Shown: positions 1 through 64,000 of the stretch, piece by piece
Layout of the letters: each line of letters starts with the position of its first letter
Numbering within the stretch: the stretch's first letter is position 1
NCBI GenBank assembly: GCA_963675595.2
Contig: CAXXLZ010000002.1
Location: forward strand, 2,080,001 to 2,144,000
Direction: 5' to 3'
Source of the DNA: Thermodesulfobacteriota bacterium
GTDB taxonomy: Bacteria; Desulfobacterota; Desulfarculia; JACQYL01
Length of the DNA: 64,000 bases
Notes under the pieces: generated by a model
Database searches by the model: none
Seen by the model: the letters and a program-made list of their open reading frames with translations, nothing else
Told to the model about the DNA's origin: nothing
Position numbers and translations under genes: made by a program

Positions 1-1102
1 GGGCCTCTTCTCGATCCTTCACCTTATCCAAGGCCAGTGTGTCCCTGAGGGCGGTGGATTGATCCGGTCGATTCACATAGAGAAGCCTCAATTCCCGTAC
101 TCCGGCTCCCAGTACCTTCTCTAGAAGCTCCGGCGTGAGCTCGTCATTGGTCTCGGCAACCACTTCCCCTGTTGAATCATCCACCGCGTCCCGCGCGAGA
201 TAGCGGCCGATGAGATCCTCAAGACGGCCTTCCACCTTACGCACACCCGCCGCCTCCAGCTTGGACAGCGCTGATTTGGTGAAACGTCTGTCCTTGGCCA
301 GAATCACTTCGTTGGACTCGGGATCCGTGACGTCGGCGGCAGCCTTGTCTCCTAAGAGTACCGCGGGATTAACCTCCCTCCATACCTGTTCCCCCTCCAG
401 GAGCACGTCTTCTTGAAGATAGAACGTATCGAGGAGACTCTCTTTGTCATAACCCAGCGCTTTGAGGAACAACGTCACCGGGAACTTGCGCCTTCGATCG
501 ATGCGGACGTACAAAATGTCTTTGGCATCGAATTCGAGATCGATCCAGGAACCCCGCAAAGGAATGATGCGCGCGGAGTAGAGTAGTTTTCCACTCGAAT
601 GCGTCTTTCCTCGATCATGATCGAAGAATATACCCGGGCTTCGATGAAGCTGGCTGACGATCACTCTTTCGGTTCCGTTCACAATGAACGTCCCGTTTTC
701 GGTCATCAACGGGATGGTACCGAAGTAAATTTCTTGTTCCTTGATGTCCCGGATGCTGTGGGATCCGGTTTCCTTATCCACATCATAGACGGTCAGCCGA
801 ACCGTGAGTTTCACGGGGGCTTCATACGTCATACCGCGGGTAAGGCATTCGGACTTATCGTACTTCACATCCCCGAACTGGTACTTCACAAAATCCAAGG
901 ACGAAGTATTGCCGAAATCCCGGATGGGAAAAACGCTTTTAAACGCTCCCTGAAGACCTATGTCGTCGCGCTCATCCGGCGGTACATCTTTCTGCAGAAA
1001 TCGTTCGTACGAATCCCTCTGCATGTCGATGAGGTTGGGTATGTCAATTATCTTACTGATTTTACCGAAACTTTTACGGACCAGACGGCCATCAAGTGCC
1101 AT
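1..1102 (-). CDS. rpoB: RNA polymerase beta subunit, 5' part (runs off window edge)
   Basis: ATG at 1102 reads MALDGRLVRKSFGKISKIIDIPNLIDMQ; later NGTERVIVSQLHRSPG and RIIPLRGSWISNSMPK-region motifs typical of RpoB; downstream of rplL. Confidence 0.97.
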   Translation of the reverse strand, partial: MALDGRLVRKSFGKISKIIDIPNLIDMQRDSYERFLQKDVPPDERDDIGLQGAFKSVFPIRDFGNTSSLDFVKYQFGDVKYDKSECLTRGMTYEAPVKLTVRLTVYDVDKETGSHSIRDIKEQEIYFGTIPLMTENGTFIVNGTERVIVSQLHRSPGIFFDHDRGKTHSSGKLLYSARIIPLRGSWIDLEFDAKDILYVRIDRRRKFPVTLFLKALGYDKESLLDTFYLQEDVLLEGEQVWREVNPAVLLGDKAAADVTDPESNEVILAKDRRFTKSALSKLEAAGVRKVEGRLEDLIGRYLARDAVDDSTGEVVAETNDELTPELLEKVLGAGVRELRLLYVNRPDQSTALRDTLALDKVKDREEA

Positions 1103-1455
1103 AGTTCGGTACCCTCTTAAAAGGCTGATCGGAGTTCTTGTTTTCTGGTGACAAGAAGGCCCTTAATCCCTAAGGAATGAAGAGGCTTTGAGTGATGGAA
1201 ACGACGTGCCGGCCTGTGCGGGCGTAGGAAAGGGAAAAAGACGTTCGACCGTGCACAAACCATGATCGAGGCTGTCGGAAGTCGAGAACGATCGGCGTAT
1301 CGGACAGGAACGGAAAACCACGGCCAACCTCACGGCGCACTGTTCCCTTTCTCCCGACGGAAGCGACAACCATCGTTTCACTTTCGTCGCGGATCCATGA
1401 ACACTGTGTCCGTGAGGTCTTCACCCGACGATCCGGCGTGCGGCGGGGAATAAGA

Positions 1456-1848
1456 CTACTTAATCTCCACCGAAGCACCGGCTTCTTCCAATTGCTTCTT
1501 GATGTCTTCCGCTTCTTCTTTGACCACGCCTTCCTTGATCGGACCGGGAATCTTTTCAACCATTTCCTTGGCTTCCTTCAAGCCGAGTCCGGTGATGGCG
1601 CGCACCACCTTGATCACCTGAATCTTCTGCGAACCGAAGCTGGTGAGAATTACGTCAAACTCGGTCTTCTCTTCGACTTCCGCGGCAGCCTCTCCGCCGG
1701 CCACTCCGGGCATGGCGGCCATAGCCACGGGCGCCGCAGCCGTTACACCGAATTTTTCTTCCAACTCCTTAATCATTTCCGACAGGTCAAGCACCGTCAT
1801 GTTGGAAATGAAGTCGATTACGTCTTCTTTGGTTATATTAGCTGCCAT
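1456..1848 (-). CDS. rplL: 50S ribosomal protein L7/L12
   Basis: [30 protein letters not shown] motifs; synteny. Confidence 0.99.
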
Positions 1849-1927
1849 CGCTATGCCCTCCTTAAGTTAGATCCTGACCAATACCGATGGGGTTCGGGAT
1901 ACGGCGCACAACTCGATGTCCCGAGGA

Positions 1928-2455
1928 TCAGGAGCTCTCGCCTTCCTTCTTGTCCCTGACCGCAACCAGGGTCCCCATAAATTTCTGCAAAACCCCCGCG
2001 AGTACCCGTACAAAACCGGTCGGCACTGCGTTCATCGCCGACAACATCTGGGCGAGCAGCACATCTCTCTCCGGCAGCTTGCCCAACTCGCCGACATCCT
2101 TTTCCGAAAGAACCCGATCCGAAAGGATTCCCCCCTTGACCTGAAGGTGCTGATTCTTCTTCATAAACTCAGTAATCACCTTCGCGGTCGAGGCGGCGTC
2201 CTTGTACACCAGCGCCAGCGCCACGGGCCCCTTAAACAAGTCCCTCATCTTGTCCTGCGGGGTGTCTTGACTGGCCAGTCTCAAAAGGGTGTTTTTGACT
2301 ACCTTGAACTCCGTGCCCGTCTCACGCAGATCGGCGCGCAGCCGATTCATGGCATCGACGGTGAGCCCCTTGTAGTCCGTAACTACCGTCATGCGGCTCC
2401 TCGAAAGCCGTTCTTTCAGGTCCTCGACGACCTGTGCTTTCTCTTGTCGATTCAA
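1928..2455 (-). CDS. rplJ: 50S ribosomal protein L10
   Basis: DYKGLTV...LR...FKVVKNTLL motif; synteny. Confidence 0.98.
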   Translation of the reverse strand: MNRQEKAQVVEDLKERLSRSRMTVVTDYKGLTVDAMNRLRADLRETGTEFKVVKNTLLRLASQDTPQDKMRDLFKGPVALALVYKDAASTAKVITEFMKKNQHLQVKGGILSDRVLSEKDVGELGKLPERDVLLAQMLSAMNAVPTGFVRVLAGVLQKFMGTLVAVRDKKEGESS

Positions 2456-2481
2456 AGCTCCATCCCTCCTTCCCCGAACGG

Positions 2482-3189
2482 CTACTGCCTTGCGAGGGCA
2501 CGCACTTCGTTGGGGTCGATCTTCACGCCGGGGCCCATAGTGGTCGAGATGGCGATGCCCCGGAGGTAGGTACCTTTGCTGGTCGTCGGTTTGGCTCGGA
2601 CGATGACGTCAAAGAAAGAGGCCAGATTCTCGATGAGTTTCTCCGATCCGAAAGACACCTTGCCCATGGGAGCATGAACGACGCCGGTACGGTCGACGCG
2701 GAACTCGATCTTCCCCGCCTTGAGTTCACGCACGGCTTTGGCCACTTCGAAAGTCACCGTCCCCACTTTGGCATTGGGCATCAAACCACGAGGGCCCAAC
2801 AGCCTCCCCAGCTTCCCGACCATACCCATGACATCCGGCGTTGCCACGGCCTTGTCGAATTCCAGCCAGCCCCCCTGGACTTTTTCCACCAGTTCTTCCG
2901 CACCCGCATAGTCGGCGCCGGCGTCCATGGCTTCCTTTTCTTTTTCGCCCTTGGCGAACACCAGGACTCGAGCGGTTCTTCCCGTGCCGTGCGGCAGCAC
3001 TACGGTGCCTCGAACCATCTGGTCCGCGTGCCTAGGATCCACGCCCAACCGCACGGCAACGTCCACGGATTCATCAAATTTGGCGAAGGAGCTTACCAGT
3101 GCCAGAGCCACTCCCTCCTCGAAGGAATATTTCTTCAACCGGTCCAGCTTTTCTCTCGCGTTCCGAAGGTTTTTTCCTCTTGTCGGCAT
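2482..3189 (-). CDS. rplA: 50S ribosomal protein L1
   Basis: [48 protein letters not shown]. Confidence 0.99.
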
Positions 3190-3213
3190 AGCCTTGACTC
3201 CGTCGTCCCCTGT

Positions 3214-3636
3214 TTAGATCACTTCGATACCCATGCTGCGGGCCGTGCCACTCACGATATTGACCGCGCCGGCCAGATCGACGGCGTTCAGGTCCGGCAT
3301 TTTCAGCTTGGCGATGTCTTCCACCTGCGATTTCGTGACTTTGGCAACCTTCACCCGATTGGGTTCGGACGAGCCTTTCGTTATGTTGGCGGCCTGCTTG
3401 AGCAGAATGCTCACCGGCGGCGTTTTCGTAATGAAGGTGAAGGACCGGTCGGCGTAAACCGTAATCACCACCGGAGTAATGGTTCCGTCCTGGTCCTTGG
3501 TCCTGGCGTTGAACGCCTTGCAGAAGTCCATGATGTTCACGCCGTGCTGACCTAATGCGGGCCCAATCGGTGGGGACGGATTCGCCTGCCCCGCAGGGAC
3601 TTGAAGCTTGATATTTGCAACCACTTTTTTGGCCAT
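3214..3636 (-). CDS. rplK: 50S ribosomal protein L11
   Basis: [37 protein letters not shown]. Confidence 0.99.
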
Positions 3637-3762
3637 TCGTTATGCTCCTTCTTCGCCCTCACCCATCCTCAACCTGCCCCTTGGGAATTTGGAGGCACGG
3701 ACATTGACGAACCCGAATTCACCGCCGTCGAAATTTCTTACGCCGGTCACCCTCCATCGGAA

Positions 3763-4293
3763 TCACATGCCGGTCACTTGGATGAAGTCCAGCTCCACGG
3801 GTGTGGACCTTCCAAAAATACTGATCAAAACTCGCAGCTTACCCTTTTCGGGTTTCACTTCTTCCACGACGCCCGTGAAATTGGAGAACGGTCCGTCAAT
3901 CACCCGCACTTCATCGCCCTCGGCAAAGGCATACTTAGGTTTGGGCTGTACCGTACCCGTTTCAATCTGCGAAATAATCGCCTTTGCCTCTTCATCCGGA
4001 ATCGGAATAGGTAAAGTGCCGTCTCCGATGAACCCCGTAATCTTCGGGGTTTCCTGCACGAGGTGCCACGAATCCTCGTTCATAACCATTCGAACCAGTA
4101 CATAACCGGGATAGAACTTCCTTGAAGAAGTCTTTCTTTCTCCCTTTACCAGTTCAACGACTTGTTCCGTGGGAACCAGAACCCCCTCGAAATACTCTTC
4201 CATGTGGTGAGATCGAATGCGCTCTTCCAGGGCGTTTTTCACCTTGTTCTCGTAGCCCGAATAGGTATGAATGATGTACCACTTCATATCCAT
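3763..4293 (-). CDS. nusG: transcription termination/antitermination factor NusG
   Basis: WYIIHTYSGYENKVK, FYPGYVLV, KOW GPFSNFTG, IFGRSTPVEL. Confidence 0.99.
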   Translation of the reverse strand: MDMKWYIIHTYSGYENKVKNALEERIRSHHMEEYFEGVLVPTEQVVELVKGERKTSSRKFYPGYVLVRMVMNEDSWHLVQETPKITGFIGDGTLPIPIPDEEAKAIISQIETGTVQPKPKYAFAEGDEVRVIDGPFSNFTGVVEEVKPEKGKLRVLISIFGRSTPVELDFIQVTGM

Positions 4294-4302
4294 GCGAATT
4301 TC

Positions 4303-4683
4303 CTAGCGCATCACGGTGGTGAGAGCTTTTGTGAGGCCGGCATCCACCAATCCCAAATAAAGAGCCAGAATTCCCACGAGGACCAGCACCACCGCCGTGG
4401 TACCCATCGCTTCTTTTCTGGAAGGCCAAGTCACCTTCCGCAATTCGACCTTCACTTCCCTCAAGAACTGCCGAGCCTTATCAATCCATTGTACCTTTTC
4501 GGCTCCGTTCTTGGATTTCTTGCCCGAAGGTTTCTGCGACCCCTTATCCTTCTTCGCCTTCGCGGGACCGGTCTTCTGAGCCTTCCCCACGTCGGCGGAC
4601 TTATTCTTCCCGGAGTTGCGAACTCCGGCCGCCTTTGCGGGTTTTGCCGCGACGTTTTCGCTCTGTCTTTCCGGTTTCGCCAT
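4303..4683 (-). CDS. secE: preprotein translocase SecE with Lys/Ala-rich N-terminal extension
   Basis: FLREVKVELRKVTWPSRKE plus one TM helix; start moved to ATG 4683 because the longer ORF overlaps tRNA-Trp. Confidence 0.95.
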   Translation of the reverse strand: MAKPERQSENVAAKPAKAAGVRNSGKNKSADVGKAQKTGPAKAKKDKGSQKPSGKKSKNGAEKVQWIDKARQFLREVKVELRKVTWPSRKEAMGTTAVVLVLVGILALYLGLVDAGLTKALTTVMR

Positions 4684-4719
4684 TTGTGCGCGTCTCACGG
4701 TCGTATAAGGGTATAAAAA

Positions 4720-4796
4720 TGGCAGGCCAGGAGGGATTCGAACCCCCATCACCCGGATTTGGAGTCCGGTGCTCTAGCCGTTAGAGCTACTGGCCT
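4720..4796 (-). tRNA. tRNA-Trp (CCA)
   Basis: AGGCCAGTAGCTCTAACGG...CTCCAAA...GGTTCGAATCC...GGCCTGCCA cloverleaf. Confidence 0.97.
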
Positions 4797-4828
4797 GCAA
4801 AGAAAACCCGCAATCACCCAACAGGCGC

Positions 4829-4978
4829 TTACTTCGCTTCTTTATGCACGGTGTGCGTATGGCAGAAGCGGCAGTACTTTTTGAACTCGAGTTTGTCGGG
4901 GGTCCGTCTCTTATTCTTCGTCGTCGTGTAGTTCCGCTGCTTGCATTCCGTACAGCGCAGGGTGACGATGTCTCTCAT
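4829..4978 (-). CDS. rpmG: 50S ribosomal protein L33 (Zn-ribbon type; not in ORF track)
   Basis: Manual translation [49 protein letters not shown]. Confidence 0.97.
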
Positions 4979-4997
4979 GGCCGAACTCCAAATCCTT

Positions 4998-6191
<1,194 letters not shown>

Positions 6192-6232
6192 GACGGTTCC
6201 TCCTTAAAGCCTTGTACACTCGAAAAGTATAA

Positions 6233-6309
6233 TGGAGCCCACGACCGGGCTCGAACCGGTGAACCTCTTCCTTACCAAGGAAGTGCTCTACCTACTGAGC
6301 TACGTGGGC
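6233..6309 (-). tRNA. tRNA-Thr (GGT)
   Basis: GCCCACGTAGCTCAG...CTTGGTAAG...GGTTCGAGCCC...CTCCA. Confidence 0.96.
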
Positions 6310-6318
6310 TTAAAAGTT

Positions 6319-6395
6319 TGGAGCGGGAAACGGGACTCGAACCCGCGACCCTCAGCTTGGAAGGCTGACGCTCTAGCCGACTGAGCTATTCCCGC
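6319..6395 (-). tRNA. tRNA-Gly (TCC)
   Basis: GCGGGAATAGCTCAG...CTTCCAAG...GGTTCGAGTCCC...CTCCA. Confidence 0.96.
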
Positions 6396-6470
6396 TTACG
6401 TGTCGACCTTGAGGTTTCCAAGGATTGTAGTATGCGATGATTCATCTCCTACACGCCTCGAATCTGTTAG

Positions 6471-6555
6471 TGGTGGAGAGGGGAGGATTCGAACCTCCGA
6501 AGGCTGAGCCGACAGATTTACAGTCTGTTCCCTTTGGCCGCTCGGGAACCTCTCC
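6471..6555 (-). tRNA. tRNA-Tyr (GTA)
   Basis: GGAGAGGTTCCCGAGCGG...CTGTAAA, long variable arm, ends ACCA. Confidence 0.96.
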
Positions 6556-6626
6556 ACGGAAAAGGTGGGTTTATGACGGGTACGGGTGCTACTCGATCAT
6601 CAACCTACTCATTGATGTTTCATTCA

Positions 6627-6702
6627 TGGAGCTGGCGATGGGACTCGAACCCGCAACCGGCTGATTACAAATCAGCTGCTCTGCCATTTGAGCTACGCCA
6701 GC
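6627..6702 (-). tRNA. tRNA-Thr (TGT)
   Basis: GCTGGCGTAGCTCAAATGG...TTTGTAA...GGTTCGAGTCCC...CTCCA. Confidence 0.96.
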
Positions 6703-7012
6703 GAGTATGTTGAGAACCTCACCATACCGTAGGGTCGGGCGACTCCGGTTGACCGCTCCGCCCGAGCAATAAAGGAGGAGTGCTCCCCTCCCTCACTTTC
6801 GGAGTGAGTGTTCTAAATATCCATATCCAAAACGAAAGTAGACTTATACCTACCTGAGAAGCAGCAAGTCAAGAAAAAAATGCTCCGCCGTATTCATGAC
6901 TTCAAAATTTCATCTAGCCTCACCCATGAATCACGCATGGGACGGGGCCCCTCTCGGGCAACCTTTTGCCCCCGTCCCCGGTCGCACGCATCCCACCGCC
7001 GTAAGCTTCCCC

Positions 7013-8572
7013 TCAGGAGCGAGCAGCCGATGGGAAAAGGCTCGGGTCCGTATGCGGAATGAACTTGGCCGCGCTGAATAGACCCATGAAATGGGCGTTC
7101 ACGTTCAACTCCAGGTAGGTCACTTTTTCCGCGATACTCTCCACCTCCCCCATAAGCCTTCTGTCGGACAAAAACAAAGCCGCGCCCGCCAGCGAGCTGT
7201 TTCCCAAGGGAGTGTATCGTTCAAGGGGCAGGTCAGGAATCATTCCGATGCGTATGGCCATGGAAGGATCGATATAGGTGCCGAAAGTCCCCGCCACGAA
7301 AAACTTGTCCACGTCCCCGAATCCAAGCCCCACTTCCTCCACGATGGTGGTGAGGATGGTATACATCGCGGCCTTGGATCGGAGCAGGATATCCAAGTCC
7401 ACTTGGCTCAGACTCACATCACGGCCGTGGGCGGTCCCTGCTCCCGGAACAATAACGAACGCCCGGCCCTCATCGGTTTCCAGAATTCGTTCGTGATCCA
7501 TGCCCCGGATCTTGCCTCTCTGATCAATAACGTCGGAAGCGAACAGCTCGGCCACCAGATCGATGAGGCCCGAACCACAAATACCCGAGGGAAGCTCTCC
7601 GCCGATCACGGAAAACCGGGTTTCCAAAGTCTCCCGATCAATGCGTACGTGGTCGATGGCTCCCTCACCCGCCAACATGCCCATCTTGGCCACGCCGCCT
7701 TCCAAAGCAGGCCCCGCAGCCCCGGCACACGCGAGCAACCATTCCGAATTCCCCAGCACCACCTCCGCATTGGTACCTACATCCACCAGGAAGCACACAT
7801 CCGGACTCTTATGCAGCCCGGAAGAGAGAATCCCGGCGATCAGGTCGCCGCCGAAATAGCTCCCCACATTGGGAAACACGAACAACTCGGCGTTTGGATG
7901 AATGCCCAAACCGTGCACGGGTGCGGGCACCCAACCGGGACGGTTCACCACCGGGATATAGGGTTCCTTCCTGATATTGGAAGGATCAAGACCTAGAAGG
8001 AAATGAGTCATGGTGGTATTCCCCGCCACCGCGGCAACCCCGATGGAGCTCGGAGAAATGCCCAACTCACCACACATGGTATCCAGCGCGCCGTTGAAGC
8101 CGTCTCGCACCCGGCGCTGCAATGATTCCAACCCTCCGGGTCCTCCGGCGGACTGGATTCTCGACAAAATATCCGCGCCGGCTTCCGCCTGTGGGTTGGG
8201 AACCGTGCATTCACCGACCACCTCCCCGGTATCGCAATCCGTCAGGCGGCATACCAGAGTGGTTGTGCCTAAATCCATGGCGAGAGACAAATTCGGGGGT
8301 TTTGAGTCGTCGGAATACAGGTCGAGGAGCCTCCAGACTCCCTTCCTCCGGAAAAGCCTGGCGGACACACGGAAGTTCGACCTCCGGAGCAGCCCCGGTA
8401 TGCGCCCCCATGAGGAGCAGGGAATCTCCACCGGTTCCTGCAGAACTCGCGACAACTCCCGGCCGAGCCGCTCGACGTCGGCCGTGTTATCGCTCAAAGA
8501 CGGCGGCTCAAGCGCCGCCGCGCAATCGATCACCCATGCCTTTTCGTTCAGCGCGTCTGAAATCGCCTGCAT
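7013..8572 (-). CDS. ASKHA-domain corrinoid reductive activator (RACo/DUF4445 family)
   Basis: DLGTTT, VAGNTTMTH, DVGTNAEVVLG, AGPALEG, GICGSG, AGTFG, GNSSL motifs; start uncertain. Confidence 0.9.
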   Translation of the reverse strand: MQAISDALNEKAWVIDCAAALEPPSLSDNTADVERLGRELSRVLQEPVEIPCSSWGRIPGLLRRSNFRVSARLFRRKGVWRLLDLYSDDSKPPNLSLAMDLGTTTLVCRLTDCDTGEVVGECTVPNPQAEAGADILSRIQSAGGPGGLESLQRRVRDGFNGALDTMCGELGISPSSIGVAAVAGNTTMTHFLLGLDPSNIRKEPYIPVVNRPGWVPAPVHGLGIHPNAELFVFPNVGSYFGGDLIAGILSSGLHKSPDVCFLVDVGTNAEVVLGNSEWLLACAGAAGPALEGGVAKMGMLAGEGAIDHVRIDRETLETRFSVIGGELPSGICGSGLIDLVAELFASDVIDQRGKIRGMDHERILETDEGRAFVIVPGAGTAHGRDVSLSQVDLDILLRSKAAMYTILTTIVEEVGLGFGDVDKFFVAGTFGTYIDPSMAIRIGMIPDLPLERYTPLGNSSLAGAALFLSDRRLMGEVESIAEKVTYLELNVNAHFMGLFSAAKFIPHTDPSLFPSAARS

Positions 8573-8734
8573 ATTCCCCGTCCTTTCATGGGTTTCTTCG
8601 CTGCTGTGCGCGTGTACCAATCAGTCCATCAGGGTGTCAAGCCCCCGGCCCGTGTTGACCGCTTCGTTTCCTTATGCGACAATCCCCTATGGGTTGATTT
8701 TCTTTGCTTATCCCGAATCCTTCTCTTCCCGATA

Positions 8735-9580
8735 ATGGATCAGCCGGTGAAAACGGAACTTCGACTGGGCTTCTCCGGATGCCCCAACGACACGGCGATC
8801 TTCTTCGCCCTGATCACCGGAAGGGTCCCTTTTCCGGGCCCCCGTCTCCGTGAAACCATCCAGGACGTCGAGGCGTTGAATCAGTTGTGCCTCAATGGAA
8901 TCCTCGACGCGAGCAAGGTGTCCTTCCACGCGGCCGGGAGACTTCTGCGAGATTACGCCCTACTGCGCTCCGGGTCCGCCCTTGGGCGCGGATGCGGACC
9001 ACTCATCACGGCTCGTCCGGGGCGTTCCCTTCACGATCTCGCCTCGGGAAGCGTGGGTGTTCCCGGCAGATATACCACGGCTCAGCTCCTGCTGAATCTC
9101 TATTCCCCCGCTCCCTGTCGGGAAGTCCCCATGCTGTTCAGCGAAATCATGCCGGCGGTGGCGGACGGCCGGTTGGATTTCGGTTTGGTCATTCACGAAG
9201 GAAGATTCACCCTCTCTCGTTACGGCTTGGTCGCCCTGCTGGACCTTGGGGATTGGTGGGAAAGGAAGACCGGTTTACCCATCCCCTTGGGAGGGATTGT
9301 GATCAAGCGGTCCCTAGCGCATCTTGCCGCGTCCCTGGAAACGGCCATCCGAGAGAGCCTTCTTTACTACCGCGCTCACCCCGAAGCCGCGGCCCCTTTC
9401 ATCAAGATGCACGCCCAAGAATTGGACGCGGAGGTGATCCGAAGCCACATCGAACTCTATGTGAACGAGGAAACTCTTGGATTCAGCCGAGAAGGAGAAG
9501 AATCCGTTCGCACTCTGTTCCGGCTCGCTTCGGAACGAGGGCTGATTCCTGCGGTGGAAGACCCGTTGTTTTCGACCTGA
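8735..9580 (+). CDS. mqnD: 1,4-dihydroxy-6-naphthoate synthase (futalosine pathway)
   Basis: GFSGCPNDTAIF, DVEALN, GSALGRGCGP, VIHEGRFT, LPIPLGG, HIELYVN. Confidence 0.93.
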   Translation: MDQPVKTELRLGFSGCPNDTAIFFALITGRVPFPGPRLRETIQDVEALNQLCLNGILDASKVSFHAAGRLLRDYALLRSGSALGRGCGPLITARPGRSLHDLASGSVGVPGRYTTAQLLLNLYSPAPCREVPMLFSEIMPAVADGRLDFGLVIHEGRFTLSRYGLVALLDLGDWWERKTGLPIPLGGIVIKRSLAHLAASLETAIRESLLYYRAHPEAAAPFIKMHAQELDAEVIRSHIELYVNEETLGFSREGEESVRTLFRLASERGLIPAVEDPLFST

Positions 9581-9716
9581 AGCCGGAAGTCCGCTCTGAA
9601 CGCCCGGCGGCGCTCTTGATCGTCCGGAACAAATCCATCGGCGCTTCGATTTCCAAGTTGCCTTGTGAACCAAAGCATGATATCAGAAAATAGACGTATA
9701 AGGATCTTGAAATTCT

Positions 9717-10274
9717 ATGCATTTCAATCTGCTTGACATCGTCATCCTTCTGATCTTGGTGATCCTGGTCTTTCGTGGAATCCAGAAAGGATTCCTCCGG
9801 GACGTCTTTTCCGCTCTCGCCCTGATCGCCGCCTTCATGGGGGCTTCTTACCTCAGCAATGATATTGAGGAACTGCTCAAAGAGTTTCTCAAGTTCGAAT
9901 ACCTGAATTTTGTTTCCTACGGCATCGCGTTCATCGTGATTTACTGCGGCGTCGCCTTAGCCGGCTACTCCCTGAGACGGGCCCTGAACTTCGGTTTTTT
10001 CGGCTCTTTGGATCGGATTCTCGGCGCGGTCCTGGGAGGATTGAAGGCGGTATTGGTGGTTTCTTTCCTCCTTATTCTCCTCACCGCCTTCCTGGACAAG
10101 GATTCCCAGATCATACGCAAGTCCGGGCTCGCCAAATACGGACTCATGGTATCCAACCAAATCGTCAAGATGCTGCCCGACAAGTTCAGACAGCAATTCC
10201 AGGAGGGCATGGACGCGACCAGGCAGTACCGGAATATGATGGAGAAGAACCTGGATAAGCTGAAAGAACTCTGA
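9717..10274 (+). CDS. cvpA: CvpA family membrane protein
   Basis: LDIVIL...RGIQKGFLRD, LDRILGAVLGGLK; four TM segments. Confidence 0.85.
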   Translation: MHFNLLDIVILLILVILVFRGIQKGFLRDVFSALALIAAFMGASYLSNDIEELLKEFLKFEYLNFVSYGIAFIVIYCGVALAGYSLRRALNFGFFGSLDRILGAVLGGLKAVLVVSFLLILLTAFLDKDSQIIRKSGLAKYGLMVSNQIVKMLPDKFRQQFQEGMDATRQYRNMMEKNLDKLKEL

Positions 10275-10467
10275 TCATCGTCGATGGGATGAACCCTCAC
10301 AAGACTTCGGCGGCGAGCCGTCGGAGCCGTTTCACCTCGGAGACTTCCCAACCAAGCCCCTCACCCCGGCATCGGACGATCGTTCCGGACCTCTTTGGAC
10401 GCTGTAAGGGGAGCCGGTTTCTTTTTTCCGGGAGGCGGAGGGGGCTTTTGGAATCACTCGTAAGATC

Positions 10468-11982
10468 ATGAACTCCCTACAGTCGGAACACCCTTTTTCA
10501 AGGTTGCTGGAATTGATCCGAACCCTACGCGGGGAAAACGGATGTCCCTGGGACCGTATCCAGACCCCCGGTACCGTGATTCCCTACCTCCTTGAGGAAA
10601 CCTTTGAAGCTTTGGACGCCTTCGAAAAAGGCGACCCTCAAGAGTTCAAATCGGAACTAGGCGACCTCCTTTTTCAGATTCTCTTCCTGGCGGAAATGGA
10701 AAGCGAATCCAAGCGCTTTTCCATCGAGGATGTTTTGTCCTCCATTACAGAGAAGATGATCCGCCGACATCCACACGTCTTCGGCACGGATCAGGTTTCC
10801 GAAGTATCCCAAGTGGTGGAGGCTTGGCATCGGATCAAACAGGAAGAACGACGTGAAAAATCAGCCGGGCTCCTCGACTCCGTACCTCGAAACCTGCCCG
10901 CTCTGATGTTTGCTCACCGCGTGGGCCGGAAAGCCTCCAAAGCGGGATTCGATTGGCAGGACGTGGAAGGCGTCCTGGAAAAGATTGAGGAAGAGCTCGG
11001 AGAACTGCGCGAATCCATCCGCATCCACGGCACGGAGCACCCCTCGGTGAGGGAGGAATTGGGGGACCTGCTGTTCGCCGCGGCCAATCTTTCCAGGTTC
11101 CTGAATGTTCCGGCGGAATTCGCACTGCGCAACGCGGTTCGGAAATTCATCCGCAGATTCGAGCAGGCTTCGGCCGACCTCGAATCCGCCCATACGGAAC
11201 CTGAGTCCATTTCCGCTGAAGCTCTCGACGCCGTGTGGGAGAAAAGCAAGGCCTCGGAACAGGCTCAAATTTCTCGGGATCCGGAGTGGATCGCCCGAGC
11301 GGAGGAAAAGCTCGGGTATCGTTTCTCACAGCCCGATCTGTTGCGCCGAGCCTTCTGTCACGATTCCTACGCCAACGAGCACCCCGAAGAATTCAAGCAA
11401 AGCAACGAGCGGCTAGAATTTCTGGGAGATGCCGTGCTCTCTTTATTGACCTCGACCAGGCTTTATCATCGCTTCCCGGAGGCCCCGGAGGGCGACCTCT
11501 CCAAAAGGAGAGCGTCCCTGGTGAACGCCCAATCCTTGGCACGAGCCGCATCTGCGCTCGGTCTGGATGAGTTTGTTTTGCTGGGACGGGGAGAGGAAGC
11601 TTCCGGCGGACGGCGGAAAGACTCCATCCTTTCCGACGTCATGGAATCCGTTTTGGGAGCGCTCTATTTGGACGGAGGGACGGAAGCTGCGGCCACTCTG
11701 GTGGAAAGGGCGCTTGGGGAGAAGATTCGTTCCGGCGACGCGGAACCCGGGAATCCGGACTACAAGAGCCGTCTCCAGGAAACCACCTACGCGCTCTTCA
11801 AACTTCTGCCCGAGTATCTACTTATTGATGAACAGGGACCGGACCACGACAAGACCTTCTGGGTGGAATCGCAGCTGGACGGCCGCTCCCTGGCGGTGGG
11901 GGCCGGACGAACCAAGAAGGACGCGGCGCAGCAGGCGGCTCGCGCAGCCCTCAGGAGGATCGAAAGCGGTTGGCGCCCTTAA
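10468..11982 (+). CDS. MazG nucleoside triphosphate pyrophosphohydrolase fused to ribonuclease III
   Basis: N-half GCPWDRIQT...EE..E...ELGDLL...RRHPHVF (MazG, two lobes); C-half NERLEFLGDAVL, E...GALYLDGG, dsRBD DYKSRLQE...G.TKKDA.Q.AA. Confidence 0.92.
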   Translation: MNSLQSEHPFSRLLELIRTLRGENGCPWDRIQTPGTVIPYLLEETFEALDAFEKGDPQEFKSELGDLLFQILFLAEMESESKRFSIEDVLSSITEKMIRRHPHVFGTDQVSEVSQVVEAWHRIKQEERREKSAGLLDSVPRNLPALMFAHRVGRKASKAGFDWQDVEGVLEKIEEELGELRESIRIHGTEHPSVREELGDLLFAAANLSRFLNVPAEFALRNAVRKFIRRFEQASADLESAHTEPESISAEALDAVWEKSKASEQAQISRDPEWIARAEEKLGYRFSQPDLLRRAFCHDSYANEHPEEFKQSNERLEFLGDAVLSLLTSTRLYHRFPEAPEGDLSKRRASLVNAQSLARAASALGLDEFVLLGRGEEASGGRRKDSILSDVMESVLGALYLDGGTEAAATLVERALGEKIRSGDAEPGNPDYKSRLQETTYALFKLLPEYLLIDEQGPDHDKTFWVESQLDGRSLAVGAGRTKKDAAQQAARAALRRIESGWRP

Positions 11983-12986
11983 GCCCTTTCATCATTCCTC
12001 TTTTCATCCCCCATCTCGGTTGTCCCCACAGGTGCGTTTTCTGCAACCAACACGCCATCACGGGAGCCTCCAATGATATTTCTCTTTTCGCCGACTTCTT
12101 AAGGACCGGCCTGGAATCCCCCAAGGCGCGCGGAAGAAGCGTTCAAGCCGCCTTTTACGGAGGGAATTTTTCCTCCCTCTCCCCATCATTGAAAGACTCG
12201 TTGCTCGGTCTATGCCGGCCTCACCTGGATAAGGGCCTCATCGACTCCATCCGCATTTCCACGCGCCCGGACACCATTAACGAGGACGAAATCCGCTATC
12301 TGGTCGGTCACGGCGTTCGCACGGTGGAATTGGGTGTGCAAAGCATGGACGACCAAGTCCTGGCCGCCGCGCAAAGGGGACATGACGCCCGCTCGGTGGA
12401 ACACGCCGTTTCCCTCCTTCGGAAAGCCAACCTCACCGTGGGCGTACAACTGATGCCCGGCCTGCCGGGGGATACCCGAGAAAAAACCGTGCGCTCCGCC
12501 CGCCTGGCGGCACGCTTGCGACCTCACCTGGCGCGCATTTATCCCACTCTGGTTCTCCGTGACAGCGTTTTGGCCGACCTTCATCAAAAAGGCGCCTATG
12601 TACCCTTGAGTCTGGAGGAGGCCGTGGATTGGACTTCGGAAGTGCTCGACATTTTTGAAACCGCCGGAGTTCGAGTCATCAGGATGGGCCTCCAGGACTC
12701 TCCCTCTCTCCATGCCGAGGGGGAGCTCATTGCAGGCCCGTTTCATCCGGCCTTCGGGGACCTTGTGCGCGCGGCACGCCGTCGGTCCCGTATCGATGCG
12801 CTCCTGGCCGCTCGAAAAGGCGCGGCAGCCGTTCGAATTCGAGTACATCCCAACCTCGCCCACCATGTACGAGGCCGCGGCAGTCGAAATCTGGATGCTT
12901 TCAGGAATCGATGGGACATCGACGAACTTACGCTGGAAACCGACGACGCACTGAACAAGGACGAAATCCGTGTCGAAACGGCCTGA
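11970..12986 (+). CDS. radical SAM protein (Elp3/YhcC-like, rnc-associated)
   Basis: IPLFIPHLGCPHRCVFCNQ CxxxCxxC, STRPD, ELGVQS, AGPFHPAFG. Confidence 0.88.
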   Translation: MAPLSPFIIPLFIPHLGCPHRCVFCNQHAITGASNDISLFADFLRTGLESPKARGRSVQAAFYGGNFSSLSPSLKDSLLGLCRPHLDKGLIDSIRISTRPDTINEDEIRYLVGHGVRTVELGVQSMDDQVLAAAQRGHDARSVEHAVSLLRKANLTVGVQLMPGLPGDTREKTVRSARLAARLRPHLARIYPTLVLRDSVLADLHQKGAYVPLSLEEAVDWTSEVLDIFETAGVRVIRMGLQDSPSLHAEGELIAGPFHPAFGDLVRAARRRSRIDALLAARKGAAAVRIRVHPNLAHHVRGRGSRNLDAFRNRWDIDELTLETDDALNKDEIRVETA

Positions 12987-13869
12987 GATATACAAGTCCG
13001 GCTTTATCGCCCTCATCGGGGCGCCCAATGTGGGTAAGTCCACCTTGCTCAACCGTATTTTGGGCCAGAAGGTTTCCATCACCTCGGCCAAGCCTCAGAC
13101 CACCCGCAACCGGATACTAGGGGTCCGACATTTTCCCGGGGGTCAGATGGTTTTCTTGGATACTCCGGGCATCCATGTCGCCCGCTCCAAGTTAAACCGG
13201 CGTTTGGTCACCACCGCCCACTCCACGCTCAACGAAGTGGATGCCGTGTTCTGGGTTGTGGATGCCTGCCATGCGTGGGGCGAGTCGGAAGCCCTGATCC
13301 TCAGCCTCCTCGAACGTCTAACCACTCCCGTATTCCTGTGCGTCAACAAAATAGACTTGGTGGACGCGCAGACCGTTTCCCGAATCAAAGAAGAATTCGC
13401 GGCCCGAAGACCCTTTCAAGCAATCGCGGCGGTTTCCGCCTTGCGGGGTCCCGGCGTCGAGGGCTTGCTCAAAGAGACCGAAAAAGTGTTGGCGGAAGGG
13501 CCTCCGTACTTCCCCCAGGAGATGATCACCGATCTTTCGGAACGCTTTCTCGCCGGCGAAATCGTGCGGGAAAAAGCCATGAGACTTCTCGGCGAGGAAA
13601 TTCCTTATGCGGTGGCCGTCACCGTGGAAGGATTCAAGGAAAAGCCGGATGGGGGCATGGTGGTCATCCAGACCACCATTCACGTGGAAAGGGATTCCCA
13701 GAAAAGCATCGTCATTGGGAAAAAGGGGAGCATGCTCAAACGAATCGGTACGGATGCGAGAAAAGACCTGGAGAAACTCCTGGGGACCAGAGTCTATCTC
13801 GAGCTGTTCGTACGCGTGCAGGATAAGTGGAGACAAAAAGACCCGCTGATGGATGAATTCGGATACTGA
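12970..13869 (+). CDS. era: GTPase Era
   Basis: GAPNVGKSTL, KPQTTRNRI, DTPG, NKID, KH domain IGKKGSMLK. Confidence 0.98.
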   Translation: MSKRPEIYKSGFIALIGAPNVGKSTLLNRILGQKVSITSAKPQTTRNRILGVRHFPGGQMVFLDTPGIHVARSKLNRRLVTTAHSTLNEVDAVFWVVDACHAWGESEALILSLLERLTTPVFLCVNKIDLVDAQTVSRIKEEFAARRPFQAIAAVSALRGPGVEGLLKETEKVLAEGPPYFPQEMITDLSERFLAGEIVREKAMRLLGEEIPYAVAVTVEGFKEKPDGGMVVIQTTIHVERDSQKSIVIGKKGSMLKRIGTDARKDLEKLLGTRVYLELFVRVQDKWRQKDPLMDEFGY

Positions 13870-14118
13870 AGCCCCATTGGACGACTTCATCAAGGCGGTC
13901 GACGGGGGCCGGCTCAAAAAACGCGTCTGCGGACGCCTCTTTGTGAAGCGGCGTCAATGTTTGTTTCGTGGACGGTCATCCCCGCCGCCGGCAGGTCGGG
14001 TCGGGCACTGATGCCTTCCCTCAAGCCGGATGCGCCGGCCCCTTTCACCAGTCTGAAAAATCCTCCCCGAGATCACGAATTGTGTTACATTCCAAGGATC
14101 ACATTACGACAGCGGGCC

Positions 14119-15069
14119 ATGCGTCAAGTGCAAGAAATCCAAAGTAAATATGATCCTTCAGCAACCATCGTGGTCCATCCCGGAAAGTGCCTGGACTTTC
14201 TACGAACCGTGCCGGACGCGGTTTTTCAACTCATCATCACGTCCCCGCCCTACAACATCGGCAAGGAATACGAGCGAAGGCTCGACCTCCGTGCCTACCT
14301 GGATCAACAGGCCTCCGTGATCCGAGAATGCGTCCGATGCCTCAAGCCGGAAGGGAGTATCTGCTGGCAGGTGGGAAACTACGTGGAGGGAGGGGCGGTA
14401 GTACCCCTGGATACGGTGCTTTACCCCATTTTTACCGACCTGGGGTTACGCATGCGCAATCGCATCGTTTGGCATTTTGAACACGGTCTCCATTGCAGCC
14501 GTCGGTTCTCCGGACGCTACGAAACCGTCATGTGGTTCACCGCCGGCGACGATTATGTGTTCAATCTAGACCCGGTGCGCGTTCCCCAAAAGTATCCCGG
14601 CAAGAAGCACTTCAAAGGGCCCCGGGCGGGGGAATACTCCTGCAACCCGTTGGGCAAGAACCCGGGGGACCTTTGGATCATCCCCAACGTCAAATGCAAC
14701 CACGTGGAAAAGACGGAGCACCCCTGCCAGTTCCCCGTGGAACTCATCGAACGTTTTGTCTTATCCTTGACCCACGAGGGGGATATGGTCTTCGACCCGT
14801 TCCTGGGCGTGGGAACCACGATCATTGCCGCCATTCGGCACGGTCGCCGCGGCCTGGGAACGGAAACCGAATCCAAATACGTCCGACTTGCCCAAGACCG
14901 GATCCGCAGCCAACTCTCGGGCACCCTCCGCACCCGTCCCATGTACAAACCGGTTTACAATCCCAGGACCGCCGGAAATCAGCTCATCCGAGCTCCATGG
15001 AATCCCGATCCAACTTCGCTGGAGGCGCCCCCGTCCGATCGCAGGGAACCGGATGACGGACAACCGTGA
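14119..15069 (+). CDS. site-specific DNA amino-methyltransferase (beta class, probably m4C; BglII/BstYI-type), orphan
   Basis: ITSPPYNIGKEYE (motif IV) before DPFLGVGTT (motif I); HPCQFP; start at ATG 14119 inferred. Confidence 0.88.
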   Translation: MRQVQEIQSKYDPSATIVVHPGKCLDFLRTVPDAVFQLIITSPPYNIGKEYERRLDLRAYLDQQASVIRECVRCLKPEGSICWQVGNYVEGGAVVPLDTVLYPIFTDLGLRMRNRIVWHFEHGLHCSRRFSGRYETVMWFTAGDDYVFNLDPVRVPQKYPGKKHFKGPRAGEYSCNPLGKNPGDLWIIPNVKCNHVEKTEHPCQFPVELIERFVLSLTHEGDMVFDPFLGVGTTIIAAIRHGRRGLGTETESKYVRLAQDRIRSQLSGTLRTRPMYKPVYNPRTAGNQLIRAPWNPDPTSLEAPPSDRREPDDGQP

Positions 15070-15816
15070 AGACGCTCCGGGCTCTGTGGAATGAAAAAGC
15101 CCGGCGGACAATGTCGCCCGACACAGATATAAACCAAACACATCGTGGCTTTTTCCTTGACTCCGCTCAAGCATGCGCCGTTGACCGCTCAAATCGGATA
15201 AACTCGAGGCACCCACGCATTTCTTCATCGTCTCCGAGACCATGATAACGGCCTACTCCCGGTGATCTTCTTCCGACGGGGAGGCTGTACGCCGCGTGCC
15301 CTCTCCTCCCACCAGTGATATCAACCCTTCCAGGTAACCCGACATCCGCACCGATTGTGCGTTCATCTCCTCCGAAGCCCCGGCGTTCTCTTCGGCATTG
15401 GCCGCGTTCCGTTGAACGATCTTGTCTATTTCAGTGATGGCTCCGTTGACCTGTCCGATGCCCCGTACCAGTTCGTTGGAACCCGCGGCGATCTCACCCA
15501 CCAATTGTTCCACCTTTGTGGAGATATCGGATACCTGCATGAAATCGCCATTGGTCCTGGTCACTAATTCCGTACCCTCTTTGACCTTTTTGACCGTGCT
15601 CTCGATAAGAGCGGCCGTGCTTTTGGCCGCGTCCGCGGCCCTCATGGCCAGATTGCGCACTTCGTCGGCCACCACGGCGAATCCGGCGCCCGCCTCTCCC
15701 GCACGAGCGGCTTCAACCGCGGCGTTCAGAGCTAGAAGGTTGGTTTGGAAAGCAACTTCATCAATGTTCTTCACGATCTTCTGAGTCTCTTCGCTCGCTT
15801 TGAAGATATCCTCCAT

Positions 15817-17094
15817 CACAACTGTCCGGTTAAGCGAACAAAAATAGGCCTGAAACAGCCCTTTCGTGCTATATTAGTTTTGCCTGTAACTAATTGAAGC
15901 GAAAGGAGAATCAGGCCATGGCACATGTTAATACTATATTCGCTCAGCTGCTTCAACTGGTTGATAGACATGATTTTCGACGCATTGAGAACCAAGGTTA
16001 TCGGCCTATACAAAAGTATCGAACGCTTGACCGCTGGGAACAGTTTGTTGTGATGATGTTTGCTCAAATCACCACAAGATGTGGCGTTCGGGATATCGTG
16101 AATCAATTCAGGTTTCAGTCGAGAAGGCTTTATCATTTGGGTGCGCGTACGGTGAAGCGTTCCACTCTCGCGGACGCGAACAGCAGCCGTGACGCCGGAT
16201 TTTTCGAAGCCGTTTTCCATCATCAGTACAAAAAGTGCGCGTCCGTAGCCCCGAGGAAGCGATTTCGCTTCAAGAACAAGCTGTACTCCCTGGACGCATC
16301 GGTGGTGGATTTATGCCTGTCGCTCTTTGATTGGGCCAAGTTTCGGACCACCAAGGGCGGCATCAAACTACACACGCTCTTGGACCACGATGGGTACATT
16401 CCCGCTTTCGTACAAGTCTCCGAGGCCAAGAAAGCGGACCTCACCGTAGCCAAGTTGCTTCGGCTGCCTTCGGGCTCCATCGTGGCCATGGATCGCGCAT
16501 ACGTTGATTTCGCCTGGTTTCGGGATCTCAACGAGAACAACATCTCCTTCGTGACTCGGATGAAAAAGAACATCAAGTACCAGGTCGTAAAACGTCATAG
16601 GGTCCTCAAATCCAAAGGAGTAACCTCGGATCAGACTATTATCCTTACCGGCACGAAGGCCAAAGAGTGCCCCATCCCACTGCGACGGGTGGGATATCGG
16701 GATCCTGAAACGAAAAAACATTATGTCTATCTAACCAATATCTTTCGGCTTTCATCAAAAACCATCGCAGATATCTACCGGGACCGGTGGCAGATAGAGC
16801 TGTTTTTCAAGTGGATCAAACAGAACCTTAAGGTCAAAACCTTCTTCGGGACTACTAAAAACGCCGTACTCACTCAGCTCTGGATCGCCCTGATCACCAT
16901 GCTTCTGCTGGCCTACTACAAATTCCTGGCCCGCTTGGGGAACAGTCTCTCTCAAATACTCCGTCTACTCCAATTGAACCTCTTCAACCGACGAAACATA
17001 TGGTGCTTATTTGATCCAGGAACACTAAAACAAACATCTTCACATCAGCAACAATTAACCCTTAATTTCAACTAGTTATAACCGGACAGTAGTG
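15817..17094 (+). mobile_element. IS4-family insertion sequence, 1278 bp, 9-bp target duplication ATCCTCCAT
   Basis: Terminal IRs CACAACTGTCCGGTTA / TAACCGGACAGTAGTG; TSD at 15808-15816 and 17095-17103; lower GC. Confidence 0.95.
15918..17075 (+). CDS. IS4-family DDE transposase (DUF4372 N-terminus)
   Basis: RSTLADAN, DAS, MDRAY, YRDRWQIELFFKWIKQNL; SD AGGAG. Confidence 0.95.
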   Translation: MAHVNTIFAQLLQLVDRHDFRRIENQGYRPIQKYRTLDRWEQFVVMMFAQITTRCGVRDIVNQFRFQSRRLYHLGARTVKRSTLADANSSRDAGFFEAVFHHQYKKCASVAPRKRFRFKNKLYSLDASVVDLCLSLFDWAKFRTTKGGIKLHTLLDHDGYIPAFVQVSEAKKADLTVAKLLRLPSGSIVAMDRAYVDFAWFRDLNENNISFVTRMKKNIKYQVVKRHRVLKSKGVTSDQTIILTGTKAKECPIPLRRVGYRDPETKKHYVYLTNIFRLSSKTIADIYRDRWQIELFFKWIKQNLKVKTFFGTTKNAVLTQLWIALITMLLLAYYKFLARLGNSLSQILRLLQLNLFNRRNIWCLFDPGTLKQTSSHQQQLTLNFN

Positions 17095-19293
17095 ATCCTC
17101 CATGCCTTGCGTCAGTTCCAACATGGATTGGTTGGCCTGAACCACGATCCGGTTGGCTTCCTTCATGATGGTGTCGGCCTGTTGCGCATGTTCCGAGTTC
17201 TGTTTCGTCATGGAGGAAATCTCCTCAATGGATGAGGAGGCCTCCTGAATCGCCGCAGCCTGCTGTGACGTTCCCTCCGCCAGAGACTGCCCTGCCGACG
17301 ACACCTGATCGGAGGAAGACGACACCTGTCCCACACTTTCGGCGAAGCCGGCAATGATGCGGCCGATGGGCCCCGTGATGGAGCGGACGGTATACATGCC
17401 CATCAGAACACCGATCGCAACGGCGGCGATCAAAATATAGAGGAATATGGAAAGGCTGGACACCGCTTTGTTGATGTTACGGTCGATGCTCTCATAGGCG
17501 GCTTGCCTGAATGTCTCCGCTTGCTGACCCAGTTTGGCCGCATCCCGATCCATCTCCTGCACGGCCGAACTTATTTTGTCGTTGATACCAACGATGGCCG
17601 ACACTCCTTGATAATATTCCGATAATAATGTCCCAAGTTCCTCCCTTTTGGAAGCAGGTAATCCGAACGACTCCATTTCATCTTGAAACTCTTCTATTCG
17701 CTTAGCGATTGCTTCCACGTACTTCTTATCACCACGCAAAAGATAATCCTTCTCATGTCGTCGGCACATAAGAATCAATACATGCAACTCGGCGATTCCA
17801 AAGGTCTCGATCAGTTCTTCCACACGATGAGATGCCTCCCTCAGGCTACCTTGTATGCCTTCATTGTATTTCAGTCCGCGCTGCGTCCACAGCTCCACCA
17901 CCTTGCTCAGGTTGGCTCGGTAGTCGTCGATCAACTTAATCGCGGTTTGACATTGACCGCGGAGCTCTTCTTCCCTGGTCTCATCGTGTATATTCATCAG
18001 TAAGGTACTCGCTTCATCCAGATGCCGGTTCGCGATATCGAGAGCCTCCGGATTTTTGTCCAACAGGAACCCCTTTTCCTCCAAACGTGCATTTTTCAAG
18101 TCGGCGAAGATTTGGTTCACCTTTTTCAGGAGCGGAACATCCGTCGTTGAAATCAACGTGGTTCGTTGTGCGGCCTCACGTGACACATACCAACCTACTC
18201 CGGTGGCCAGAGCAGTGACGACGATCATTACACCGAATCCCGCAATCAGCCTTTGTGTGATATTCATCTTGTCCTCTTCCCTGTCCCGGTTCATCGTTGA
18301 CCCACACGCACAAGAAATCGTGGAATTCTTGTTCCGTGCTCGAAATGCCGCCCTTCCGCCGTCCGATCTCAGCTCGCGAGATCAACCCCCGAATGAACGG
18401 TGCCTTTGAATTGGAGAAATGATGATGCCAAGAGGTGATTTGAACGACCGATAAGCACGCCCTCAACCGATCATGAGTTTCACAGCGGGCTCATCCGGCA
18501 GTCGAATCGCCCGTGATCCGTTCCGAAATGGAATCATCATGGGCAAAGGGAAGAAACGATCAGATGCAACTTGAAGCGGTGGTTTACGAGAGGAGCGTGA
18601 GTCTGAACAATCCGGCCCGGGCGTCTTCATGGTCCCGACACCACGACGATGGTCCGTCGAGCATTCGGCCACGTCCGTCCTAATACAACTTTTGTGAATG
18701 GTGGAAATTCCCTTCCGAAACCAACCCCGGCCGGTTCGTCCGGGAACGGCCCGGAATGCTCGGATACCGAAAGCCGCCGATGTACTCCGGCATGGCTTCA
18801 ACTTCCCCCCGTTGTTCTCCTATCTGAAGTCCGGCGCAATTTCCAGGCGTTACTGCCGGAAATTGTGTATGAAAGCCAAGAAGATAATGCCGTTTCCATT
18901 AAACGCCGCGTCTGGGAAAATTTCAACTCAAAATTGCATTACCCCATAGGGAAAAGGGCGGCGGGAAGGCAAGATTGCAGGCAAGAAAACGATAGACAGG
19001 CAAAAGGGAAAATCGAAGGCCCGCCCGGAGGGCATATTCCAGAAAACACGCCGGGCGACTATCGGTGGGTTTACAGGCGGGCGGCTTTCCGGCCGTTGCC
19101 GCAACAGTCTCCAAATCGGCCCGCCGTCTCGTGTCGCCACAAACAAGGCGGGCCCGATGGTCGAAATCCAACGGCCCGTTGAAAATGTCGGATTATTGCA
19201 GTCTGTTGAGAAATGACGAGATGCAAGGGCGCACATCCCGAGAAACGAGGCGTACATGGAAGTACGTCGCAAACCGCGTCTTTCAACGGTCTG

Positions 19294-20022
19294 CTAAGCG
19301 GCCTTTCCACCCCTCCTCAAGAAGAAGACACCCGCCGCGCCCAGCAGCAGCGCGAAGCAACCCACCCCCCACGGTGTCACCGTGGGCACGGTTGCGGGCA
19401 CGAACTTCTCCGCCGCCACGCTTGCAGGGGGTTCGTAATCCCGGACCGCCCAGACATAATCCGGACCGCCGGTCTTGTCCTCGTGGTCCAGACTGCAGCT
19501 TCCGATGCTGACATCCCAGGCTTGAGTCGTGTCATTAGCGTACGTGGAGGACGACCAGTACCAATTCGTGGCCACATTGGTGAACGGATGTCCGGACGGC
19601 AAGGCCGGGTTGATCTCACCGTAATCGAGCAGGCTGATCAGTTCCTTGCGGTTGGGAAGCCGCCAATCGGTGTGATGAGAGCCTTCGTTGCCCACGTCCT
19701 CGCAGTCGTTTCCGTTCATGGTGCCGGTGGTGTTCAGCTCATCGATGTAGGTGAAGGCCCCCAACCAATCCACTTGGTTTTGGGCGCAGTCGGCGTTCCT
19801 GAGCCACATCAGGTTCGTCAGATGATCGATAATCGTGCCGTCGCCGTTGTCCGTGAATCTGGGAGACGGCCACGCTTTCCCCAGCTGATTGTCGCCGTCG
19901 TCTCCGCTCGTATAGACCGTGCTTTGCCCCGTCTTCCAGAGATCGACGGCCGCATGGGAGTCAATCGAAAATGAGCAAAGCATCAAACCGCAAATGAGTA
20001 CCGCCGGAAACGTTCTCAGCAT
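19294..20022 (-). CDS. secreted DUF1566 (Lcl-C) domain protein with IPTL-CTERM-like tail
   Basis: Signal peptide; RFTDNGDGTIIDHLTNLMW, DWRLPNRKEL, YWSSST; tail VPTVTPWG-TM-RR. Confidence 0.85.
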   Translation of the reverse strand: MLRTFPAVLICGLMLCSFSIDSHAAVDLWKTGQSTVYTSGDDGDNQLGKAWPSPRFTDNGDGTIIDHLTNLMWLRNADCAQNQVDWLGAFTYIDELNTTGTMNGNDCEDVGNEGSHHTDWRLPNRKELISLLDYGEINPALPSGHPFTNVATNWYWSSSTYANDTTQAWDVSIGSCSLDHEDKTGGPDYVWAVRDYEPPASVAAEKFVPATVPTVTPWGVGCFALLLGAAGVFFLRRGGKAA

Positions 20023-20142
20023 CTCCCTCTCCTTGTCTTGTATCCTTCTCCTCCGGTCTGATCGGACCGTCGAAAATGCAGTCCGCAGCGTCGCGCTTCA
20101 GTCCCCGCCCGTCATCAAGGTGCGTAATGTCCGTGCGCGCGA

Positions 20143-20781
20143 CTATTGTCCGCCGCCCCGCACCGCCCAATAGTATCGTGAGGTGGACGCCTTGTCCTCA
20201 TGGCGAATACGGCCCTCGGTGATCTGCACCGTCCAGGCGTGCTCCCGGTCGTCGCCCGCGTCCGTCTGATAGGTGGTGGACGACCAGTAGCGCTCAACGA
20301 AACCGCCCACGTTATAGGGCACGTTGGTGAAGCCCCGGGTGTTGAGCCATTGACCGATATTGGGTTGGCTCAAGTCGAGCAGGCTTACCAGTTCGAGCAC
20401 ATTGGGAACGCGCCAGTCGGTTTGATGGGAGCCCCCGTTACTGGTGTCGTTGCAGTTGTTCCCGTTCATGGTGCCCGACGTGTTCAACTCATTGACATAG
20501 GTAAAAGCCGTCGGCCAGTCTCCGGTGGACTGCGCGCAATTTCCGTTTTTCAGCCAGATGCGGTTGGTCAGGTTGTCGGTGACGGTACCGTTCAAGTTGT
20601 CGGTAAAGCGTGGAGAGGGCCAAGCCACGCCTTTCTGCAGTGCGCCGTCGTCGCCCGTGGTGTAGGACTGGGTCTGGCCGGTGGCGGGGAGTTGGATCGA
20701 ATCCTGCGCCCAAAGCGGTGAAGCCAACAAAAGAACAGCCAGTGAAACGATCGGAAAAAGCATCCGGATTCGTAGATTCAT
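20143..20781 (-). CDS. secreted DUF1566 (Lcl-C) domain protein
   Basis: Signal peptide; TGQ...GDDG...WPSPRFTDNLNGTVTDNLT, DWRVPNVLEL, YWSSTT; SD AGGAG. Confidence 0.85.
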   Translation of the reverse strand: MNLRIRMLFPIVSLAVLLLASPLWAQDSIQLPATGQTQSYTTGDDGALQKGVAWPSPRFTDNLNGTVTDNLTNRIWLKNGNCAQSTGDWPTAFTYVNELNTSGTMNGNNCNDTSNGGSHQTDWRVPNVLELVSLLDLSQPNIGQWLNTRGFTNVPYNVGGFVERYWSSTTYQTDAGDDREHAWTVQITEGRIRHEDKASTSRYYWAVRGGGQ

Positions 20782-21102
20782 TGTTCTCCTCGCCGTTGAA
20801 GTTGAAAGCAGCATCGGTCCGGTTATGGAGTTCCCGGAGAACCGTCGAAACGATCGGCCGACTAAAGGGACAACTGGGCAGTACTATGGATAATTTCGAT
20901 CATCATTGGTCCGGGAAGGCGGTACGGCATCAAATAATAGACAAGAAAGGCGAGGAAGTCCAAGGAAATATAGGGAAGCAATGCCGATGATGGGAAAACG
21001 TTTTTCGCGTCCCGCCGGATTCGGGAGCACTCACCCCTCACAGCCGGCGGATCGACCGGGGCGCCGGATTTCGGGCCGGCGATTGTCAAAAAGAATTCTC
21101 TT

Positions 21103-22467
21103 TTATGCCTTACGCATTTTCCTTGCCGAGCCCCATGCCTGAGCGGCGGCTTGGGCCGGGTCCCAGGGAGCGCCCAAGGGAGGCGTGTAGCTCAAATCCA
21201 GGTCGTTGAGCGCCTCCACATCCATTCCGTGAAACAGGCACGCGGCGAACACGTCGATACGCTTGGCGATTTCACTCTCCCGACGGCCCAAGAGCTGTAC
21301 GCCCAACAACCGGCCGGTTTCCCGGTCCCCCGTCAACCGGATCTGCAGATTCCGGGCTCCCGGATAATACGCTTTGTGGTCCGGGCATTCGGTTTCCACG
21401 GTCAACGGGCGCCAACCGGCCACCGATGCCTCGGATTCCATCAGTCCGGTTCGGGCGGCCACCAGGTCGAACACCTGCACTACCTGGGTCCCCAGGGACC
21501 CCGCGAATTCACGGGCGCCTCCGGCGGCGTTCTCCCCGGCCACCCGACCCTGCTTATGGGCCGTGGTCCCCAAAGGCAGATACACGGGCTTTTCCAGTAT
21601 TCGGTGATACGCCTCCACACAGTCGCCCGCGGCGTAGACTCCGGGTAGTCCGGTCTCCATACGTCGATTCACGCGAACCGCCTTCGCCGCTCCCAAATCC
21701 GCACCGGCTTGGGCCGCCAATTCGCTGTTGGGACGAGCGCCCACGGCGACCAGGACCATGTCCGCTTCCACGCGCCTGTTCCGTTCGTCCAATACCACGA
21801 GCCTCTCTCCGGAGCGTTCCACCCCTTTGGGCGTCATCCCTTGGACCGGCCGCACGCCGTGCTTTTCCAATTCTTCATCCACCAGACGGGACAGAGACGG
21901 GTCCAGGGTTTTTCTCAAGGTCCCGGAACGCTGAATCAACGTGACTTGAATGCCTCTGCGCGTCAGGGCGTCGGCGGTCTCCAGGCCGATATAGCCCGAA
22001 CCGATAACCGCCGCGGAACGGGGAGAGCGTTCCTTCAGAAAGTTCAGACAGGCAAGGCCGTCTTCCATCCATCGCAGAAAAAAGACGCCGGGCAGATCGA
22101 GGCCTTCCACGGGCGGTTTCACGGAGAGGGCCCCGGTGGCCAGGATAAGCCGATCATAGGGCAGGTCGAAGTTCCCTCCGTCCGCGTCGGACACCGTCAC
22201 GGTTCGGCGCGTCGCGTCCACCGACCGGGCTTTGCACCCGAGACGCAAACGCATCCCGGTGGCCTCGAGTTCCTCCCGGGTGCGGTGCGCCAATGACCTC
22301 CAGTCGGTCACCTCTCCGCTGAGCAGAAACGGCAATCCGCAAATACTGAAATTGGGGAACCGGTCCGACACCAGGACCGTGACTTCCATATCCGGACGAA
22401 GCTCCAGACTACGCAACGCCGCGCTGATGCCGGCGTCGCTTCCTCCGATGACCACGAGTCGATCCAT
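21103..22467 (-). CDS. FAD-dependent pyridine nucleotide-disulfide oxidoreductase (CoA-disulfide reductase/NADH oxidase-like)
   Basis: IGGSDAG, NFSICGLP (redox Cys), ATGA, GSGYIGLE, AAGDC, DLSYTPP. Confidence 0.9.
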   Translation of the reverse strand: MDRLVVIGGSDAGISAALRSLELRPDMEVTVLVSDRFPNFSICGLPFLLSGEVTDWRSLAHRTREELEATGMRLRLGCKARSVDATRRTVTVSDADGGNFDLPYDRLILATGALSVKPPVEGLDLPGVFFLRWMEDGLACLNFLKERSPRSAAVIGSGYIGLETADALTRRGIQVTLIQRSGTLRKTLDPSLSRLVDEELEKHGVRPVQGMTPKGVERSGERLVVLDERNRRVEADMVLVAVGARPNSELAAQAGADLGAAKAVRVNRRMETGLPGVYAAGDCVEAYHRILEKPVYLPLGTTAHKQGRVAGENAAGGAREFAGSLGTQVVQVFDLVAARTGLMESEASVAGWRPLTVETECPDHKAYYPGARNLQIRLTGDRETGRLLGVQLLGRRESEIAKRIDVFAACLFHGMDVEALNDLDLSYTPPLGAPWDPAQAAAQAWGSARKMRKA

Positions 22468-22487
22468 GCCTCACTCCGGCCCACGGT

Positions 22488-22940
22488 TTACTTCAGGGTT
22501 TCAACCCACTCTTCCACCCGGGCCTTGATTTCGTCCCTGACGTGCCGGGTCTGTTCCAACACCTCTTCATGGGTGCCTTGAAACCTGGAGGGGTCGGCAA
22601 AGGATCGATGAATCCTCGAGGCGATGCCGGGAAATACGGGGCACTCCCCCTCCGCTCCGTCATCGCATACCGTGATCACGTGGTCGAAGAGCCTGCCCTG
22701 CTTGAAGAACTCGAAAACGCTTTTTGATCTGTTTTTCGACAAGTCGTATCCGATTTCCTTCATGACCTCGATGACTACCGGATTCACGGGGCCGGGTTCG
22801 AAACCCGCGCTCTCCGCCACAAACCTCCCTTTCCCGAGGGCGTTCATGAACGCTTCCCCCATCTGGCTCCTGGCCGAGTTGTGCGTGCAGATGAACAATA
22901 CCCGAACTCCGTCTTTCATGCGTTCCTCCACAATATCCAC
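22488..22940 (-). CDS. arsC: arsenate reductase, LMW-PTP/thioredoxin-coupled type
   Basis: LFICTHNSARSQM P-loop, VITVCD, ECPVFPG, DP. Confidence 0.9.
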   Translation of the reverse strand: MDIVEERMKDGVRVLFICTHNSARSQMGEAFMNALGKGRFVAESAGFEPGPVNPVVIEVMKEIGYDLSKNRSKSVFEFFKQGRLFDHVITVCDDGAEGECPVFPGIASRIHRSFADPSRFQGTHEEVLEQTRHVRDEIKARVEEWVETLK

Positions 22941-22980
22941 GTTTCAATAGAGAAGACCGGCGCCGGCTTTTGAAGGGTTT

Positions 22981-23484
22981 TTATCGGCCTCGGTCTTTCG
23001 CCTGCATCAACCACTCTTTGATCTTGGCTTTGGTGGGCGCTCGTCCCACGCACATCACCTTTCCGTCGACGACCAGAGCCGGCGTTCCCATAACCCCGTA
23101 ACGGGCGATCTCACGGATGTCCCGCACGTGATCGACCGACGCCTCGATCCCCAATTCCTGAACCACTTCCATGACGTCGCGTTCGATCCGATCGCATTGC
23201 GCACACCCTTGTCCCAGGACTTCCACCACCGGATGCCCCGACAACGCATCCTCGCAAGATTCCCCGTGGAATTTCAGAAATTCCCGGTAAACGGCGTCTC
23301 GGTATTCCTCCTCGGCCGCCGCCGGGACATAGTTCTTCTCCTTCAGCGCGGCCAACAGGGCCGATTCGATTTCCGATCGTGGGCTTTCCTTCAGGGAGGG
23401 GCCCAGAGACTCCAGAATTTCCGTGAAGCCGGTCAGTCCCACGACGGCGTTTCCAATGCGTACCCGTTTCACCGACAAGGCCAA
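22981..23484 (-). CDS. thioredoxin-like (MTH895-type) protein with N-terminal extension
   Basis: VEVLGQGCAQC, YGVMGTPALVVDG; start reassigned to TTG 23484. Confidence 0.8.
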   Translation of the reverse strand: MALSVKRVRIGNAVVGLTGFTEILESLGPSLKESPRSEIESALLAALKEKNYVPAAAEEEYRDAVYREFLKFHGESCEDALSGHPVVEVLGQGCAQCDRIERDVMEVVQELGIEASVDHVRDIREIARYGVMGTPALVVDGKVMCVGRAPTKAKIKEWLMQAKDRGR

Positions 23485-23656
23485 GTACGATCTCCCTCTG
23501 AAGCTAATAGTTGCGGAGTGCAGCCTAATCTTGTCACAAACTCGTCTTTTTTGTGACAAAGTCCCCTTTTCTTCCCACAATCGGACCTTCGCCGCGTGGC
23601 CGCGTCCCACAGGGCCGCCCGGGGATCGAACTCGCCCGGTCGGCCTCAATCGGTCG

Positions 23657-24052
23657 TCATTTCAGGCCCATTTCCCGCAGCTTCTTCTCGATGAAATACC
23701 GGTCCAGGAAGCCTTCAAACCGGTAACGTTCCTTTCCCGAAGCATCGAAAAAAACCAGCGTGGGAATCGTACGGATACGGTACTCTTTCGCGAGATTCCG
23801 ATGCTTGCCCACGTGCACGAAATCGATGAAGGCCCGGTCCTTGTATTTTTCCTTCAGGTCGCGGATGACGGGTCGGAGCATCTTGCAGGGTATGCAGTTG
23901 TCGGCCCCGAAATCCAGCAGCGTCACCATGCCGGGAACCGGAAGTTCGGGCGGATTTTCTTGGGCACCGGAGCCGGACACCTGCAGGAACAGAACAAAAC
24001 AAACCCACAGAAAGATCGTGACCGGCCGTTTCGGATTCTTATTCCCACGCAT
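23657..24052 (-). CDS. exported thioredoxin family protein
   Basis: Signal peptide; DFGADNCIPCK, IPTLVFFD. Confidence 0.85.
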   Translation of the reverse strand: MRGNKNPKRPVTIFLWVCFVLFLQVSGSGAQENPPELPVPGMVTLLDFGADNCIPCKMLRPVIRDLKEKYKDRAFIDFVHVGKHRNLAKEYRIRTIPTLVFFDASGKERYRFEGFLDRYFIEKKLREMGLK

Positions 24053-24064
24053 GTCGGGTCCTCG

Positions 24065-24784
24065 TCAGGGTTCGAACCCTCCGTCCACAAAAGGCCGTGC
24101 AATGAAGTAGATGCCCATGATCCCGATGACCACCCCGGCCAGTCGCCGAAACCAAATACCGGCGGTGATGAAACGCTCGCTTTCCAGCAGCCGCCCGACC
24201 CCGGCGGTGAAGCTGCCCGCCACGGCAATGGGGATGCAATGGCCGATGCCGAACAGAAGGATCAGGACCAGTCCCGTGACAATCTTCTCCTGGACCGTAA
24301 TGACCGCCAGAATGGGCGCGATGAAACCGAAGGTGCACGTGCCCGACAGGACACCATAGGCCAGCCCCAGCAGGAAGGCGCCTCCCATCCCCCGAAACCG
24401 AAGCGATCCCATCCGGTTGCCGCTCATCAGGGACCCCGTCAAACCAAGCATGTCCAGGGCGATCCACACGAGTAAGGCCCCCAGGAGAAGGGTCCAGTAG
24501 GGGCTCACTTCGCCCAGCATACGGCCCAGCACAGAACAGATCACCCCCACCACGGCAATGGTGATGAAGAGGCCTACGGTGAACACGCCGGCGTAACCGG
24601 CGGCTTTCCTCGCGTCGGGAATTCTTTCCTGCCCGGCCACATAGGTCACGATGAGAGGAATGGAGGCCAGATGGCAGGGGCTGAGCACCACGCTGATGAC
24701 TCCCCACAGAAAGCATCCCAGGGCCGCGGCAAGGGTGCCGCCGGTCATCCACTGGTGCACCGTCAAAAAAAACGATTCAAACAT
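24065..24784 (-). CDS. ccdA: CcdA/DsbD-type transmembrane electron transporter
   Basis: LSPCHLASIP, GTCTFGF; six TMs. Confidence 0.85.
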   Translation of the reverse strand: MFESFFLTVHQWMTGGTLAAALGCFLWGVISVVLSPCHLASIPLIVTYVAGQERIPDARKAAGYAGVFTVGLFITIAVVGVICSVLGRMLGEVSPYWTLLLGALLVWIALDMLGLTGSLMSGNRMGSLRFRGMGGAFLLGLAYGVLSGTCTFGFIAPILAVITVQEKIVTGLVLILLFGIGHCIPIAVAGSFTAGVGRLLESERFITAGIWFRRLAGVVIGIMGIYFIARPFVDGGFEP

Positions 24785-24841
24785 GGGCGGCCCTTTCAAG
24801 GAGACAATTCACCGCCGGCTTTTCGCCGTAGTCCGCCGCGA

Positions 24842-25261
24842 TCACTTCGCATTCTCCGCGGTCGAGGAGTCCGGACGCGGGACGCCCATGTCGTCCAGAC
24901 GCTTGACGATGCTTTCCTTGTCCATGAAACCCACATGACGATAGACTTCATTCCCGTCTTTGTCGAAAAAGACCTGGGTCGGAATCCCACGAATTCTGTA
25001 TTGACGCGCCAAGTCCGAATTGTAGCGAATGTCAACCAGAATGACGGCGGCCCTGCCCTTGTATTCGGCGTGAAGCTCTTTCATGATGGGCTCCATCATT
25101 TTACAGGGAATACAGGTCGCGGCGCCGAAGTCGATCATGTTCACGGTGCCTTTGATGGGCAATTCGTCGAAGCAAAAAGCTTGATCCCATGAAATCAGGA
25201 ATCCGGCCAATATCAGCATGAAGACGAGGCCCAGTTTGCTTCTATTGGATTGAAACACCAC
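24842..25261 (-). CDS. exported thioredoxin family protein
   Basis: DFGAATCIPCK, IPTQVFFD; paralog of 23657; start uncertain. Confidence 0.82.
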   Translation of the reverse strand: MVFQSNRSKLGLVFMLILAGFLISWDQAFCFDELPIKGTVNMIDFGAATCIPCKMMEPIMKELHAEYKGRAAVILVDIRYNSDLARQYRIRGIPTQVFFDKDGNEVYRHVGFMDKESIVKRLDDMGVPRPDSSTAENAK

Positions 25262-25457
25262 TTCCCCTTCCTTTCTTTTTCGATTCGTCATGTAGGGTTC
25301 GTTACGTTCATCTTGAGCCGGCAACCGGCCTTTTTCAACGGGCCGCGAAGTTTTCACGATCGACTTGTTGTCCTTCAAGCCCACGTGCGGCGGACTTCTT
25401 CCGCGGAATGATGAGAAAACCGGACTCCCTGCCTTCCGCGGCGAAGGTCCTTTTCCC

Positions 25458-26663
25458 TCATGCAGGGGCTTTCCCGCGAAACCAGTGGGGAGTCGCCAGG
25501 CAGATTTTCACCAGCATGAGCATGACCGGCACCTCGATGAGCACCCCCACCACCGTGGCCAAGGCCGCGCCGGAAGAAAGCCCGAAAAGCATCACCGCCG
25601 TGGCGATGGCCACCTCGAAATGATTCGACGCTCCAATCATGGCCGAGGGGGCCGCGTCTTCATAGGTCAGCCCCAACCATTTGGCCAAGCCGTAAGCCAG
25701 CCAGAAGATCAGATTGGTCTGAATGAACAGAGGAACGGCGATCCACAGAATGGTTAAAGGATTGGCGGTAATCACGTCGCCCTTGAAGGAGAAGAGCAAC
25801 ACAAGGGTGATGAGCAGGGCCGTGATGGTGACGGGGGTGAGGATGTGAAGGAACTTCTCCTTGAACCAGGTTTCTCCTTTGGCCGCGATGATCCACTTAC
25901 GCGATAGGTAACCCGCGGCCAAAGGCAACGCGACGTAGGCGCCGATGGACAACAGCAGCGCTTCCCAGGGTACCGGAAGACGACCCACCCCCAGAAGAAA
26001 GCCGCCCAACAGACCGTAGAGAAAAAGCATGGTCAAGGAGTTGATGGCTACCATGACCAGTGTGTGACCGTCGTTCCCACGAGCAAGGAACCCCCATACC
26101 AGGACCATGGCCGTACAGGGGGCGATACCCAGCAGGATGCAACCGGCCAGGTAACTCCGCCATAGAGGGACTTGCAGCATCTTCATGCCGTCCACCATTA
26201 CAACCGTCCCCGAGCCGTGCTCAGCTCCCACCGGAAGGTCGAGCCCGAACGGCATTTTCACGTAATCCACCGCTTCGGGGCCGATGAAAGAGTAAAACAG
26301 CGTTCCAAGAAAAAACAACCCAATGGCGTACATGGTGAAGGGTTTGATGAGCCAGTTCACCACCAGGGTCAGTCCCACCGGCTTCACGCTTTTCCCCGCC
26401 CGGATCACTTCCGAGAAATCGATCTTGACCATGATGGGGTACATCATGAAGAACAAGCAGACGGCGATGGGGATGGATACCACGGGAGCCTCCCCCACAC
26501 GAACGGTCAGGCCGTCCAGAAAGCGGGCCACGCCGGGAGCCGATCGGCCGAGCAGGATGCCCCCGAGGATGCACAAAGCCACCCACACGTAAAGGTACCG
26601 TTCGAAAAACGAAAGACCCTTTCCTTTGAGGGATTCGGTGTTACGCCCCGTTTCTCCCGCCAT
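25458..26663 (-). CDS. acr3: Acr3-family arsenite efflux transporter
   Basis: [46 protein letters not shown]. Confidence 0.95.
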
Positions 26664-26786
26664 TTCCCTTCCTCCCGGCGTAACAGGCTTTTTTAAACGG
26701 GCTGGTAAGACCATGTGAGGGGTTCCGCTCAGGCCCTACATGGCCGCCATACGAAATGGTTCCCTAAGAGGCCTGCAATCCCGCCG

Positions 26787-27311
26787 TCAATCGTCGAATT
26801 GAAACTTCGCCAAATAAGCCTCCAACCGATTCCGTCGATCGCCGTCAATTGGAGGACAATCCTGAGCCCCCTTGACGCCCTCGGCGGCACGCACGGCAAA
26901 CACCATGCAGGTAGGCTGACCGCATTCCCCGCAGTTGGTGCCCGGCAGCAGCTTTAGGATATCCAACACCTTGGGCCTGCCGGCCGCCGTAGTGCTGGGT
27001 TCAATTTCAGCGCGCTGATCCCAGGTTTCGTTGATTTCTCTGCGAAGCCACTCCAGGATTCGATCGGCTTCCTCTTCGTCCTTCAACGCGTTGATGGCGA
27101 TTTCCCGGGCGTGAACCGTAATCAATCTGCCTTGGACGCGGAAAGTGACCGACGGAGGACTCTGGGTATACTGGAATCCTCCCAGCCTGGAGTTCAGATA
27201 GGGGAGAACTTCGGCCACGTCCTCCTCCAGATGGGCCACGCAATGTACGGATTGGAAACTCGGATTGCATTTGGGCCGGAAGATGTCCTTCCGGTAGGAC
27301 TTGAGCAGCAT
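26787..27311 (-). CDS. putative Fe-S cluster-binding protein (ars-operon associated)
   Basis: LPGTNCGECGQPTCMVFA...CP C-terminal motif; SD GGAGG region. Confidence 0.8.
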   Translation of the reverse strand: MLLKSYRKDIFRPKCNPSFQSVHCVAHLEEDVAEVLPYLNSRLGGFQYTQSPPSVTFRVQGRLITVHAREIAINALKDEEEADRILEWLRREINETWDQRAEIEPSTTAAGRPKVLDILKLLPGTNCGECGQPTCMVFAVRAAEGVKGAQDCPPIDGDRRNRLEAYLAKFQFDD

Positions 27312-27444
27312 ATCTTTCCTCCTTTCCCTCCCCCGACGAACGGGACGCGCGACTCGGCGGCACTCCGGCGTCCGCCTGAGGCGGATTTCCGGAAACGTAC
27401 CCGAGATAAGGAATCCGTACAGATAAGGATGAGTGCCCGGAGGC

Positions 27445-27867
27445 TCAGGCGCAGCAGGAGGAAGCACCCCCGGAAGGGTCGGTTCCCGCCGGCGAGGTCG
27501 AAGCCGTCTCTCGGGCCGCGTTTTTCACTCGCTCGATTTCTTCCTCGACCAAGTCGAAATTCTTGTTCTTCTCGATTCCCAGATCCGTGATCACCAGATA
27601 ACCCCGCAAAGGCACGCCCGCTTTCTCAAAAATGGCCTTGGCACACCCCACGGAACAACCGTCGATGACCACCAGCCCGGAAACGTCTTTCGCGGATTGA
27701 ACGAAACCGCTGAGTTCCCCGCCGATACCGGCAAGACAAAACATGCGACCAAAGCCCTCCCGCGTCAATTCCACGGCCGCCCGGTTGGACAACTGACCTA
27801 CGTTGGAGCCTCCCGAACACGACAGAATCATGGTGCTCGAGCCTTGGGCGCAGCATTCCGAACTCAT
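27445..27867 (-). CDS. DGC-domain putative zinc-binding protein
   Basis: CSGGSNVGQ, CLAGIG, IDGCSVGC; terminal CC pairs. Confidence 0.85.
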   Translation of the reverse strand: MSSECCAQGSSTMILSCSGGSNVGQLSNRAAVELTREGFGRMFCLAGIGGELSGFVQSAKDVSGLVVIDGCSVGCAKAIFEKAGVPLRGYLVITDLGIEKNKNFDLVEEEIERVKNAARETASTSPAGTDPSGGASSCCA

Positions 27868-27892
27868 GGCATTTCCTCCTTTGGACGTTTGC

Positions 27893-28132
27893 TCAATTCG
27901 CCTCTGAGATCCAGGTCTTCACCTGGTCTATGGTGGGAACTTTGCCCGAAATCTTCACCTTACCGTCCACAACCACACCGGGGGTGGCGAAGATGCCGAA
28001 CTTGGCGATGTCCAACGGGTTTCCAACCTTTTCTATATGAGCATCCACTCCCGTCTCCGCTACGGCCTCGGCCACCACCTTCTCCGTCTGCTTACATTTG
28101 GCGCATCCGGGTCCCAACACTTTGATATCCAT
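27893..28132 (-). CDS. MTH895-family small redox-active disulfide protein
   Basis: IKVLGPGCAKC, TPGVVVDG. Confidence 0.9.
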   Translation of the reverse strand: MDIKVLGPGCAKCKQTEKVVAEAVAETGVDAHIEKVGNPLDIAKFGIFATPGVVVDGKVKISGKVPTIDQVKTWISEAN

Positions 28133-28194
28133 CTGAACCTCTCCTTAAGTTTATCATTTATCGGCTTCGTTGTTTCTTTTCACGATGAATCCGA

Positions 28195-29370
28195 TCACGC
28201 TCCCACCAGCGCACCGTAGACAATCCCGGCGATGGTCGACAAAATCACGATGATTCCACAGAACACGACCGTCTTTTTCGCCCCCATGACTCCCGCGATG
28301 ACCAGCATGTTGGGTAGAGAAAGCGCCGGCCCCGCCAGCAAGAGCGCCAGCGCCGGCCCCTTCCCCATGCCGGCTCCCAGCAATCCCTGAAGGATGGGAA
28401 CCTCCGTCAAGGTGGCGAAGTACATGAAGGCTCCGGCCACGGCCGCGAACAGGTTCGCCCAGATTGAATTTCCTCCCACCAAGGTCTGTACGTAGGCTTC
28501 CGGAATCAGGGCCGGGTGCCCCGGACGCCCCAACAGAAATCCGGCCACCAGGACCCCCGCTCCCAGCAAAGGGAAGATCTGTTTCATGAATCCCCAGGAG
28601 GAGTCCACCCAATCGATCCGTTCCTCTTTGGAGAACCATTTCATCAGCATCAGAAACATCACCCCCAGAAACACGGCGGTCAGCACCCATTTGACCCTGA
28701 AGATCGCGGCCCACAGACCGCCCTCACCGGGGGCAGGCTGTGCAAAAGCGGCAAACACCAGGATCAACACGAGAGACAATACGAAGAGGGCGTCCTGCGT
28801 GAGCGTTCGCCCTTTCTCTTCCTCGTCGGGAAGGACAATGTCGCCTGCGAGGCGCGCGGCATCGTCTTTCCTGAAAATGAGAGCCATGAGCAATCCCGTG
28901 ACCACGGCGAAGATCACCGCGCCTATGGCTCGGGCGAGGCCCAATTGCCATCCCAGGACCCGGGCCGTAAGCACAATGGCCAGCACGTTGATGGCCGGTC
29001 CCGAGTAGAGGAAGGCCGTTGCCGGTCCGATGCCCGCGCCTCGGGTGAAGATGCCGGCGAACAAGGGGAGAACGGTGCAGGAGCAAACGGCCAGAATGGT
29101 TCCGGAAACCGACGCCACCGAATAGGACACGAACTTGTTGGCCTGAGCCCCGAAGTATTTGAGCACCGACGCCTGGGACACGAAAACCGCAATGGCCCCG
29201 GCGATGAAGAAAGCGGGAATCAGGCAGGTGAGCACGTGCCGGCGGGCGTAGTCCTGGAGCATGAGAAAGGCTTCCAGTCCCGATTGCCTGATTACGGGGG
29301 AACTCCAGGGCACGAAGTACGCGGCGGCGAACACGGAAACAATGAGCAACAGCTTGGACTTTTCGGACAT
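28195..29370 (-). CDS. ArsP/DUF318-family permease
   Basis: AVCSCTVLP, FLYSGPAINV, MYFATLTEVP, GPALSLP. Confidence 0.88.
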   Translation of the reverse strand: MSEKSKLLLIVSVFAAAYFVPWSSPVIRQSGLEAFLMLQDYARRHVLTCLIPAFFIAGAIAVFVSQASVLKYFGAQANKFVSYSVASVSGTILAVCSCTVLPLFAGIFTRGAGIGPATAFLYSGPAINVLAIVLTARVLGWQLGLARAIGAVIFAVVTGLLMALIFRKDDAARLAGDIVLPDEEEKGRTLTQDALFVLSLVLILVFAAFAQPAPGEGGLWAAIFRVKWVLTAVFLGVMFLMLMKWFSKEERIDWVDSSWGFMKQIFPLLGAGVLVAGFLLGRPGHPALIPEAYVQTLVGGNSIWANLFAAVAGAFMYFATLTEVPILQGLLGAGMGKGPALALLLAGPALSLPNMLVIAGVMGAKKTVVFCGIIVILSTIAGIVYGALVGA

Positions 29371-29385
29371 GGGCTTATCTTCCTA

Positions 29386-29403
29386 TATACCAATATTGGA
29401 ATA
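29386..29403. promoter_or_regulatory. putative ArsR operator (second copy)
   Basis: Imperfect palindrome TATACCAAT-ATTGGAATA, similar to 29758-29775. Confidence 0.55.
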
Positions 29404-29418
29404 TTATGGCCAAAACTT

Positions 29419-29748
29419 TCATCCCAACACTTTGAACGCCCGGCTTCGCTGCTGAATCACTTCCAAGGCGCAATTAAAAAAATTCAACACGCAAGGAGTC
29501 TCCAAATGATAGAAGATTTTGGCGCCGTCTTTGCGGTCGTCGACGATCCCGGCGTTCTTGAGCACGGATAAATGTTTGGACACCGTGGGTTGGCCGACGC
29601 CCAGCCTCTCGGCCAGCTCCCCCACGCACAAATCCTTTTCTCGCAGCGCATCCACGAGCATCAGCCGGGTTTCGTGTGCCAAAGCTTTGGCCACCTGTGC
29701 CCTCAATCGAAAAAGCGCCAATGATTCCGCATTGATTTCGTTTCCCAT
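29419..29748 (-). CDS. arsR: ArsR/SmtB family repressor
   Basis: KALAHETRL, LCVGEL, QPTVSKHLSVLK wHTH; PCVLNFFNC. Confidence 0.92.
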   Translation of the reverse strand: MGNEINAESLALFRLRAQVAKALAHETRLMLVDALREKDLCVGELAERLGVGQPTVSKHLSVLKNAGIVDDRKDGAKIFYHLETPCVLNFFNCALEVIQQRSRAFKVLG

Positions 29749-29755
29749 GTTTTTT

Positions 29756-29784
29756 ATTATTCACATATGGGAATATAATGTCAA
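29756..29784 (-). promoter_or_regulatory. sigma70 promoter with overlapping ArsR operator
   Basis: TTGACA (29784-29779), 17 bp, AATAAT; palindrome TATTCACAT-ATGGGAATA at 29758-29775. Confidence 0.7.
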
Positions 29785-30012
29785 GAGCAAAACAGCGCCC
29801 ACGGGAGGCTTCCTTCCCCTGGAAATTTCAGAGCTCGTGCCGTCCGCGCTTCTGCAACTCAATGCCGACCCACCTCGTATCAGCGGGCGGAAGCCTGAAA
29901 ACAGACTCCCGCCGAAGACTCTTCCGCTGCTGCTCCTGAAACGCTCAGGCCGGCCTTTTCCGAAAGCCCCTCCAAATGAGGCCGAGCACGACGAGACCGT
30001 GGTGTCGCACCG

Positions 30013-30327
30013 TCAGTTAAAAATTTTGCCCAACAGCCCCTTCTTCCTAGTTTCAGGAACGGGCATGCCCAATTCCCTGCAAATCGCAGTCTCAAGGACA
30101 TTCTCCTCCACGTCCGATCCTTCCACCACGATCTTGTCTCCTACCATGACGGCCGGAGCCACCGGCAAATCCAGTTCAAAATATTCGTCGGTGTTGTACG
30201 CCGCTTTGGGCTTGGATATGGTTTCGATTTCGATTTGGTATTTTCCGCCCAACCTGGGCATCATTTCTTTGAAATGCCTTCAGGGCCTTCCGTTGGGTTC
30301 GTTGAGAAAAAACCTGACCTTTAACAT
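30013..30327 (-). CDS. tsoC: NEPxGxxU-motif selenoprotein (TsoC-like, thioredoxin-like fold), Sec at codon 16
   Basis: SD AGGAG, ATG 30327, MLKVRFFLNEPNGRP-TGA(30280-82)-RHFKEMMPRL in frame with track ORF 30013..30264; hairpin GCCCA-GGT-TGGGC at 30247-30259; family name recalled. Confidence 0.88.
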
Positions 30328-30441
30328 GTTGGCTCTCCTTACCTGATGAACTGCTTAGGCTCCGGTCTTCTGGCAGCCGAATTCCGCGGAGCGGGATCGG
30401 GCCGGAGCCGGTTTTCCCATAGCCTGAATGCCCCCACCAAG

Positions 30442-30948
30442 TTAGAATTTCTGGGTCTTGATGCTGTGGTAGACCGCCTTGCACATGCTGGAAGATCCGC
30501 CCGCAACACCTTCGCGATTCTTGAACCCTTCCGTTTGCTTCAGACTCTCCAGATACGTCTCCGGGTCATCCAGCTCTACCCACGCCTGTTCCACAGGCAC
30601 CTCCGGTCTAATACGGAAAAGCAGGCCGTCCCCGTACGGGTCTTTCACGACCACCCCAGGGTCCTCGGACACGGCCCTGTTGAATCGGATGGTCCCCGCC
30701 ACGGGAGCTTCCAGGTATTTCAGTTTCGTGGTAATGGCCACCCCTATCGCCCGGCCTTTCTCCACCGACTCACCCTCGTTCACCAACTCGCTCAAGTCGA
30801 CAAAGGCGCCTACCAGTACGAGGGTGGGTTCTGCCAGGCCGAAAACCAGCTCCGCGCCTTCCCGGCGTCCCCACAGGCCCTGCTTGGCGTCGTATTTCAA
30901 GTCTTCCGGGATTTCCACCGTTCTCCCTAAAAACTTATCGATGATCAT
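30442..30948 (-). CDS. glycine cleavage H-like (lipoyl-domain) protein
   Basis: IPEDLKY...W...FG, EAPVAGTI..N, DPYGDG.LF GcvH pattern; divergent lipoyl loop ITTK; C-terminal extension with Cys. Confidence 0.75.
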   Translation of the reverse strand: MIIDKFLGRTVEIPEDLKYDAKQGLWGRREGAELVFGLAEPTLVLVGAFVDLSELVNEGESVEKGRAIGVAITTKLKYLEAPVAGTIRFNRAVSEDPGVVVKDPYGDGLLFRIRPEVPVEQAWVELDDPETYLESLKQTEGFKNREGVAGGSSSMCKAVYHSIKTQKF

Positions 30949-30970
30949 GACGATTCCCCGCCGTCTCCTT

Positions 30971-32755
30971 TCATTCCGGTTTGTGCGTGCCCCCCGCTCT
31001 CCTTGCCGCTCTTGGCTCGGGAGCCGAAACAACCGCATCCATCAACTCCAGGAACCTCGAAGGCGGCACGAAGTCCACCAACCTGAGGTCCCTCCTTTCC
31101 TTTCCATGCCCGTCCAGGAAGACCACCGTGGGAACACCCTTGATTCCGTATTCCCTCAACAGCCGTTCGTTCAGTGGATTTCCACTCTTGGTCACGTCGA
31201 TCTTGACCATGACGACTTCCTCATCTCCCCGCTTCACGATCCGAGGATCATGGAACACTTCCTCATCGAGAGCTCGGCAGGGAGAACACCAATCCGCGTA
31301 GAAGTCCATGATGACGGGCTTGTCGGCTTCCACCGCTTGGCGAAGCAGATCGTCCGAGTAGGCGTGCCAAGAAACGCCGGGACCTCTGACGGCCCATTCC
31401 CCCACCAGAAGGCAGGACACCAGCACACCCAGGATGAGGACTCCTCGTTTCATCCAAACGAAAGCCGAAAAGGCGGCCCTGGTCTTGTCCAACAAGCCCA
31501 GGTGAACGCCGGCCGCCAAAGCGACGCCGGCTGAGAGAAAGACGAAAGTCGTTTCCGACAGAAGCGGCTGAAGGAAGTAGGCCGCCATGCCCACCAGAAT
31601 CCAGCCCATGAGCTTGCGCACCCACACCATCCATTCCCCGGACCGGGGCAGGCGCTCGATCTTTCCTGAGAACAACGCCAGAAGGAACAGCGGAAGGCCG
31701 AGACCGAGGCTTAGGGTGAAAAACACCAGGAATCCCATCCAGGCCGATCCGGTGCTCGCCACCCAGGTGAGCAGTCCCAGAACAAAGGGACCAATGCATG
31801 GGGCGGCCACCACCCCCAGGGTGATCCCCATGAACAGGGATCCGAACCACCCCGCATGCGGTTTGGAGGCGGCTTGCGTCAAGAATCCGGGCAAGCGAAG
31901 CTCCCAGAATCCGAACATGCTGCTCGCGAAAACCAGCAACACCACGGCCACCGTGACAAGCACCGCCGGATTCTGCAGCAATGCTCCTAAAAGACCGCCG
32001 GTAAGGGCGGCGGTGACCCCCAACGCCGAATTGGTGAGGGCGAGCCCGGCCACGTACAAAACGCCGTGCACCACGATCCTTCCTCTCCCGGTCCCCGACC
32101 GGCCGCCGAAGTAGGCGGCCGTAATGGGAATCAACGGGTACACGCAGGGAGTCAGGTTCAGGGCCACGCCACCCAGAAAGATGCCCAGTAGTGTCCACAG
32201 GGCGGCCAACCCGGTGAAGGAACCGGGGGACAATGGCTGCCCGGCGCCTACCGAAGCCTGCGGCTTCGAACTCGCCGTGGGACGCCCCAGTCCTTGCCAC
32301 TCGGGGAATCCCTGAGGATAGCGATATACGTTGCGGTAGCCCAATTGGACGGCCACCCGGGCCGCCGAGTCGCTGCGGACTCAGGTGAGCCCCGCTCAGT
32401 AGAACACAAGGGTCCGATCCCGATCTCCTCCCAAGTAGGCTTTCAGTTCCTCTTTCTTCGTGAAACGGGCCCACCAGGTGGGTTCCATGGGGAAGTTGCC
32501 CGCACCTTGGATATGTCCGGTTCGGTATTCCCATTCCTGACGCGTATCCACCAGAAGGAGTCCCTGACGGTCCTTGCGGTAGCGTTCCCAGAGTTCATCA
32601 GCGTTCATCAGCCGGTAGCCGCCGGCTCGGGCTTCGGCTTCAACGTCCTCCCAAGTTGCCTGTTGTGGAGCCACGGGCCTGCTCGTGTACCACGCGATAC
32701 CGGCGGCGGCCGACATGCAAAGAAGTACTATTATGATCTTATTTATCTTTTTCAT
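30971..32755 (-). CDS. tsoB: rhodanese-DsbD-thioredoxin fusion selenoprotein (TsoB-like), Sec at codons 120 and 125
   Basis: Rhodanese (DTRQEWEYRTGHIQGA) ends TLVFY-TGA-AGLT-TGA-VRSDSAARVAVQLGYRNVYRY, in frame with the DsbD part (LTPCVYP, APCIGP, WCSPC); hairpin at 32349-32365. Confidence 0.88.
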
Positions 32756-32882
32756 GAAGGCATCTCCACTTCGCACCGGTTCCCCGCACCTCCCTTTACT
32801 CCGATGCGGAGGATCCCGGGCCGCCTCTAATTCGCCGTCTCGATAGTCGTTCGTGTCGCCCGACCGGACGTTGTCAGCGGCT

Positions 32883-34010
32883 TCATGTACCGCCCGCGGG
32901 ACTGCACGCGGGCGCTTCCGTCGGTTTGTTCCCGAGTTCGGATACCGGTTTGTTTCCGGGTTCCGCCGCCGGTCGCTCGGACGGGGACATGGAATCGTAA
33001 AGCAGCTTGATCCGTGTGGCTCCCACGGTCATGGCCACCATCATGGCTTCCTTCAGTTCCTCTTCACCGGCTCCCAATTCCCTCGCGACCGCAAGGCAAT
33101 AGTTGGCTCATGGATCGCAGCCGGCGGCCAGGGATGCTCCGAGGGCGATCAAGTGCTTGGTCTTCCGGTCCAGAACACCGTCCGCGTAAACGCCTTCAAA
33201 AAAATCCCCATATTTGTCCAATGGATTCATGTTCGACCCCTTGTCCCTCAAAGAATAAACCGGCGGCGACTCCGCCCGGATCAACACGCCCTTGGTCACG
33301 GGGGAGGAATCGAAACCCGTTTCGGACACCAACTCCACATGCGTGAATCCCGACGCCTGAATCATTTCCAGGAAAACCTTTCCCGGTATCGCGCCGCCCA
33401 GTCAATGGTGCCATTGAGATATCCGGCCGGCCTTGTCGGAAGGCGCCTCGCCCACCAGTACCTGATCCGCGATCATCAGGCGCCCTCCGGGCCTCAGGAC
33501 CCGACGTACCTCGCGAAGCGCCGCCTTCTTATCCCCGATCAGGTTGAACACGCCGTTGGAAAGCACTACGTGGAAACTGCGGTCCGGAAAGGGCAGGTCC
33601 GTGGCGGACCCTTCCAGGAAAGTCACGTTTCCAAACCCGGTCAGGTGCCGGTTCCGCTCCGCTCGGTGCAGCATCTCGGGCGTCATGTCCACTCCGGCGA
33701 CACGCCCCTCGGAACCCGTCATGAAGGCGGCCGCCAGCGAATCCACGCCTCCGCCGCAGCCGATGTCCAGCACGGTTTCGCCTTTTTCCACCGGACCCAG
33801 AAAGAAGGGATTCCCCACACCGCAATAAGACGCTGAGACCTCGTCCGGGAGATTGCGAAGGAAATCGGGGTCATATCCCAACAATTCGAGTCCCTTCCTC
33901 CCCGTGGGATATCGAAACATGCCCTCGGGACTTCCGGCCGCCTTCGAATACCTGGCCCGGATTCCCTCATGAATTTTTTCCAGATCGTCGCCGGATAGTG
34001 TTAGTTCCAC
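32883..34010 (-). CDS. ArsM-like SAM-dependent methyltransferase fused to AhpD/CMD domain; Sec at codons 203 and 301, possibly also 376
   Basis: Three track ORFs (33402..34010, 33108..33365, 32883..33077) are one frame joined by TGA: WHH-U-LGGA and AAGCDP-U-ANYC; SECIS-like hairpins at 33368-33386, 33081-33096, 32857-32870. Confidence 0.85.
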
Positions 34011-34158
34011 CGCTCATCCCCCATCTGTCTTACCAGCTTTGATGCCTCGGGCCGGTGTGTGCCGGTACGCCGCGCACCCCTGCGGCCGCCGTACCGGGTG
34101 CCCACAATGTGGTCCTATTCACGGGGTGTGCCGCAGGAGGACGTCGTCCCCCTGCCCC

Positions 34159-35543
34159 CATAAGCGCTAACTTAAGCCTTTTGTTTTGGTGAGGTTTATG
34201 GTACCGTTGCCGCCAAAGGAGGTGGCAATGGAGCGTCTCGTTTTTTCCGAGGAAATGGAAGACTGGGAAGTTCTCCAGGGTTTTCTTCCCGATGGCTGGC
34301 AATCCAAAGCAAGGGAACTTGGTGCCGTTGTCAGATACCGTAAGTTCGTGGACGCCGAAGGTCTGTTGCGAACGCTTCTGATCCATCTGGCGGAAGGTTG
34401 CTCACTTCGGCTGACGGCGGCCAAAGCCAGGTTCGGCAACATTACGTCGATTTCCGACGTAGCTCTCCTAAAACGACTGAATAAATGCGGAGAGTGGTTT
34501 CGGTGGATGGCCTTAGGGGTCATGGAGAAATGGTTTCGAAAGCTGCCCGCCGTTGTTTTTGGAGAGAATTCACGCATCAGGTTGATCGATGCCTCCACCA
34601 TTCAAGAACCTGGAAGTACCGGAACGACTTGGAGGGTCCATTATTCCATACAATTGCCTTCGCTGCGCTGCGACGAAGTCTATGTAACAGACCCCAAGAT
34701 CGGAGAATCCTTCACCAATTTCAAAGTCCATGGCGGTGAACTTCTTGTAGCGGATAGAGCCTATTGCACACCAAGAGGAATTCACCATGTCATAGACAAC
34801 GGCGGCGACGTCCTGGTTCGAATGAAACACCGTGTCGCCATGGTGGACAAGCAAGGGGAACGATTCCAATTACTCCCTCATCTAAGGACGTTACGTGTAA
34901 ATAAGCTTGGCGACTGGGATGCATTCGTTCCATTTGAACAACGCTTGGTTGCAGGTAGAATCTGTGCCATCAAGAAGAGCAAAGACGCCACTGAAAAAGC
35001 TCGTAAAGCGATAGAAAAAGAGGCGAGGAAAAAAGGTCGCCAAGTTACTCCGGACACCCTCGAAGCGGCGGCCTACATATTTGTTTTCACAACATTGGGC
35101 CGTGAAATCTCGCCCTCTCAGGTCCTCGAGATGTACCGAGGTCGATGGCAAATTGAACTCGCTTTCAAGCGTCTAAAGTCCATTCTCGGTTTAGGCCATC
35201 TTAGAAAGACCGACATCGAAGGAGCCAAGGCCTGGATCCATGGGAAACTACTGGTGGCTTTCTTAGTGGAGGCCATGATCGCCGCAGGCGAATCTTTTTT
35301 TCCCTGGGGATACCCACTCCAAAAAGAACCACCGTAGAAATCGATGCTTCTGGAGAGAGACCATGTTTATGTTACACCTGCTGAAACAAGCCGTGAACCC
35401 TAAACTCGGCTTGGCCGAATGCATTGCCGGCTGGGATAACATATCTTTTTATTTGCGAGAACCGCCAAGGAAACGAGCACTTCAGCGGCTGATTCCTCAG
35501 ACGGAAAGAAGCATAGCAAACAATGCTTAAGTTAGCGCTTATG
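34159..35543 (+). mobile_element. IS4-family element, copy 1 (1385 bp)
   Basis: Perfect 19-bp IRs CATAAGCGCTAACTTAAGC; 11-bp TSD CCCCCTGCCCC. Confidence 0.95.
34228..35337 (+). CDS. IS4-family DDE transposase
   Basis: IDASTI, ADRAY, YRGRWQIELAFKRLKS; SD AGGAGG. Confidence 0.95.
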   Translation: MERLVFSEEMEDWEVLQGFLPDGWQSKARELGAVVRYRKFVDAEGLLRTLLIHLAEGCSLRLTAAKARFGNITSISDVALLKRLNKCGEWFRWMALGVMEKWFRKLPAVVFGENSRIRLIDASTIQEPGSTGTTWRVHYSIQLPSLRCDEVYVTDPKIGESFTNFKVHGGELLVADRAYCTPRGIHHVIDNGGDVLVRMKHRVAMVDKQGERFQLLPHLRTLRVNKLGDWDAFVPFEQRLVAGRICAIKKSKDATEKARKAIEKEARKKGRQVTPDTLEAAAYIFVFTTLGREISPSQVLEMYRGRWQIELAFKRLKSILGLGHLRKTDIEGAKAWIHGKLLVAFLVEAMIAAGESFFPWGYPLQKEPP

Positions 35544-35555
35544 CCCCCTGCCCCC

Positions 35556-36940
35556 CATAAGCGCTAACTTAAGCCTTTTGTTTTGGTGAGGTTTATGGTA
35601 CCGTTGCCGCCAAAGGAGGTGGCAATGGAGCGTCTCGTTTTTTCCGAGGAAATGGAAGACTGGGAAGTTCTCCAGGGTTTTCTTCCCGATGGCTGGCAAT
35701 CCAAAGCAAGGGAACTTGGTGCCGTTGTCAGATACCGTAAGTTCGTGGACGCCGAAGGTCTGTTGCGAACGCTTCTGATCCATCTGGCGGAAGGTTGCTC
35801 ACTTCGGCTGACGGCGGCCAAAGCCAGGTTCGGCAACATTACGTCGATTTCCGACGTAGCTCTCCTAAAACGACTGAATAAATGCGGAGAGTGGTTTCGG
35901 TGGATGGCCTTAGGGGTCATGGAGAAATGGTTTCGAAAGCTGCCCGCCGTTGTTTTTGGAGAGAATTCACGCATCAGGTTGATCGATGCCTCCACCATTC
36001 AAGAACCTGGAAGTACCGGAACGACTTGGAGGGTCCATTATTCCATACAATTGCCTTCGCTGCGCTGCGACGAAGTCTATGTAACAGACCCCAAGATCGG
36101 AGAATCCTTCACCAATTTCAAAGTCCATGGCGGTGAACTTCTTGTAGCGGATAGAGCCTATTGCACACCAAGAGGAATTCACCATGTCATAGACAACGGC
36201 GGCGACGTCCTGGTTCGAATGAAACACCGTGTCGCCATGGTGGACAAGCAAGGGGAACGATTCCAATTACTCCCTCATCTAAGGACGTTACGTGTAAATA
36301 AGCTTGGCGACTGGGATGCATTCGTTCCATTTGAACAACGCTTGGTTGCAGGTAGAATCTGTGCCATCAAGAAGAGCAAAGACGCCACTGAAAAAGCTCG
36401 TAAAGCGATAGAAAAAGAGGCGAGGAAAAAAGGTCGCCAAGTTACTCCGGACACCCTCGAAGCGGCGGCCTACATATTTGTTTTCACAACATTGGGCCGT
36501 GAAATCTCGCCCTCTCAGGTCCTCGAGATGTACCGAGGTCGATGGCAAATTGAACTCGCTTTCAAGCGTCTAAAGTCCATTCTCGGTTTAGGCCATCTTA
36601 GAAAGACCGACATCGAAGGAGCCAAGGCCTGGATCCATGGGAAACTACTGGTGGCTTTCTTAGTGGAGGCCATGATCGCCGCAGGCGAATCTTTTTTTCC
36701 CTGGGGATACCCACTCCAAAAAGAACCACCGTAGAAATCGATGCTTCTGGAGAGAGACCATGTTTATGTTACACCTGCTGAAACAAGCCGTGAACCCTAA
36801 ACTCGGCTTGGCCGAATGCATTGCCGGCTGGGATAACATATCTTTTTATTTGCGAGAACCGCCAAGGAAACGAGCACTTCAGCGGCTGATTCCTCAGACG
36901 GAAAGAAGCATAGCAAACAATGCTTAAGTTAGCGCTTATG
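35556..36940 (+). mobile_element. IS4-family element, copy 2 (appears identical, tandem)
   Basis: Same IRs; identical ORF set offset by 1397 bp; 11-bp TSD CCCCTGCCCCC. Confidence 0.95.
35625..36734 (+). CDS. IS4-family DDE transposase (identical to copy 1)
   Basis: Identical translation in ORF track. Confidence 0.95.
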   Translation: MERLVFSEEMEDWEVLQGFLPDGWQSKARELGAVVRYRKFVDAEGLLRTLLIHLAEGCSLRLTAAKARFGNITSISDVALLKRLNKCGEWFRWMALGVMEKWFRKLPAVVFGENSRIRLIDASTIQEPGSTGTTWRVHYSIQLPSLRCDEVYVTDPKIGESFTNFKVHGGELLVADRAYCTPRGIHHVIDNGGDVLVRMKHRVAMVDKQGERFQLLPHLRTLRVNKLGDWDAFVPFEQRLVAGRICAIKKSKDATEKARKAIEKEARKKGRQVTPDTLEAAAYIFVFTTLGREISPSQVLEMYRGRWQIELAFKRLKSILGLGHLRKTDIEGAKAWIHGKLLVAFLVEAMIAAGESFFPWGYPLQKEPP

Positions 36941-36957
36941 CCCCTGCCCCCCTTCTT

Positions 36958-36991
36958 GCTCCTGCGAATCGCGCAGGCGATTCGCAGGAGC
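36958..36991. repeat. perfect 15-bp inverted repeat (REP-like hairpin)
   Basis: GCTCCTGCGAATCGC-GCAG-GCGATTCGCAGGAGC; no U-tract in the operon direction. Confidence 0.7.
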
Positions 36992-37081
36992 GGCATGTGC
37001 CGTCCAACCCGTTAAGACTCTAAAAGTTCTCAAAAAGGGTTCCCTCGGTCCCCCCTTCGAATGCTCACCGCATTGTCCCGA

Positions 37082-37390
37082 TTATCCTTCCATGGCTTCC
37101 GTCACCGCTGCGGAGAGAGCCCCCATTTCGGGAATGTGGTCGAAGGCAAGGCGTCCGTTGATCACCAGCGATGGAACCGGAGGTTTGTCTCCGCATAGCC
37201 GCTTGAGTTCCTCCTGCCTGGCGAGGCCCTCCCGTTCCCCCACGTCCACCACCGTCCACTCCAATCGCCCCTCGGGCAACTCTTCGGCCAATTCCTCCAA
37301 AACGGCCAATGCCAAATCACACAGCATGCATCCTTTCTTCTTGGCCACGATCTCCACGAATACCCGGCGGTTTTCCAGTGCCATAATCAT
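37082..37390 (-). CDS. thioredoxin/glutaredoxin-like protein (CxxC)
   Basis: VEIVAKKKGCMLCD, VPSLVING; start uncertain. Confidence 0.78.
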   Translation of the reverse strand: MIMALENRRVFVEIVAKKKGCMLCDLALAVLEELAEELPEGRLEWTVVDVGEREGLARQEELKRLCGDKPPVPSLVINGRLAFDHIPEMGALSAAVTEAMEG

Positions 37391-37512
37391 CCCTACGGAC
37401 AATAACGCCTCTCCGAGGTTGCGTTCTCCCCCATGAGGCCTGGTTTCAAACGGTTCCCGCACATTGCGCCTCGCCGGAAGGCACGCTTTCCCCTCCCGGC
37501 GAGCTGCGGATG

Positions 37513-37767
37513 TCAGTCTTCCTCTTCCACCTTGATCCTTACGTCCGCGTAGCGGGTTCTTTTCTTGATCTGAGTGATCAGTTTTTCGGGATCCGTCTGC
37601 GAAGGATCATATTTCACTTTCGCACGTTTAAACACGGTACTGGTCTCGTACTCCAATACACCGGGTGACTCATCCAGAGCCACTTTGACCATGCCTTCTC
37701 AAGTCAGTCACTCCATCCTGGGGATGTAGAACGCCACTTCATTCACGATCGTATTTTCTCCCGACAC
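37513..37767 (-). CDS. heavy-metal-associated (CopZ/MerP-like) selenoprotein with MxUxxU motif; not in ORF track
   Basis: SD AGGAGG, GTG 37767: MSGENTIVNEVAFYIPRME-U-LT-U-EGMVKVALDESPGVLEYETSTVFKRAKVKYDPSQTDPEKLITQIKKRTRYADVRIKVEEED; hairpin GTGGCTC-TGGAT-GAGTCAC at 37665-37683. Confidence 0.87.
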
Positions 37768-37859
37768 GTCCGCCTCCTTTCCACGGCTTCGCATCCTGAT
37801 TCGGGGCGGTCCCCAAAAGGTCAAGCCTTCGCACATCAAGCCGTTTCGAACCCTGATGC

Positions 37860-38210
37860 TCAGAAGTTGAAGACCTGGGCTTCGGCCGCCAGCTCGATGA
37901 GATGCGGTCCTCCGTCCAGCACCATATTGGAGTAGAATTTGGCCTCGTCCACCTGACGAGCGCGGGCGCAGGGAATTCAGACTCCCACGGGGATCTCGTG
38001 CTCCACCAGGTGGGGGAAATAATCGTTGGGACAATCTCCCGTTTTGGTTTTTTCGTTGAAATCCCGGGTGGAATCCGCCCAAAGCGTTCCGTCGTCGATG
38101 AAGAACAGATTGACCGCATGCCCGGCCGCATGGGCCACTTTGGCCAGCTGGAAACAACGCGTAGCCGAGTCCACCTCGTCCCTGCTCAATACAAACAGAA
38201 ATTTCGCCAA
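37860..38210 (-). CDS. DsrE/F-family selenoprotein (UxxC), Sec at codon 78
   Basis: KFLFVLS...VNLFFIDDG...PVGV-TGA-IPCARAR...EAQVFNF; hairpin CTCGTC-AGGTG-GACGAG at 37944-37960. Confidence 0.88.
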
Positions 38211-38264
38211 ACAGCGCCTCCTTTCTTCTCGGCCGAGACTCCGAAGAGGCCGAGGTTCATGGTT

Positions 38265-38738
38265 TCAATCGCTTGGAATGGAAGGAATCTTCCCCTCCGT
38301 TGCGAGCTTCTTGATCAAGAAACGGACTCCCGACCCGGAAACGCCCAGGTCTTCGGCAAGGCGAGCCGGATCGGCGCTTCCCTTGCTGCGCACCAAGGCG
38401 AGAACCTCCTCCTCCAGCTCTTCCAGCCAGTCCTCGAAGAGCACCAAAACTTCGGGCTCCGTAACCGCCTTCAATTGTTCGGATCGGCTCACCTTCTCCA
38501 CCAAACTTCGGCACATCTGCGTTGGATCGACACCTTCGTCCATGCATTCGGCCAGTCAACGGTGCACCATGCCGGCGGTCTTTTCATCGGCTCGCTCCCC
38601 GAAGAGTTCGACGACGAACCTGAGACGCTCCTCTTCTTCCATGAGCGCCAGACGTTTTCCGAGCAGGGAGGAAAGCAGGGGAAGCGCGTCCCGGTCTTCC
38701 ATGGAGTCCACCATCCGTTCCAAAGTCTCCAAATTCAT
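38265..38738 (-). CDS. tsoA: TsoA-like (xULAxC motif) selenoprotein with C-terminal winged HTH, Sec at codon 61
   Basis: Track ORFs 38556..38738 and 38265..38543 join as GMVHR-TGA-LAECMDEG; hairpin at 38523-38542 with AGGTG loop; family name recalled. Confidence 0.83.
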
Positions 38739-38758
38739 GGCGTTTTCCCCGTTGCAGG

Positions 38759-39124
38759 TTAGAAGATTTTGGCCGCTTTCCCGAGATCTTCGGCGAGGGA
38801 GGAAAGGCTCGTCAGGATTTCCCCCACACGTTCATCGGCCGACCGGTAATAAATGAAGGGGCCCCGCCGCTCCACTTGCACCAGAAAGGAACGTTTCAGT
38901 TCTTTGAGATGATGCGAAACCAGGGGTTGGGAGAGGCCGAGTTCCTCCACGATTTTCGACACGCTCTTTTCCTTGCGGCTCACACATAGAAGAATTCTCA
39001 GGCGATTCTCATCGGAAAAGCACTTGGACAGGAAGGCGACACCCTGAAGGTTCAGTGAATCCACGAGCCGCGTTGCGGAATCGACGGGCATGGGCGTCTG
39101 ATTTCGAGACGGAGGTTCAAGCAT
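38759..39124 (-). CDS. ArsR/SmtB family regulator heading the selenoprotein operon
   Basis: FSDENRLRIL, LSQPLVSHHLKELK, RRGPFIYY; start uncertain. Confidence 0.9.
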   Translation of the reverse strand: MLEPPSRNQTPMPVDSATRLVDSLNLQGVAFLSKCFSDENRLRILLCVSRKEKSVSKIVEELGLSQPLVSHHLKELKRSFLVQVERRGPFIYYRSADERVGEILTSLSSLAEDLGKAAKIF

Positions 39125-39163
39125 GCGGGTCCGTTCGCAATGAGGGTTCAACGTAATCAACAT

Positions 39164-39205
39164 ATCAATATACATTTATATATTGATCCCGCATGTCCTT
39201 GTCAA
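39164..39205 (-). promoter_or_regulatory. sigma70 promoter with overlapping palindromic operator
   Basis: TTGACA (39205-39200); ATCAATATA-N6-TATATTGAT at 39164-39187 covering the -10 region. Confidence 0.7.
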
Positions 39206-39357
39206 GCCTTCTTATGCGCCCCCTTTGAACCACGGCCCTTCAACGACCCTCTCACATCTATCCGCCGATCGTACGAAGTCATTGGTAAGCATTTGAAATC
39301 TCATCGCTATTCCAAATCACACTTTCTCGGGTTCTCGACCCTTCCCAAAAGGAAACT

Positions 39358-39386
39358 TTGACATTCTCGATCTTTTGAGCTATTTT
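39358..39386 (+). promoter_or_regulatory. sigma70 promoter of the small peptide gene
   Basis: TTGACA, 17 bp, TATTTT. Confidence 0.65.
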
Positions 39387-39419
39387 ATATCGGAATCATC
39401 AATAACAGGAGACAAAAAG

Positions 39420-39500
39420 ATGCTTACCCTGAAGTCCGTAGAGAAGAAGGTGGTGCGTCAAGGGAACAAGCCGGCTACGTGACACGGCCCTGAAGCGTAA
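39420..39500 (+). CDS. candidate 26-aa selenopeptide MLTLKSVEKKVVRQGNKPAT-U-HGPEA
   Basis: SD AGGAGA at 39407-39412, ATG 39420, TGA 39480-82, TAA 39498-500; hairpin AACCGCC-GGTC-GGCGGTT with loop 24 nt after the TGA. Confidence 0.7.
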
Positions 39501-39578
39501 ACCGCCGGTCGGCGGTTCCAAAACGGGTAAACCCCAACGGACGAGCTTCAAACCATGGACCCCGTTCCGTCGGGACCC

Positions 39579-39614
39579 AAAAAAACCCGGGATCGCTCCC
39601 GGGTTTCTTGTTTC
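39579..39614. terminator. intrinsic terminator, likely bidirectional
   Basis: AAAAAAACCCGGGA-TCGC-TCCCGGGTTTCTTGTTT between convergent genes. Confidence 0.8.
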
Positions 39615-39638
39615 TCAATCCCGATGCTTCACGCGCGG

Positions 39639-41360
39639 TCAATATGGACGCGACGATTCCCCCGTTTTGTCCCGCACCTCCATGGACCCGACCGCATAGA
39701 GCCGTAACGCTCCCGTCACGCCTTTAACATTCGCCTCAAAGGGCCGCAGGACTTTCACATAGTCCCGCACCGACTCCAGAACGGCCTCCGACACCACCAC
39801 TTCACCCTCCCGGGCTTCGGTTTGGATCCGCTGAGTCAGGTTCACGGCGGCGCCCACAATGCCGTATTTCGCGCGAATCTCGGAACCCACATTCCCCACG
39901 ATCACCTCACCGGTGTGCACCCCGATTCCCATGCTCAGGCTCGGCAGGCCCGGGACCTTCTCCAATTCGTTCATCATGTCCAAGGCAACCTGCATATCCA
40001 ACGCGCATCTCACCGCATCGAGGCTTCTGTCCTCCGGAACGGCGTCCAACGGATCGAAAAACACCAGCATGGCGTCCCCGATAAAATCCACGATAATGCC
40101 TTCATGTGAACGGACCACCTGGATCATTCTCGAATAATACCGGTTCAGTACTGTGATCACCGTTTCCGGCTCCATTCGCTCGCACAACGCGGTAAATCCC
40201 CTGAGGTCGGACATCAAAATAAACACTCTGCGTTTCTCTCCGCCCAACCGGGTGGATTCCGGCCGCCGCAGGAGCTTTTCGGCGACTTCACGATCCATGT
40301 AGCGGCCGAAAGTCGTTCGTATGAACTCCTGTTGCCTCAAAGACTCCACCATGGCATTGAAGCCGGCGGCCAGCCGTCCCACCTCATCGGAAGTTCGGAC
40401 CTTCACGGTTTCGCCGTAATCGCCCTCGGCCACCCGTTCCGCAGCCAGAGCGATCTCCCGAATGGAGCGCACGGTTCGAGAGGACACATATTGGATCAGA
40501 AACAGCACCATCCCGATACACAACGCGCCCAAGAGCCCGAAGTAGTTGCGAAAACGTATGATGGGCTTGAGAATCTCGTCGCCCTGCGCGAAGACCACGA
40601 CGCTCCAGGGCGCCTGCTTGAGGCGAAAGAAGCCGGCCACTTCTTCCGGAGGATGCCCTTCCCCGAAGATCGTACCGGAAGGCCTCTCTTTCATCGCCTG
40701 AAGCACCCGGGCTTCCAATGGGCTGCCGCTTCCTCCCAGCACTCGCCTTCCCGAATCTCCGGACGAAGTGTGAGCCAGGTAGCGCCCGGAAGCGTCCACC
40801 AAGCAGCCCTTCACTCCCTGCCACCAACTGCTCGCCACCAGATCGGCAATCAGATGATGCAGTTGAACGGTCACAAGAACTCTGCCGACGATGCGTCTCT
40901 GTTCGTCCAGCAACTCGGATACGAGTGTCACGCTTTCACTGCCCGTATCCGGATCCAACTCGGGAGGAGTCACCACCGACACGCGATCCTGCGTAGACAT
41001 CATCCGTCCGCCCATGTGGCGGCCGCCGAAGGCGAACATGGAAGACTCATTAGACCATTCCAGGTCCACGCTTTGAACGCCGTCCAGACTCCTGAGCTCC
41101 TCCAGCACGTGTTCTTGAGCCCTCAATCCTCCGCCCACCGGGATTCGGCGAAGCAGGGAAAGCCACTGAACGGGTTCCTCCAGACGCATGTCGACCTGAT
41201 GGGCGGCCCACCCCAGCTTGAGGATGGCGGCTTCCTTCCACTGATCCAACATGATGTTCCGCGCATAGATGAATCCCACGAATCCCGTCAGGAAAAGAAG
41301 CAGCGCCACCGGGCACAGGACCCAGATCATCAATCGCCTGCGTAGGCTTGAGGCTTTCAA
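39639..41360 (-). CDS. membrane adenylate/guanylate cyclase (periplasmic sensor-HAMP-class III cyclase)
   Basis: Two TMs, HAMP DEVGRLAAGFN, ILMSDLRGFT, FIGDA, GNVGS...YGIVGAAVNLTQR. Confidence 0.9.
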   Translation of the reverse strand: MKASSLRRRLMIWVLCPVALLLFLTGFVGFIYARNIMLDQWKEAAILKLGWAAHQVDMRLEEPVQWLSLLRRIPVGGGLRAQEHVLEELRSLDGVQSVDLEWSNESSMFAFGGRHMGGRMMSTQDRVSVVTPPELDPDTGSESVTLVSELLDEQRRIVGRVLVTVQLHHLIADLVASSWWQGVKGCLVDASGRYLAHTSSGDSGRRVLGGSGSPLEARVLQAMKERPSGTIFGEGHPPEEVAGFFRLKQAPWSVVVFAQGDEILKPIIRFRNYFGLLGALCIGMVLFLIQYVSSRTVRSIREIALAAERVAEGDYGETVKVRTSDEVGRLAAGFNAMVESLRQQEFIRTTFGRYMDREVAEKLLRRPESTRLGGEKRRVFILMSDLRGFTALCERMEPETVITVLNRYYSRMIQVVRSHEGIIVDFIGDAMLVFFDPLDAVPEDRSLDAVRCALDMQVALDMMNELEKVPGLPSLSMGIGVHTGEVIVGNVGSEIRAKYGIVGAAVNLTQRIQTEAREGEVVVSEAVLESVRDYVKVLRPFEANVKGVTGALRLYAVGSMEVRDKTGESSRPY

Positions 41361-41458
41361 ATTCTACCCTCGCTTCGGGGTCGTACGGGCGCCGACGACG
41401 GTTCGCCCATTGTCTAAAGAACCCTCCACCAACTTCCAAGCCTGTTGGAAACGGCCGG

Positions 41459-42829
41459 TTACATGGCTCCGTATTTCTTGAGCTTTTTGTGCAGGGTACG
41501 ACGGGTAATACCCAAGCGCCTGGCGGTTTCGCTCTTGTTTCCTCCACTCTCTTCCAGAGTTCGGAGGATGGCTTCCTTCTCCAGCTCATCCAAAGGCAGA
41601 TCGCCGGTCGGCTGGAGTATGGTTTTATCGGGAACCTCGGCTTCCTCCCGAAGGGACAAAGGGAGATCGTCCTCGCCGATGTGTTCGCCCCTGCAAAGCA
41701 CCACGCCTCGCTCCACGGCGTTCATCAGTTCCCTCACGTTTCCCGGCCAGGCATATCGAAGCATGAGGTCCATGGCTCGAGGGGTAAACCCTCGGATGTT
41801 TTTCTTGTTCTTCTCGGCGAACCGGTCCAGAAAATGGCGACACAGTAACGGAATATCCTCCTGCCGTTCTCTCAAGGGCGGCACCCGCAAAGAAACCACG
41901 TTCAGACGGTAATAAAGGTCCTCTCGAAAATTTCCTTTCCCGATCTCCTCGGCAAGGTCCCGATTGGTGGCGGACAGAACCCGGACATCCACCTCCAACA
42001 CCTCGTCTCCGCCCACCCTCTGGACTCTTCTCTCCTGAAGCACCCGCAATAGTTTGGCCTGCATGGCCATGGAAGTCTCACCGATTTCGTCCAGAAAAAG
42101 CGTCCCGCCGTGGGCCTGCCGAAAGCGTCCTTCTCTGCGCCGATCGGCTCCGGTGAAGGCTCCCTTTTCGTGACCGAAAAGCTCGGATTCCAGCAAAGTC
42201 TCGGTGATGGCGGCGCAATTGAACGTTACAAAGGGCTTTTCCCGTCTAGGGCTGTTATAATGAATGGCGCCCGCGATAAGTTCCTTTCCCGTTCCGGACT
42301 CCCCGGTAATCAGCACGCCCGCTTCCGTGGGGGCCACCATGGCCACGGTTTCCAAGAGGTCCAGCATGACCTTGCTTCGCCCCACGATGTTCACCAGATC
42401 GAAGGTCTCTCCCAAACGCTTCCGAAGCGCGAGATTTTCTTGTTTGAGCCGGCTGTGATCCGTGGCCCTTTCGATGGCCAGTCGCAGTTCATCGAAATCC
42501 AGCGGTTTGGTCAGATAATCGTAAGCTCCCTTGCGCAGAGCATCCACGGCGGTTTCAACGGAAGAATAAGCCGTCATAATGAGCACCGGAAGAGAGGGAT
42601 TGAACTTCTTCACCTCCTCCAAGGCTTCGAGGCCGGACATGCGGACCATACGGACATCCATGAGAACCAGATCGAAGAATTCCTCATGGACCTTCTCCAC
42701 GGCCGCGGAACCGTCGTCCGCCTCCACGACTTCGTGGCCCCAGCCCCCCAGGAGTGTTCGGAGCATGGTCCGATGCCCTCGGTCGTCATCCACCACCAAT
42801 ATTTTTACCCGACTGGACAAATCGATCAC
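41459..42829 (-). CDS. zraR: sigma54-dependent response regulator (ZraR/HydG-like)
   Basis: REC (VVDDD, DVRM), GESGTGKE, ESELFGHEKGAFTGA, Fis HTH; start trimmed from track ORF. Confidence 0.85.
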   Translation of the reverse strand: MIDLSSRVKILVVDDDRGHRTMLRTLLGGWGHEVVEADDGSAAVEKVHEEFFDLVLMDVRMVRMSGLEALEEVKKFNPSLPVLIMTAYSSVETAVDALRKGAYDYLTKPLDFDELRLAIERATDHSRLKQENLALRKRLGETFDLVNIVGRSKVMLDLLETVAMVAPTEAGVLITGESGTGKELIAGAIHYNSPRREKPFVTFNCAAITETLLESELFGHEKGAFTGADRRREGRFRQAHGGTLFLDEIGETSMAMQAKLLRVLQERRVQRVGGDEVLEVDVRVLSATNRDLAEEIGKGNFREDLYYRLNVVSLRVPPLRERQEDIPLLCRHFLDRFAEKNKKNIRGFTPRAMDLMLRYAWPGNVRELMNAVERGVVLCRGEHIGEDDLPLSLREEAEVPDKTILQPTGDLPLDELEKEAILRTLEESGGNKSETARRLGITRRTLHKKLKKYGAM

Positions 42830-42926
42830 CCGATACGAAATTTTCGAACCCTGAAGGTTGAACCCGTTCACCCTTCTCGAACGCGGAGTTCCGGTCCTTT
42901 TCCACCTATGTGGAAGAGGCGCGGAA

Positions 42927-44894
42927 TCATGATGAATGCTGCCGCCGCCCCCCTTCGTGACCCTCGGATTCTCCGGGCTGAAGTCCGGTAGAGTCCTCCC
43001 CGCGGGCCGGTTCAAGCCCTGAGGTCGATCCCTGGTCGGCGTCTTCCCGAGTCTCTCCCGAACCGCCGAACTCCGCGGGTCTCCTGTGCGACATGGGAAG
43101 TACAATGGTGATGGTCGTGCCGGTGCCCGGAGCGCTTTCCACGCGAATCGATCCGCCGTGGGCATCCACGATCCTGTGCACGATGGCCAAACCCAATCCC
43201 GTGCCGTCCGACTTGGTGGTAAAGTAGGGATCGAAAATCTGCTCTCTCTCCCCTTGAGCGATTCCCTGACCCGTATCCGAGACGTCCACGAAAATGGAGG
43301 ATTGGGACGGCCTAGAGTTGACGCGCACCGTAAGGACTCCGCCTTCCGGCATGGCTTGAAGGCTGTTCAGGTACAGATTCAGAAAAACCTGGCTGAGCCG
43401 GTCCCAGTCCATGGACATCGGTGGGAGGTCCGGCTGGATTTCGGTACAAATCTCCACTCGCTTTTTCTTCGCGTCTCCCTCCACAAGGCGAAGCGAGCGC
43501 CGAATCAACTCGTCCAGTGAGCCGACTCTCAAATTCAGGGCGGTGGGACGGGCGAACTCCAGCAGTTCCCGGATGACCCGATCCAGTCTTTCCACTTCCT
43601 CGATCATCACATTGGCGGTTTCCCGATCCTGCGCATTCTCTCCGTATCTTTCCTTGAAATAAGTGGCGAAACCTTTAATGGAGCTGAGGGGGTTCCTGAT
43701 TTCATGGGCGACACCGGCCGCCAGACTGCCCACCGAAGCCAAACGCCGGCTCCGTTCCACTTCTCTTTGAAGCCGACGAACCTCGCGAAGGTCCCGAAAA
43801 ATAAATACGTAGCCCAGAAAATTGCCTCCGTCGTCCCGCAACAGAGCTCCGCTCACACTCAAGGGAACGGATTCACCCGAAGCGAGTCGCCATTCCGCAT
43901 CCTGCTCCAGAAGCCCTTCTTCGATGTCCAACCTGGAAACCAGGCTTCGGAAATCTCCCGGCAGCACCCCACGAATGGGCCGACCGATCATCTCCGAAGC
44001 ATCACATTGGATGATGGCCGCCGCACTGGAATTGAACACGGCCACGTCTCCCTGTTCATCCGTGGCCACGAGCCCCATGGGCATTTTGTCCACAACTTGG
44101 TCGGAAAAGGCTTGAACTCTCTCCAACGAACGCCTGGCGAGTCGGTATCCCTGTGCCAGCAGCAGGGTTACCAGCCCGGCGAAACCTCCCACGACCATCA
44201 CGGCGGCCAGAATCACCGCATGGCGCACCGCTTCGCGGGTGGCGGCATTGAGCGGGGAAAGGTCAAGCCCCACAAAGATGTACAGCACGGGCTCCTCGGA
44301 CGTCTGTTCTTCCGGGCCTTCCAAAGGAGGCCCGGGGCTCTCCGGGCCGGGCCGGGAACCGGGTGGTCCCCACATCATCATGTGCCCTCTCCCATGCATT
44401 CCGCCCTGAAAGGATCGCCCTCGGCGCATGGGAACGTATCTTCGATAGACTTCAAAGACCTCTCCATCTCCTTCCATCCGGGCCATGCGCCAGTGGACCG
44501 CCCTATCGTCGGTCTCTCCCGCCAAAGAAGGCAAAGGCGCCATGTCGTATGATTCCCCGATGCGAGCGGAATCACTGTCCACCAGGATCCGTCCGTCCTC
44601 ATCCGTCACCACTAAATAGGCAATACCTTTCTGTCTGGCTGTTTCCTCGAGCAGACGCTGGACCTGACTCCCCCCCCAGCCCATGTGGATCATGCCCGCT
44701 CGTGTCCCGGCCTCGAAGGAGCGAATAAGCGCTTCTCCCTTTTCCGTCATCAAACGGATGGTGTTTTCGCGGTCTCGATGGTAGCTCGTGAAGGCAATGA
44801 AAGCCGCGATAGGCAGGAGCACGAGCACCCCGGCGATAACCAACCAGGGCGAAAGCGAGATCAGAAGAGTGCGACGTGTGGAATTCTTTTTCAT
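42927..44894 (-). CDS. zraS: sensor histidine kinase (ZraS/HydH-like, with PAS)
   Basis: EKGEALIRSFEAGTRAGM, His/Met-rich periplasmic loop, AHEIRNPL, DTGQGI, GTGLGL. Confidence 0.85.
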   Translation of the reverse strand: MKKNSTRRTLLISLSPWLVIAGVLVLLPIAAFIAFTSYHRDRENTIRLMTEKGEALIRSFEAGTRAGMIHMGWGGSQVQRLLEETARQKGIAYLVVTDEDGRILVDSDSARIGESYDMAPLPSLAGETDDRAVHWRMARMEGDGEVFEVYRRYVPMRRGRSFQGGMHGRGHMMMWGPPGSRPGPESPGPPLEGPEEQTSEEPVLYIFVGLDLSPLNAATREAVRHAVILAAVMVVGGFAGLVTLLLAQGYRLARRSLERVQAFSDQVVDKMPMGLVATDEQGDVAVFNSSAAAIIQCDASEMIGRPIRGVLPGDFRSLVSRLDIEEGLLEQDAEWRLASGESVPLSVSGALLRDDGGNFLGYVFIFRDLREVRRLQREVERSRRLASVGSLAAGVAHEIRNPLSSIKGFATYFKERYGENAQDRETANVMIEEVERLDRVIRELLEFARPTALNLRVGSLDELIRRSLRLVEGDAKKKRVEICTEIQPDLPPMSMDWDRLSQVFLNLYLNSLQAMPEGGVLTVRVNSRPSQSSIFVDVSDTGQGIAQGEREQIFDPYFTTKSDGTGLGLAIVHRIVDAHGGSIRVESAPGTGTTITIVLPMSHRRPAEFGGSGETREDADQGSTSGLEPARGEDSTGLQPGESEGHEGGRRQHSS

Positions 44895-45043
44895 GATGAA
44901 GCGTTGAACCGGTCCTTTGGTTTAAGGAGATGCGCGCGTCCGCGCCGTAACATGAGTCAAGGGAGCACAATACGTACCAAAAAGTAATTATACGGAACCG
45001 CGTGGAGATTCACCTTGGAGCGTCGCGCCCTGTGTCTCGCACC

Positions 45044-45103
45044 TGGATACTTGGTATCCACCTGGATACCCCTGCAAGGCCGAAGTGGATACATCTTATC
45101 CAC
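45044..45103. promoter_or_regulatory. two palindromic enhancer sites, putative ZraR-type binding
   Basis: TGGATAC-TTG-GTATCCA (45044-60) and TGGATAC-ATC-TTATCCA (45086-102), 42 bp apart. Confidence 0.6.
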
Positions 45104-45281
45104 CCGACGTCCGAAGTGCAAAGGAAATTCGGCAGGCCGAAAATCTACATTCGCCCGCAACCAAGCGCCCCTCCAATGAAAACGTCGTCCATGCCGGCAG
45201 CCAGCACGTCTGTTGCTTTAGAGGGAAGAAAACGATTTGAAAAACAGGAAGCCATACACACCCACACAAGGAGGAACTCAA

Positions 45282-45788
45282 ATGAGAAAAGCGGCAACCA
45301 CTTTAGGCGTTCTGGCATTGGCCCTCATCCTGGCAGCCCCCGTAATGGCCGGCTGGGGTCGACATCGAAGCGGCACCGGCGTCGGCACTGGAGCTTACGA
45401 TTGTCCTTATGGCCGCGGTGCCGGGTACGCGAATCTCACCGATGAAGAAGCGACCAAGTTGGATGAACTGCGACAAAAATTTTACAACGAAACCCGAGAC
45501 ATCCGTGACAACCTGATCCTCAAGTCGCGAGAGCTCGACACGGTCATGGCGGCCGAGAATCCGGACATGGAAAAGGCCAAGCAGCTTCAGAAAGAAATCA
45601 GCGACCTCCGATCGACGCTGGATCAGAAGAGACTGGAGCACCGGCTGGAAATGCGTAAGGCCGTTCCCGACGCGGCGGACTGCCCGGGTTATGGCAGAGG
45701 GTACGGCATGGGTTACGGCGGCGGTATGCACGGCGGTATGCGCGGCGGCGGGTACATGATGCAGCAATACGGCACCGACGCGAACTAA
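45282..45788 (+). CDS. zraP: periplasmic zinc-resistance/Spy-CpxP family protein (ZraP-like)
   Basis: Signal peptide; LTDEE...LRQKF, NPDMEKAKQLQKEISDLRS; G/M/Y/H-rich tail; divergent from zraSR. Confidence 0.82.
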   Translation: MRKAATTLGVLALALILAAPVMAGWGRHRSGTGVGTGAYDCPYGRGAGYANLTDEEATKLDELRQKFYNETRDIRDNLILKSRELDTVMAAENPDMEKAKQLQKEISDLRSTLDQKRLEHRLEMRKAVPDAADCPGYGRGYGMGYGGGMHGGMRGGGYMMQQYGTDAN

Positions 45789-45840
45789 GCAAAGCTTTCG
45801 AAACAGCCCGTCAACACCGGGAGATTCCCCACCCAAGGCG

Positions 45841-45885
45841 CAAAGGTCCTCCCTCCGTTCGGAGGGAGGACCTTTGTCTTTTCTT
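45841..45885 (+). terminator. intrinsic terminator
   Basis: CAAAGGTCCTCCCTCC-GTTC-GGAGGGAGGACCTTTG followed by TCTTTTCTT. Confidence 0.85.
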
Positions 45886-46057
45886 CGAATACAGAAGTGA
45901 ATCCAAAAACATCCCGGCAAACCCGGTCAACGGAATTCACCCCGGGATAATCCTTCGCTTCCGAAGCGCTCAGGTCGGAAGGGTCTCCGACGAGGGAATC
46001 CTCATGCGGAAGGATTCCCTCCTTATCGGTGGGAAGGCACCCGGCTTTCGTCCGTCT

Positions 46058-48511
46058 CTATTTGTCCCGGGTCGCCCCGGCTTCCGTTTCCACCGCCCCC
46101 TCGACGTCTCGTCGAATCACGTTCTTCAGGTGCTTCCGATCTTTCAGGGGATGAAATTCCACACGACGGTTTTCGGTGCGTCCCTCCGCCGTGCCGTTGG
46201 TCGCCACGGGGATGGTGAATCCGTATCCGGATACGGGTAACCGGGATCCGTCGATCCCCTTGTTCACGAGATATCGCCTTACCGCCACGGCCCTTCGAAG
46301 CGCCAAGGCTCGATTATAGCTTTCCGTTCCCACGTTGTCCGTGTGGCCCTGTACGTCCACCACCAATTCGGAATTCTTCTTCAGAATGTCCGCCACGGCG
46401 TCCAGCAGAGGATATCCGGCCCGCTTGACGACGGACTTGTCGAAATCAAAAAGCACGTTGCCCACGGACCAGCATCCACGGTCATCCACTCGCGCACCCG
46501 CGGGAGTCCCCGGACACTGATCCAGGTAATCGGCGACGCCGTCGCCGTCCGTATCCAGCGGACAACCTTCCTTATCCACAGGAGCGCAAGCGGGCGTATC
46601 CGGGCATTTATCCAGGTAATCCGGCACCCCGTCCTTGTCGGAATCCAACGGACAACCTCGCTTATCCACCGCCACGCCCGTCGGCGTATCCGGGCACTCG
46701 TCCAGATCATCGATCACGCCGTCGCCGTCCGTATCCTTCTTTTCCGCTTTCTCCGGCACACGAATGATGACCGGCACCGCTCCGCCCGAAGGCGCGGACA
46801 CGGCGGCCGGCGGCCCGGCGGCAAACTCGGCGGGTTTCCCCGGTTCTTCCACGGCCGATTTCACGGGTTCCTCGACAACCGATTCCTTGACTTCCTTTAC
46901 GCAACCCCGCTCGTCCACCACGGACTCCGGAGGCGTATCGGGACAGAGATCCCGATAGTCCGGCACTCCGTCGCCATCGGAATCCTTGGGGCATCCCAGT
47001 TCATCCACCACGGCTCCCACGGGGGTTTCCGGGCACTGATCCAGGTAATCGGGAACACCATCGCCGTCCGTGTCCTTCGGACAGCCTCGCTTGTCCACCG
47101 CCACTCCGGCGGGAGTCTTCGGACACTCGTCCAGATAGTCGTAGACACCGTCTTTGTCCTCATCCGGGGGGCATCCGTTTTCGCTCACGATAAGGCCCTT
47201 CATGGTATCGGGGCATTCATCCGATGCGTCCGCCACCCCGTCGCCGTCGGAATCCTTGGGGCATCCCAGATCGTCCACAACGATTCCCTTCGCGGTACCC
47301 GGACACAAGTCCAGGTAATCCGGGATACCGTCGCCGTCCGTATCCTTGGGACAACCCTTCTCATCCACCATGACGCCTCTCGGCGTATCGGGGCACTCAT
47401 CCAAATAATCGAACACGGTGTCCGAGTCGGCATCCTTTGGGCAACCACGTTCATCCACAGCTATGTCCTTCGGGGTGTCCGGACACACGTCACGGTAATC
47501 CGGAACACCATCGCCGTCCGCATCCATGGCGCAACCCCGGTCATCCACGGCGACTCCTTTGGGGGTTCCGGGGCACTCATCCAGGTAATCCGGAACACCG
47601 TCGCCGTCGGCGTCTTTGGGGCAACCCATCTCATCCACTTGAGCTTCCTTGGGTGTGTCCGGGCAGCGATCCAGATAATCCGGAACGCCGTCGCCATCGG
47701 AATCCTCCGGACACCCACGGGCGTCCACTTTTATGCCGGCAGGCGTATCCGGACAGACGTCTTTTGGATCGTGCACGCCGTCCATATCCGAGTCCGGAGT
47801 CTCCTGGAGGAACACCTGTTTCACATATTCCGCCATACCCTCGCTCGAATAAATGCGAATCGGATGGGTGAAAAAGCCGCATTTCACCGTCCGCGGCATT
47901 TGCTCCATGAGGACTTCGCCCGGAAACGATTCTCCCACGAACACCGTGTAGATACAGAGTCGATCCCGATATTCTTTTTCCAGCTTCCTCGCCTCTTCGA
48001 TGGGTTTGTCGTCCATCAGCTCCCCGTCGCTGAACACCAGAAGTCCCAGCTTACCGGGGGCGTCTTTGAAATCTTCCGCGGCCGCCTTGACGGCTTCATG
48101 AAGCGGACTGTCTCCCGCGGCATATTTGATCCGATCCAAGGCTTTTTCGAAGCCGTCCCGCGTATAAGCCTCGGGACCGTAAACCAGTTCCGTCCGGGTG
48201 CCGAAACGCGAAGCCCCAGCTCCGAACGTCCGAATCGCACCGGTCAATTTCAGATTCGGAATCGTTTGATTCATCCGGTTCAATACTTCTTTGGCATATT
48301 CGAATTTCGTTTGCTTGCCGAGTTTGTCTTCCATAGACAAAGAGGCATCGAAAAGAACGACGAAAGAGTCCAACTTTTGGACGTATTGCCCGGTTTCAAG
48401 AACCGGATTCAGGTCCACCGGCGTAAATCCGGCCCCGGCGGGAAAACTCAGGCCGAGGATGAGAAGAAAAACCACACCCCCACAAAATCCCCAATTACGA
48501 CTTCCAGCCAT
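46058..48511 (-). CDS. OmpA-family protein with VWA domain and 13 thrombospondin type-3 repeats
   Basis: Signal peptide; DASLSM/FSDG VWA; DxDGDGVxDxLDxCPxTP repeats; FDFDKS...GHTD...NRRVE OmpA_C. Confidence 0.9.
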   Translation of the reverse strand: MAGSRNWGFCGGVVFLLILGLSFPAGAGFTPVDLNPVLETGQYVQKLDSFVVLFDASLSMEDKLGKQTKFEYAKEVLNRMNQTIPNLKLTGAIRTFGAGASRFGTRTELVYGPEAYTRDGFEKALDRIKYAAGDSPLHEAVKAAAEDFKDAPGKLGLLVFSDGELMDDKPIEEARKLEKEYRDRLCIYTVFVGESFPGEVLMEQMPRTVKCGFFTHPIRIYSSEGMAEYVKQVFLQETPDSDMDGVHDPKDVCPDTPAGIKVDARGCPEDSDGDGVPDYLDRCPDTPKEAQVDEMGCPKDADGDGVPDYLDECPGTPKGVAVDDRGCAMDADGDGVPDYRDVCPDTPKDIAVDERGCPKDADSDTVFDYLDECPDTPRGVMVDEKGCPKDTDGDGIPDYLDLCPGTAKGIVVDDLGCPKDSDGDGVADASDECPDTMKGLIVSENGCPPDEDKDGVYDYLDECPKTPAGVAVDKRGCPKDTDGDGVPDYLDQCPETPVGAVVDELGCPKDSDGDGVPDYRDLCPDTPPESVVDERGCVKEVKESVVEEPVKSAVEEPGKPAEFAAGPPAAVSAPSGGAVPVIIRVPEKAEKKDTDGDGVIDDLDECPDTPTGVAVDKRGCPLDSDKDGVPDYLDKCPDTPACAPVDKEGCPLDTDGDGVADYLDQCPGTPAGARVDDRGCWSVGNVLFDFDKSVVKRAGYPLLDAVADILKKNSELVVDVQGHTDNVGTESYNRALALRRAVAVRRYLVNKGIDGSRLPVSGYGFTIPVATNGTAEGRTENRRVEFHPLKDRKHLKNVIRRDVEGAVETEAGATRDK

Positions 48512-48927
48512 AACGCCTCCCTGTTTGCCTGCAAAGCAATTGTCCGTTTTATTCCGCTTTTTCGAATTCTCAACAGCTCAATGGAACAACTCCCACCGAA
48601 ATGAAGAACGGCATTTCACCGCTTCCTGAAAGCCCGCTCCTTAAACGGGATTCGGTCGCAACCGTCGCCCGCCGGGTCGGGTCCGCTCTCTCCCGATCGT
48701 GACGGGCCGCCTTACCCCGCGGTGAGCGGTTTCCATTATACGCAAACTCGTCGGCTCCGGGCATCGGGTCGGTACTGTAAAGCAAGGACTCACCCGATAC
48801 GAGTGTCGGTTTGCGACGATTTCATTATAAGGCAGGTTCTACGGGATACGGAAAGAATTCGTTCGACCGGTATGTTACATTTCCGGGCGGCAGGGAAGCA
48901 GTGATTCGATTCTTGGGGAGGCGGGGA

Positions 48928-49425
48928 TCACAATTTGAACTCGGCGCGAATTTTATACACTCGGACGGCGGGCATATTCAGGACATCTTCGATCCCGGTT
49001 CGACGCGATATCTCGTCCAGGCTCCGCCGGATGAATTCCTCCGAAGGAGCGATAAAGGTAAACCAGACATTGTAGTGATGATCGCGTTCATAGTTGTGGG
49101 TCACTCCGGGATGACGATTCACCTCTTCCACGAAGTCCTCGATTTGATCGGCGGGAACATGGGCCGCACACAGGGTGCTCGTATAGCCGATGCTTCTCGG
49201 ATTCACATTGGCACCGATTCTTCGAATCACACCAATGGACTTCAATCGAGATACGCGCTCCAACACTTCGTCTTCGGAAATCCCCAGTTGGTCACCGATA
49301 ACCTCGTACGGTCTGCTTTCCATGGGAAAACCGGACTGCATCAGATTGATCAGGTCCCGATCCACATCGTCCATGGACGCCTGGTCTCGATCGTCTTTCA
49401 CGATGGCTTGCTCCCGCGTCTCCAT
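48928..49425 (-). CDS. ahbA: siroheme decarboxylase alpha subunit (AhbA/NirD-like)
   Basis: Q.GFP...RPY, GVIRRIG, STLCAA.VP, GVTHNYER.H.YNVWFT. Confidence 0.85.
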   Translation of the reverse strand: METREQAIVKDDRDQASMDDVDRDLINLMQSGFPMESRPYEVIGDQLGISEDEVLERVSRLKSIGVIRRIGANVNPRSIGYTSTLCAAHVPADQIEDFVEEVNRHPGVTHNYERDHHYNVWFTFIAPSEEFIRRSLDEISRRTGIEDVLNMPAVRVYKIRAEFKL

Positions 49426-49441
49426 ATCCGGCTCCCGTACC

Positions 49442-49834
49442 TTATCCCACACACTTGAGCAGCACTTTTCGTGTTCGGGGACCGTCGAATTCACAGAAGA
49501 AGATTCTCTGCCAGGTTCCCAGCACCGGTCTTCCGTCTTCCACCAGGACCAACTGGGAACACCCCACGAGAGAGGTCTTGATGTGGGCCGCGGAGTTTCC
49601 TTCGGAATGCCGATAGCCGTCTTCCAGAGGAATCCTCTTGTTCAGTTCCATGAGGATGTCCGCCTGGACCGCCGGGTCCGCCCCCTCGTTGATCGTCACT
49701 GCGGCCGTGGTGTGAGGCACGTGGAGAACACAGAACCCGTCTTTGAAACCCAACCGGGATATCTCGTTCTCCACCTGAGATGTGATGTCGACCATTTCCG
49801 CACGGCCGGCGGTTTTTACCGTGATCACGTTCAT
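49442..49834 (-). CDS. yjbQ: YjbQ/UPF0047 family protein
   Basis: PHTTAAVTINE, HSEGNSAAHIK, LGTWQRIFFCEFDGPR. Confidence 0.92.
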   Translation of the reverse strand: MNVITVKTAGRAEMVDITSQVENEISRLGFKDGFCVLHVPHTTAAVTINEGADPAVQADILMELNKRIPLEDGYRHSEGNSAAHIKTSLVGCSQLVLVEDGRPVLGTWQRIFFCEFDGPRTRKVLLKCVG

Positions 49835-49850
49835 GACTCCCCTCCTCGTG

Positions 49851-51047
49851 TCAGAGAATGATGAGCGGCGATTCCCCGTCCGGCTCTCCGCCCTCGGTTC
49901 TCTCAGACTCGATCGCGCGCATACCGATGGACACATCCAGCAACGTGACCAGGAAGGGGTTTTCCGGTACGAACACGTGTTCCCCGGTAAGGTCCAAGGC
50001 CGTGGCCAAGGCGACCTTCGCCCTCTCCCGTTCGCCTTTCAGCAAAAAAATGAACGCGGTCTCCTCCAGCCTGCGCCGGAATTCGTATCTCCTCTCCGGC
50101 GTGAACAGCTCGCCCACCGCCTCGAGAAGGAGGTCCGAGATGCGCTGTTTTTGTTGCGGTTCGCTCAGCGCCAGAACGCTGGTTTCAATCTCCTCCATCC
50201 GCCGGATGTAGGGCTCCAGCTCCTCTTCCTCCAGAAGCCATAGCCGGCAAGGATTTTTGTCGAGGAGGGTCTCCGAGTCCTTCAGATAAAATGCGTTCCC
50301 TTCCACGGTTTCCTTTGGGATCCACTCGTACACCTCGGATTCCTTCCGATCGATCTTCTCTCTCTCGATACGGCTTCTCCAATCACCCAAATCCCCCGGT
50401 AGAGTCCCGCCGGCACGTTCCGTCGCTTCCAATGCCTCTTTGAACAGGTACACCCCGTGCTCCCAGGGAATCGGAATCACCTCCGACGCCTGTTCCCCAT
50501 TGAACCCCTTGACGAAGGCTCTGAAATCGGATCGGGTCATTTCCATGGCGTGGAAATCCGTGAGTTCCACTCCCGGTTTCACCACGGCCACCGCGACCTT
50601 CAGACCCACGGCCGGCCTGGGGGTCGCCAGCATCAACAGTGCGATTCCCGCCGTATCGATTTCGCTTTCGTAGGCGACGGACTCCGGTTTTTCGACCTTG
50701 CGAAAGACTCCGCCGCTTTTGCCTTGCGGTGTCTCCCCTTTGGAGAAGCCTTTCTGCTCCAGGATGTGAAGCGCTCTTCGGACGCTCTTTTTCAGATCCT
50801 TTTCCGAAACGAGGAGTTCCAACTCGGCCAGGAGGCCCGCCGACCGGGCGGACGGAGCTTCAAGAGCCGCTCGAACCGCGTGGAGCGCAGAGGGTCGCGA
50901 CGCCCCGAGCCGATCCAGGAGTTCTTCCCGCTCCGCCGGCGTTTCAAGTCCCTCGCCATCGGACAACATCCTGCGAAAGGATTCGACCAGCTCGGACTCC
51001 GACGCGGAAAGGTCGGGCAGCGAGGCGGCTGTCTTTTTCTTCGTCAT
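49851..51047 (-). CDS. hypothetical protein
   Basis: Long ORF co-oriented in an operon; no recognised motif. Confidence 0.7.
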   Translation of the reverse strand: MTKKKTAASLPDLSASESELVESFRRMLSDGEGLETPAEREELLDRLGASRPSALHAVRAALEAPSARSAGLLAELELLVSEKDLKKSVRRALHILEQKGFSKGETPQGKSGGVFRKVEKPESVAYESEIDTAGIALLMLATPRPAVGLKVAVAVVKPGVELTDFHAMEMTRSDFRAFVKGFNGEQASEVIPIPWEHGVYLFKEALEATERAGGTLPGDLGDWRSRIEREKIDRKESEVYEWIPKETVEGNAFYLKDSETLLDKNPCRLWLLEEEELEPYIRRMEEIETSVLALSEPQQKQRISDLLLEAVGELFTPERRYEFRRRLEETAFIFLLKGERERAKVALATALDLTGEHVFVPENPFLVTLLDVSIGMRAIESERTEGGEPDGESPLIIL

Positions 51048-51107
51048 GATCGTGAATTCCATCGGGCGACGCGAGCAACCGTTTCGCAACGCGCCTTCAC
51101 CCGAGAT

Positions 51108-53447
51108 TCAGAATTTGAGTTCAAAACCCATGGCAAGTACCAGGCCGCTCAGATCAAAGTCCTCCGACCCGAATCGATCGATGATCTCGTAGCGGCCTTC
51201 CATCACCAGGAAAGACTCCTTGACACCGGTGGCTTTGTACAGAGTGTGGGCGTCCTCCGGGGAAAATCGGTTCAGAAGAAGCCGCAGCCCCAAAGAACCA
51301 TGATATCCCACGGTGAATCCATCGACATTGTCTTCCCGATTATCGATGTCCTCCCGATAGTAGAGGCCTTGGACTCCTCCGTCCACATACGGCACCAACA
51401 GCTGGTTTTCCAGGTAGTCGAATCGGTATCGAATGGTGAATTCCGCGGGCGCGATCCACAAAGTGGAGTCCTGGCCGCTCTTTCTTCCCGAGGCCGTCAA
51501 GGCCTCCGCGGTTAGATGCTTAAACCCGGCGCCCACGGTGGTTTCAAAATTGGTTCGATTTACCCAGGTGACGGTGAACGACGTGGCGAGCCCGCCGTCC
51601 CCGTAAGTGTCCTCCACCCGTCCTTGGGTGGGCTTGTAGTATCCTCCCTTGACTCCGAGCATGATGCCCGTGATGCCGTAGTCATCCAGTGCGTAAGCGG
51701 AACCGCAGACCGCCGTCCAAGCCAGGAGCAGGATCGCCGCAATTCGCCCGGCCTTGGGACCTTTTCCGCGAATACCGGCAACCAGAGCGACGATGATCAG
51801 GATCAGCATGAGTCCCCACATCCGTCCTCGAGCCGTGGTGTCGATGAAGCATCCCCCACCCGAGGGGATGGCGCCCGGAACCGCTTCGGGAACCTGAGAG
51901 ACCTCGCCGCCGGGCTCACTCTGGTTCAACGCCTTGTCCAAAGCCGACACCGTGGCGTAGTAGGTCACACCGTTTTCCAGCCCTTTCAAATCATAAACCG
52001 TGACGTTTCCCGTATCCACCTGGTTTTCCAATTGGCCGGAAACCGTACCGTACGCCACCCGATACCCGCCGATGCCCGACCCCGAATCCGAGGCGGAATC
52101 CCACCGAAGTCGCAGCAAGCCGTCGCCGGGCTCGGCCCGCAGATTCTCCGGGGTGGAAGGCGCCACCGTGTCCAGATACACCTTGGTCGCCATGCGACCT
52201 GTGAGCTCGGTGTTCGCGGGGTCCACATACACGAACACATAGTAGTCTTGATCACCTGAAGTGAAGTCTTCGGAAGTCAGGATTTCGGATACGGTTCCGC
52301 CTGCCTCCATGGTGCCCGTCCGAACGGTTTCCCCGGACCCTTTGGTTCCGGTGCCGCCTACTTCGATTTGGTATGAACCGGCCGAGTCGGAAGTCCACGT
52401 GATGGTGGTTTCGTTGTTCTTACCATTGTTGATCGCCTCGGGGACCGCATCTTGAACGGTCACTTGGGGACCGTCCGTGAGTACGCTCACCGTGCCGTCG
52501 CCGCTGTTCACGACCAGCAGGTACCTTCCGCCGGGCGACAAGGCCAGCCCTTTCGGCTCGTCTCCCACCGCTACGTCTCCGAGTTCCAACGAGAAATCCG
52601 ACAGCCTGACCACATCGACACTGTCGTCCAGTTGATTGGTGACAAAGAGGAATTCGTTGTCCGGGTCCAACGCGACCGCGTAGGGTTGGTTCCCCACGGT
52701 CACGGCATCTACGAACGTGGCATCGGAAAGCTTCATCTTGGCTACGGCGTCCTCCCCTGCGAGGGCGAAGTAGGCAAACTCTCCCGCGGAATCCAAGACG
52801 AGCCCTCTGGGCGAGGCCCCCACCACCGCCGAGCCCGTGAGGGTGAATTCCTTCACGTCGATCACGGCGCCCGTGCCGAAACCCTCGCTGCTCACCACCA
52901 GAGAATCTCCGTCCGGGGTGATGCTCAAGCCGAAGGGCAAAGCGCCTTCACCCAGGGCCACGGCCTCCCTCAGAGTGAAGTCCGAGGTCTTATACGCCGC
53001 AAGGGTGTCTTCGTTGCGGGCGGCCACGAAAATCTCCTCGCCATCGGAGCTCAGGGCAAGCCCCAAGGGAAAGAGCCCGCTCGCGAAATGGGAGGAAACC
53101 GTGAAATCGGCGGTTTCGATGACCGACACCGTACTATCCAGGGAATTGGCAACGTAGAGCAGGTTCTCGGAAGAACTCAATATCAATCCGATGGGCTCGG
53201 TTCCCACCTCCAGTTCGCCGTCCGGGGCAAACCGGTAGAGGTCGATGCGGCTTATGGTACCGTCACCCGTGTTGGTGACGTAGGCATATCGCCCGTCGTC
53301 GGCGACCACGAGCATGGACGGTTTCTCCCCCACGCTCAGAGTGTAAACGACCCGGTTGGGAAACCCGAGCGCCGCGGTGGAGGGGAGGCACAACATCGCC
53401 GTAACGACGAGAAGAAAAATTGCCCCGGGAAATCTCACGATGTTCAT
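51108..53447 (-). CDS. YVTN beta-propeller + FN3 + CFI-box/TM + outer-membrane beta-barrel fusion
   Basis: YVTN repeats, FN3 (LENGVTYYATVSALD), GGGCFIDT, TM, second signal-like segment, barrel ending GFELKF. Confidence 0.8.
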   Translation of the reverse strand: MNIVRFPGAIFLLVVTAMLCLPSTAALGFPNRVVYTLSVGEKPSMLVVADDGRYAYVTNTGDGTISRIDLYRFAPDGELEVGTEPIGLILSSSENLLYVANSLDSTVSVIETADFTVSSHFASGLFPLGLALSSDGEEIFVAARNEDTLAAYKTSDFTLREAVALGEGALPFGLSITPDGDSLVVSSEGFGTGAVIDVKEFTLTGSAVVGASPRGLVLDSAGEFAYFALAGEDAVAKMKLSDATFVDAVTVGNQPYAVALDPDNEFLFVTNQLDDSVDVVRLSDFSLELGDVAVGDEPKGLALSPGGRYLLVVNSGDGTVSVLTDGPQVTVQDAVPEAINNGKNNETTITWTSDSAGSYQIEVGGTGTKGSGETVRTGTMEAGGTVSEILTSEDFTSGDQDYYVFVYVDPANTELTGRMATKVYLDTVAPSTPENLRAEPGDGLLRLRWDSASDSGSGIGGYRVAYGTVSGQLENQVDTGNVTVYDLKGLENGVTYYATVSALDKALNQSEPGGEVSQVPEAVPGAIPSGGGCFIDTTARGRMWGLMLILIIVALVAGIRGKGPKAGRIAAILLLAWTAVCGSAYALDDYGITGIMLGVKGGYYKPTQGRVEDTYGDGGLATSFTVTWVNRTNFETTVGAGFKHLTAEALTASGRKSGQDSTLWIAPAEFTIRYRFDYLENQLLVPYVDGGVQGLYYREDIDNREDNVDGFTVGYHGSLGLRLLLNRFSPEDAHTLYKATGVKESFLVMEGRYEIIDRFGSEDFDLSGLVLAMGFELKF

Positions 53448-54310
53448 TGCTCATCTCCCCAGTTCAGCTTGGTGCGCAGTATCTTGAAGTAGTCGGCCCA
53501 CGGAGACTTGACCAGCAGCACTTTGTTCTTGGCTTTCATGACCTTGACGATATCTCCAGACTCCAGATCCAGTCCGACCTGACCATCGAAAGTCAGGGTC
53601 ACGTCTTGTGCTTTTTCGCCGATACAGATCTCAATGGCGCACGAATCCGGCAAAATGATCGGTCGGTTGGACAGAGTGAACGGACAGATGGGGGTTAGGA
53701 CGACACAGTCCAGGGTTGGATACAGAATCGGGCCTCCGGCGGAAAGATTATAAGCCGTGGAACCGGTCGGAGAGCTGACGATGAGCCCGTCCGAACGAAA
53801 GCTGTTGAGGAACAGGCCGTCCACATAAGTATGAAGGCGGATCATTCGGGCGAGAGCGGCCTTGTTGATGACGGCGTCGTTCAACACGGAGTATTCCGCC
53901 AGCTGCTTGTTCTTCCGGAAAACCGCCGTGTTGAGGATCGTTCGGGCTTGGGTCTCAAAATCACCCGTAAGGACCCGTTCCATGGTCGGATAGAGCTCGC
54001 CGATGGAGATTTCGGTCAGGAAACCGAGCCCGCCCAGGTTGACGCCGAGGATGGGCGCTTCGCACCGGTTCTTGCGTACGGCGCTGAGCAAGGTTCCATC
54101 GCCGCCCAGTACCACGATCAGGCCGACATCGGGCAGACAAACCTCGCCCCCCACAAAACCGCCGACCCCGGGTTCCGCATTCTCGAAAAGGGAAGCCTGC
54201 ACGTTGCGGGATTCCAGCCACTTTCCGAGGGAGGTTCCGATGGCCACGGCATCCGGATGATTCCACTTCACCACGATGGCCACCCGGCTGATGTCGGCGT
54301 CCTTTTCCAT
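53444..54310 (-). CDS. nadK: NAD(+) kinase
   Basis: LGGDGTLL, GVNLGGLGFL, LND, DGLIVSSPTGSTAYNLSAGGP. Confidence 0.96.
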   Translation of the reverse strand: MEKDADISRVAIVVKWNHPDAVAIGTSLGKWLESRNVQASLFENAEPGVGGFVGGEVCLPDVGLIVVLGGDGTLLSAVRKNRCEAPILGVNLGGLGFLTEISIGELYPTMERVLTGDFETQARTILNTAVFRKNKQLAEYSVLNDAVINKAALARMIRLHTYVDGLFLNSFRSDGLIVSSPTGSTAYNLSAGGPILYPTLDCVVLTPICPFTLSNRPIILPDSCAIEICIGEKAQDVTLTFDGQVGLDLESGDIVKVMKAKNKVLLVKSPWADYFKILRTKLNWGDEQ

Positions 54311-54375
54311 GCCTCAGCTATATTACAGGGCAAAAGACTAGTCAAGGGAAGGGGTTAGGGTGACACCGGCCGGTA

Positions 54376-54404
54376 TTGACACCCGGGACCCGCGGATATA
54401 GAAT
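54376..54404 (+). promoter_or_regulatory. sigma70 promoter of the peptidase gene
   Basis: TTGACA, 17 bp, TAGAAT. Confidence 0.65.
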
Positions 54405-54476
54405 GTAATTCTTTGTATGCTATTTCGGATTGCGTTCCGATCCGGAAGCTCCCCACGTAGTTTATAAGGTGGTCCC

Positions 54477-56477
54477 ATGAAATCGAAATGGCCGTCCTTT
54501 TTTCTTCTTCTTTGGATCGGCGTGCTGATAACCCTACCCGCGGCGGCCCAGGATAAACGAATCTCCGCGCCCTTCGGTGCGAACGACTCCCTCGATGAAG
54601 TCCGCGACAAGATTTCAGCCAACGGCTTTGGCTTCACCGTGGGCCATAACTGGGTGTTCGACATGTCGCCCGAAGAAAAGAAGGCGTTCTACAGTCGTCA
54701 CGCCCCATTGGTCCCGGCGATTTTTCAGGCCGACCCGGGAATGGGCCCCCTGGCTCTTGTCAAGCCCGCAAGCCTGCCGTCTTCCTTCGACTGGAGAAGC
54801 CAGGGAGGACATTCCTACATCGGTCCCATCCGCAACCAGGGAAGCTGCGGCTCTTGTTACGCGTTCGGGGCCGCGGCCGCGGCCGAAGGAACGTACAACA
54901 AGGCCACCGGCAGGTACGACGGAAACGTCGTCGACTTCTCCGAATCCTTCATCGCCTGGTGTCTGGGAACTTACGGTCCCTACTCTTATTACTTCGACGG
55001 CTGCAACGGAGCGGATTACTCGTATTCGGAGCTGGAAGCCCTGACGGTCGAGGGCATCACCTATGAATCCTACTTCCCATACTCCGTATACGATCCCGGA
55101 AGCTGCACCCACTGGAGCGATCCCGTGGTGACGTTCGACTCCTGGTACCGGGTACCGTGTAACGATATCGACGCGATCAAGACGGCCATCATGACCTATG
55201 GCGTCGTGGATGCCGCAGTGATGGTGGATTCGGCGTTTGAAGGCTACAGCAGCGGAATCTACGAGAACACCAATACCCAATGCAGCGGAAATCCCTGCTC
55301 CTACACCACGACGAACCATGCCATCTCTCTGGTGGGCTGGAACGACAACGGCGATGCGGAAAACAACGGATACTGGATTCTCCGCAACAGCTGGGGAACG
55401 AGTTGGGGGGAAAGCGGTTACATGAGAATCAAGTACCGCTCCGCCGCGGTGGGATGCTCGGTTGCCTACCTGATGTACGCCTGCAGTTCCACGACACTCA
55501 CCCCGACCATCCAGGCCCCCCAATCAGGTTTCTCGCTTCCCCCGGGAACGGCCCAGCAAGTCGGTGTTTCTCTCGCCGACCAGTGCGGAACCACCATTAC
55601 CGGCGCGCAGGTGACGGCCCAATTCAGCAACGGAGATTCGTCCCTTACCCTCTACGACGACGGCGCACACAACGACGGAAGCGCGGGAGACGGGGTCTAC
55701 GCAAATACCTGGAACGCGACCGGAGAGTCCGACAACGTGACGGTGACCGTCTCGGCCTCGAAAACGGGATACACCCTCGGGCAGGCGACCGTATCCGGCA
55801 GTGTGGGAGACGTGACCACGTATACCATGAAAGAGATCTCTTCTTTCGACTGGCAGGATATCTCCTCATCGGGCGCCGTGCTGATTTCCGATGGCGATGA
55901 CGTGCAGGCTTCCTTATCCATCGGATTTCCCTTCCAGTTTTTCGGCAAGCAATACTCTTCCCTGATCGTGGGGTCCAACGGGCTTATGACGCTCAGCGGC
56001 GGCACCGTGGCATCGAGTTACACCAATGCGTCCATGCCCTCCAGTGCGTCACCCAATGCGATCATCGCGCCCTACTGGGACGATTTAAACATCAGGTCGG
56101 GAACAGGTCGTGTGATCTATCGGCTGTCGGGGTCCTCGCCCGCTCGAAGGCTGGTGATCACCTGGGAAGACGTCTCCCACTACAGTAATTATTGGGGATT
56201 GATCACCTTCCAGGTCGTGCTGTACGAAGCGGACAGCACGATCCGGTTCCTTTACCAAGACGTGCAATTCGGTGACGGTTCCTTGGACTACGGCTTGTCC
56301 GCCACCGTTGGAATCGAGGATGAAACCGGCGGGACGGCGTCTCAATTTTCTTACAACCGGGCCGCGCTGAAAAACGGCCTGACCATCGAATTCAGTCCCT
56401 CCGGCGGTTCTTCGCCCAATGTGCCCATCGGAAAAAGTATCCTCGGGGCGATCCGGTTGCTTATGGAAGACGAATAG
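54477..56477 (+). CDS. secreted papain-family (C1A) cysteine peptidase with accessory domains
   Basis: LPSSFDWR, NQGSCGSCYAF, NHAISLVGW, WILRNSWG; LYDDGAHNDGSAGDGVY motif; IAPYWDDL nidogen-like domain. Confidence 0.9.
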   Translation: MKSKWPSFFLLLWIGVLITLPAAAQDKRISAPFGANDSLDEVRDKISANGFGFTVGHNWVFDMSPEEKKAFYSRHAPLVPAIFQADPGMGPLALVKPASLPSSFDWRSQGGHSYIGPIRNQGSCGSCYAFGAAAAAEGTYNKATGRYDGNVVDFSESFIAWCLGTYGPYSYYFDGCNGADYSYSELEALTVEGITYESYFPYSVYDPGSCTHWSDPVVTFDSWYRVPCNDIDAIKTAIMTYGVVDAAVMVDSAFEGYSSGIYENTNTQCSGNPCSYTTTNHAISLVGWNDNGDAENNGYWILRNSWGTSWGESGYMRIKYRSAAVGCSVAYLMYACSSTTLTPTIQAPQSGFSLPPGTAQQVGVSLADQCGTTITGAQVTAQFSNGDSSLTLYDDGAHNDGSAGDGVYANTWNATGESDNVTVTVSASKTGYTLGQATVSGSVGDVTTYTMKEISSFDWQDISSSGAVLISDGDDVQASLSIGFPFQFFGKQYSSLIVGSNGLMTLSGGTVASSYTNASMPSSASPNAIIAPYWDDLNIRSGTGRVIYRLSGSSPARRLVITWEDVSHYSNYWGLITFQVVLYEADSTIRFLYQDVQFGDGSLDYGLSATVGIEDETGGTASQFSYNRAALKNGLTIEFSPSGGSSPNVPIGKSILGAIRLLMEDE

Positions 56478-56602
56478 GCCCGAGGCCGTACATTCGGCCG
56501 CAGGCGGCACAAGGCTATTGACTGAAGGCCGAAAGGGTTTTATGTAGGTCGGACGTCTCCGCCAACGGGGAGACATCACCCGAAACTACAAGATTGAAGG
56601 CT

Positions 56603-57364
56603 ATGGAACGAATCGGAAGAAACGACCTTTGCCCCTGTGGCAGCGGGAAAAAATTCAAGAAGTGCCACATGGGCCGAGAGCACGAGTTGGTTCTGCGGAA
56701 GTCGGAAAGGCTTCCGGAAGACGCGGGAAAGCGCATCAGCGAACTGCCGGAGGTCCGATACGGCCGCACCGGCGAAATTCTCGAGCGACTGGACATCGAA
56801 TCTCTGACGGGCAGACGCATGGGCATCAAGTTCGTCGACTATGCCCGCTATCGGGATTTGGGTTTCATGGGTCAGGAGCCCCCCGAAGGCGACCGGGAAG
56901 CCGCGCTCATGATCAATCCCAAGAAAACGGAAAAGTCGGACCCGGACAACGTCTACATCGCGGTCACTCCCGGTGTGGGCGACTCAACCTTGATCCATCA
57001 AATGGCTCATGTGTTGGACTATCTCGGAGGGTCCCGCTTCATTCCGGGCAGCGGTACCGAAATCAGTATGCAGACCGGAATACCCATCGAGCATCTGGAT
57101 CACCCCAAGGAATTCGCCGATTGGCTGGACTACCTCAAGCAAAAATTCGAGGTGGAATTGGACGCGGAGGACGCCATTGTCTCGTTCCTCAATGAAAACG
57201 AACGGCTGCTCACCGCGGATCAGATACGGACGCTGGACCGTGCCGGTCTGCTGGTCCACTCGGAAAGAATTATGAGGTTCATGCGGGACGCCGGGTCGCA
57301 AATCGACGAGTTGATCCGGCACCGAAAAGGTTACATCGGGCCGCAAAAGGGCACGAAGCACTAG
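56603..57364 (+). CDS. SEC-C motif protein
   Basis: IGRNDLCPCGSGKKFKKCH at N-terminus. Confidence 0.85.
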   Translation: MERIGRNDLCPCGSGKKFKKCHMGREHELVLRKSERLPEDAGKRISELPEVRYGRTGEILERLDIESLTGRRMGIKFVDYARYRDLGFMGQEPPEGDREAALMINPKKTEKSDPDNVYIAVTPGVGDSTLIHQMAHVLDYLGGSRFIPGSGTEISMQTGIPIEHLDHPKEFADWLDYLKQKFEVELDAEDAIVSFLNENERLLTADQIRTLDRAGLLVHSERIMRFMRDAGSQIDELIRHRKGYIGPQKGTKH

Positions 57365-57554
57365 CCGAGCTTTCCGCCGCCCTCCCGACAACCGAGGCCC
57401 GGTGGAACCGACGCCTACAGACAATGGAAACACGAAGCGCGGCCTCCGCGAGAGAAACGGAGCCGCCCTTCCTTCCTTACAAGGCTCCGCGCACGATCCG
57501 GTGTCAGCAGAGAACCGTTTATCGTTTCCCTCGAGCCCGCCTGTGAAATCCGGT

Positions 57555-59003
57555 CTATCTCTTCCAGAATTCGGGAACGAACAAGAGCAACACCGATAGA
57601 ATTTCCAGTCTCCCCGCCAGCATGAGGAAGCTCAGAAGCCACTTGGCCGCTGCGGGGAACTCCGAATAGTTGCCTGTCGCTCCCACCATACCGAAGCCCG
57701 GCCCGATGTTGTTCAGGGTCGCGGCCACCGCCTCGAAACTCGTGACAAAGTCGAAGCCGAACGCGCCGATGATGAGGGAGCCCAGCGCGAAGAGCATGAT
57801 ATAAATCACGAAAAAACCCACGATGGCGTGAATTAATCCGTCATCGATCACCTCGCCGCTTACCCTGACGCTTCTGACCATCCTCGGGTGCACCACCCTG
57901 AACAACTCTCGGTAGGCGACTTTCACCAGGATAATAACCCGGATGTTTTTGATCCCGCCGCCCGTGGAACCGGCGCAGCCTCCCACAAACATGAGAACGG
58001 TCAACAACACTTTGCAGAAGGCGGGCCACTGCTCGGAGTCCGCCGTGGCAAATCCCGTCGTGGTCAAGATGGAGACTACTTGAAAAGCCCCGTATCGAAA
58101 GGCATCCAAGATGCTTTCGTACACATCCGTCAGAAAGAGATTCAGCGTCACGGCCAGAGAGGCCAGAAGAGTAAGCCCCAGGTAGAACTGGAATTCCCTG
58201 CTCTTGAAGTAGGTGACGTGTCTCCTGAAGATCAGATGATAGTGCAGCGTGAAATTGGCTCCGGCGGCAAACATGAAAAAAATCACCACCGAATCGATAT
58301 AAACACTGTCATAAAAGGCGATGCTGGTGTTTTTTGTGGAGAAGCCTCCGGTGGCCATGGTGGCGAAAGTATGGTTGCACGCGTCGAACAGGCTCATGCC
58401 CCCTAAGAGCAGCAATACGGTTTCCGCCGCGGAAAGGGCGAGATACACAACCCAGAGCCATTGAGCGGTCCCTTTGATCCTGGCGCCGAGTTTATCCACC
58501 GAAGGACCCGGCAACTCTCCTTTCAACATCTGCATCCCGCCCAAAGCCAGATTCGGAAGAATCGCCACCATGAGCACGACGATGCCCATGCCGCCGAACC
58601 AATGCGTCAGGCTTCTCCAGAAAAGAATCCCCTTGGGAATCGATTCGATATCCGTGAGAATGCTCGCTCCGGTGGTGGTATACCCGCTCATGATTTCAAA
58701 GAAGGCGTCCGTGAATCCAAAATGACCGCTGAAGACGAGCGGAAGCGTGGAAAACAGGCTGACCCCGATCCACCCCAGGGATGCGATGGCGTAACCTTCC
58801 CGAATACCGATTTCCTGGTCGAGATGCTTCTCACGAAAGAAGAGAGCGCCGGCCACGCCGCAGGTCGCGGTGACGATCACACCCAAAACGAAGGGAAAAA
58901 TGTCTTCCCGGAAGTAGAGCGCCCAGAGTCCCCCGGTGGTCATTCCCAGGGCGATGACGATCAAAGCGTATGAAATGAGGCATAGAACAGGACGGATTTT
59001 CAC
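57555..59003 (-). CDS. trkH: potassium uptake channel TrkH
   Basis: FEIMSGYTTTGAS, ATGGFS, GGCAGSTGGGIK, NNIGPG, GRLE. Confidence 0.95.
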   Translation of the reverse strand: MKIRPVLCLISYALIVIALGMTTGGLWALYFREDIFPFVLGVIVTATCGVAGALFFREKHLDQEIGIREGYAIASLGWIGVSLFSTLPLVFSGHFGFTDAFFEIMSGYTTTGASILTDIESIPKGILFWRSLTHWFGGMGIVVLMVAILPNLALGGMQMLKGELPGPSVDKLGARIKGTAQWLWVVYLALSAAETVLLLLGGMSLFDACNHTFATMATGGFSTKNTSIAFYDSVYIDSVVIFFMFAAGANFTLHYHLIFRRHVTYFKSREFQFYLGLTLLASLAVTLNLFLTDVYESILDAFRYGAFQVVSILTTTGFATADSEQWPAFCKVLLTVLMFVGGCAGSTGGGIKNIRVIILVKVAYRELFRVVHPRMVRSVRVSGEVIDDGLIHAIVGFFVIYIMLFALGSLIIGAFGFDFVTSFEAVAATLNNIGPGFGMVGATGNYSEFPAAAKWLLSFLMLAGRLEILSVLLLFVPEFWKR

Positions 59004-59021
59004 GGAGGAAGGGTCTCCCGG

Positions 59022-60371
59022 CTATTCCATAAACAACTTTTCCACGGCATGGATGGATTCGCGAAGGGCAAAGACGAGAACCCGGTCTCCCGCCTGTACC
59101 GAGGTGTCCCCTTTGGGAATAATGACCCGATCTCCACGAACGATGGCCCCCAACAGGGCTCCTCGGGGAAACCTCAAGGAGCGGAGCGCCGCGCCCACGA
59201 TGCGGGACGGCTCCTGAGCCACGATCTCCAGCACTTCTGCGTTCTCTCCCTTGAGAGCCGCCACGGACATCACTTTGCCTTTTCGGATAAACTGCAAAGT
59301 GGCGTCAATGGCTGCAAGGTGAGTGCTCACCACCATGTCGATTCCCAGAGAAGAAATCAGCGGAATATAGCTGAATTTCCGTACCCGGGTAATCGTCATG
59401 GGGACTCCGAGTTGCTTGGCCAGCAGAGAGATGAGCACGTTCCGCTCTTCATCCCCCGTGGCGACCACCATGATGTCCGCTTCGTTGATCCGCTCCTCGA
59501 GGAGCAATTCCGGATCCGTGGCGTCCCCGTGAAGCACGAGTCCGCGCTCCAACAACATGGCCAGTTCCCGACAACGGTTTTCGTCGGCATCGATGATCCG
59601 CACGTTGTAAGAGGTCTTGTCAAGACTGACCGCCAGACTCTTGCCCAGTTGTCCGGCGCCGGCGACCACCACGCTCTTCACGGGCTCGACCCGCAAACCC
59701 AGCGCTTTGGCGACTTCCTTTTTGTTCCTGTCGTCGCTCACCACGTACACCAGGTCATCGGGCAGAATTACGTCCTGCCCGCCCGGCACGATCATCTGCC
59801 GACCGCGGATGATCGCCGCCACGAGCAATTTGTCGGCAAGGCCCGTTTCCCCCAAGTCCGCAAGCTTTCTGTGAGCCAGCACCACGTCGGGTTTCACCTT
59901 GACCCCGATGAGATGCACCCTGCCTTCACAAAAACGGAGTACGTCGGCGGCATCGGGAGTCTCGAACATGGCCAGTATCTTTCCCACCACCTCGGATTCG
60001 GGACTGATGATCTGGTCGATGTTGAAGGCTTCCTGCTTGAACAACTCCTTGTGCTGAAGATATTCCTGGTTCCGGATTCTGGCGATTTTGACGGTCTTCT
60101 TGGAAACCATGTTGGCGAACAGGCACGCCATAAGGTTCACTTCGTCGCTGTCGGTAACGGCCACCAGGATGTCCGCTTGATGGATACCCGCTCTGATAAG
60201 AAGCGATGGACTGCTTCCCGTGCCTTCAAGGACCTCCACGTCGAGCGTGTCTTTGACCCTCCGGATCATTGCGGGATTCCGGTCTATAATCACCACATCC
60301 TTGTTTTCCCGGGACAGTCGGTCCGCGATGCGATATCCCACCTCACCGGCGCCGACGATGATCGCTTTCAA
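59022..60371 (-). CDS. trkA: potassium uptake regulator TrkA
   Basis: Two RCK domains (IVGAGEVG, AGAGQLG); start TTG 60371 with SD GAGGTG. Confidence 0.95.
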   Translation of the reverse strand: MKAIIVGAGEVGYRIADRLSRENKDVVIIDRNPAMIRRVKDTLDVEVLEGTGSSPSLLIRAGIHQADILVAVTDSDEVNLMACLFANMVSKKTVKIARIRNQEYLQHKELFKQEAFNIDQIISPESEVVGKILAMFETPDAADVLRFCEGRVHLIGVKVKPDVVLAHRKLADLGETGLADKLLVAAIIRGRQMIVPGGQDVILPDDLVYVVSDDRNKKEVAKALGLRVEPVKSVVVAGAGQLGKSLAVSLDKTSYNVRIIDADENRCRELAMLLERGLVLHGDATDPELLLEERINEADIMVVATGDEERNVLISLLAKQLGVPMTITRVRKFSYIPLISSLGIDMVVSTHLAAIDATLQFIRKGKVMSVAALKGENAEVLEIVAQEPSRIVGAALRSLRFPRGALLGAIVRGDRVIIPKGDTSVQAGDRVLVFALRESIHAVEKLFME

Positions 60372-60780
60372 CTGGTCACCTCGCTGTTCGGTCGGCCCGG
60401 CCGCGCGCCCTGCCGAAAATCCACCGTTCCGGAACAACAGCCGGCGGAATCCATCATCGAAATGTCCCCATCGTCGAATCGGCGGGAACGGCGAAAAGGA
60501 AGACCACTGTGCATCAATCCTCCTGAGAGTCTATGAGACAAAGGAATCGTTGGTCGATTGGAGAAAGGGAAGGTCCTTGGGTATCCGGGAGTCGTTCCGC
60601 CATGCGCCGCACCGGACATGCGACAGCGCGAAGGTATCCCGCCTCCGGCCTCAAGTCAAGTGAAGGGCTCCGCTCCAGTGTTCGTCTCCCCGGCCCGGCC
60701 GGAGGTTCTCCGGAGGCAGTACTCCGGAAGAGACCGGCTGAAGGAGGGATTCGCCTCGCCGGAAGCGGACCCGGTCGGCT

Positions 60781-61200
60781 TCATTCGGAAGGGGAAGCGT
60801 CTTCGGCGGTGCCGGAGGAAGAGGGAGATCGCGGACCTTGGGAGCCGCCGGCCAACACCTCTTTTATCTTGGCTTCCAGTTGATCGATATCCAGAGGTTT
60901 GGTCAGATAGTCGAACGCACCCAGTGTAATGGCCTCGTGAGCCGTCTGAACCGTCGGGTAACCGGTAAGAATAAGCGCCTTCAGGTCGGGCCGATCCTTC
61001 CTGAGTTCCTCCAGTACCTGAATTCCCGTGGTTTCCTTCAACTTCAGATCGAGAACGGCCAAGTCCACCTCGTGCGCCCTCGCATAGTCGAGGGCATCCT
61101 TTGCCTCGGTAAAGGAAACCACCTCATAGGAAGGACGGAGGATCCTTTCCATGAGCATACAGGCGTCCTTTTCATCGTCCAGGATGAGTATCCGCTTCAT
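60781..61200 (-). CDS. single-domain response regulator
   Basis: ILILDDE, DLKL, LTGY, YLTKP. Confidence 0.9.
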   Translation of the reverse strand: MKRILILDDEKDACMLMERILRPSYEVVSFTEAKDALDYARAHEVDLAVLDLKLKETTGIQVLEELRKDRPDLKALILTGYPTVQTAHEAITLGAFDYLTKPLDIDQLEAKIKEVLAGGSQGPRSPSSSGTAEDASPSE

Positions 61201-61268
61201 GGGACTCCCCTTTCAAGGGCCTGCCTTAATAGGTCCGGGCCCCGATATCCGATTTGACCGTGCACCGT

Positions 61269-63146
61269 CTAAACGGATGCGCCTCGAAAGGCCTTGGCCA
61301 AGCCCGCCATGGAAACGGCCTTAATCTCTCTCGCGCACGCGGGACACAGATTTCTATGCAGTTTCACCGCTTGGTCCGCGTCCGCCACTTTGTCCACGTA
61401 ATCGATGTACTTGGCGGGAGCGTAATATTCTCCACAACTCTCACACCTGCTCAACTCGAGTCTGGCCAGCACCGTACCGCACTGCTCGATCCGCCGCTCT
61501 CCATTTTCGTCGACGGCTTTCAGACAACCTTGCGGGCAAATGTTCACGCAGGTGGCACACCCGATGCAATGCTCCCCGGGCCTGAGCAAATCCGTGAGCA
61601 ACATCCGGTCTTCCGTGGCTCCCATGAATTGAAGAGCACCCACTCCGACCTTGCTGCGACATACGTCCGCGCAATCCCCGCACCCGATACAAAGATCGCA
61701 CCGCAAGCAACGACGGGCTTCCAGTCGTGCGGTTTCCTCGTCAAAGCCCAACTCCACCTGCTCGAAGGAGTGTTTTCTTTGTTCCGGCGACAGCTTGGGC
61801 ACCTCGTGAGGCGGAATTTTCACTTTGTCGGCGGCGTCCAGATGGACAGGTTCCACCCGCATTCTGGGAACGGCTTCGGCAATTCTTTCCGGCATGGGCT
61901 GTCCCCTGAGGAAAGCGTCGATCCCGGCGGCGGCCCGCTTGCCCGCACCGATGGCCTCCACCACGGTCGCGGGGCCGGAGACCGAATCCCCTCCGGCGAA
62001 TACGTCCGGAACCGAGGTTTGCATGGAAGCCGGCACCACCATGATGGTTCCCCAGCGAGTGGTGTCCAGACCGGCGTCCGTTCCCAACCAGGAAAGGTCC
62101 GGCGCCTGACCGATGGCCGCGATCACCGCGTCGGCCTCAATGACGTGGTCGCTGCCGCGGATGGGAACAGGTCTGCGTCTTCCCGAAGAATCCGGCTCCC
62201 CTAGTTCCGCCTTCAGGCATTCAACACCCGTGACCTTGCCTTTCTCCCCCACGATCCGAACGGGGATGGTCAGGTAGTGGAATTGGACACCCTCTTCTTC
62301 GGCCTCCTCCACTTCCTCTCTGAGAGCGGGCATCTCATCCCGAGTTCTCCGGTATACCACCCGGACGTCCTCACTCTCCAATCGAACGGAGATGCGCGCC
62401 GCATCCATGGCGGCATTGCCGCCGCCCACGACCACCACACGTTCTCCCGCTTTGTCCCGTTCACCCAGAACCTGGCGATTGAGAAAAGTCACCGCATCCC
62501 ACACCTGCGGGAACTCCCTTTCTCCCGGAATCCCCAATCGGTGTCCCCGGTGCGCCCCGATTCCGATAAAGAACGCCTTGAACCCCTCGCGTCTTAGCTG
62601 TTCGATGGTGAAGTCGCCTCCAATGGGGGAATTGTAGCGGATTTCCACGCCCATTCTTTCCATGCGGGCCACTTCCTTGAGAATGACTTCCCGGGGCAGC
62701 CGGTATTCGGGAATTCCTACGGCCATCATCCCACCGGGCACGGGCAACGCCTCGAACACAACGACTTGATATCCCTTTTCGGTGAGGTAATAGGCGGCGG
62801 TCAGACCCGCCGGTCCCGCTCCGACCACGGCCACACGTTCCAGCATTTTGTCGGGAGGACGATATACGGTTTCATCCGTCATCCGGTCCACGTACTCGGC
62901 CACGAAGCCCTTGAGGGACTTGATGGCGATGGGTTTGTCCTGAAAGCCGCGCACACAGGCCCGTTCGCAGGGGTGAGGGCAAACCAGCCCACAGACCCAG
63001 GGGAACGGATTGTCCCTTCGGATCAAATCCACGGCCTCCCGGTACCTTCCATGAGCGATGAGCGCCACGTAGCTCGGCACGTCGATGCCGGCGGGACAAG
63101 CCAACTGGCACGGAGCGGAGATCAATTGTTGATTCGGAGTCAGCAT
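61269..63146 (-). CDS. GltD/NfnB-like FAD/NAD(P) Fe-S oxidoreductase with C-terminal ferredoxin domains
   Basis: PCQLACP, CGLVCPHPCERAC, GAGPAG, GGGNAAMD, EARRCLRC, two CxxCxxCxxxC. Confidence 0.9.
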   Translation of the reverse strand: MLTPNQQLISAPCQLACPAGIDVPSYVALIAHGRYREAVDLIRRDNPFPWVCGLVCPHPCERACVRGFQDKPIAIKSLKGFVAEYVDRMTDETVYRPPDKMLERVAVVGAGPAGLTAAYYLTEKGYQVVVFEALPVPGGMMAVGIPEYRLPREVILKEVARMERMGVEIRYNSPIGGDFTIEQLRREGFKAFFIGIGAHRGHRLGIPGEREFPQVWDAVTFLNRQVLGERDKAGERVVVVGGGNAAMDAARISVRLESEDVRVVYRRTRDEMPALREEVEEAEEEGVQFHYLTIPVRIVGEKGKVTGVECLKAELGEPDSSGRRRPVPIRGSDHVIEADAVIAAIGQAPDLSWLGTDAGLDTTRWGTIMVVPASMQTSVPDVFAGGDSVSGPATVVEAIGAGKRAAAGIDAFLRGQPMPERIAEAVPRMRVEPVHLDAADKVKIPPHEVPKLSPEQRKHSFEQVELGFDEETARLEARRCLRCDLCIGCGDCADVCRSKVGVGALQFMGATEDRMLLTDLLRPGEHCIGCATCVNICPQGCLKAVDENGERRIEQCGTVLARLELSRCESCGEYYAPAKYIDYVDKVADADQAVKLHRNLCPACAREIKAVSMAGLAKAFRGASV

Positions 63147-63183
63147 GACTTCACGCCTATCGTATAATTTCCATGGGTCAATC

Positions 63184-63690
63184 TTACCCGGCCCGCAACG
63201 ACACGATTTGTTCCCGTTCCCGAAGGCGATCTTCGGTAAGTTCTTCCTTGGGATCCAGGAAGAGGCAGCCCGTGATGCATTTCGTTACGCAGGCGGGTTT
63301 GAGTCCTTCATCAATGCGATCTTTGCACAGGTCGCATTTGACGGCTTTTCGAGTCTCGGGATTCCACTGAGGCACGCCCCATGGACAGGCATACATGCAC
63401 ATTTTGCAGCCGATGCATTTCTCCTGGTCCACGAAGACGATGCCGTCCTTCGCTCTTTTCTGCATGGCCCCGGTGGGACACACCGGCACACACCAAGGAC
63501 GCTCGCAGTGAAAACACGCGATAAAGGAAAAAGCCATTCGAGGAACCTGCCCCACCCACTTGGGTCCCACTTGGTAGATGCGGCACAGCCTGGGACCTTC
63601 GGGCAGGTTCTTGTTCGCTTTGCAGTGCACTTCGCACGAGTAACAGCCGATGCAGCGATCGATATCCTGGTAGAGAACATATTGGCTCAT
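63184..63690 (-). CDS. 4Fe-4S electron-transfer subunit (DmsB/PsrB-like)
   Basis: CIGCYSCEVHC, CFHCERPWCVPVCP, CIGCKMCMYACP, KCDLC...PACVTKC. Confidence 0.92.
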   Translation of the reverse strand: MSQYVLYQDIDRCIGCYSCEVHCKANKNLPEGPRLCRIYQVGPKWVGQVPRMAFSFIACFHCERPWCVPVCPTGAMQKRAKDGIVFVDQEKCIGCKMCMYACPWGVPQWNPETRKAVKCDLCKDRIDEGLKPACVTKCITGCLFLDPKEELTEDRLREREQIVSLRAG

Positions 63691-64000
63691 GCGGCTTTCT
63701 CCCGCTCCCCGGCGATCTTGCGTACGGTCACCGTGGGTTCCGAAAATGCGATTCCGCCTCCGGCGGGATCATAGAGGTTCAGACATCCTTTGGCCAGCCG
63801 CTGGTCGGCGAACCCGACTCCGAAAGCTCTTTTGAGCAAGGGAACGGTGCGACCGAATCCGTGGACCGTAAACACGCATTCCGGATGAATAAACGGCGTG
63901 GTCAACGCCTTCGCTCGGGCCTTGACGCCACCGGCCGTGATCTCCACCTCGTCCCCCGTTCGAATGTTCAGCGTCTGTGCGACGCCTTGATTGATCCAAA
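63687..64000 (-). CDS. molybdopterin oxidoreductase catalytic subunit, C-terminal fragment (runs off window)
   Basis: WIN...GDEVEI...A..T.FIHPECVFTVHGFG dinucleotide-binding domain, upstream of DmsB-like gene. Confidence 0.75.
   Translation of the reverse strand, partial: WINQGVAQTLNIRTGDEVEITAGGVKARAKALTTPFIHPECVFTVHGFGRTVPLLKRAFGVGFADQRLAKGCLNLYDPAGGGIAFSEPTVTVRKIAGEREKAA

Follow-up and report, generated by a model that had tools for sequence, protein, structure and literature searches.

A Tso-type selenoprotein locus with four intervening genes and an adjoining ars island in a Sec-decoding bacterium

We analyzed a 64,000-nucleotide stretch of DNA (the window) and found in it what we hold with high confidence to be a functional-looking Tso locus, tsoR-tsoA ... 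tsoB-gcvH-like-tsoC, in a Sec-decoding, sulfate-reducer-type bacterium, with four additional co-directional genes between tsoA and tsoB. These four encode a DsrE-like UxxC protein, an HMA UxxU protein, a Cys-type Trx-like protein, and an ArsM-like/AhpD fusion with three Sec. Through readthrough of in-frame TGAs, the minus strand alone carries six selenoprotein genes with 10 Sec codons, namely three in ArsM/AhpD, two each in TsoB and the HMA protein, and one each in TsoA, TsoC, and the DsrE-like protein. Profile searches placed TsoA, TsoB, TsoC, TsoR, the GcvH-related protein, and ArsM/AhpD above curated NCBIfam cut-offs, and the domain content of the cluster proteins was borne out by Pfam. The features are as follows.

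21103–29748, minus: context island outside the Tso core, encoding an ArsR-family regulator, ArsP_1 permease, FeS protein, ACR3 arsenite efflux transporter, Trx, ArsE-family Trx-like protein, ArsC-like reductase, and CoA-disulfide-reductase-like flavoprotein
30013–30327, minus: tsoC (NF045708, 150.8 bits, cut-off 45)
30442–30948, minus: GcvH-related protein, no Sec (NF045810, 213.6 bits, cut-off 150)
30971–32755, minus: tsoB (NF045694, 954.7 bits, cut-off 805; Pfam Rhodanese, DsbD_TM, Thioredoxin)
32874–34010, minus: ArsM-like methyltransferase/AhpD fusion selenoprotein (NF041537, 513.7 bits, cut-off 510, hmmscan)
34159–35543 and 35556–36940, plus: two identical tandem IS copies of 1385 bp each, inverted repeats 22 nt long, 11-nt target duplicated
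37082–37390, minus: thioredoxin/glutaredoxin-like protein, Cys form, no Sec (NF047660, 52.9 bits, below cut-off 105; Glrx-like)
37513–37767, minus: HMA-domain metal-binding selenoprotein (Pfam HMA, 40.6 bits; NF041115, 38.9 bits, below cut-off 95)
37860–38210, minus: DsrE-like selenoprotein (Pfam DsrE, 62.5 bits, spanning 3–116)
38265–38738, minus: tsoA (NF045695, 195.2 bits, cut-off 170; HTH_24, 24.1 bits at 106–151)
38759–39175, minus: tsoR, ArsR/SmtB-type regulator (NF045707, 143.3 bits, cut-off 115, residues 42–136; Pfam HTH_5)
39358–39606, plus: free-standing small selenopeptide gene (promoter, RBS, ORF, Sec, hairpin, terminator)

An earlier sequence-only reading had listed eleven in-frame TGAs; all are where it placed them, and readthrough yields coherent proteins, with NCBIfam and Pfam matches extending across both sides of the cluster TGAs. 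The decoding machinery whose presence it had proposed to check was found in the genome: selA (621 bits), selB (404.2 bits), selD (386.2 bits, with an in-frame TGA of its own), and tRNA-Sec (77 bits, anticodon tca). Across five relatives' loci, a stop occupied 18/18 aligned Sec positions, each of these stops was TGA, and the flanks were conserved. In three cases, namely solved ArsMs, the HMA CxxC, and Cys forms of TsoC, Sec aligned with a functional Cys. Given recurring TGA columns, curated models that span them, and the presence of Sec machinery, these are selenoprotein genes rather than pseudogenes, as that reading had proposed. It is extremely improbable that the TGAs are ordinary stops, whether from sequencing errors or from nonsense mutations in a group of pseudogenes. 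Standard ORF calling does split every gene at the TGA sites and public databases mostly contain downstream fragments only, but the conserved columns, the selenoprotein model matches, the hairpins, and the complete machinery speak against it, as does coverage of the cluster genes by independent assemblies (X1 contigs without differing letters; X5 and X3 contigs at overall identities of roughly 99.7% and 97.5%). Standard annotation had been expected to call these genes pseudogenes; public gene calls are instead mostly truncated ORFs, 118 of 120 TsoA relatives among the matches listed being C-terminal pieces of 86–94 aa. NCBI models able to call these selenoprotein genes now exist.

SECIS-like hairpins with G-rich loops were located as that reading had described them. 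A rule of at least 5 bp, a loop of 3–8 nt with GG or GT, and a loop start 16–40 nt after the T of TGA held for 9/10 candidate Sec TGAs plus the TGA at 32883, or for 7/8 independent hairpins, since two TGA pairs share one hairpin each. Random TGAs of contig C2 passed at ~11% (2147/20000 and 2211/19999), a contrast that is inflated because the rule was written after the hairpins had been seen. The rule was also passed by two of five TGAs that are normal stops in these genes, and among relatives it held for 11/18 Sec TGAs, the misses being five in TsoA and two in TsoC. Rfam returned no SECIS match at E<=10.

At the upstream end of the cluster, the true tsoR start may be a later Met. TsoA carries Sec61 (TGA 38556–38558) in the motif R-U-L-A-E-C, and its C-terminal part is winged-helix-like, the predicted structure being poor (pLDDT 70.4, pTM 0.42). 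Its SECIS-like hairpin (38524–38541) fails the rule because the stem is bulged; the stem covaries between relatives (GGA...UCC versus GGG...CCC). The TGA occupies the same column in 5/5 relatives, and TsoA was found in 6/41 related genomes with one TGA in each. The DsrE-like protein, for which there was no sequence match in the PDB, has Sec78 (TGA 37977–37979) in G-V-U-I-P-C and a hairpin at 37944–37960 (loop AGGUG). Translation of the HMA gene starts at GTG 37767, preceded by AAGGAGG, and TGAs 37708 and 37699 encode Sec20 and Sec23 in M-E-U-L-T-U, both at the columns of the CxxC in metal-binding domains of Cu-ATPases; one hairpin (37665–37683, loop UGGAU) lies 3' of both codons. The DsrE-like TGA and both HMA TGAs recur in a relative, G002. 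The Trx-like protein has the motif G-C-M-L-C, and its below-cut-off match, NF047660, is the HUIPC Trx-like (seleno)protein family.

ArsM/AhpD is a borderline match to its family model, scoring 502.3 bits in a six-frame search against the cut-off of 510. Sec203 (TGA 33402) lies in H-H-U-L-G-G-A, Sec301 (TGA 33108) in C-D-P-U, and Sec376 (TGA 32883), in the same frame, in the tail G-G-T-U-S-R before the stop TGA at 32874–32876; hairpins were found at 33368–33386, 33081–33096, and 32857–32870. The TGA at 32883, listed earlier as doubtful, is very probably the third Sec: it is accompanied by a GGUC-loop hairpin, and in 6/6 full-length homologs a C-terminal TGA is followed by a second TGA 2–7 codons on. 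The fusion, its UxxG and CxxU motifs, and its three Sec agree with the ArsM/AhpD family, listed with three Sec in the available text of a review (PMC13188914). The tail U-S-R-stop, with a SECIS-like hairpin behind the stop, also resembles the UXX-star selenoproteins, a name from the same text for proteins with a C-terminal Sec, two residues, and then a stop. In solved ArsMs, the residue aligned with Sec203 is the Cys of E-C-L-x-G-A. In contrast to those enzymes, the Cys of the S-N-C motif is Gly in 6/6 members of the family, and the score against the general ArsM model is 185.5 bits, below the cut-off of 263. Hence, of the earlier proposal of ArsM-like methylation, the family identity stands, whereas methylation is less secure than the name implies, one canonical arsenic-binding Cys being Gly in all six members. 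Without the SNC-motif Cys, arsenite may not be the substrate of this domain.

TsoB comprises a signal/anchor helix (an N-terminal hydrophobic helix by hydropathy), a rhodanese domain, a DsbD-type membrane domain (DsbD_TM by Pfam), and a C-terminal Trx domain with W-C-S-P-C. Its Sec pair (TGAs 32396 and 32381) lies in the rhodanese motif Y-U-A-G-L-T-U, followed by a hairpin at 32348–32366 (loop CGGGU), with an alternative stem at 32365–32384 that includes the second UGA; both TGAs are kept in 3/3 relatives. Like DsbD/ScsB-type reductases, TsoB has a DsbD_TM with two membrane Cys and then a WCxPC Trx domain. Unlike them, its N-terminal exported domain is a two-Sec rhodanese rather than an immunoglobulin-like Cys domain, and it scores 261.1 bits, below the DsbD cut-off of 330. 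TsoC carries Sec16 (TGA 30280–30282) in N-E-P-N-G-R-P-U with a hairpin at 30246–30260 (loop GGU). The TGA is present in 4/4 relatives, while in 10 fetched database homologs the Sec column is Cys (4/10) or W (6/10). A thioredoxin-like fold is predicted for TsoC (model pLDDT 79.4); the top PDB matches were thioredoxins and the arsenic chaperone ArsD, all weak (none at E<=0.001, TM 0.45–0.62).

The IS pair lies antisense to the operon in the spacer between the Trx-like and ArsM/AhpD genes, adding ~2.8 kb and leaving ~6.8 kb of non-IS DNA (9602 minus 2 x 1397), as calculated previously. The genome carries 12 near-full copies of this IS. Contigs of X3 and X5 connect 34148 directly with 36941, leaving out 2792 nt, and so represent the IS-free form; in G002, where the order is DsrE-HMA-TsoR-TsoA-Trx-ArsM/AhpD on one strand, the Trx-like ortholog lies directly upstream of ArsM/AhpD. 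In this strain, the two copies landed recently, before the ArsM/AhpD gene, and they may separate the genes downstream of them from the promoter upstream. It is conceivable, if rather doubtful, that the locus is therefore partly disabled, with real selenoprotein genes of which ArsM/AhpD-tsoB-gcvH-like-tsoC, parted from the tsoR/tsoA promoter, are silent or depend on a fortuitous one. The antisense position inside the operon, the IS-free junction in two other assemblies, the spacer of only about 275 nt in G002, and the lack of a sigma-70-like site on the minus strand from 34010 to 34158 agree with such a state. However, that scan was crude and covered one promoter type, the downstream ORFs and Sec codons are all intact, and outward promoters are common at IS ends.

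On the plus strand, an ORF at 39420–39500 encodes 26 residues, MLTLKSVEKKVVRQGNKPAT-U-HGPEA, with Sec at TGA 39480. It follows a sigma-70-like promoter (39358–39386) and the RBS AGGAG, and the first base of a hairpin (39500–39517, loop GGUC) is the final one of the stop codon. Homologs in three relatives and five metagenome contigs gave six different sequences, all with hairpins that covary. By these comparisons, this is a real, conserved Sec ORF. An untranslated small RNA or leader, with the hairpin serving as terminator or protein-binding element and the ORF incidental, seems quite unlikely. The ORF has only 26–32 codons, folding of single sequences gave unremarkable energies (z from -0.27 to -2.65), and no family match was found in the libraries searched (no NCBIfam model at E<=10). 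Yet all six sequences have a strong RBS and start codon and a start-to-TGA distance that is a multiple of three (60, 60, 78, 75, 75, and 60 nt), of the columns that vary within the A-T-U-H-G-P-E codons, 4/4 fall at third positions, two of these past the TGA, and a separate strong terminator lies at 39583–39606. As in UXX-star selenoproteins, the hairpin is behind the stop, but the peptide ends U-H-G-P-E-A-stop, five residues past Sec; this conserved selenopeptide may constitute a new family. It was not found beside tso elsewhere (three loci examined; immediate neighbors at five loci) and is probably a bystander. The seven-gene cluster proposed from the sequence thus retains six genes on the minus strand, the seventh being genuine but probably unrelated to the Tso cluster.

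The ars island lies directly downstream of the tso cluster. Its ArsR-family regulator (29419–29748) has its own promoter-like site (29784–29756), ACR3 scored 374.9 bits (cut-off 282.8), and the ArsC-like protein 105 bits, below its cut-off of 174.3. Genes for ArsR, ArsE-like, ArsC-like, and Trx proteins also lie beside tso in another relative, G001, which makes two genomes, both from one family, in which tso and ars are neighbors; at three more distant relatives' tso loci, none were seen within the DNA fetched. We agree that the function of the cluster is uncharacterised. Tentatively, we consider it possible that the locus is an ArsR/SmtB-controlled system handling soft metal(loid) or chalcogen species. 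In such a system, TsoB would pass reducing power across the membrane via its DsbD-type and C-terminal Trx domains to the exported rhodanese domain, whose U-x4-U pair would reduce or capture substrate, while the cytoplasmic holders of the metal(loid) would be TsoC (Trx/ArsD-like fold, one Sec where helix 1 begins) and the HMA UxxU protein. ArsM/AhpD would methylate the metal(loid), Sec203 acting with the AhpD CxxU or a mobile C-terminal Sec replacing the missing Cys. The role of S/Se carriers would fall to the DsrE-like and GcvH-like proteins, the neighboring ArsP-type and ACR3 transporters would export products, and TsoA (U61, C65, C76, and the winged-helix part) could be a second, Sec-based sensor. 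Somewhat less probable to us is sulfur/selenium trafficking, whether a persulfide/perselenide relay or Se recycling for Sec synthesis, with coincidental ars neighbors. Rhodanese, DsrE-like, and GcvH-like folds are classic sulfur carriers, similarity to the sulfite/persulfide sensor BigR is seen in the second ArsR-family regulator (72.3 bits, below cut-off 155), and the distant relatives' loci, with no ars genes in the DNA fetched, point the same way. A metal(loid) is favored instead by the HMA UxxU protein, the ArsM-like methyltransferase, TsoR as an ArsR/SmtB-type regulator, and the match of the TsoC fold to ArsD, and also by the tso-ars adjacency in the two genomes of one family.

The earlier statement that the TsoA/B/C motifs match a three-selenoprotein operon was correct, NF045695, NF045694, and NF045708 all being above cut-off. 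As in the Tso operon (NF045707/NF045695/NF045694/NF045708; Haft & Tolstoy 2025 mSystems, via PMC13188914), all four Tso proteins are present, the motifs ULAxC, UxxxxU, and NEPxGxxU were all found, gene direction is the same, and, as in G001, tsoB and tsoC flank a GcvH-related gene. The locus differs in that four extra genes and two IS copies part tsoA from tsoB, and TsoA has R-U-L-A-E-C rather than L-U-L-A-x-C. A TsoX gene lies ~356 kb from the cluster in the same genome; the search for TsoY gave no match anywhere, a weak negative. [quoted passage not shown] That same text reports that the Tso operon is accompanied by multiple adjacent unrelated selenoprotein genes and counts ArsM/AhpD (3 Sec), UxxU metal-binding, and DsrE-like selenoproteins among the families already known. 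Therefore, the "much-expanded version" proposed earlier holds as an arrangement, the extra genes being present, and not as a novelty in kind; since the kind is already known, the cluster is a further case of Tso with extra selenoproteins and no separate system. What it adds is the IS-free form in close relatives, the ars island directly downstream, and an ArsM-like domain without one canonical arsenic-binding Cys.

Translated with the standard code, 30013-39175 presents on its minus strand short fragments in a row, which merge into whole proteins once TGA is taken as a sense codon. The TGAs named by the sequence-only reading all lie in frame, and its claim that readthrough joins the fragments into coherent proteins was borne out by the minus-strand translations. 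Ten Sec codons fall in six minus-strand genes, with one more in a small plus-strand ORF.

In-frame TGA codons of the cluster and of the small ORF
30280, minus, TsoC U16
32396 and 32381, minus, TsoB
33402 and 33108, minus, ArsM/AhpD U203 and U301
32883, minus, ArsM/AhpD residue 376, same frame
37708 and 37699, minus, HMA protein
37977, minus, DsrE-like protein U78
38556, minus, TsoA U61
39480, plus, codon 21 of a 26-codon ORF

Across the loci of five relatives, the comparison with homologs proposed in that reading found a stop in 18 of 18 aligned Sec columns, the stops being TGA and the residues on either side conserved. Sec was also aligned with functional Cys residues in three cases, namely the E-C-L-x-G-A Cys of solved ArsMs, the HMA CxxC, and Cys forms of TsoC; among 10 fetched TsoC homologs, the column held C in four and W in six, where the source had presumably translated a TGA as Trp. 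All six cluster selenoprotein genes terminate in TGA (30013, 30971, 32874, 37513, 37860, and 38265), hence one codon would both specify Sec within each gene and terminate it, with context alone distinguishing the two. The cluster illustrates the poor handling of selenoprotein genes by public gene calls, in which TsoA is mostly represented by C-terminal stumps.

The machinery for Sec decoding, whose presence had been put forward as a check, was found in the genome (6.79 Mb, three contigs): selA (621 bits), selB (404.2 bits), selD (386.2 bits; L010, at 3335545-3336462 of C2, the contig of the window), and tRNA-Sec (77 bits; ARAGORN anticodon tca). One in-frame TGA in selD indicates that selenophosphate synthetase is itself a selenoprotein here. 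The selB and tRNA-Sec searches also returned sub-threshold matches, comprising an EF-Tu-like gene at 5256-6155 and, beside it at about 6322-6557, two tRNA-like matches; another copy of the EF-Tu-like gene lies shortly before the window (C2:2068712).

Bacterial SECIS elements are stem-loops whose apical loop contains G(G/U), placed about 16-37 nt after the UGA. The hairpin with a G-rich loop that the sequence-only reading had described behind each candidate TGA was seen (loops GGU, CGGGU, GGU, GGUC, UGGAU, AGGUG, AGGUG, and GGUC). A simple hairpin rule was satisfied by 9 of the 10 candidate Sec TGAs, or by 7 of 8 independent hairpins because two TGA pairs share one, against 10.7% and 11.1% on the two strands when 20000 random TGAs were sampled from each, a contrast that is inflated since the rule was devised after the hairpins had been seen. 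It was also satisfied by two of five ordinary stops of the same genes and, in relatives, by 11 of 18 Sec TGAs. TsoA always fails because its stem is bulged; among relatives this bulged stem covaries (GGA/UCC vs GGG/CCC). An Rfam search of 29000-40500 at E<=10 returned no SECIS and three chance-level matches only. The interpretation of the cluster as selenoprotein genes was right in substance.

Taking NCBIfam curated cut-offs as the criterion for membership, TsoA, TsoB, and TsoC all scored above threshold and carried the expected Sec motifs, confirming the proposed match to the three selenoprotein operon.

Cluster proteins assigned to NCBIfam families
TsoA, NF045695, 195.2 bits, cut-off 170
TsoB, NF045694, 954.7 bits, cut-off 805
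TsoC, NF045708, 150.8 bits, cut-off 45
TsoR, NF045707, 143.3 bits, cut-off 115
GcvH-related protein, NF045810, 213.6 bits, cut-off 150
ArsM/AhpD selenoprotein, NF041537, 513.7 bits, cut-off 510 (hmmscan; borderline, because a six-frame search gives 502.3 bits)

The tso genes are co-directional, with the ArsR/SmtB-type TsoR adjacent, and the operon is here broken up by extra genes and IS copies. TsoB, most likely starting at ATG 32755, runs from an N-terminal hydrophobic helix through a rhodanese domain and a DsbD membrane domain to a C-terminal Trx domain (Pfam Rhodanese, DsbD_TM, and Thioredoxin), with its two Sec in Y-U-A-G-L-T-U (UxxxxU). The TsoC motif N-E-P-N-G-R-P-U matches NEPxGxxU, and in its model (pLDDT 79.4) Sec16 opens helix 1 of a predicted thioredoxin-like beta-alpha-beta fold. 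Its top fold matches in the PDB, to thioredoxins and the arsenic chaperone ArsD, were weak (E 1.5e-3 to 1e-2, TM 0.45-0.62). In TsoA, the Sec lies in R-U-L-A-E-C (family motif (L)ULAxC), and the TGA is conserved in five of five relatives. The TsoA model is helical and of low overall confidence, with a confident C-terminal three-helix part corresponding to Pfam HTH_24. A TsoX homolog containing one TGA (L034, C2:2475728-2475973; 109.4 bits, cut-off 52) lies ~356 kb from the cluster. TsoY was not found in this genome, and the same search matched in no control genome either.

Further proteins are encoded among the tso genes. The HMA protein has 84 residues from GTG 37767, behind the RBS AAGGAGG, with Sec at positions 20 and 23 in a U-L-T-U (Pfam HMA); in alignment, this pair falls on the CxxC found in metal-binding domains of Cu-ATPases. 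Membership of the UxxU metal-binding (seleno)protein family NF041115 was rejected (38.9 bits, cut-off 95); judging from the UxxU motif and HMA fold, the protein probably works like that family without being a scored member. The DsrE-like protein matched PF02635 across its TGA (62.5 bits vs 22.7), with Sec in a UxxC (G-V-U-I-P-C), and had no sequence match in the PDB. The Trx-like protein was rejected as a member of the HUIPC family NF047660 (52.9 bits, cut-off 105), having K-G-C-M-L-C without Sec.

TsoA was present in 6 of 41 related genomes, own genome counted. More distant relatives have the plain tsoR-tsoA-tsoB-tsoC order. Within the family, genome G001 carries the plain tso set plus the GcvH-related gene, and G002 encodes DsrE-HMA-TsoR-TsoA-Trx-ArsM/AhpD on one strand up to the contig end, so the extra genes are a feature common to the lineage and do not set the window apart. 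In the available part of the review PMC13188914, TsoA, TsoB, TsoC, TsoX, and TsoY are listed as predicted selenoprotein families, as are ArsM/AhpD, HUIPC Trx, UxxU metal-binding, and DsrE-like proteins, the last also being given as a known family. That review was all that we found in the full-text literature on TsoA/TsoB and the three selenoprotein operon. The cluster is therefore of a published kind and not a new system, and the earlier description of it as a much-expanded version did not hold as a claim of novelty.

The IS insertions lie in the spacer between the Trx-like and ArsM/AhpD genes, where two identical 1385-bp copies with 22-nt inverted repeats stand in tandem (34159-35543 and 35556-36940), the 11-nt target being duplicated. 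Twelve near-full, near-identical copies across the three contigs of the genome indicate an active element. In assembled contigs of two other sequencing runs, X3 and X5, 34148 is joined straight to 36941, skipping 2792 nt, while the rest of the region is covered at about 97.5% (X3) and 99.7% (X5) identity, so the insertion is recent and strain-specific. Minus the IS pair, the spacer would be ~278 nt, similar to the 275 nt in G002. In a third run, X1, the IS contig had a depth of 186 vs 11.5-18.5 for the flanks. IS-bearing and IS-free strains offer a natural pair for comparing expression.

The ArsM/AhpD fusion carries the motifs UxxG and CxxU and three Sec. The third, which the sequence-only reading had listed as possible, is TGA 32883, followed by S-R, a second TGA, and a CGUCC-GGUC-GGGCG hairpin. 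A low-complexity tail in which a second TGA follows the first by 2-7 codons occurs in six of six fetched full-length homologs (T-U-S-R, T-U-D-N, S-U-P-R, and three times T-U-A-T-K-x-G-S-G). Given these tails and the three Sec listed for the family in the review table available to us (PMC13188914), we read 32883 as Sec and 32874-32876 as the stop. In the ArsM-like domain, Sec occupies the E-C-L-x-G-A Cys position, and Gly stands in place of the S-N-C Cys in six of six family members. The cysteines of these two motifs are what we take to be the As(III)-binding pair of canonical ArsM. The protein was accordingly rejected as a canonical arsenite methyltransferase, this pair being incomplete and the NF008823 score falling short of its threshold (185.5 bits, cut-off 263). 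The missing S-N-C Cys calls a name-based ArsM function into question; metalloid methylation, if any, would need a borrowed second ligand, and the candidates to supply it are the AhpD CxxU and the mobile C-terminal Sec.

Directly downstream of tsoC, an ars-type gene set occupies 21103-29748.

Genes of the downstream ars-type set
minus, ArsR-family regulator (promoter-like site of its own)
minus, ArsP_1 permease
minus, FeS protein
minus, ACR3 (374.9 bits, cut-off 282.8)
minus, Trx
24039-24752, minus, 237-aa ORF with no Pfam or NCBIfam match
minus, ArsE-family Trx-like protein
minus, ArsC-like protein (105 bits, below cut-off)
minus, CoA-disulfide-reductase-like flavoprotein

Genes for ArsR, ArsE-like, ArsC-like, and Trx proteins also adjoin the tso genes in G001; at three more distant tso loci, the DNA fetched held no ars genes. 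The likeliest Tso function, put forward tentatively and at clearly less than an even chance, would be a redox relay that handles metal(loid)s or chalcogens. Its main rival, sulfur/selenium trafficking instead of such a relay, is rated only slightly less likely. Electron transfer from the cytoplasm across the membrane is an established route in the DsbD family. By analogy, TsoB of the proposed redox relay would pass electrons from the cytoplasm to a membrane Cys pair, then to the Trx domain, and on to the U-x4-U pair of the exported rhodanese domain. The available part of the review states that the biological functions of Tso "remain largely uncharacterized" (PMC13188914), in agreement with the sequence-only reading.

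The putative plus-strand selenopeptide gene forms one unit.

Elements of the putative small selenopeptide unit
39358-39606, plus, whole unit: promoter-like site (TTGACA-17-TATTTT), RBS (AGGAG), ORF, hairpin, and terminator
39420-39500, plus, ORF (ATG...ACG-TGA-CAC-GGC-CCT-GAA-GCG-TAA)

Its 7-bp hairpin (loop GGUC) starts on the stop codon's final nucleotide and is followed by a strong terminator. DNA similarity located the unit in three relatives; tblastn of the peptide against the first five relatives' loci had found nothing. A profile search recovered the ORF, counting the own genome, in four of five genomes of the order; across the class it was present in 4 of 95, and a phylum sample of 401 gave one weak extra match. 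An exact degenerate pattern matched three contigs in species-representative genomes (the same three relatives) and five metagenome contigs; the N-terminal motif is present in all eight, which speaks against chance matches. The homologs comprise six distinct peptides of 26-32 residues with the motif M-L-x-[ILV]-[KR]-x-[VI]-E-x-K ... A-T-U-H-G-P-E-x-stop. Start-to-TGA distances (60, 60, 78, 75, 75, and 60 nt) are all multiples of 3, and the sole variable columns in the A-T-U-H-G-P-E codons (3, 6, 15, and 18) fall at third positions, including two beyond the TGA. The hairpin keeps its position while its stem changes in pairs (ACCGCC/GGCGGU, CUGUCC/GGACAG, and UCUGCC/GGCAGA), as read by eye and not from a formal covariation count, MAFFT having misaligned the 3' arms; MFE z-scores were weak. 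Together, the frame distances, third-position changes, and paired stem changes are evidence of translation through the TGA.

No NCBIfam match to the small ORF was obtained at E<=10, and the strings UHG and HGP are absent from the portion of the 2026 review that was available. The UXX-star type (Sec, two residues, stop) was rejected, all six distinct sequences ending U-H-G-P-E-[AKS]-stop. Across five loci the ORF has no conserved neighbor; since the neighbors differ in every locus, its place beside tsoR is probably due to chance. In the window it converges with a HAMP and adenylate/guanylate cyclase gene (39639-41360, minus), which may share its terminator at 39583-39606; beyond lie a sigma-54 response regulator and a PAS histidine kinase. 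An operator-like palindrome, ATC(G/A)-N7-(C/T)GAT, lies downstream of the -10 box and ahead of the RBS (about 39390-39406) and recurs at the same place in loci L043, L044, L045, and L071. It is weakest in the window and clearest in genome G003 (TATCGAAATAATCGATA), and the -35 box does not vary from TTGACA.

Three formate dehydrogenase alpha subunits of this genome carry Sec in A-R-[ITL]-U-H-[SA] (L074, L075, and L077; C2:4120443, C2:3228665, and C2:19518), and in a fourth, adjacent copy Cys takes its place (A-R-T-C-H-A-P). The core T-U-H-x-P is common to the small peptide (A-T-U-H-G-P) and this active site (A-R-T-U-H-A-P), a likeness of 4-5 residues that we treat as a lead. In a distant phylum genome, a ~95-aa lipoprotein-like ORF contains V-A-T-C-H-G-P-E-K (L082, G401:C45:28802-28849; E 6.4e-4), a possible Cys counterpart of the selenopeptide C-terminus, which may be a chance match because 401 genomes were searched. 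The small ORF would be independently transcribed from its own sigma-70-type promoter, with its SECIS behind the stop, and would rank among the smallest selenoproteins. Given its likeness to the formate dehydrogenase active site, the product could serve as a free Sec-His peptide in redox reactions or metal binding; alternatively, it could be a mini-ORF reporting the cell's Sec-decoding capacity.

In TsoA, U61, C65, and the invariant C76 are near one another in sequence, and this triad would be a putative soft-metal(loid) site. That the small ORF represents an undescribed selenopeptide family and that TsoA is also a Sec-containing winged-helix DNA-binding sensor is, taken jointly, a possibility not far short of even; if true, TsoA would be a Sec-based transcription factor. 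The residual novelty of the region lies in the small selenopeptide, in TsoA as a possible Sec-bearing HTH protein, and in an ArsM site that departs from the canonical one; Haft & Tolstoy 2025 may already cover the adjacency to ars genes, the HTH of TsoA, and perhaps the small ORF. With 10 Sec codons in six co-directional genes, the cluster probably ranks among the densest of selenoprotein loci and provides a compact test bed for Tso chemistry, this copy adding as leads the adjoining ars island, the IS-bearing and IS-free pair, and an ArsM-like enzyme without one canonical arsenic ligand. If the ATUHGPE selenopeptide is translated, the known selenoproteome would reach down to a free-standing 26-residue peptide whose SECIS lies outside the reading frame.

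Follow-up and report, generated by a model that had tools for sequence, protein, structure and literature searches.

The HMA-domain gene lies in a Tso/ArsM-AhpD gene cluster

The window analyzed here (64,000 nucleotides; positions 2,080,001 to 2,144,000 of contig CAXXLZ010000002.1) contains a run of genes in the order TsoR, TsoA, DsrE (UxxC), HMA, thioredoxin, a pair of IS4 copies, ArsM-AhpD, TsoB, a GcvH-related gene, and TsoC, followed by arsenic-type genes. All are encoded on the minus strand except the IS4 pair. The run begins with TsoR, an ArsR/SmtB-type regulator (38759..39124; NF045707, 143.8 bits against a cut-off of 115), and TsoA, a selenoprotein with one TGA (38265..38738; NF045695, 195 bits against 170). 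Directly upstream of the HMA gene is a DsrE-family gene with a UxxC motif (37860..38210; TGA at 37977-37979), which passes the Pfam DsrE cut-off (63 bits against 22.7) and no NCBIfam cut-off. Close relatives of this DsrE protein precede thioredoxin-ArsM in other genomes. The HMA gene is followed by a gene for a small thioredoxin-like protein with CxxC (37082..37384), which is related to HUIPC and scores below the cut-off of that family (NF047660, 52.9 bits against 105). The thioredoxin gene is separated from that of the methyltransferase by two IS4 copies in tandem (34159..36940, plus strand), which have inverted ends of 22 nt. The IS4 pair is absent from the runs of two other studies, in which the genes occur in joined form, and the thioredoxin and methyltransferase genes were therefore neighbors. 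The remainder of the run encodes an ArsM-like methyltransferase/AhpD selenoprotein (32874..34010; NF041537, 515 bits against 510), TsoB, a rhodanese/DsbD selenoprotein with UxxxxU (30971..32755; NF045694, 955 bits against 805), and a GcvH-related protein with the TsoC selenoprotein (30013..30948; over the NF045810 and NF045708 cut-offs). The arsenic-type genes downstream (22488..29748) include ArsR, an ArsP_1 permease, Acr3 (374.9 bits against 282.8), thioredoxins, and an ArsC-like gene that is below its cut-off.

The cluster is of the described Tso/ArsM-AhpD kind, because TsoR, TsoA, TsoB, TsoC, and ArsM-AhpD (NF045707, NF045695, NF045694, NF045708, and NF041537) all pass their NCBIfam cut-offs. 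The Tso families are attributed to Haft and Tolstoy (2025) in a review (PMC13188914). The HMA gene stands outside the Tso core: it was found in only 1 of 37 other TsoA neighborhoods, which span 4 to 19 kb and are in some cases cut by contig ends, and we rejected it as a Tso core gene.

A small HMA-fold protein with two in-frame TGA codons

The HMA-domain gene (37513..37767, minus strand) is missing from the annotation. It starts with GTG at 37767, extends over 84 codons, and stops with TGA at 37513-37515; a Shine-Dalgarno sequence, AAAGGAGG (37773..37780), is located 5 nt before the start. The 84-aa product has no leader peptide and carries the motif M18-E-U20-L-T-U23, in which codons 20 (37708..37710) and 23 (37699..37701) are TGA and are predicted to encode selenocysteine (Sec). 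Both align with the cysteines of the HMA domain, so UGA occurs at positions of conserved Cys in homologues. With U read as C, the protein matches Pfam HMA (PF00403) with 40.9 bits (E 2.7e-10; cut-off 24.8), and two of its homologues score 34.4 and 25.0 bits. A sequence-only reading of this DNA had proposed an 84-aa gene with a strong Shine-Dalgarno sequence, an HMA pattern, and TGA at both Cys positions, and all three proposals are borne out by the reading frame, the profile match, and the predicted fold.

An AlphaFold model built on a 9-row alignment (mean pLDDT 88.4, pTM 0.75) predicts a ferredoxin-like fold with strands at residues 9-14, 37-43, and 48-53, helices at 21-32 and 60-71, and a short last strand. 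In the model, the M-x-C-x-x-C-type motif precedes helix 1, and the UxxU residues fall at the start of this helix, where HMA domains bind metal. The closest structural match to the model is MerP (1osd; E 4.9e-6, rmsd 1.0), and the next are copper ATPase domains and CopZ.

Several trivial explanations of the TGA pair were examined and rejected. Genome-wide, an HMA profile built in this analysis matched only 1 of 5358 TGA-N6-TGA sites, namely this gene, which together with the recurrence of TGA/TGA in 9 of 9 homologues rules out a chance pair. Sequencing error is ruled out because the contigs of three runs, which belong to three studies, are identical at both codons, although one of these runs (X1) may be the source sample. 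The plus strand yields no family-like product. Read-through of the final TGA is unlikely, since homologues stop at about the same point, several of them with TAA or TAG instead of TGA. Just after the stop, at 37465-37512 on the minus strand, is a strong G+C hairpin (about -27 kcal/mol) that is single-copy in the genome and was not picked up as a terminator.

The double-TGA subfamily is rare

Homologues of the window protein form a subfamily of 78 to 84 aa without a leader, on a long branch, with I-P-x-M where G-M is usual. Both TGA codons are present in all 9 homologues for which DNA was available; these represent about 6 lineages that are 49-74% identical to each other. Among them is an orthologue in G480, a different genus within the same family; it is about 60% identical and is also TGA/TGA. 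We also scanned metagenomes with a motif in which each site could be TGA, TGC, or TGT, and obtained 10 matches, distributed over 9 loci. Three of these (L152, L155, and L157) were chance matches outside the HMA family and were removed; the other 7 are subfamily members, and every one has TGA twice. No Cys form of the subfamily came to light. Three of the sequences are almost duplicates, L153 and L158 of G480 and L156a of L151. In L156 (L156:104-3504), two UxxU HMA paralogues that are 56% identical flank a DUF1638-thioredoxin-ArsM-DUF169 block.

The subfamily is hidden from protein searches because its database forms are either truncated or altered at the motif. P0004 and P0021 are 57- to 59-aa forms that start at Met26 and do not contain the motif, and in P0023, a tenth protein, both Sec sites are occupied by W, which likely reflects TGA read as Trp by a gene caller. 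A word-index protein search returned solely the short form of the window protein itself. A subfamily profile detected no further member among 390 phylum genomes; only generic HMA domains were found in 300 phylum genomes, and a search of genome contigs for related loci returned a single generic HMA. Taken with the lack of any member in 18 ArsM-like loci read at wide range (see below), these results indicate that the gene is rare and optional.

Predicted decoding of the UGA codons and a SECIS-like hairpin

A single SECIS-like hairpin (37665..37683, minus strand; GTGGCTC-TGGAT-GAGTCAC) follows the two UGAs. The bacterial SECIS consensus is given in PMC13188914 as a loop of 3 to 9 nt with G in the first two loop positions, a stem of 4 to 16 bp, and a distance of 16 to 37 nt from the UGA. 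The hairpin agrees with this consensus in its 5-nt UGGAU loop, its 7-bp stem, and its distances of 31 and 22 nt from the two codons. The sequence-only reading had placed one hairpin 22 and 31 nt downstream; its single hairpin at consensus distance from both UGAs stands, with the qualification that these values are measured to the loop. The folding energy is not better than that of shuffled sequences (z -0.76), and the support for the hairpin therefore comes from its conservation. In 8 of 8 aligned copies the five-pair core is paired, and the loop does not vary. Covariation within the subfamily is weak, with one compensatory change that also alters the amino acid (59 of 500 shuffles); when the distant G028 protein is added, 35 of 35 cells are paired and two compensatory changes are observed (10 of 500 shuffles). 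Within codons 27-34, 5 of the 6 conserved codons also keep the same third base, compared with 0 of 13 elsewhere (p 5e-4, for a codon window picked after looking at the data).

The genome encodes SelA, SelB, and SelD, all over their cut-offs, and one tRNA-Sec. Since the UGAs are conserved, the hairpin is conserved, and the Sec machinery is present, we infer that Sec is very likely inserted at both codons. It is highly improbable, in our estimate, that one or both UGAs are instead read as Cys by a tRNA-ReC (selC*), or are left unread, in a pseudogene or in a gene expressed only as a 59-aa product from Met26. Reading as Cys is a reasonable concern, since PMC13582414 reports an enrichment of tRNA-ReC among genomes that encode UXXU hydrogenases and cautions that a UGA may specify Cys, and the presence of only short forms in databases would fit an unread UGA. 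However, with 150 of the 1225 Rfam candidates scored, each of the 14 RF01852 matches in the genome proved to be tRNA-Sec or an ordinary tRNA, ARAGORN with default settings found one tRNA-Cys and one tRNA-Sec, nhmmer found no second selC-like gene, and only one SelB is over the cut-off. The invariance of E10, I15, P16, and M18, which lie upstream of the UGAs, at 49-74% identity argues against a pseudogene.

The possibility that one SECIS serves two UGAs is raised in PMC13582414. The 84-aa protein offers a compact test of whether a single bacterial SECIS can decode a pair of UGAs spaced 9 nt apart, and likewise of the effect of a diselenolate on the MerP/CopZ site. As a separate observation, the genome has both tRNA-Pyl and tRNA-Sec (G000:C2:125847-125918 and C1:971408-971505) and several corrinoid-protein paralogues.

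Comparison with known HMA families

HMA proteins with two Sec residues are a known kind, because the family NF041115 (UxxU_metal_bind) and MerP selenoproteins have already been catalogued. NF041115, named "metal-binding (seleno)protein," is likewise an HMA domain with UxxU/CxxC at the same place, and Table 1 of PMC13188914 lists it as a putative mercuric reductase with UxxU and 2 Sec. The term "UxxU" is absent from the main text of PMC1976440, which the review cites for the UxxU family. MerP selenoproteins are listed in PMC2398784. The rarity of UxxU motifs, asserted in the sequence-only reading, agrees with the table of a 2026 review, which gives the motif for 3 of 119 families.

Although NF041115 is among the two best NCBIfam matches of the window protein (E 5.2e-10), the score is 39.3 bits against a cut-off of 95, and six scanned subfamily members score 35.6 to 44.9 bits. 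The five over-cut-off NF041115 matches in 401 phylum genomes have a hydrophobic N-terminal leader and Cys codons, whereas the window subfamily has no leader. In a quick tree (69 rows and 82 columns) whose deep forks are not resolved, the subfamily forms its own long-branch clade (support 99) apart from the over-cut-off NF041115 members. MerP (TIGR02052; PDB 1osd and 1afi) shares the predicted fold, with an rmsd of 1.0 between the model and 1osd; membership was rejected at 29.9 bits against a cut-off of 92.55, and the window protein has no leader and no mer genes among its annotated neighbors. The cytoplasmic copper chaperones CopZ/Atx1 (NF033794, NF033795, and NF047957) are likewise small, stand-alone, leaderless HMA proteins. 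The window protein differs from them in having Sec codons in place of Cys and no copper ATPase seen beside the gene, and its scores of 17.5 to 25.6 bits fall short of the cut-offs of 85 to 95. By these sequence comparisons, the window protein represents a separate leaderless double-Sec HMA subfamily that belongs to neither NF041115, MerP, nor CopZ.

A distinct subfamily is thereby added that is unnamed in NCBIfam 20.0 and occurs in protein databases only in truncated or mistranslated form. We found no description of a leaderless UxxU HMA protein beside ArsM in the literature covered, a scope outside which lie Haft and Tolstoy (2025) and supplements, either of which may mention one; PMC13326102 contained no matching term. 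A MerP-like UxxU gene with a leader (G028, L150:1477-1779) was observed in a MerR-MerT operon. It scores 80.8 bits to NF041115, below the cut-off, and its hairpin has the same spacing as that of the window gene, with compensatory changes.

Association with thioredoxin and an ArsM-like methyltransferase

At 7 of the 8 loci, the HMA gene has beside it the genes for the thioredoxin and the ArsM-like Sec methyltransferase (4 of 5 when loci are counted by lineage); the eighth locus, L154, has little usable sequence downstream. DsrE with UxxC is present in 5 of the 8 HMA loci, and an MtaA/CmuA-like methyltransferase (URO-D family, below the cut-off) lies directly upstream in 3 of the 8, one of which (L159) also has a corrinoid protein and a TsoX-thioredoxin reductase. 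The full L159 cluster (L159:46-9097) encodes TsoA-like, DsrE (UxxC), corrinoid protein, TsoX-thioredoxin reductase, MtaA-like methyltransferase, HMA (UxxU), thioredoxin, ArsM-AhpD, DJ-1/PfpI, and a CobW-like GTPase. The reverse count used 28 other ArsM-like loci from 400 phylum genomes, 18 of them read at about 8 kb on each side. Within this range, 17 of the 18 have no HMA gene, and none has a member of the UxxU subfamily. In L213, a leaderless UxxC HMA gene of another lineage (G024, L213:9083-9328) stands directly upstream of the thioredoxin-methyltransferase pair, so genes of two HMA lineages have come to lie at this place beside the pair.

The proposal of the sequence-only reading that the protein feeds the methyltransferase is therefore upheld in part. 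The neighbors in 7 of 8 loci and the G024 gene at the same place speak for a link; the 17 of 18 loci without HMA, and a methyltransferase that lacks Cys174, speak against it. Adjacency alone may explain the link, because selenoprotein genes cluster in islands.

The missing Cys174 concerns the substrate as well. In CmArsM the arsenic site is Cys174-Cys224, according to PMC6138428. The window enzyme has Gly at the position of Cys174 and Sec at that of Cys224 and does not contain the canonical pair; Gly takes the place of Cys174 in 30 of 30 ArsM-like loci in which the motif was found (33 examined). The substrate may, judging from these residues, be something other than arsenic, since Gly replaces the arsenic-binding Cys174, and the neighborhood makes arsenic a plausible but not a secure cargo. 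Across the Sec methyltransferase family (window 32874-34010 and loci L168-L196), Sec is mostly found at the Cys224 position. The neighborhood of the HMA gene offers a handle on this widespread "ArsM-like" Sec methyltransferase without Cys174.

Proposed role of the double-Sec HMA protein

We propose that the gene encodes a leaderless HMA-fold protein, likely cytoplasmic, in which two UGAs read as Sec under one shared hairpin would create a two-selenolate site. Soft metal and metalloid ions are bound more tightly by selenolates than by thiolates. By analogy with MerP and CopZ, the predicted UxxU site probably binds a metal or metalloid. Its cargo would be a soft metal or a metalloid; a trivalent arsenical is the most likely candidate, although we offer this identification only tentatively and hold it to be somewhat doubtful. 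The protein would then pass this cargo to the neighboring Sec-containing ArsM-like methyltransferase, or buffer it for that enzyme, and the adjacent thioredoxin would keep the selenols reduced. Thioredoxin is named as the likely or proposed reductant for arsenite methyltransferases in PMC6138428. The HMA protein would act as an optional accessory, as ArsD does for ArsA, and not as an obligatory subunit. ArsD is named in PMC6138428 as an As(III) metallochaperone for ArsA, and we suggest it only as a possible analogy of role, that of a small, optional chaperone that assists a metalloid-handling enzyme; it is not among the family matches of the window protein, and the partner here would be a methyltransferase instead of an ATPase. 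As to whether the protein is an optional carrier or buffer for the thioredoxin-methyltransferase module, the arguments for and against are about balanced, and the explanation as a whole, from metal site to methyltransferase, has in our judgment an even chance of being correct.

Alternatively, the protein could, like CopZ, act on its own as a chaperone or sink for Cu(I)/Hg(II); its place next to the methyltransferase would then reflect no more than the gathering of selenoprotein and metal-stress genes in a common island. MerP and copper ATPase domains are indeed the top structural matches, the methyltransferase is usually found without the HMA gene, and many other selenoprotein genes surround the latter. 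Yet no copper ATPase or mer gene occurs among the annotated neighbors of the 8 loci, and the gene follows the thioredoxin-methyltransferase pair and not the Tso core, with a second HMA lineage in the same position; we consider such a chaperone unlikely. A different departure from the carrier scheme would make UxxU a redox or chalcogen carrier on an HMA scaffold instead of a metal site, either as a diselenide/selenol switch or as a sulfur/selenium relay with DsrE and rhodanese, and the methyltransferase may then act on sulfur or selenium species. The missing Cys174 of that enzyme would suit such a role, as would the long branch of the subfamily with its I-P-x-M in place of G-M and the frequency of DsrE (UxxC), present in 5 of 8 loci; in L209 and L212, moreover, DsrE alone precedes the thioredoxin-methyltransferase pair, as if it were an alternative to the HMA protein. 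The motif nevertheless sits at the metal-binding position of HMA domains, at the start of helix 1, and we know of no chalcogen-carrier role for HMA domains, so that we give this reading a low probability.

A more speculative extension of the carrier role draws on the MtaA/CmuA-like gene found directly upstream of the HMA gene at three of the eight loci, and on the corrinoid protein and thioredoxin reductase encoded in one locus. In this reading, which we judge quite improbable, the UxxU protein would be a carrier linking a SAM methyltransferase with a single Sec to methyl transfer by a cobalamin system, and the components would together constitute an undescribed anaerobic route that methylates or demethylates arsenic (or mercury or selenium) species. 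MtaA-linked arsenic methylation is noted in PMC13262295, the mechanism of DMAs demethylation is called unclear in a 2023 paper (PMC10579292), and a similar organometallic role is argued for another selenoprotein cluster in bioRxiv 2022.07.06.499078. A link to corrinoid methyl transfer, if true, would bear on anaerobic arsenic methylation and demethylation.

A minor feature of the ArsM-AhpD frame of the window is its end, which reads T-U-S-R-U (32874-32885, minus strand). The 3′ end is uncertain, with the stop at the TGA at 32885 or 32876, and the first of these TGAs may be a third Sec near the C terminus. The ArsM-AhpD frame of L159 also has S-T-U near its C terminus.

Follow-up and report, generated by a model that had tools for sequence, protein, structure and literature searches.

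A probable family of micro-selenoproteins encoded by a stand-alone 26-codon gene in Thermodesulfobacteriota-type bacteria

A gene of 26 codons, with an in-frame TGA at codon 21 and a hairpin at its stop codon, was analysed in a 64,000-nucleotide stretch of a Thermodesulfobacteriota genome (assembly GCA_963675595.2, contig CAXXLZ010000002.1, positions 2,080,001 to 2,144,000). This whole stretch is referred to here as the window, and all positions are counted from its first letter. Judged from sequence comparison, the gene probably belongs to a genuine new family of micro-selenoproteins, each encoded by an independent, monocistronic gene and 26 residues long in the window (26–32 residues in relatives). 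The architecture is unusual and the family previously undescribed, while the mechanism is a known one. A sequence-only reading of the locus had earlier proposed a tiny selenoprotein of no known family. Conservation of the frame, a covarying hairpin, the presence of the Sec machinery and the lack of a Pfam or NCBIfam match for the window peptide all bear this out, whereas expression and Sec insertion stand as predictions.

The unit lies on the forward strand at 39358–39616 and opens with a predicted sigma-70-type promoter (39358–39386), in which the -35 hexamer TTGACA (39358–39363) and the -10 hexamer TATTTT (39381–39386) are separated by a 17-nt spacer. Two sites of the TTGACA/TATTTT type are present in 38700–40000, against 0.5 expected from shuffled sequences, and TTGACA-17-TAnnnT is retained in all seven aligned versions of the unit. 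The Shine–Dalgarno sequence AGGAGA (39407–39412) stands 7 nt upstream of the ATG, and GGAG or GGGG occupies the equivalent position in seven of seven versions. The open reading frame (39420–39500) consists of 26 codons and a stop: ATG at 39420, 19 further sense codons, the TGA proposed to encode selenocysteine (39480–39482), CAC GGC CCT GAA GCG, and TAA at 39498–39500. Its translation, MLTLKSVEKKVVRQGNKPAT-U-HGPEA, is backed by six distinct orthologous peptides. A SECIS-like hairpin at 39500–39517 overlaps the stop codon and is followed by a 3' untranslated spacer (39518–39582); between lineages, no conserved columns were found past the hairpin. The unit closes with a predicted intrinsic terminator (39583–39616) made of a 10-bp stem (39583–39606) with a 4-nt loop and a T-rich tail. 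GC-rich stem-loops, judged by eye, also lie 3' of the gene in the other lineages. Promoter, Shine–Dalgarno sequence, 26-codon frame with TGA at codon 21, hairpin and terminator had all been picked out in the earlier reading, and each was recovered at the same place.

Alignment of the seven versions also revealed a possible operator between the -10 hexamer and the Shine–Dalgarno sequence, a 17-nt A/T-rich element of the form YATY-N9-RATR (39388–39404 in the window, forward strand). Both of its 'AT' cores are invariant in all seven versions. The arms vary in length: 11 bp and perfect in version L003, 5 bp in L004 and L034, 4 bp in L002 and L031, and 3 bp in L021 and in the window, where the candidate is a weak inverted repeat (TAT...ATA). 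A related box, YCRATR, is contained in the promoter spacer as well. The 6-N5-6 core of the palindrome in genome G003 (TATCGA-N5-TCGATA) has one other exact match in that genome, inside a coding region, and no second exact site was found in G002.

The unit is not confined to the window. A DNA search of 40 relatives matched the TGA and hairpin region of three genomes (G002, G003 and G004), and the full unit is present at all three loci. G002 belongs to the same GTDB family as the window's genome (G000), and G003 and G004 to a second family of the same order. When an HMM of the four peptides was run against all six frames, with translation continued across stop codons, four of the 95 genomes of the class were matched (G000, G002, G003 and G004; E values from 1e-10 to 5e-15), and each match encloses exactly one TGA. 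G001 is the third genome in the window's family; at 95% completeness, it gave no peptide match in that six-frame search. A DNA search of the window's own genome found no paralogs. Against a 401-genome sample of the phylum, the HMM matched G000 and gave two weak, stop-free matches, which were rejected as members: one is the CxxCH haem site of a cytochrome c and the other a Binatus-type small lipoprotein.

Larger collections were scanned with the degenerate pattern A-T-(TGA/TGC/TGT)-H-G-P-E-x-stop. Among 185,579 species genomes (one per species), five loci were returned, three of them true units, namely those of G002, G003 and G004; the other two are unrelated TGC sites that lack a start codon, Shine–Dalgarno sequence and hairpin. 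Of the 16 loci that the pattern found in JGI metagenomes, five are true units. All five have TGA, and they include the new peptide variants L021 and L031; the remaining 11 are unrelated TGC sites, seven of which are copies of one conserved gene read off-frame. Together with the window, the three related genomes and five metagenome contigs provide seven distinct DNA versions and six distinct peptides of 26–32 residues. The TGA is present in all eight of the further true copies. Recurring as it does in three related genomes and five metagenome contigs, the unit is not a chance open reading frame. The search for homologs that the earlier reading had called for thus yielded conserved peptides in G002–G004 and in metagenomes, all of them with U and none in a Cys form. 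The carrier lineages are few and related, comprising two GTDB families of one order plus the metagenome contigs. As far as searched, the family is confined to one order of Thermodesulfobacteriota-type bacteria.

Both ends of the peptide are conserved, while the Lys-rich middle varies in length and sequence. Across the six peptides the invariant positions are M1, L2, E8, K10 and the block A-T-U-H-G-P-E. The N-terminal consensus is M-L-x-[ILV]-[KR]-x-[VI]-E-x-K, and every member ends in A-T-U-H-G-P-E-x-stop. The final codon varies freely (Ala, Lys or Ser), and TAA or TAG follows exactly five codons past the TGA in every lineage. In the codons for A-T-(U)-H-G-P-E the four variable sites are all third positions with synonymous changes; the 12 first and second positions are constant. 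Variants L021, L031 and L034 were found by the pattern alone, so that A-T-x-H-G-P-E is conserved there by construction; having been selected to keep those residues, they add nothing on the conservation of A-T-U-H-G-P-E. The four copies that were found independently of the pattern scan already show the full synonymous-only picture. For H-G-P-E itself there are two variable sites, both third positions, an outcome with a chance of about 0.09 by our own count. Support for coding past the UGA is modest because just five codons follow it. The near-identical versions L004 and L034 differ at two sites in the frame, and both differences are synonymous. The antisense frame is also open, yet it has non-synonymous changes at the same sites and was rejected as the constrained frame.

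Contigs from related strains were also compared (three runs). They show no differences in 39379–39652, whereas 23 variant rows at 22 places were recorded in 39100–39800 (701 bases), all outside that interval. In and next to the promoter they fall at 39354, 39355, 39373, 39376 and 39378, and neither promoter hexamer is touched. This invariance is weak support because the contigs are of low depth.

In the window hairpin, A39500 and ACCGCC (39501–39506) pair with GGCGGT (39511–39516) and T39517 around the loop GGTC (39507–39510), with a folding energy of -11.0 kcal/mol. The seven perfect pairs and GGTC loop described in the earlier reading are thus present, the final A of the TAA being one partner in pair 1. 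Hairpins with a 6-bp stem, a loop of 3–5 nt and G in the first two loop positions start at 240 of 63980 window positions (0.38%). In all seven versions the 6-bp stem begins at the first base past the stop codon, with canonical pairing in 42 of 42 cases. Stem positions 1–4 show four, two, three and three pair types respectively, so that compensatory changes are seen at four of the six positions. The loops are 3–5 nt long and all contain GG (GGTC, GGC, GGT, CGGGA, CGGGC and TGGAT). In seven of seven versions the loop begins 27 nt from the U of the UGA, and the energies range from -9.0 to -12.1 kcal/mol.

The bSECIS criteria of the Zhang & Gladyshev model, as quoted in the 2026 review PMC13188914, are an upper stem of 4–16 bp, an apical loop of 3–9 nt, a G in the first two loop positions, a UGA-to-loop distance of 16–37 nt and a minimum free energy of -7.5 kcal/mol or lower. 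The hairpin lies within all of these limits. Within G000, three TGA-containing formate dehydrogenase (FDH) genes carry comparable elements, GC-rich hairpins whose GG loops are some 21 nt past the UGA, one of them being GTCGCC-GGGCT-GGCGAC. Similarly, a neighbouring DsrE-like selenoprotein candidate contains CUCGUC-AGGUG-GACGAG, whose loop is 25 nt from the UGA as measured by eye. The 27-nt spacing of the peptide gene is 6 nt longer than that of the FDH genes (21 nt) and near that of the DsrE-like frame (25 nt). The SelB-wing domain (PF09107) and tRNA-Sec (RF01852) were found over their cut-offs in G000–G004, and so in all carriers.

Searches for known families returned little. Neither Pfam nor NCBIfam (release 20.0, which includes the recent Haft models) matched the window peptide, the latter giving no family at E<=10. 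Across the six members NCBIfam gave one weak match, of one member, to the methanobactin-like peptide MovA (E 0.02), and none of the six matched the SbtA model TIGR04081. The comparison with NCBIfam peptide models that had been suggested earlier therefore assigned no family. Membership of the methanobactin-like group (MbnA/MovA) was rejected, MovA reaching E 0.02 in one of six members and PF05114 being found in none of five genomes. Open reading frames shorter than about 30 codons are rarely called, and protein libraries are for that reason nearly blind to such peptides. An alignment headed by the 32-residue member found no homologs among 1.84 billion representative proteins; its three matches are tandem-repeat proteins of 297–1056 residues with short repeated fragments, and were rejected as homologs.

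A true Cys form was absent from the 95 class genomes, the 401 phylum genomes, the 185,579 species genomes, the JGI metagenomes and the 1.84 billion representative proteins. Nearly all selenoprotein families have Cys-containing homologs, according to PMC13188914. The usual argument from Cys/Sec pairs is missing here because no Cys homolog was found. Such a homolog is a usual feature of selenoproteins and not an obligatory one. PMC13188914 also tabulates 119 prokaryotic selenoprotein families, and none in the available part of that table has a matching motif or size. BSepDB applies a minimum open reading frame of 200 nt.

The genes around the unit differ from lineage to lineage. In the window an ArsR-family gene (PF01022; 38762–39124) is divergent from the peptide gene and belongs to an opposite operon with a wHTH frame containing a TGA, a DsrE-like frame containing a TGA, and HMA and glutaredoxin-like genes. 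The next gene on the other side is convergent and codes for a HAMP/cyclase protein (39642–41360, reverse strand). In G002 the neighbours are a chemoreceptor gene and a gene for a large membrane protein; in G003, G004 and L021 they are TraB-like or Mla-like genes and a convergent DUF2333 gene; and in L031 they are an acyl-CoA dehydrogenase gene and a DUF169 gene. An all-against-all BLASTP of the frames within about ±7 kb of eight loci found nothing common across lineages. The loci of the f2 family are syntenic with one another (the DUF2333 gene and others), and one generic histidine-kinase match was seen besides. The neighbourhood is uninformative on function, since no neighbour is shared. The nearest ArsR genes in G002–G004 are tens of kb off or on other contigs, and because they are not near the peptide gene there, the arrangement opposite the ArsR/selenoprotein operon in the window is a local coincidence or at most lineage-specific. 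The divergence from a Sec operon noted in the earlier reading thus holds in the window and fails as a general link, being absent in the other lineages. An SmtB/SmtA-like pair was likewise rejected, as the divergent ArsR-family gene adjoins the peptide gene in the window alone.

Four other accounts of the unit were weighed. The TGA could be an ordinary stop that ends a basic peptide of 20–26 residues, with the conserved 15 nt and the hairpin acting as an RNA element for stability, processing or protein binding. That just five codons follow the TGA, with modest statistical support for coding, is compatible with such an account, as are the missing Cys form and an N-terminal stretch of 10 residues that is conserved on its own. 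It leaves unexplained, however, why variation past the TGA is limited to wobble positions and the last codon, and why an in-frame TAA or TAG stands exactly five codons on in every lineage. Moreover, the hairpin follows the SECIS rules (GG loop, fixed 27-nt spacing, energy) and resembles the SECIS-like elements of the FDH genes and of the selenoprotein candidate in the same genome. It has no role as a terminator, because a separate terminator follows. An ordinary stop, although the main rival, is considered unlikely. A different proposal is that decoding itself matters, the unit serving as a sensor of selenium or Sec-tRNA status, or as a SelB-titrating RNA that modulates the fate of its own mRNA or the availability of SelB. 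Regulatory SECIS-like elements are known from the control of selAB in E. coli, and that precedent, the strong predicted promoter of so tiny a unit and the siting of the SECIS where a terminating ribosome must melt the hairpin would all suit a sensor or decoy. Yet no gene downstream comes under its control: a terminator intervenes, every lineage has convergent or unrelated neighbours, and the 3' UTR lacks conservation. Both ends of the peptide are, in addition, conserved as amino acids with synonymous changes, and a pure RNA or SelB decoy needs neither. This makes regulation by decoding an improbable primary role, somewhat more so than an ordinary stop.

The peptide could also be a RiPP precursor, as the earlier reading had suggested, with a Lys-rich leader and a Sec core matured by an enzyme encoded elsewhere to a thio(seleno)oxazole, methanobactin-like or similar product. 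Its size and leader-like N-terminus fit this idea, to which the weak MovA match in one of the six members and a true SbtM radical-SAM gene elsewhere in G000 may be added. The distribution of the enzymes is mismatched: SbtM (TIGR04082) exceeds its cut-off in G000, 1.5 Mb from the peptide gene, and in G001, which is without the peptide, and it is absent from the carriers G002–G004. MbnB/TglH (DUF692, PF05114) is found in none of the five genomes, no conserved maturase, protease or exporter gene lies within ±7 kb in any lineage, and beyond the weak MovA match there is no match to SbtA or to any other NCBIfam peptide model. The earlier observation that no modifying enzyme is adjacent was hence extended to every lineage, and the suggestion of a RiPP-like precursor, left unsupported, is regarded as very improbable. 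Hardly credible is the last account, a non-coding small RNA in which the frame is incidental. It would draw on the shortness of the unit, on its own promoter and terminator, and on the fold of 39395–39620 (z-score -2.3). Against it stand the conserved Shine–Dalgarno sequence and start codon, the peptide conserved with synonymous substitutions, and the lack of conservation in the 3' part; an Rfam search of the whole window at the gathering threshold gave just five tRNAs, and none matched at this locus.

To our knowledge, Sec-only peptides of 26–32 residues would be among the smallest bacterial selenoproteins known. Among described systems, VhuU, with about 25 residues, sets a precedent: a tiny gene of its own encodes a selenopeptide that is a few dozen residues long. 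VhuU is archaeal, lies in the vhu operon, is the split-off C-terminus of a hydrogenase large subunit and depends on an archaeal SECIS in the 3' UTR, whereas the peptide gene is stand-alone, has no hydrogenase context and has a bacterial-type hairpin. The hydrogenase in question is the F420-non-reducing enzyme of Methanococcus, and PMC2933860 includes VhuU as a Sec subunit. The 'star' families (UXX-star, NF041114/NF041211; KCU-star/DUF466, NF033934; SaoC, NF040734), which appear in Table 1 of PMC13188914, resemble the peptide gene in that Sec is found a few residues before the stop, which places the SECIS at the stop codon or past it. What supports these families is the G-containing loop and not long downstream homology, according to the Haft & Gwadz preprint. 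They measure about 60 to more than 160 residues and most have Cys homologs, in contrast to the 26–32 residues, T-U-H-G-P-E-x ending and missing Cys form of the present family.

The SbtA 'selenobacteriocin' (TIGR04081) is, like the peptide, a short ribosomal Sec peptide of anaerobic, deltaproteobacteria-type genomes, and its gene sits beside SbtM. The present peptide differs in its motif, T-U-H-G, in having no adjacent maturase and in matching no model; SbtA has an SGUG motif and two Sec residues in PMC13188914 (Table 1). A UHxP motif is listed for the formate dehydrogenase alpha subunit and for formylmethanofuran dehydrogenase B in the same table (PMC13188914). The U-H-x-P spacing of this FDH/FmdB loop is identical to that of the peptide, and Thr precedes Sec in an FDH of G000 too (...ART-U-HAPT...). 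In FDH and FmdB alike, Sec is a ligand of Mo or W and the adjacent His belongs to the active site. The FDH genes and the peptide gene also have a similar style of SECIS, with a GC-rich stem and GG loop. In contrast, the peptide has no molybdopterin-oxidoreductase domain (TIGR01553; PF00384), is about 30-fold smaller and has a four-residue motif in common with FDH, and a DNA search of its own genome found no nucleotide match between the peptide gene and the FDH genes. The resemblance may be convergent or due to chance.

If the gene is a selenoprotein gene, as preferred here, the near-consensus promoter and the Shine–Dalgarno sequence would give rise to a short mRNA. With the UGA in the A site, the hairpin would be positioned just outside the ribosome, its loop 27 nt from the U, and could recruit SelB-GTP-Sec-tRNA(Sec) so that selenocysteine is inserted. 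The ribosome would then melt the hairpin, whose stem adjoins or overlaps the stop codon and so would be forced open, read the final five codons and terminate, releasing a peptide of 26 residues. When selenium is scarce or SelB limiting, release factor 2 would be expected to end the chain at residue 20 and leave a truncated basic peptide.

The working part of the peptide may be the invariant C-terminal Thr-Sec-His-Gly-Pro-Glu, a proposal made with low confidence. Provided that the gene is real, the most likely role, suggested tentatively by analogy, is that of a selenolate-imidazole ligand for a metal or metalloid, or of a redox or relay site, on a basic, Lys-rich carrier. This role is held loosely because the resemblance amounts to four residues and was found after many known motifs had been compared. 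The metal-scavenging and selenium store or sensor roles put forward in the earlier reading stand as conjectures. A more speculative and unlikely extension is that the peptide carries the FDH-like Thr-Sec-His-x-Pro loop as a self-contained module and acts in trans as a selenolate/imidazole ligand. It might then serve Mo/W or another soft metal as carrier, buffer or chaperone, or engage the machinery for FDH maturation as a mimic; no maturase would be needed, and the output of full-length versus truncated peptide would report selenium status. Were this true, it would represent a new functional class, in which a selenoprotein is a peptide ligand rather than an enzyme.

Bacterial selenoproteomes have been catalogued via Cys homologs, known domains or a minimum length of the open reading frame, and a Sec-only gene of 26 codons escapes all three. 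If the family is real, bacteria do have micro-selenoproteins, the SECIS of so small a gene can lie entirely past its stop codon, and the selenoproteome counts of selenium-rich anaerobes are underestimates. The compact unit of promoter, 26 codons and a hairpin of about 18 nt would be a convenient natural test-bed for the rules of SelB/SECIS spacing, and the T-U-H-G-P-E motif leads to the testable idea that selenolate-based metal or redox chemistry may be carried out on a peptide.

The promoter region of the selenopeptide gene (39420-39500, plus strand) contains conserved boxes at 39364-39404, found in the same places in the other DNA versions of the unit from relatives' genomes and metagenome contigs (L002, L003, L004, L021, L031 and L034). 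One box, YCRATR, sits in the -35/-10 spacer, and a 17-nt element, YATY-N9-RATR, lies between the -10 box and the SD; in G003, a relative carrying the peptide gene, this element is a perfect 11-bp palindrome. The boxes look like a candidate repressor site. Upstream of the divergent ArsR-family gene (38762-39124, minus strand) is a perfect 9-bp inverted repeat, ATCAATATA-N6-TATATTGAT (39164-39187), immediately before the gene's likely start at 39124, and this is probably the autoregulatory operator of the ArsR-family gene. The repeat is 170 nt from the peptide gene promoter, and the 7-mer ATCAATA is all that it has in common with the 5' region of that gene.

The ArsR operon also contains a single-frame stretch with in-frame TGA codons (37863-38738, minus strand). 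The winged-HTH ORF has 157 codons, of which codon 61 is an in-frame TGA (38558), and is followed by a TGA at 38267 and, in the same frame, by a DsrE-family ORF that ends at TGA 37862. The DsrE-family ORF has an in-frame TGA at 37979 (VGV-U-IPCARAR), with a SECIS-like hairpin bearing an AGGUG loop 25 nt downstream. The stretch may be read either as two neighbouring selenoprotein genes or as a single fused protein with three TGAs.

Adjoining this selenoprotein/ArsR operon is a pair of IS copies separated by 1.4 kb, whose transposase-like ORFs (34186-35337 and 35583-36734, plus strand) encode identical proteins of 383 aa. A further cluster (28195-34010, minus strand) encodes an ArsP-type permease, a second ArsR-family protein, a GcvH-like protein, a DsbD/thioredoxin-like membrane protein, a rhodanese-like ORF and a SAM methyltransferase. 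Of these ORFs, four were checked against Pfam and the remainder judged from translations; the cluster looks like one for metalloid/thiol handling.

Elsewhere in the window's own genome (G000), three formate dehydrogenase-type molybdopterin genes contain in-frame TGA codons (C2:18810-20081, 3228833-3230104 and 4120743-4122185), in the contexts CARL-U-HSST, CART-U-HAPT and QARI-U-HSAT respectively. Directly downstream of the second is a Cys paralog, CARTCHAPT (C2:3232133-3233404). SbtM (TIGR04082) is the radical-SAM maturase of the selenobiotic, or thio(seleno)oxazole, RiPP system. Full-length matches to it, against a model cut-off of 350 bits, were found outside the window in G000 (C2:3658234-3659790; 731 bits) and in G001, a relative without the peptide gene (C117:36364-37920; 741 bits). 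Because of the former match, such a Sec-peptide system is probably present elsewhere in G000.

A C-H-G-P-E string, the counterpart of the selenopeptide's U-H-G-P-E, occurs in an uncharacterised lipoprotein family of about 85 aa (272 matches, many labelled Candidatus Binatus; P0005-P0124), as encoded at L013 1459-1713 (G401; minus strand). D-H-x-D-C is invariant in these proteins, and their C-terminal block reads A-K-C-H-G-[PA]-E, with Cys where the selenopeptide has Sec. The likeness may be convergent, but it hints at a ligand role for the C/U-H-G-P-E motif.
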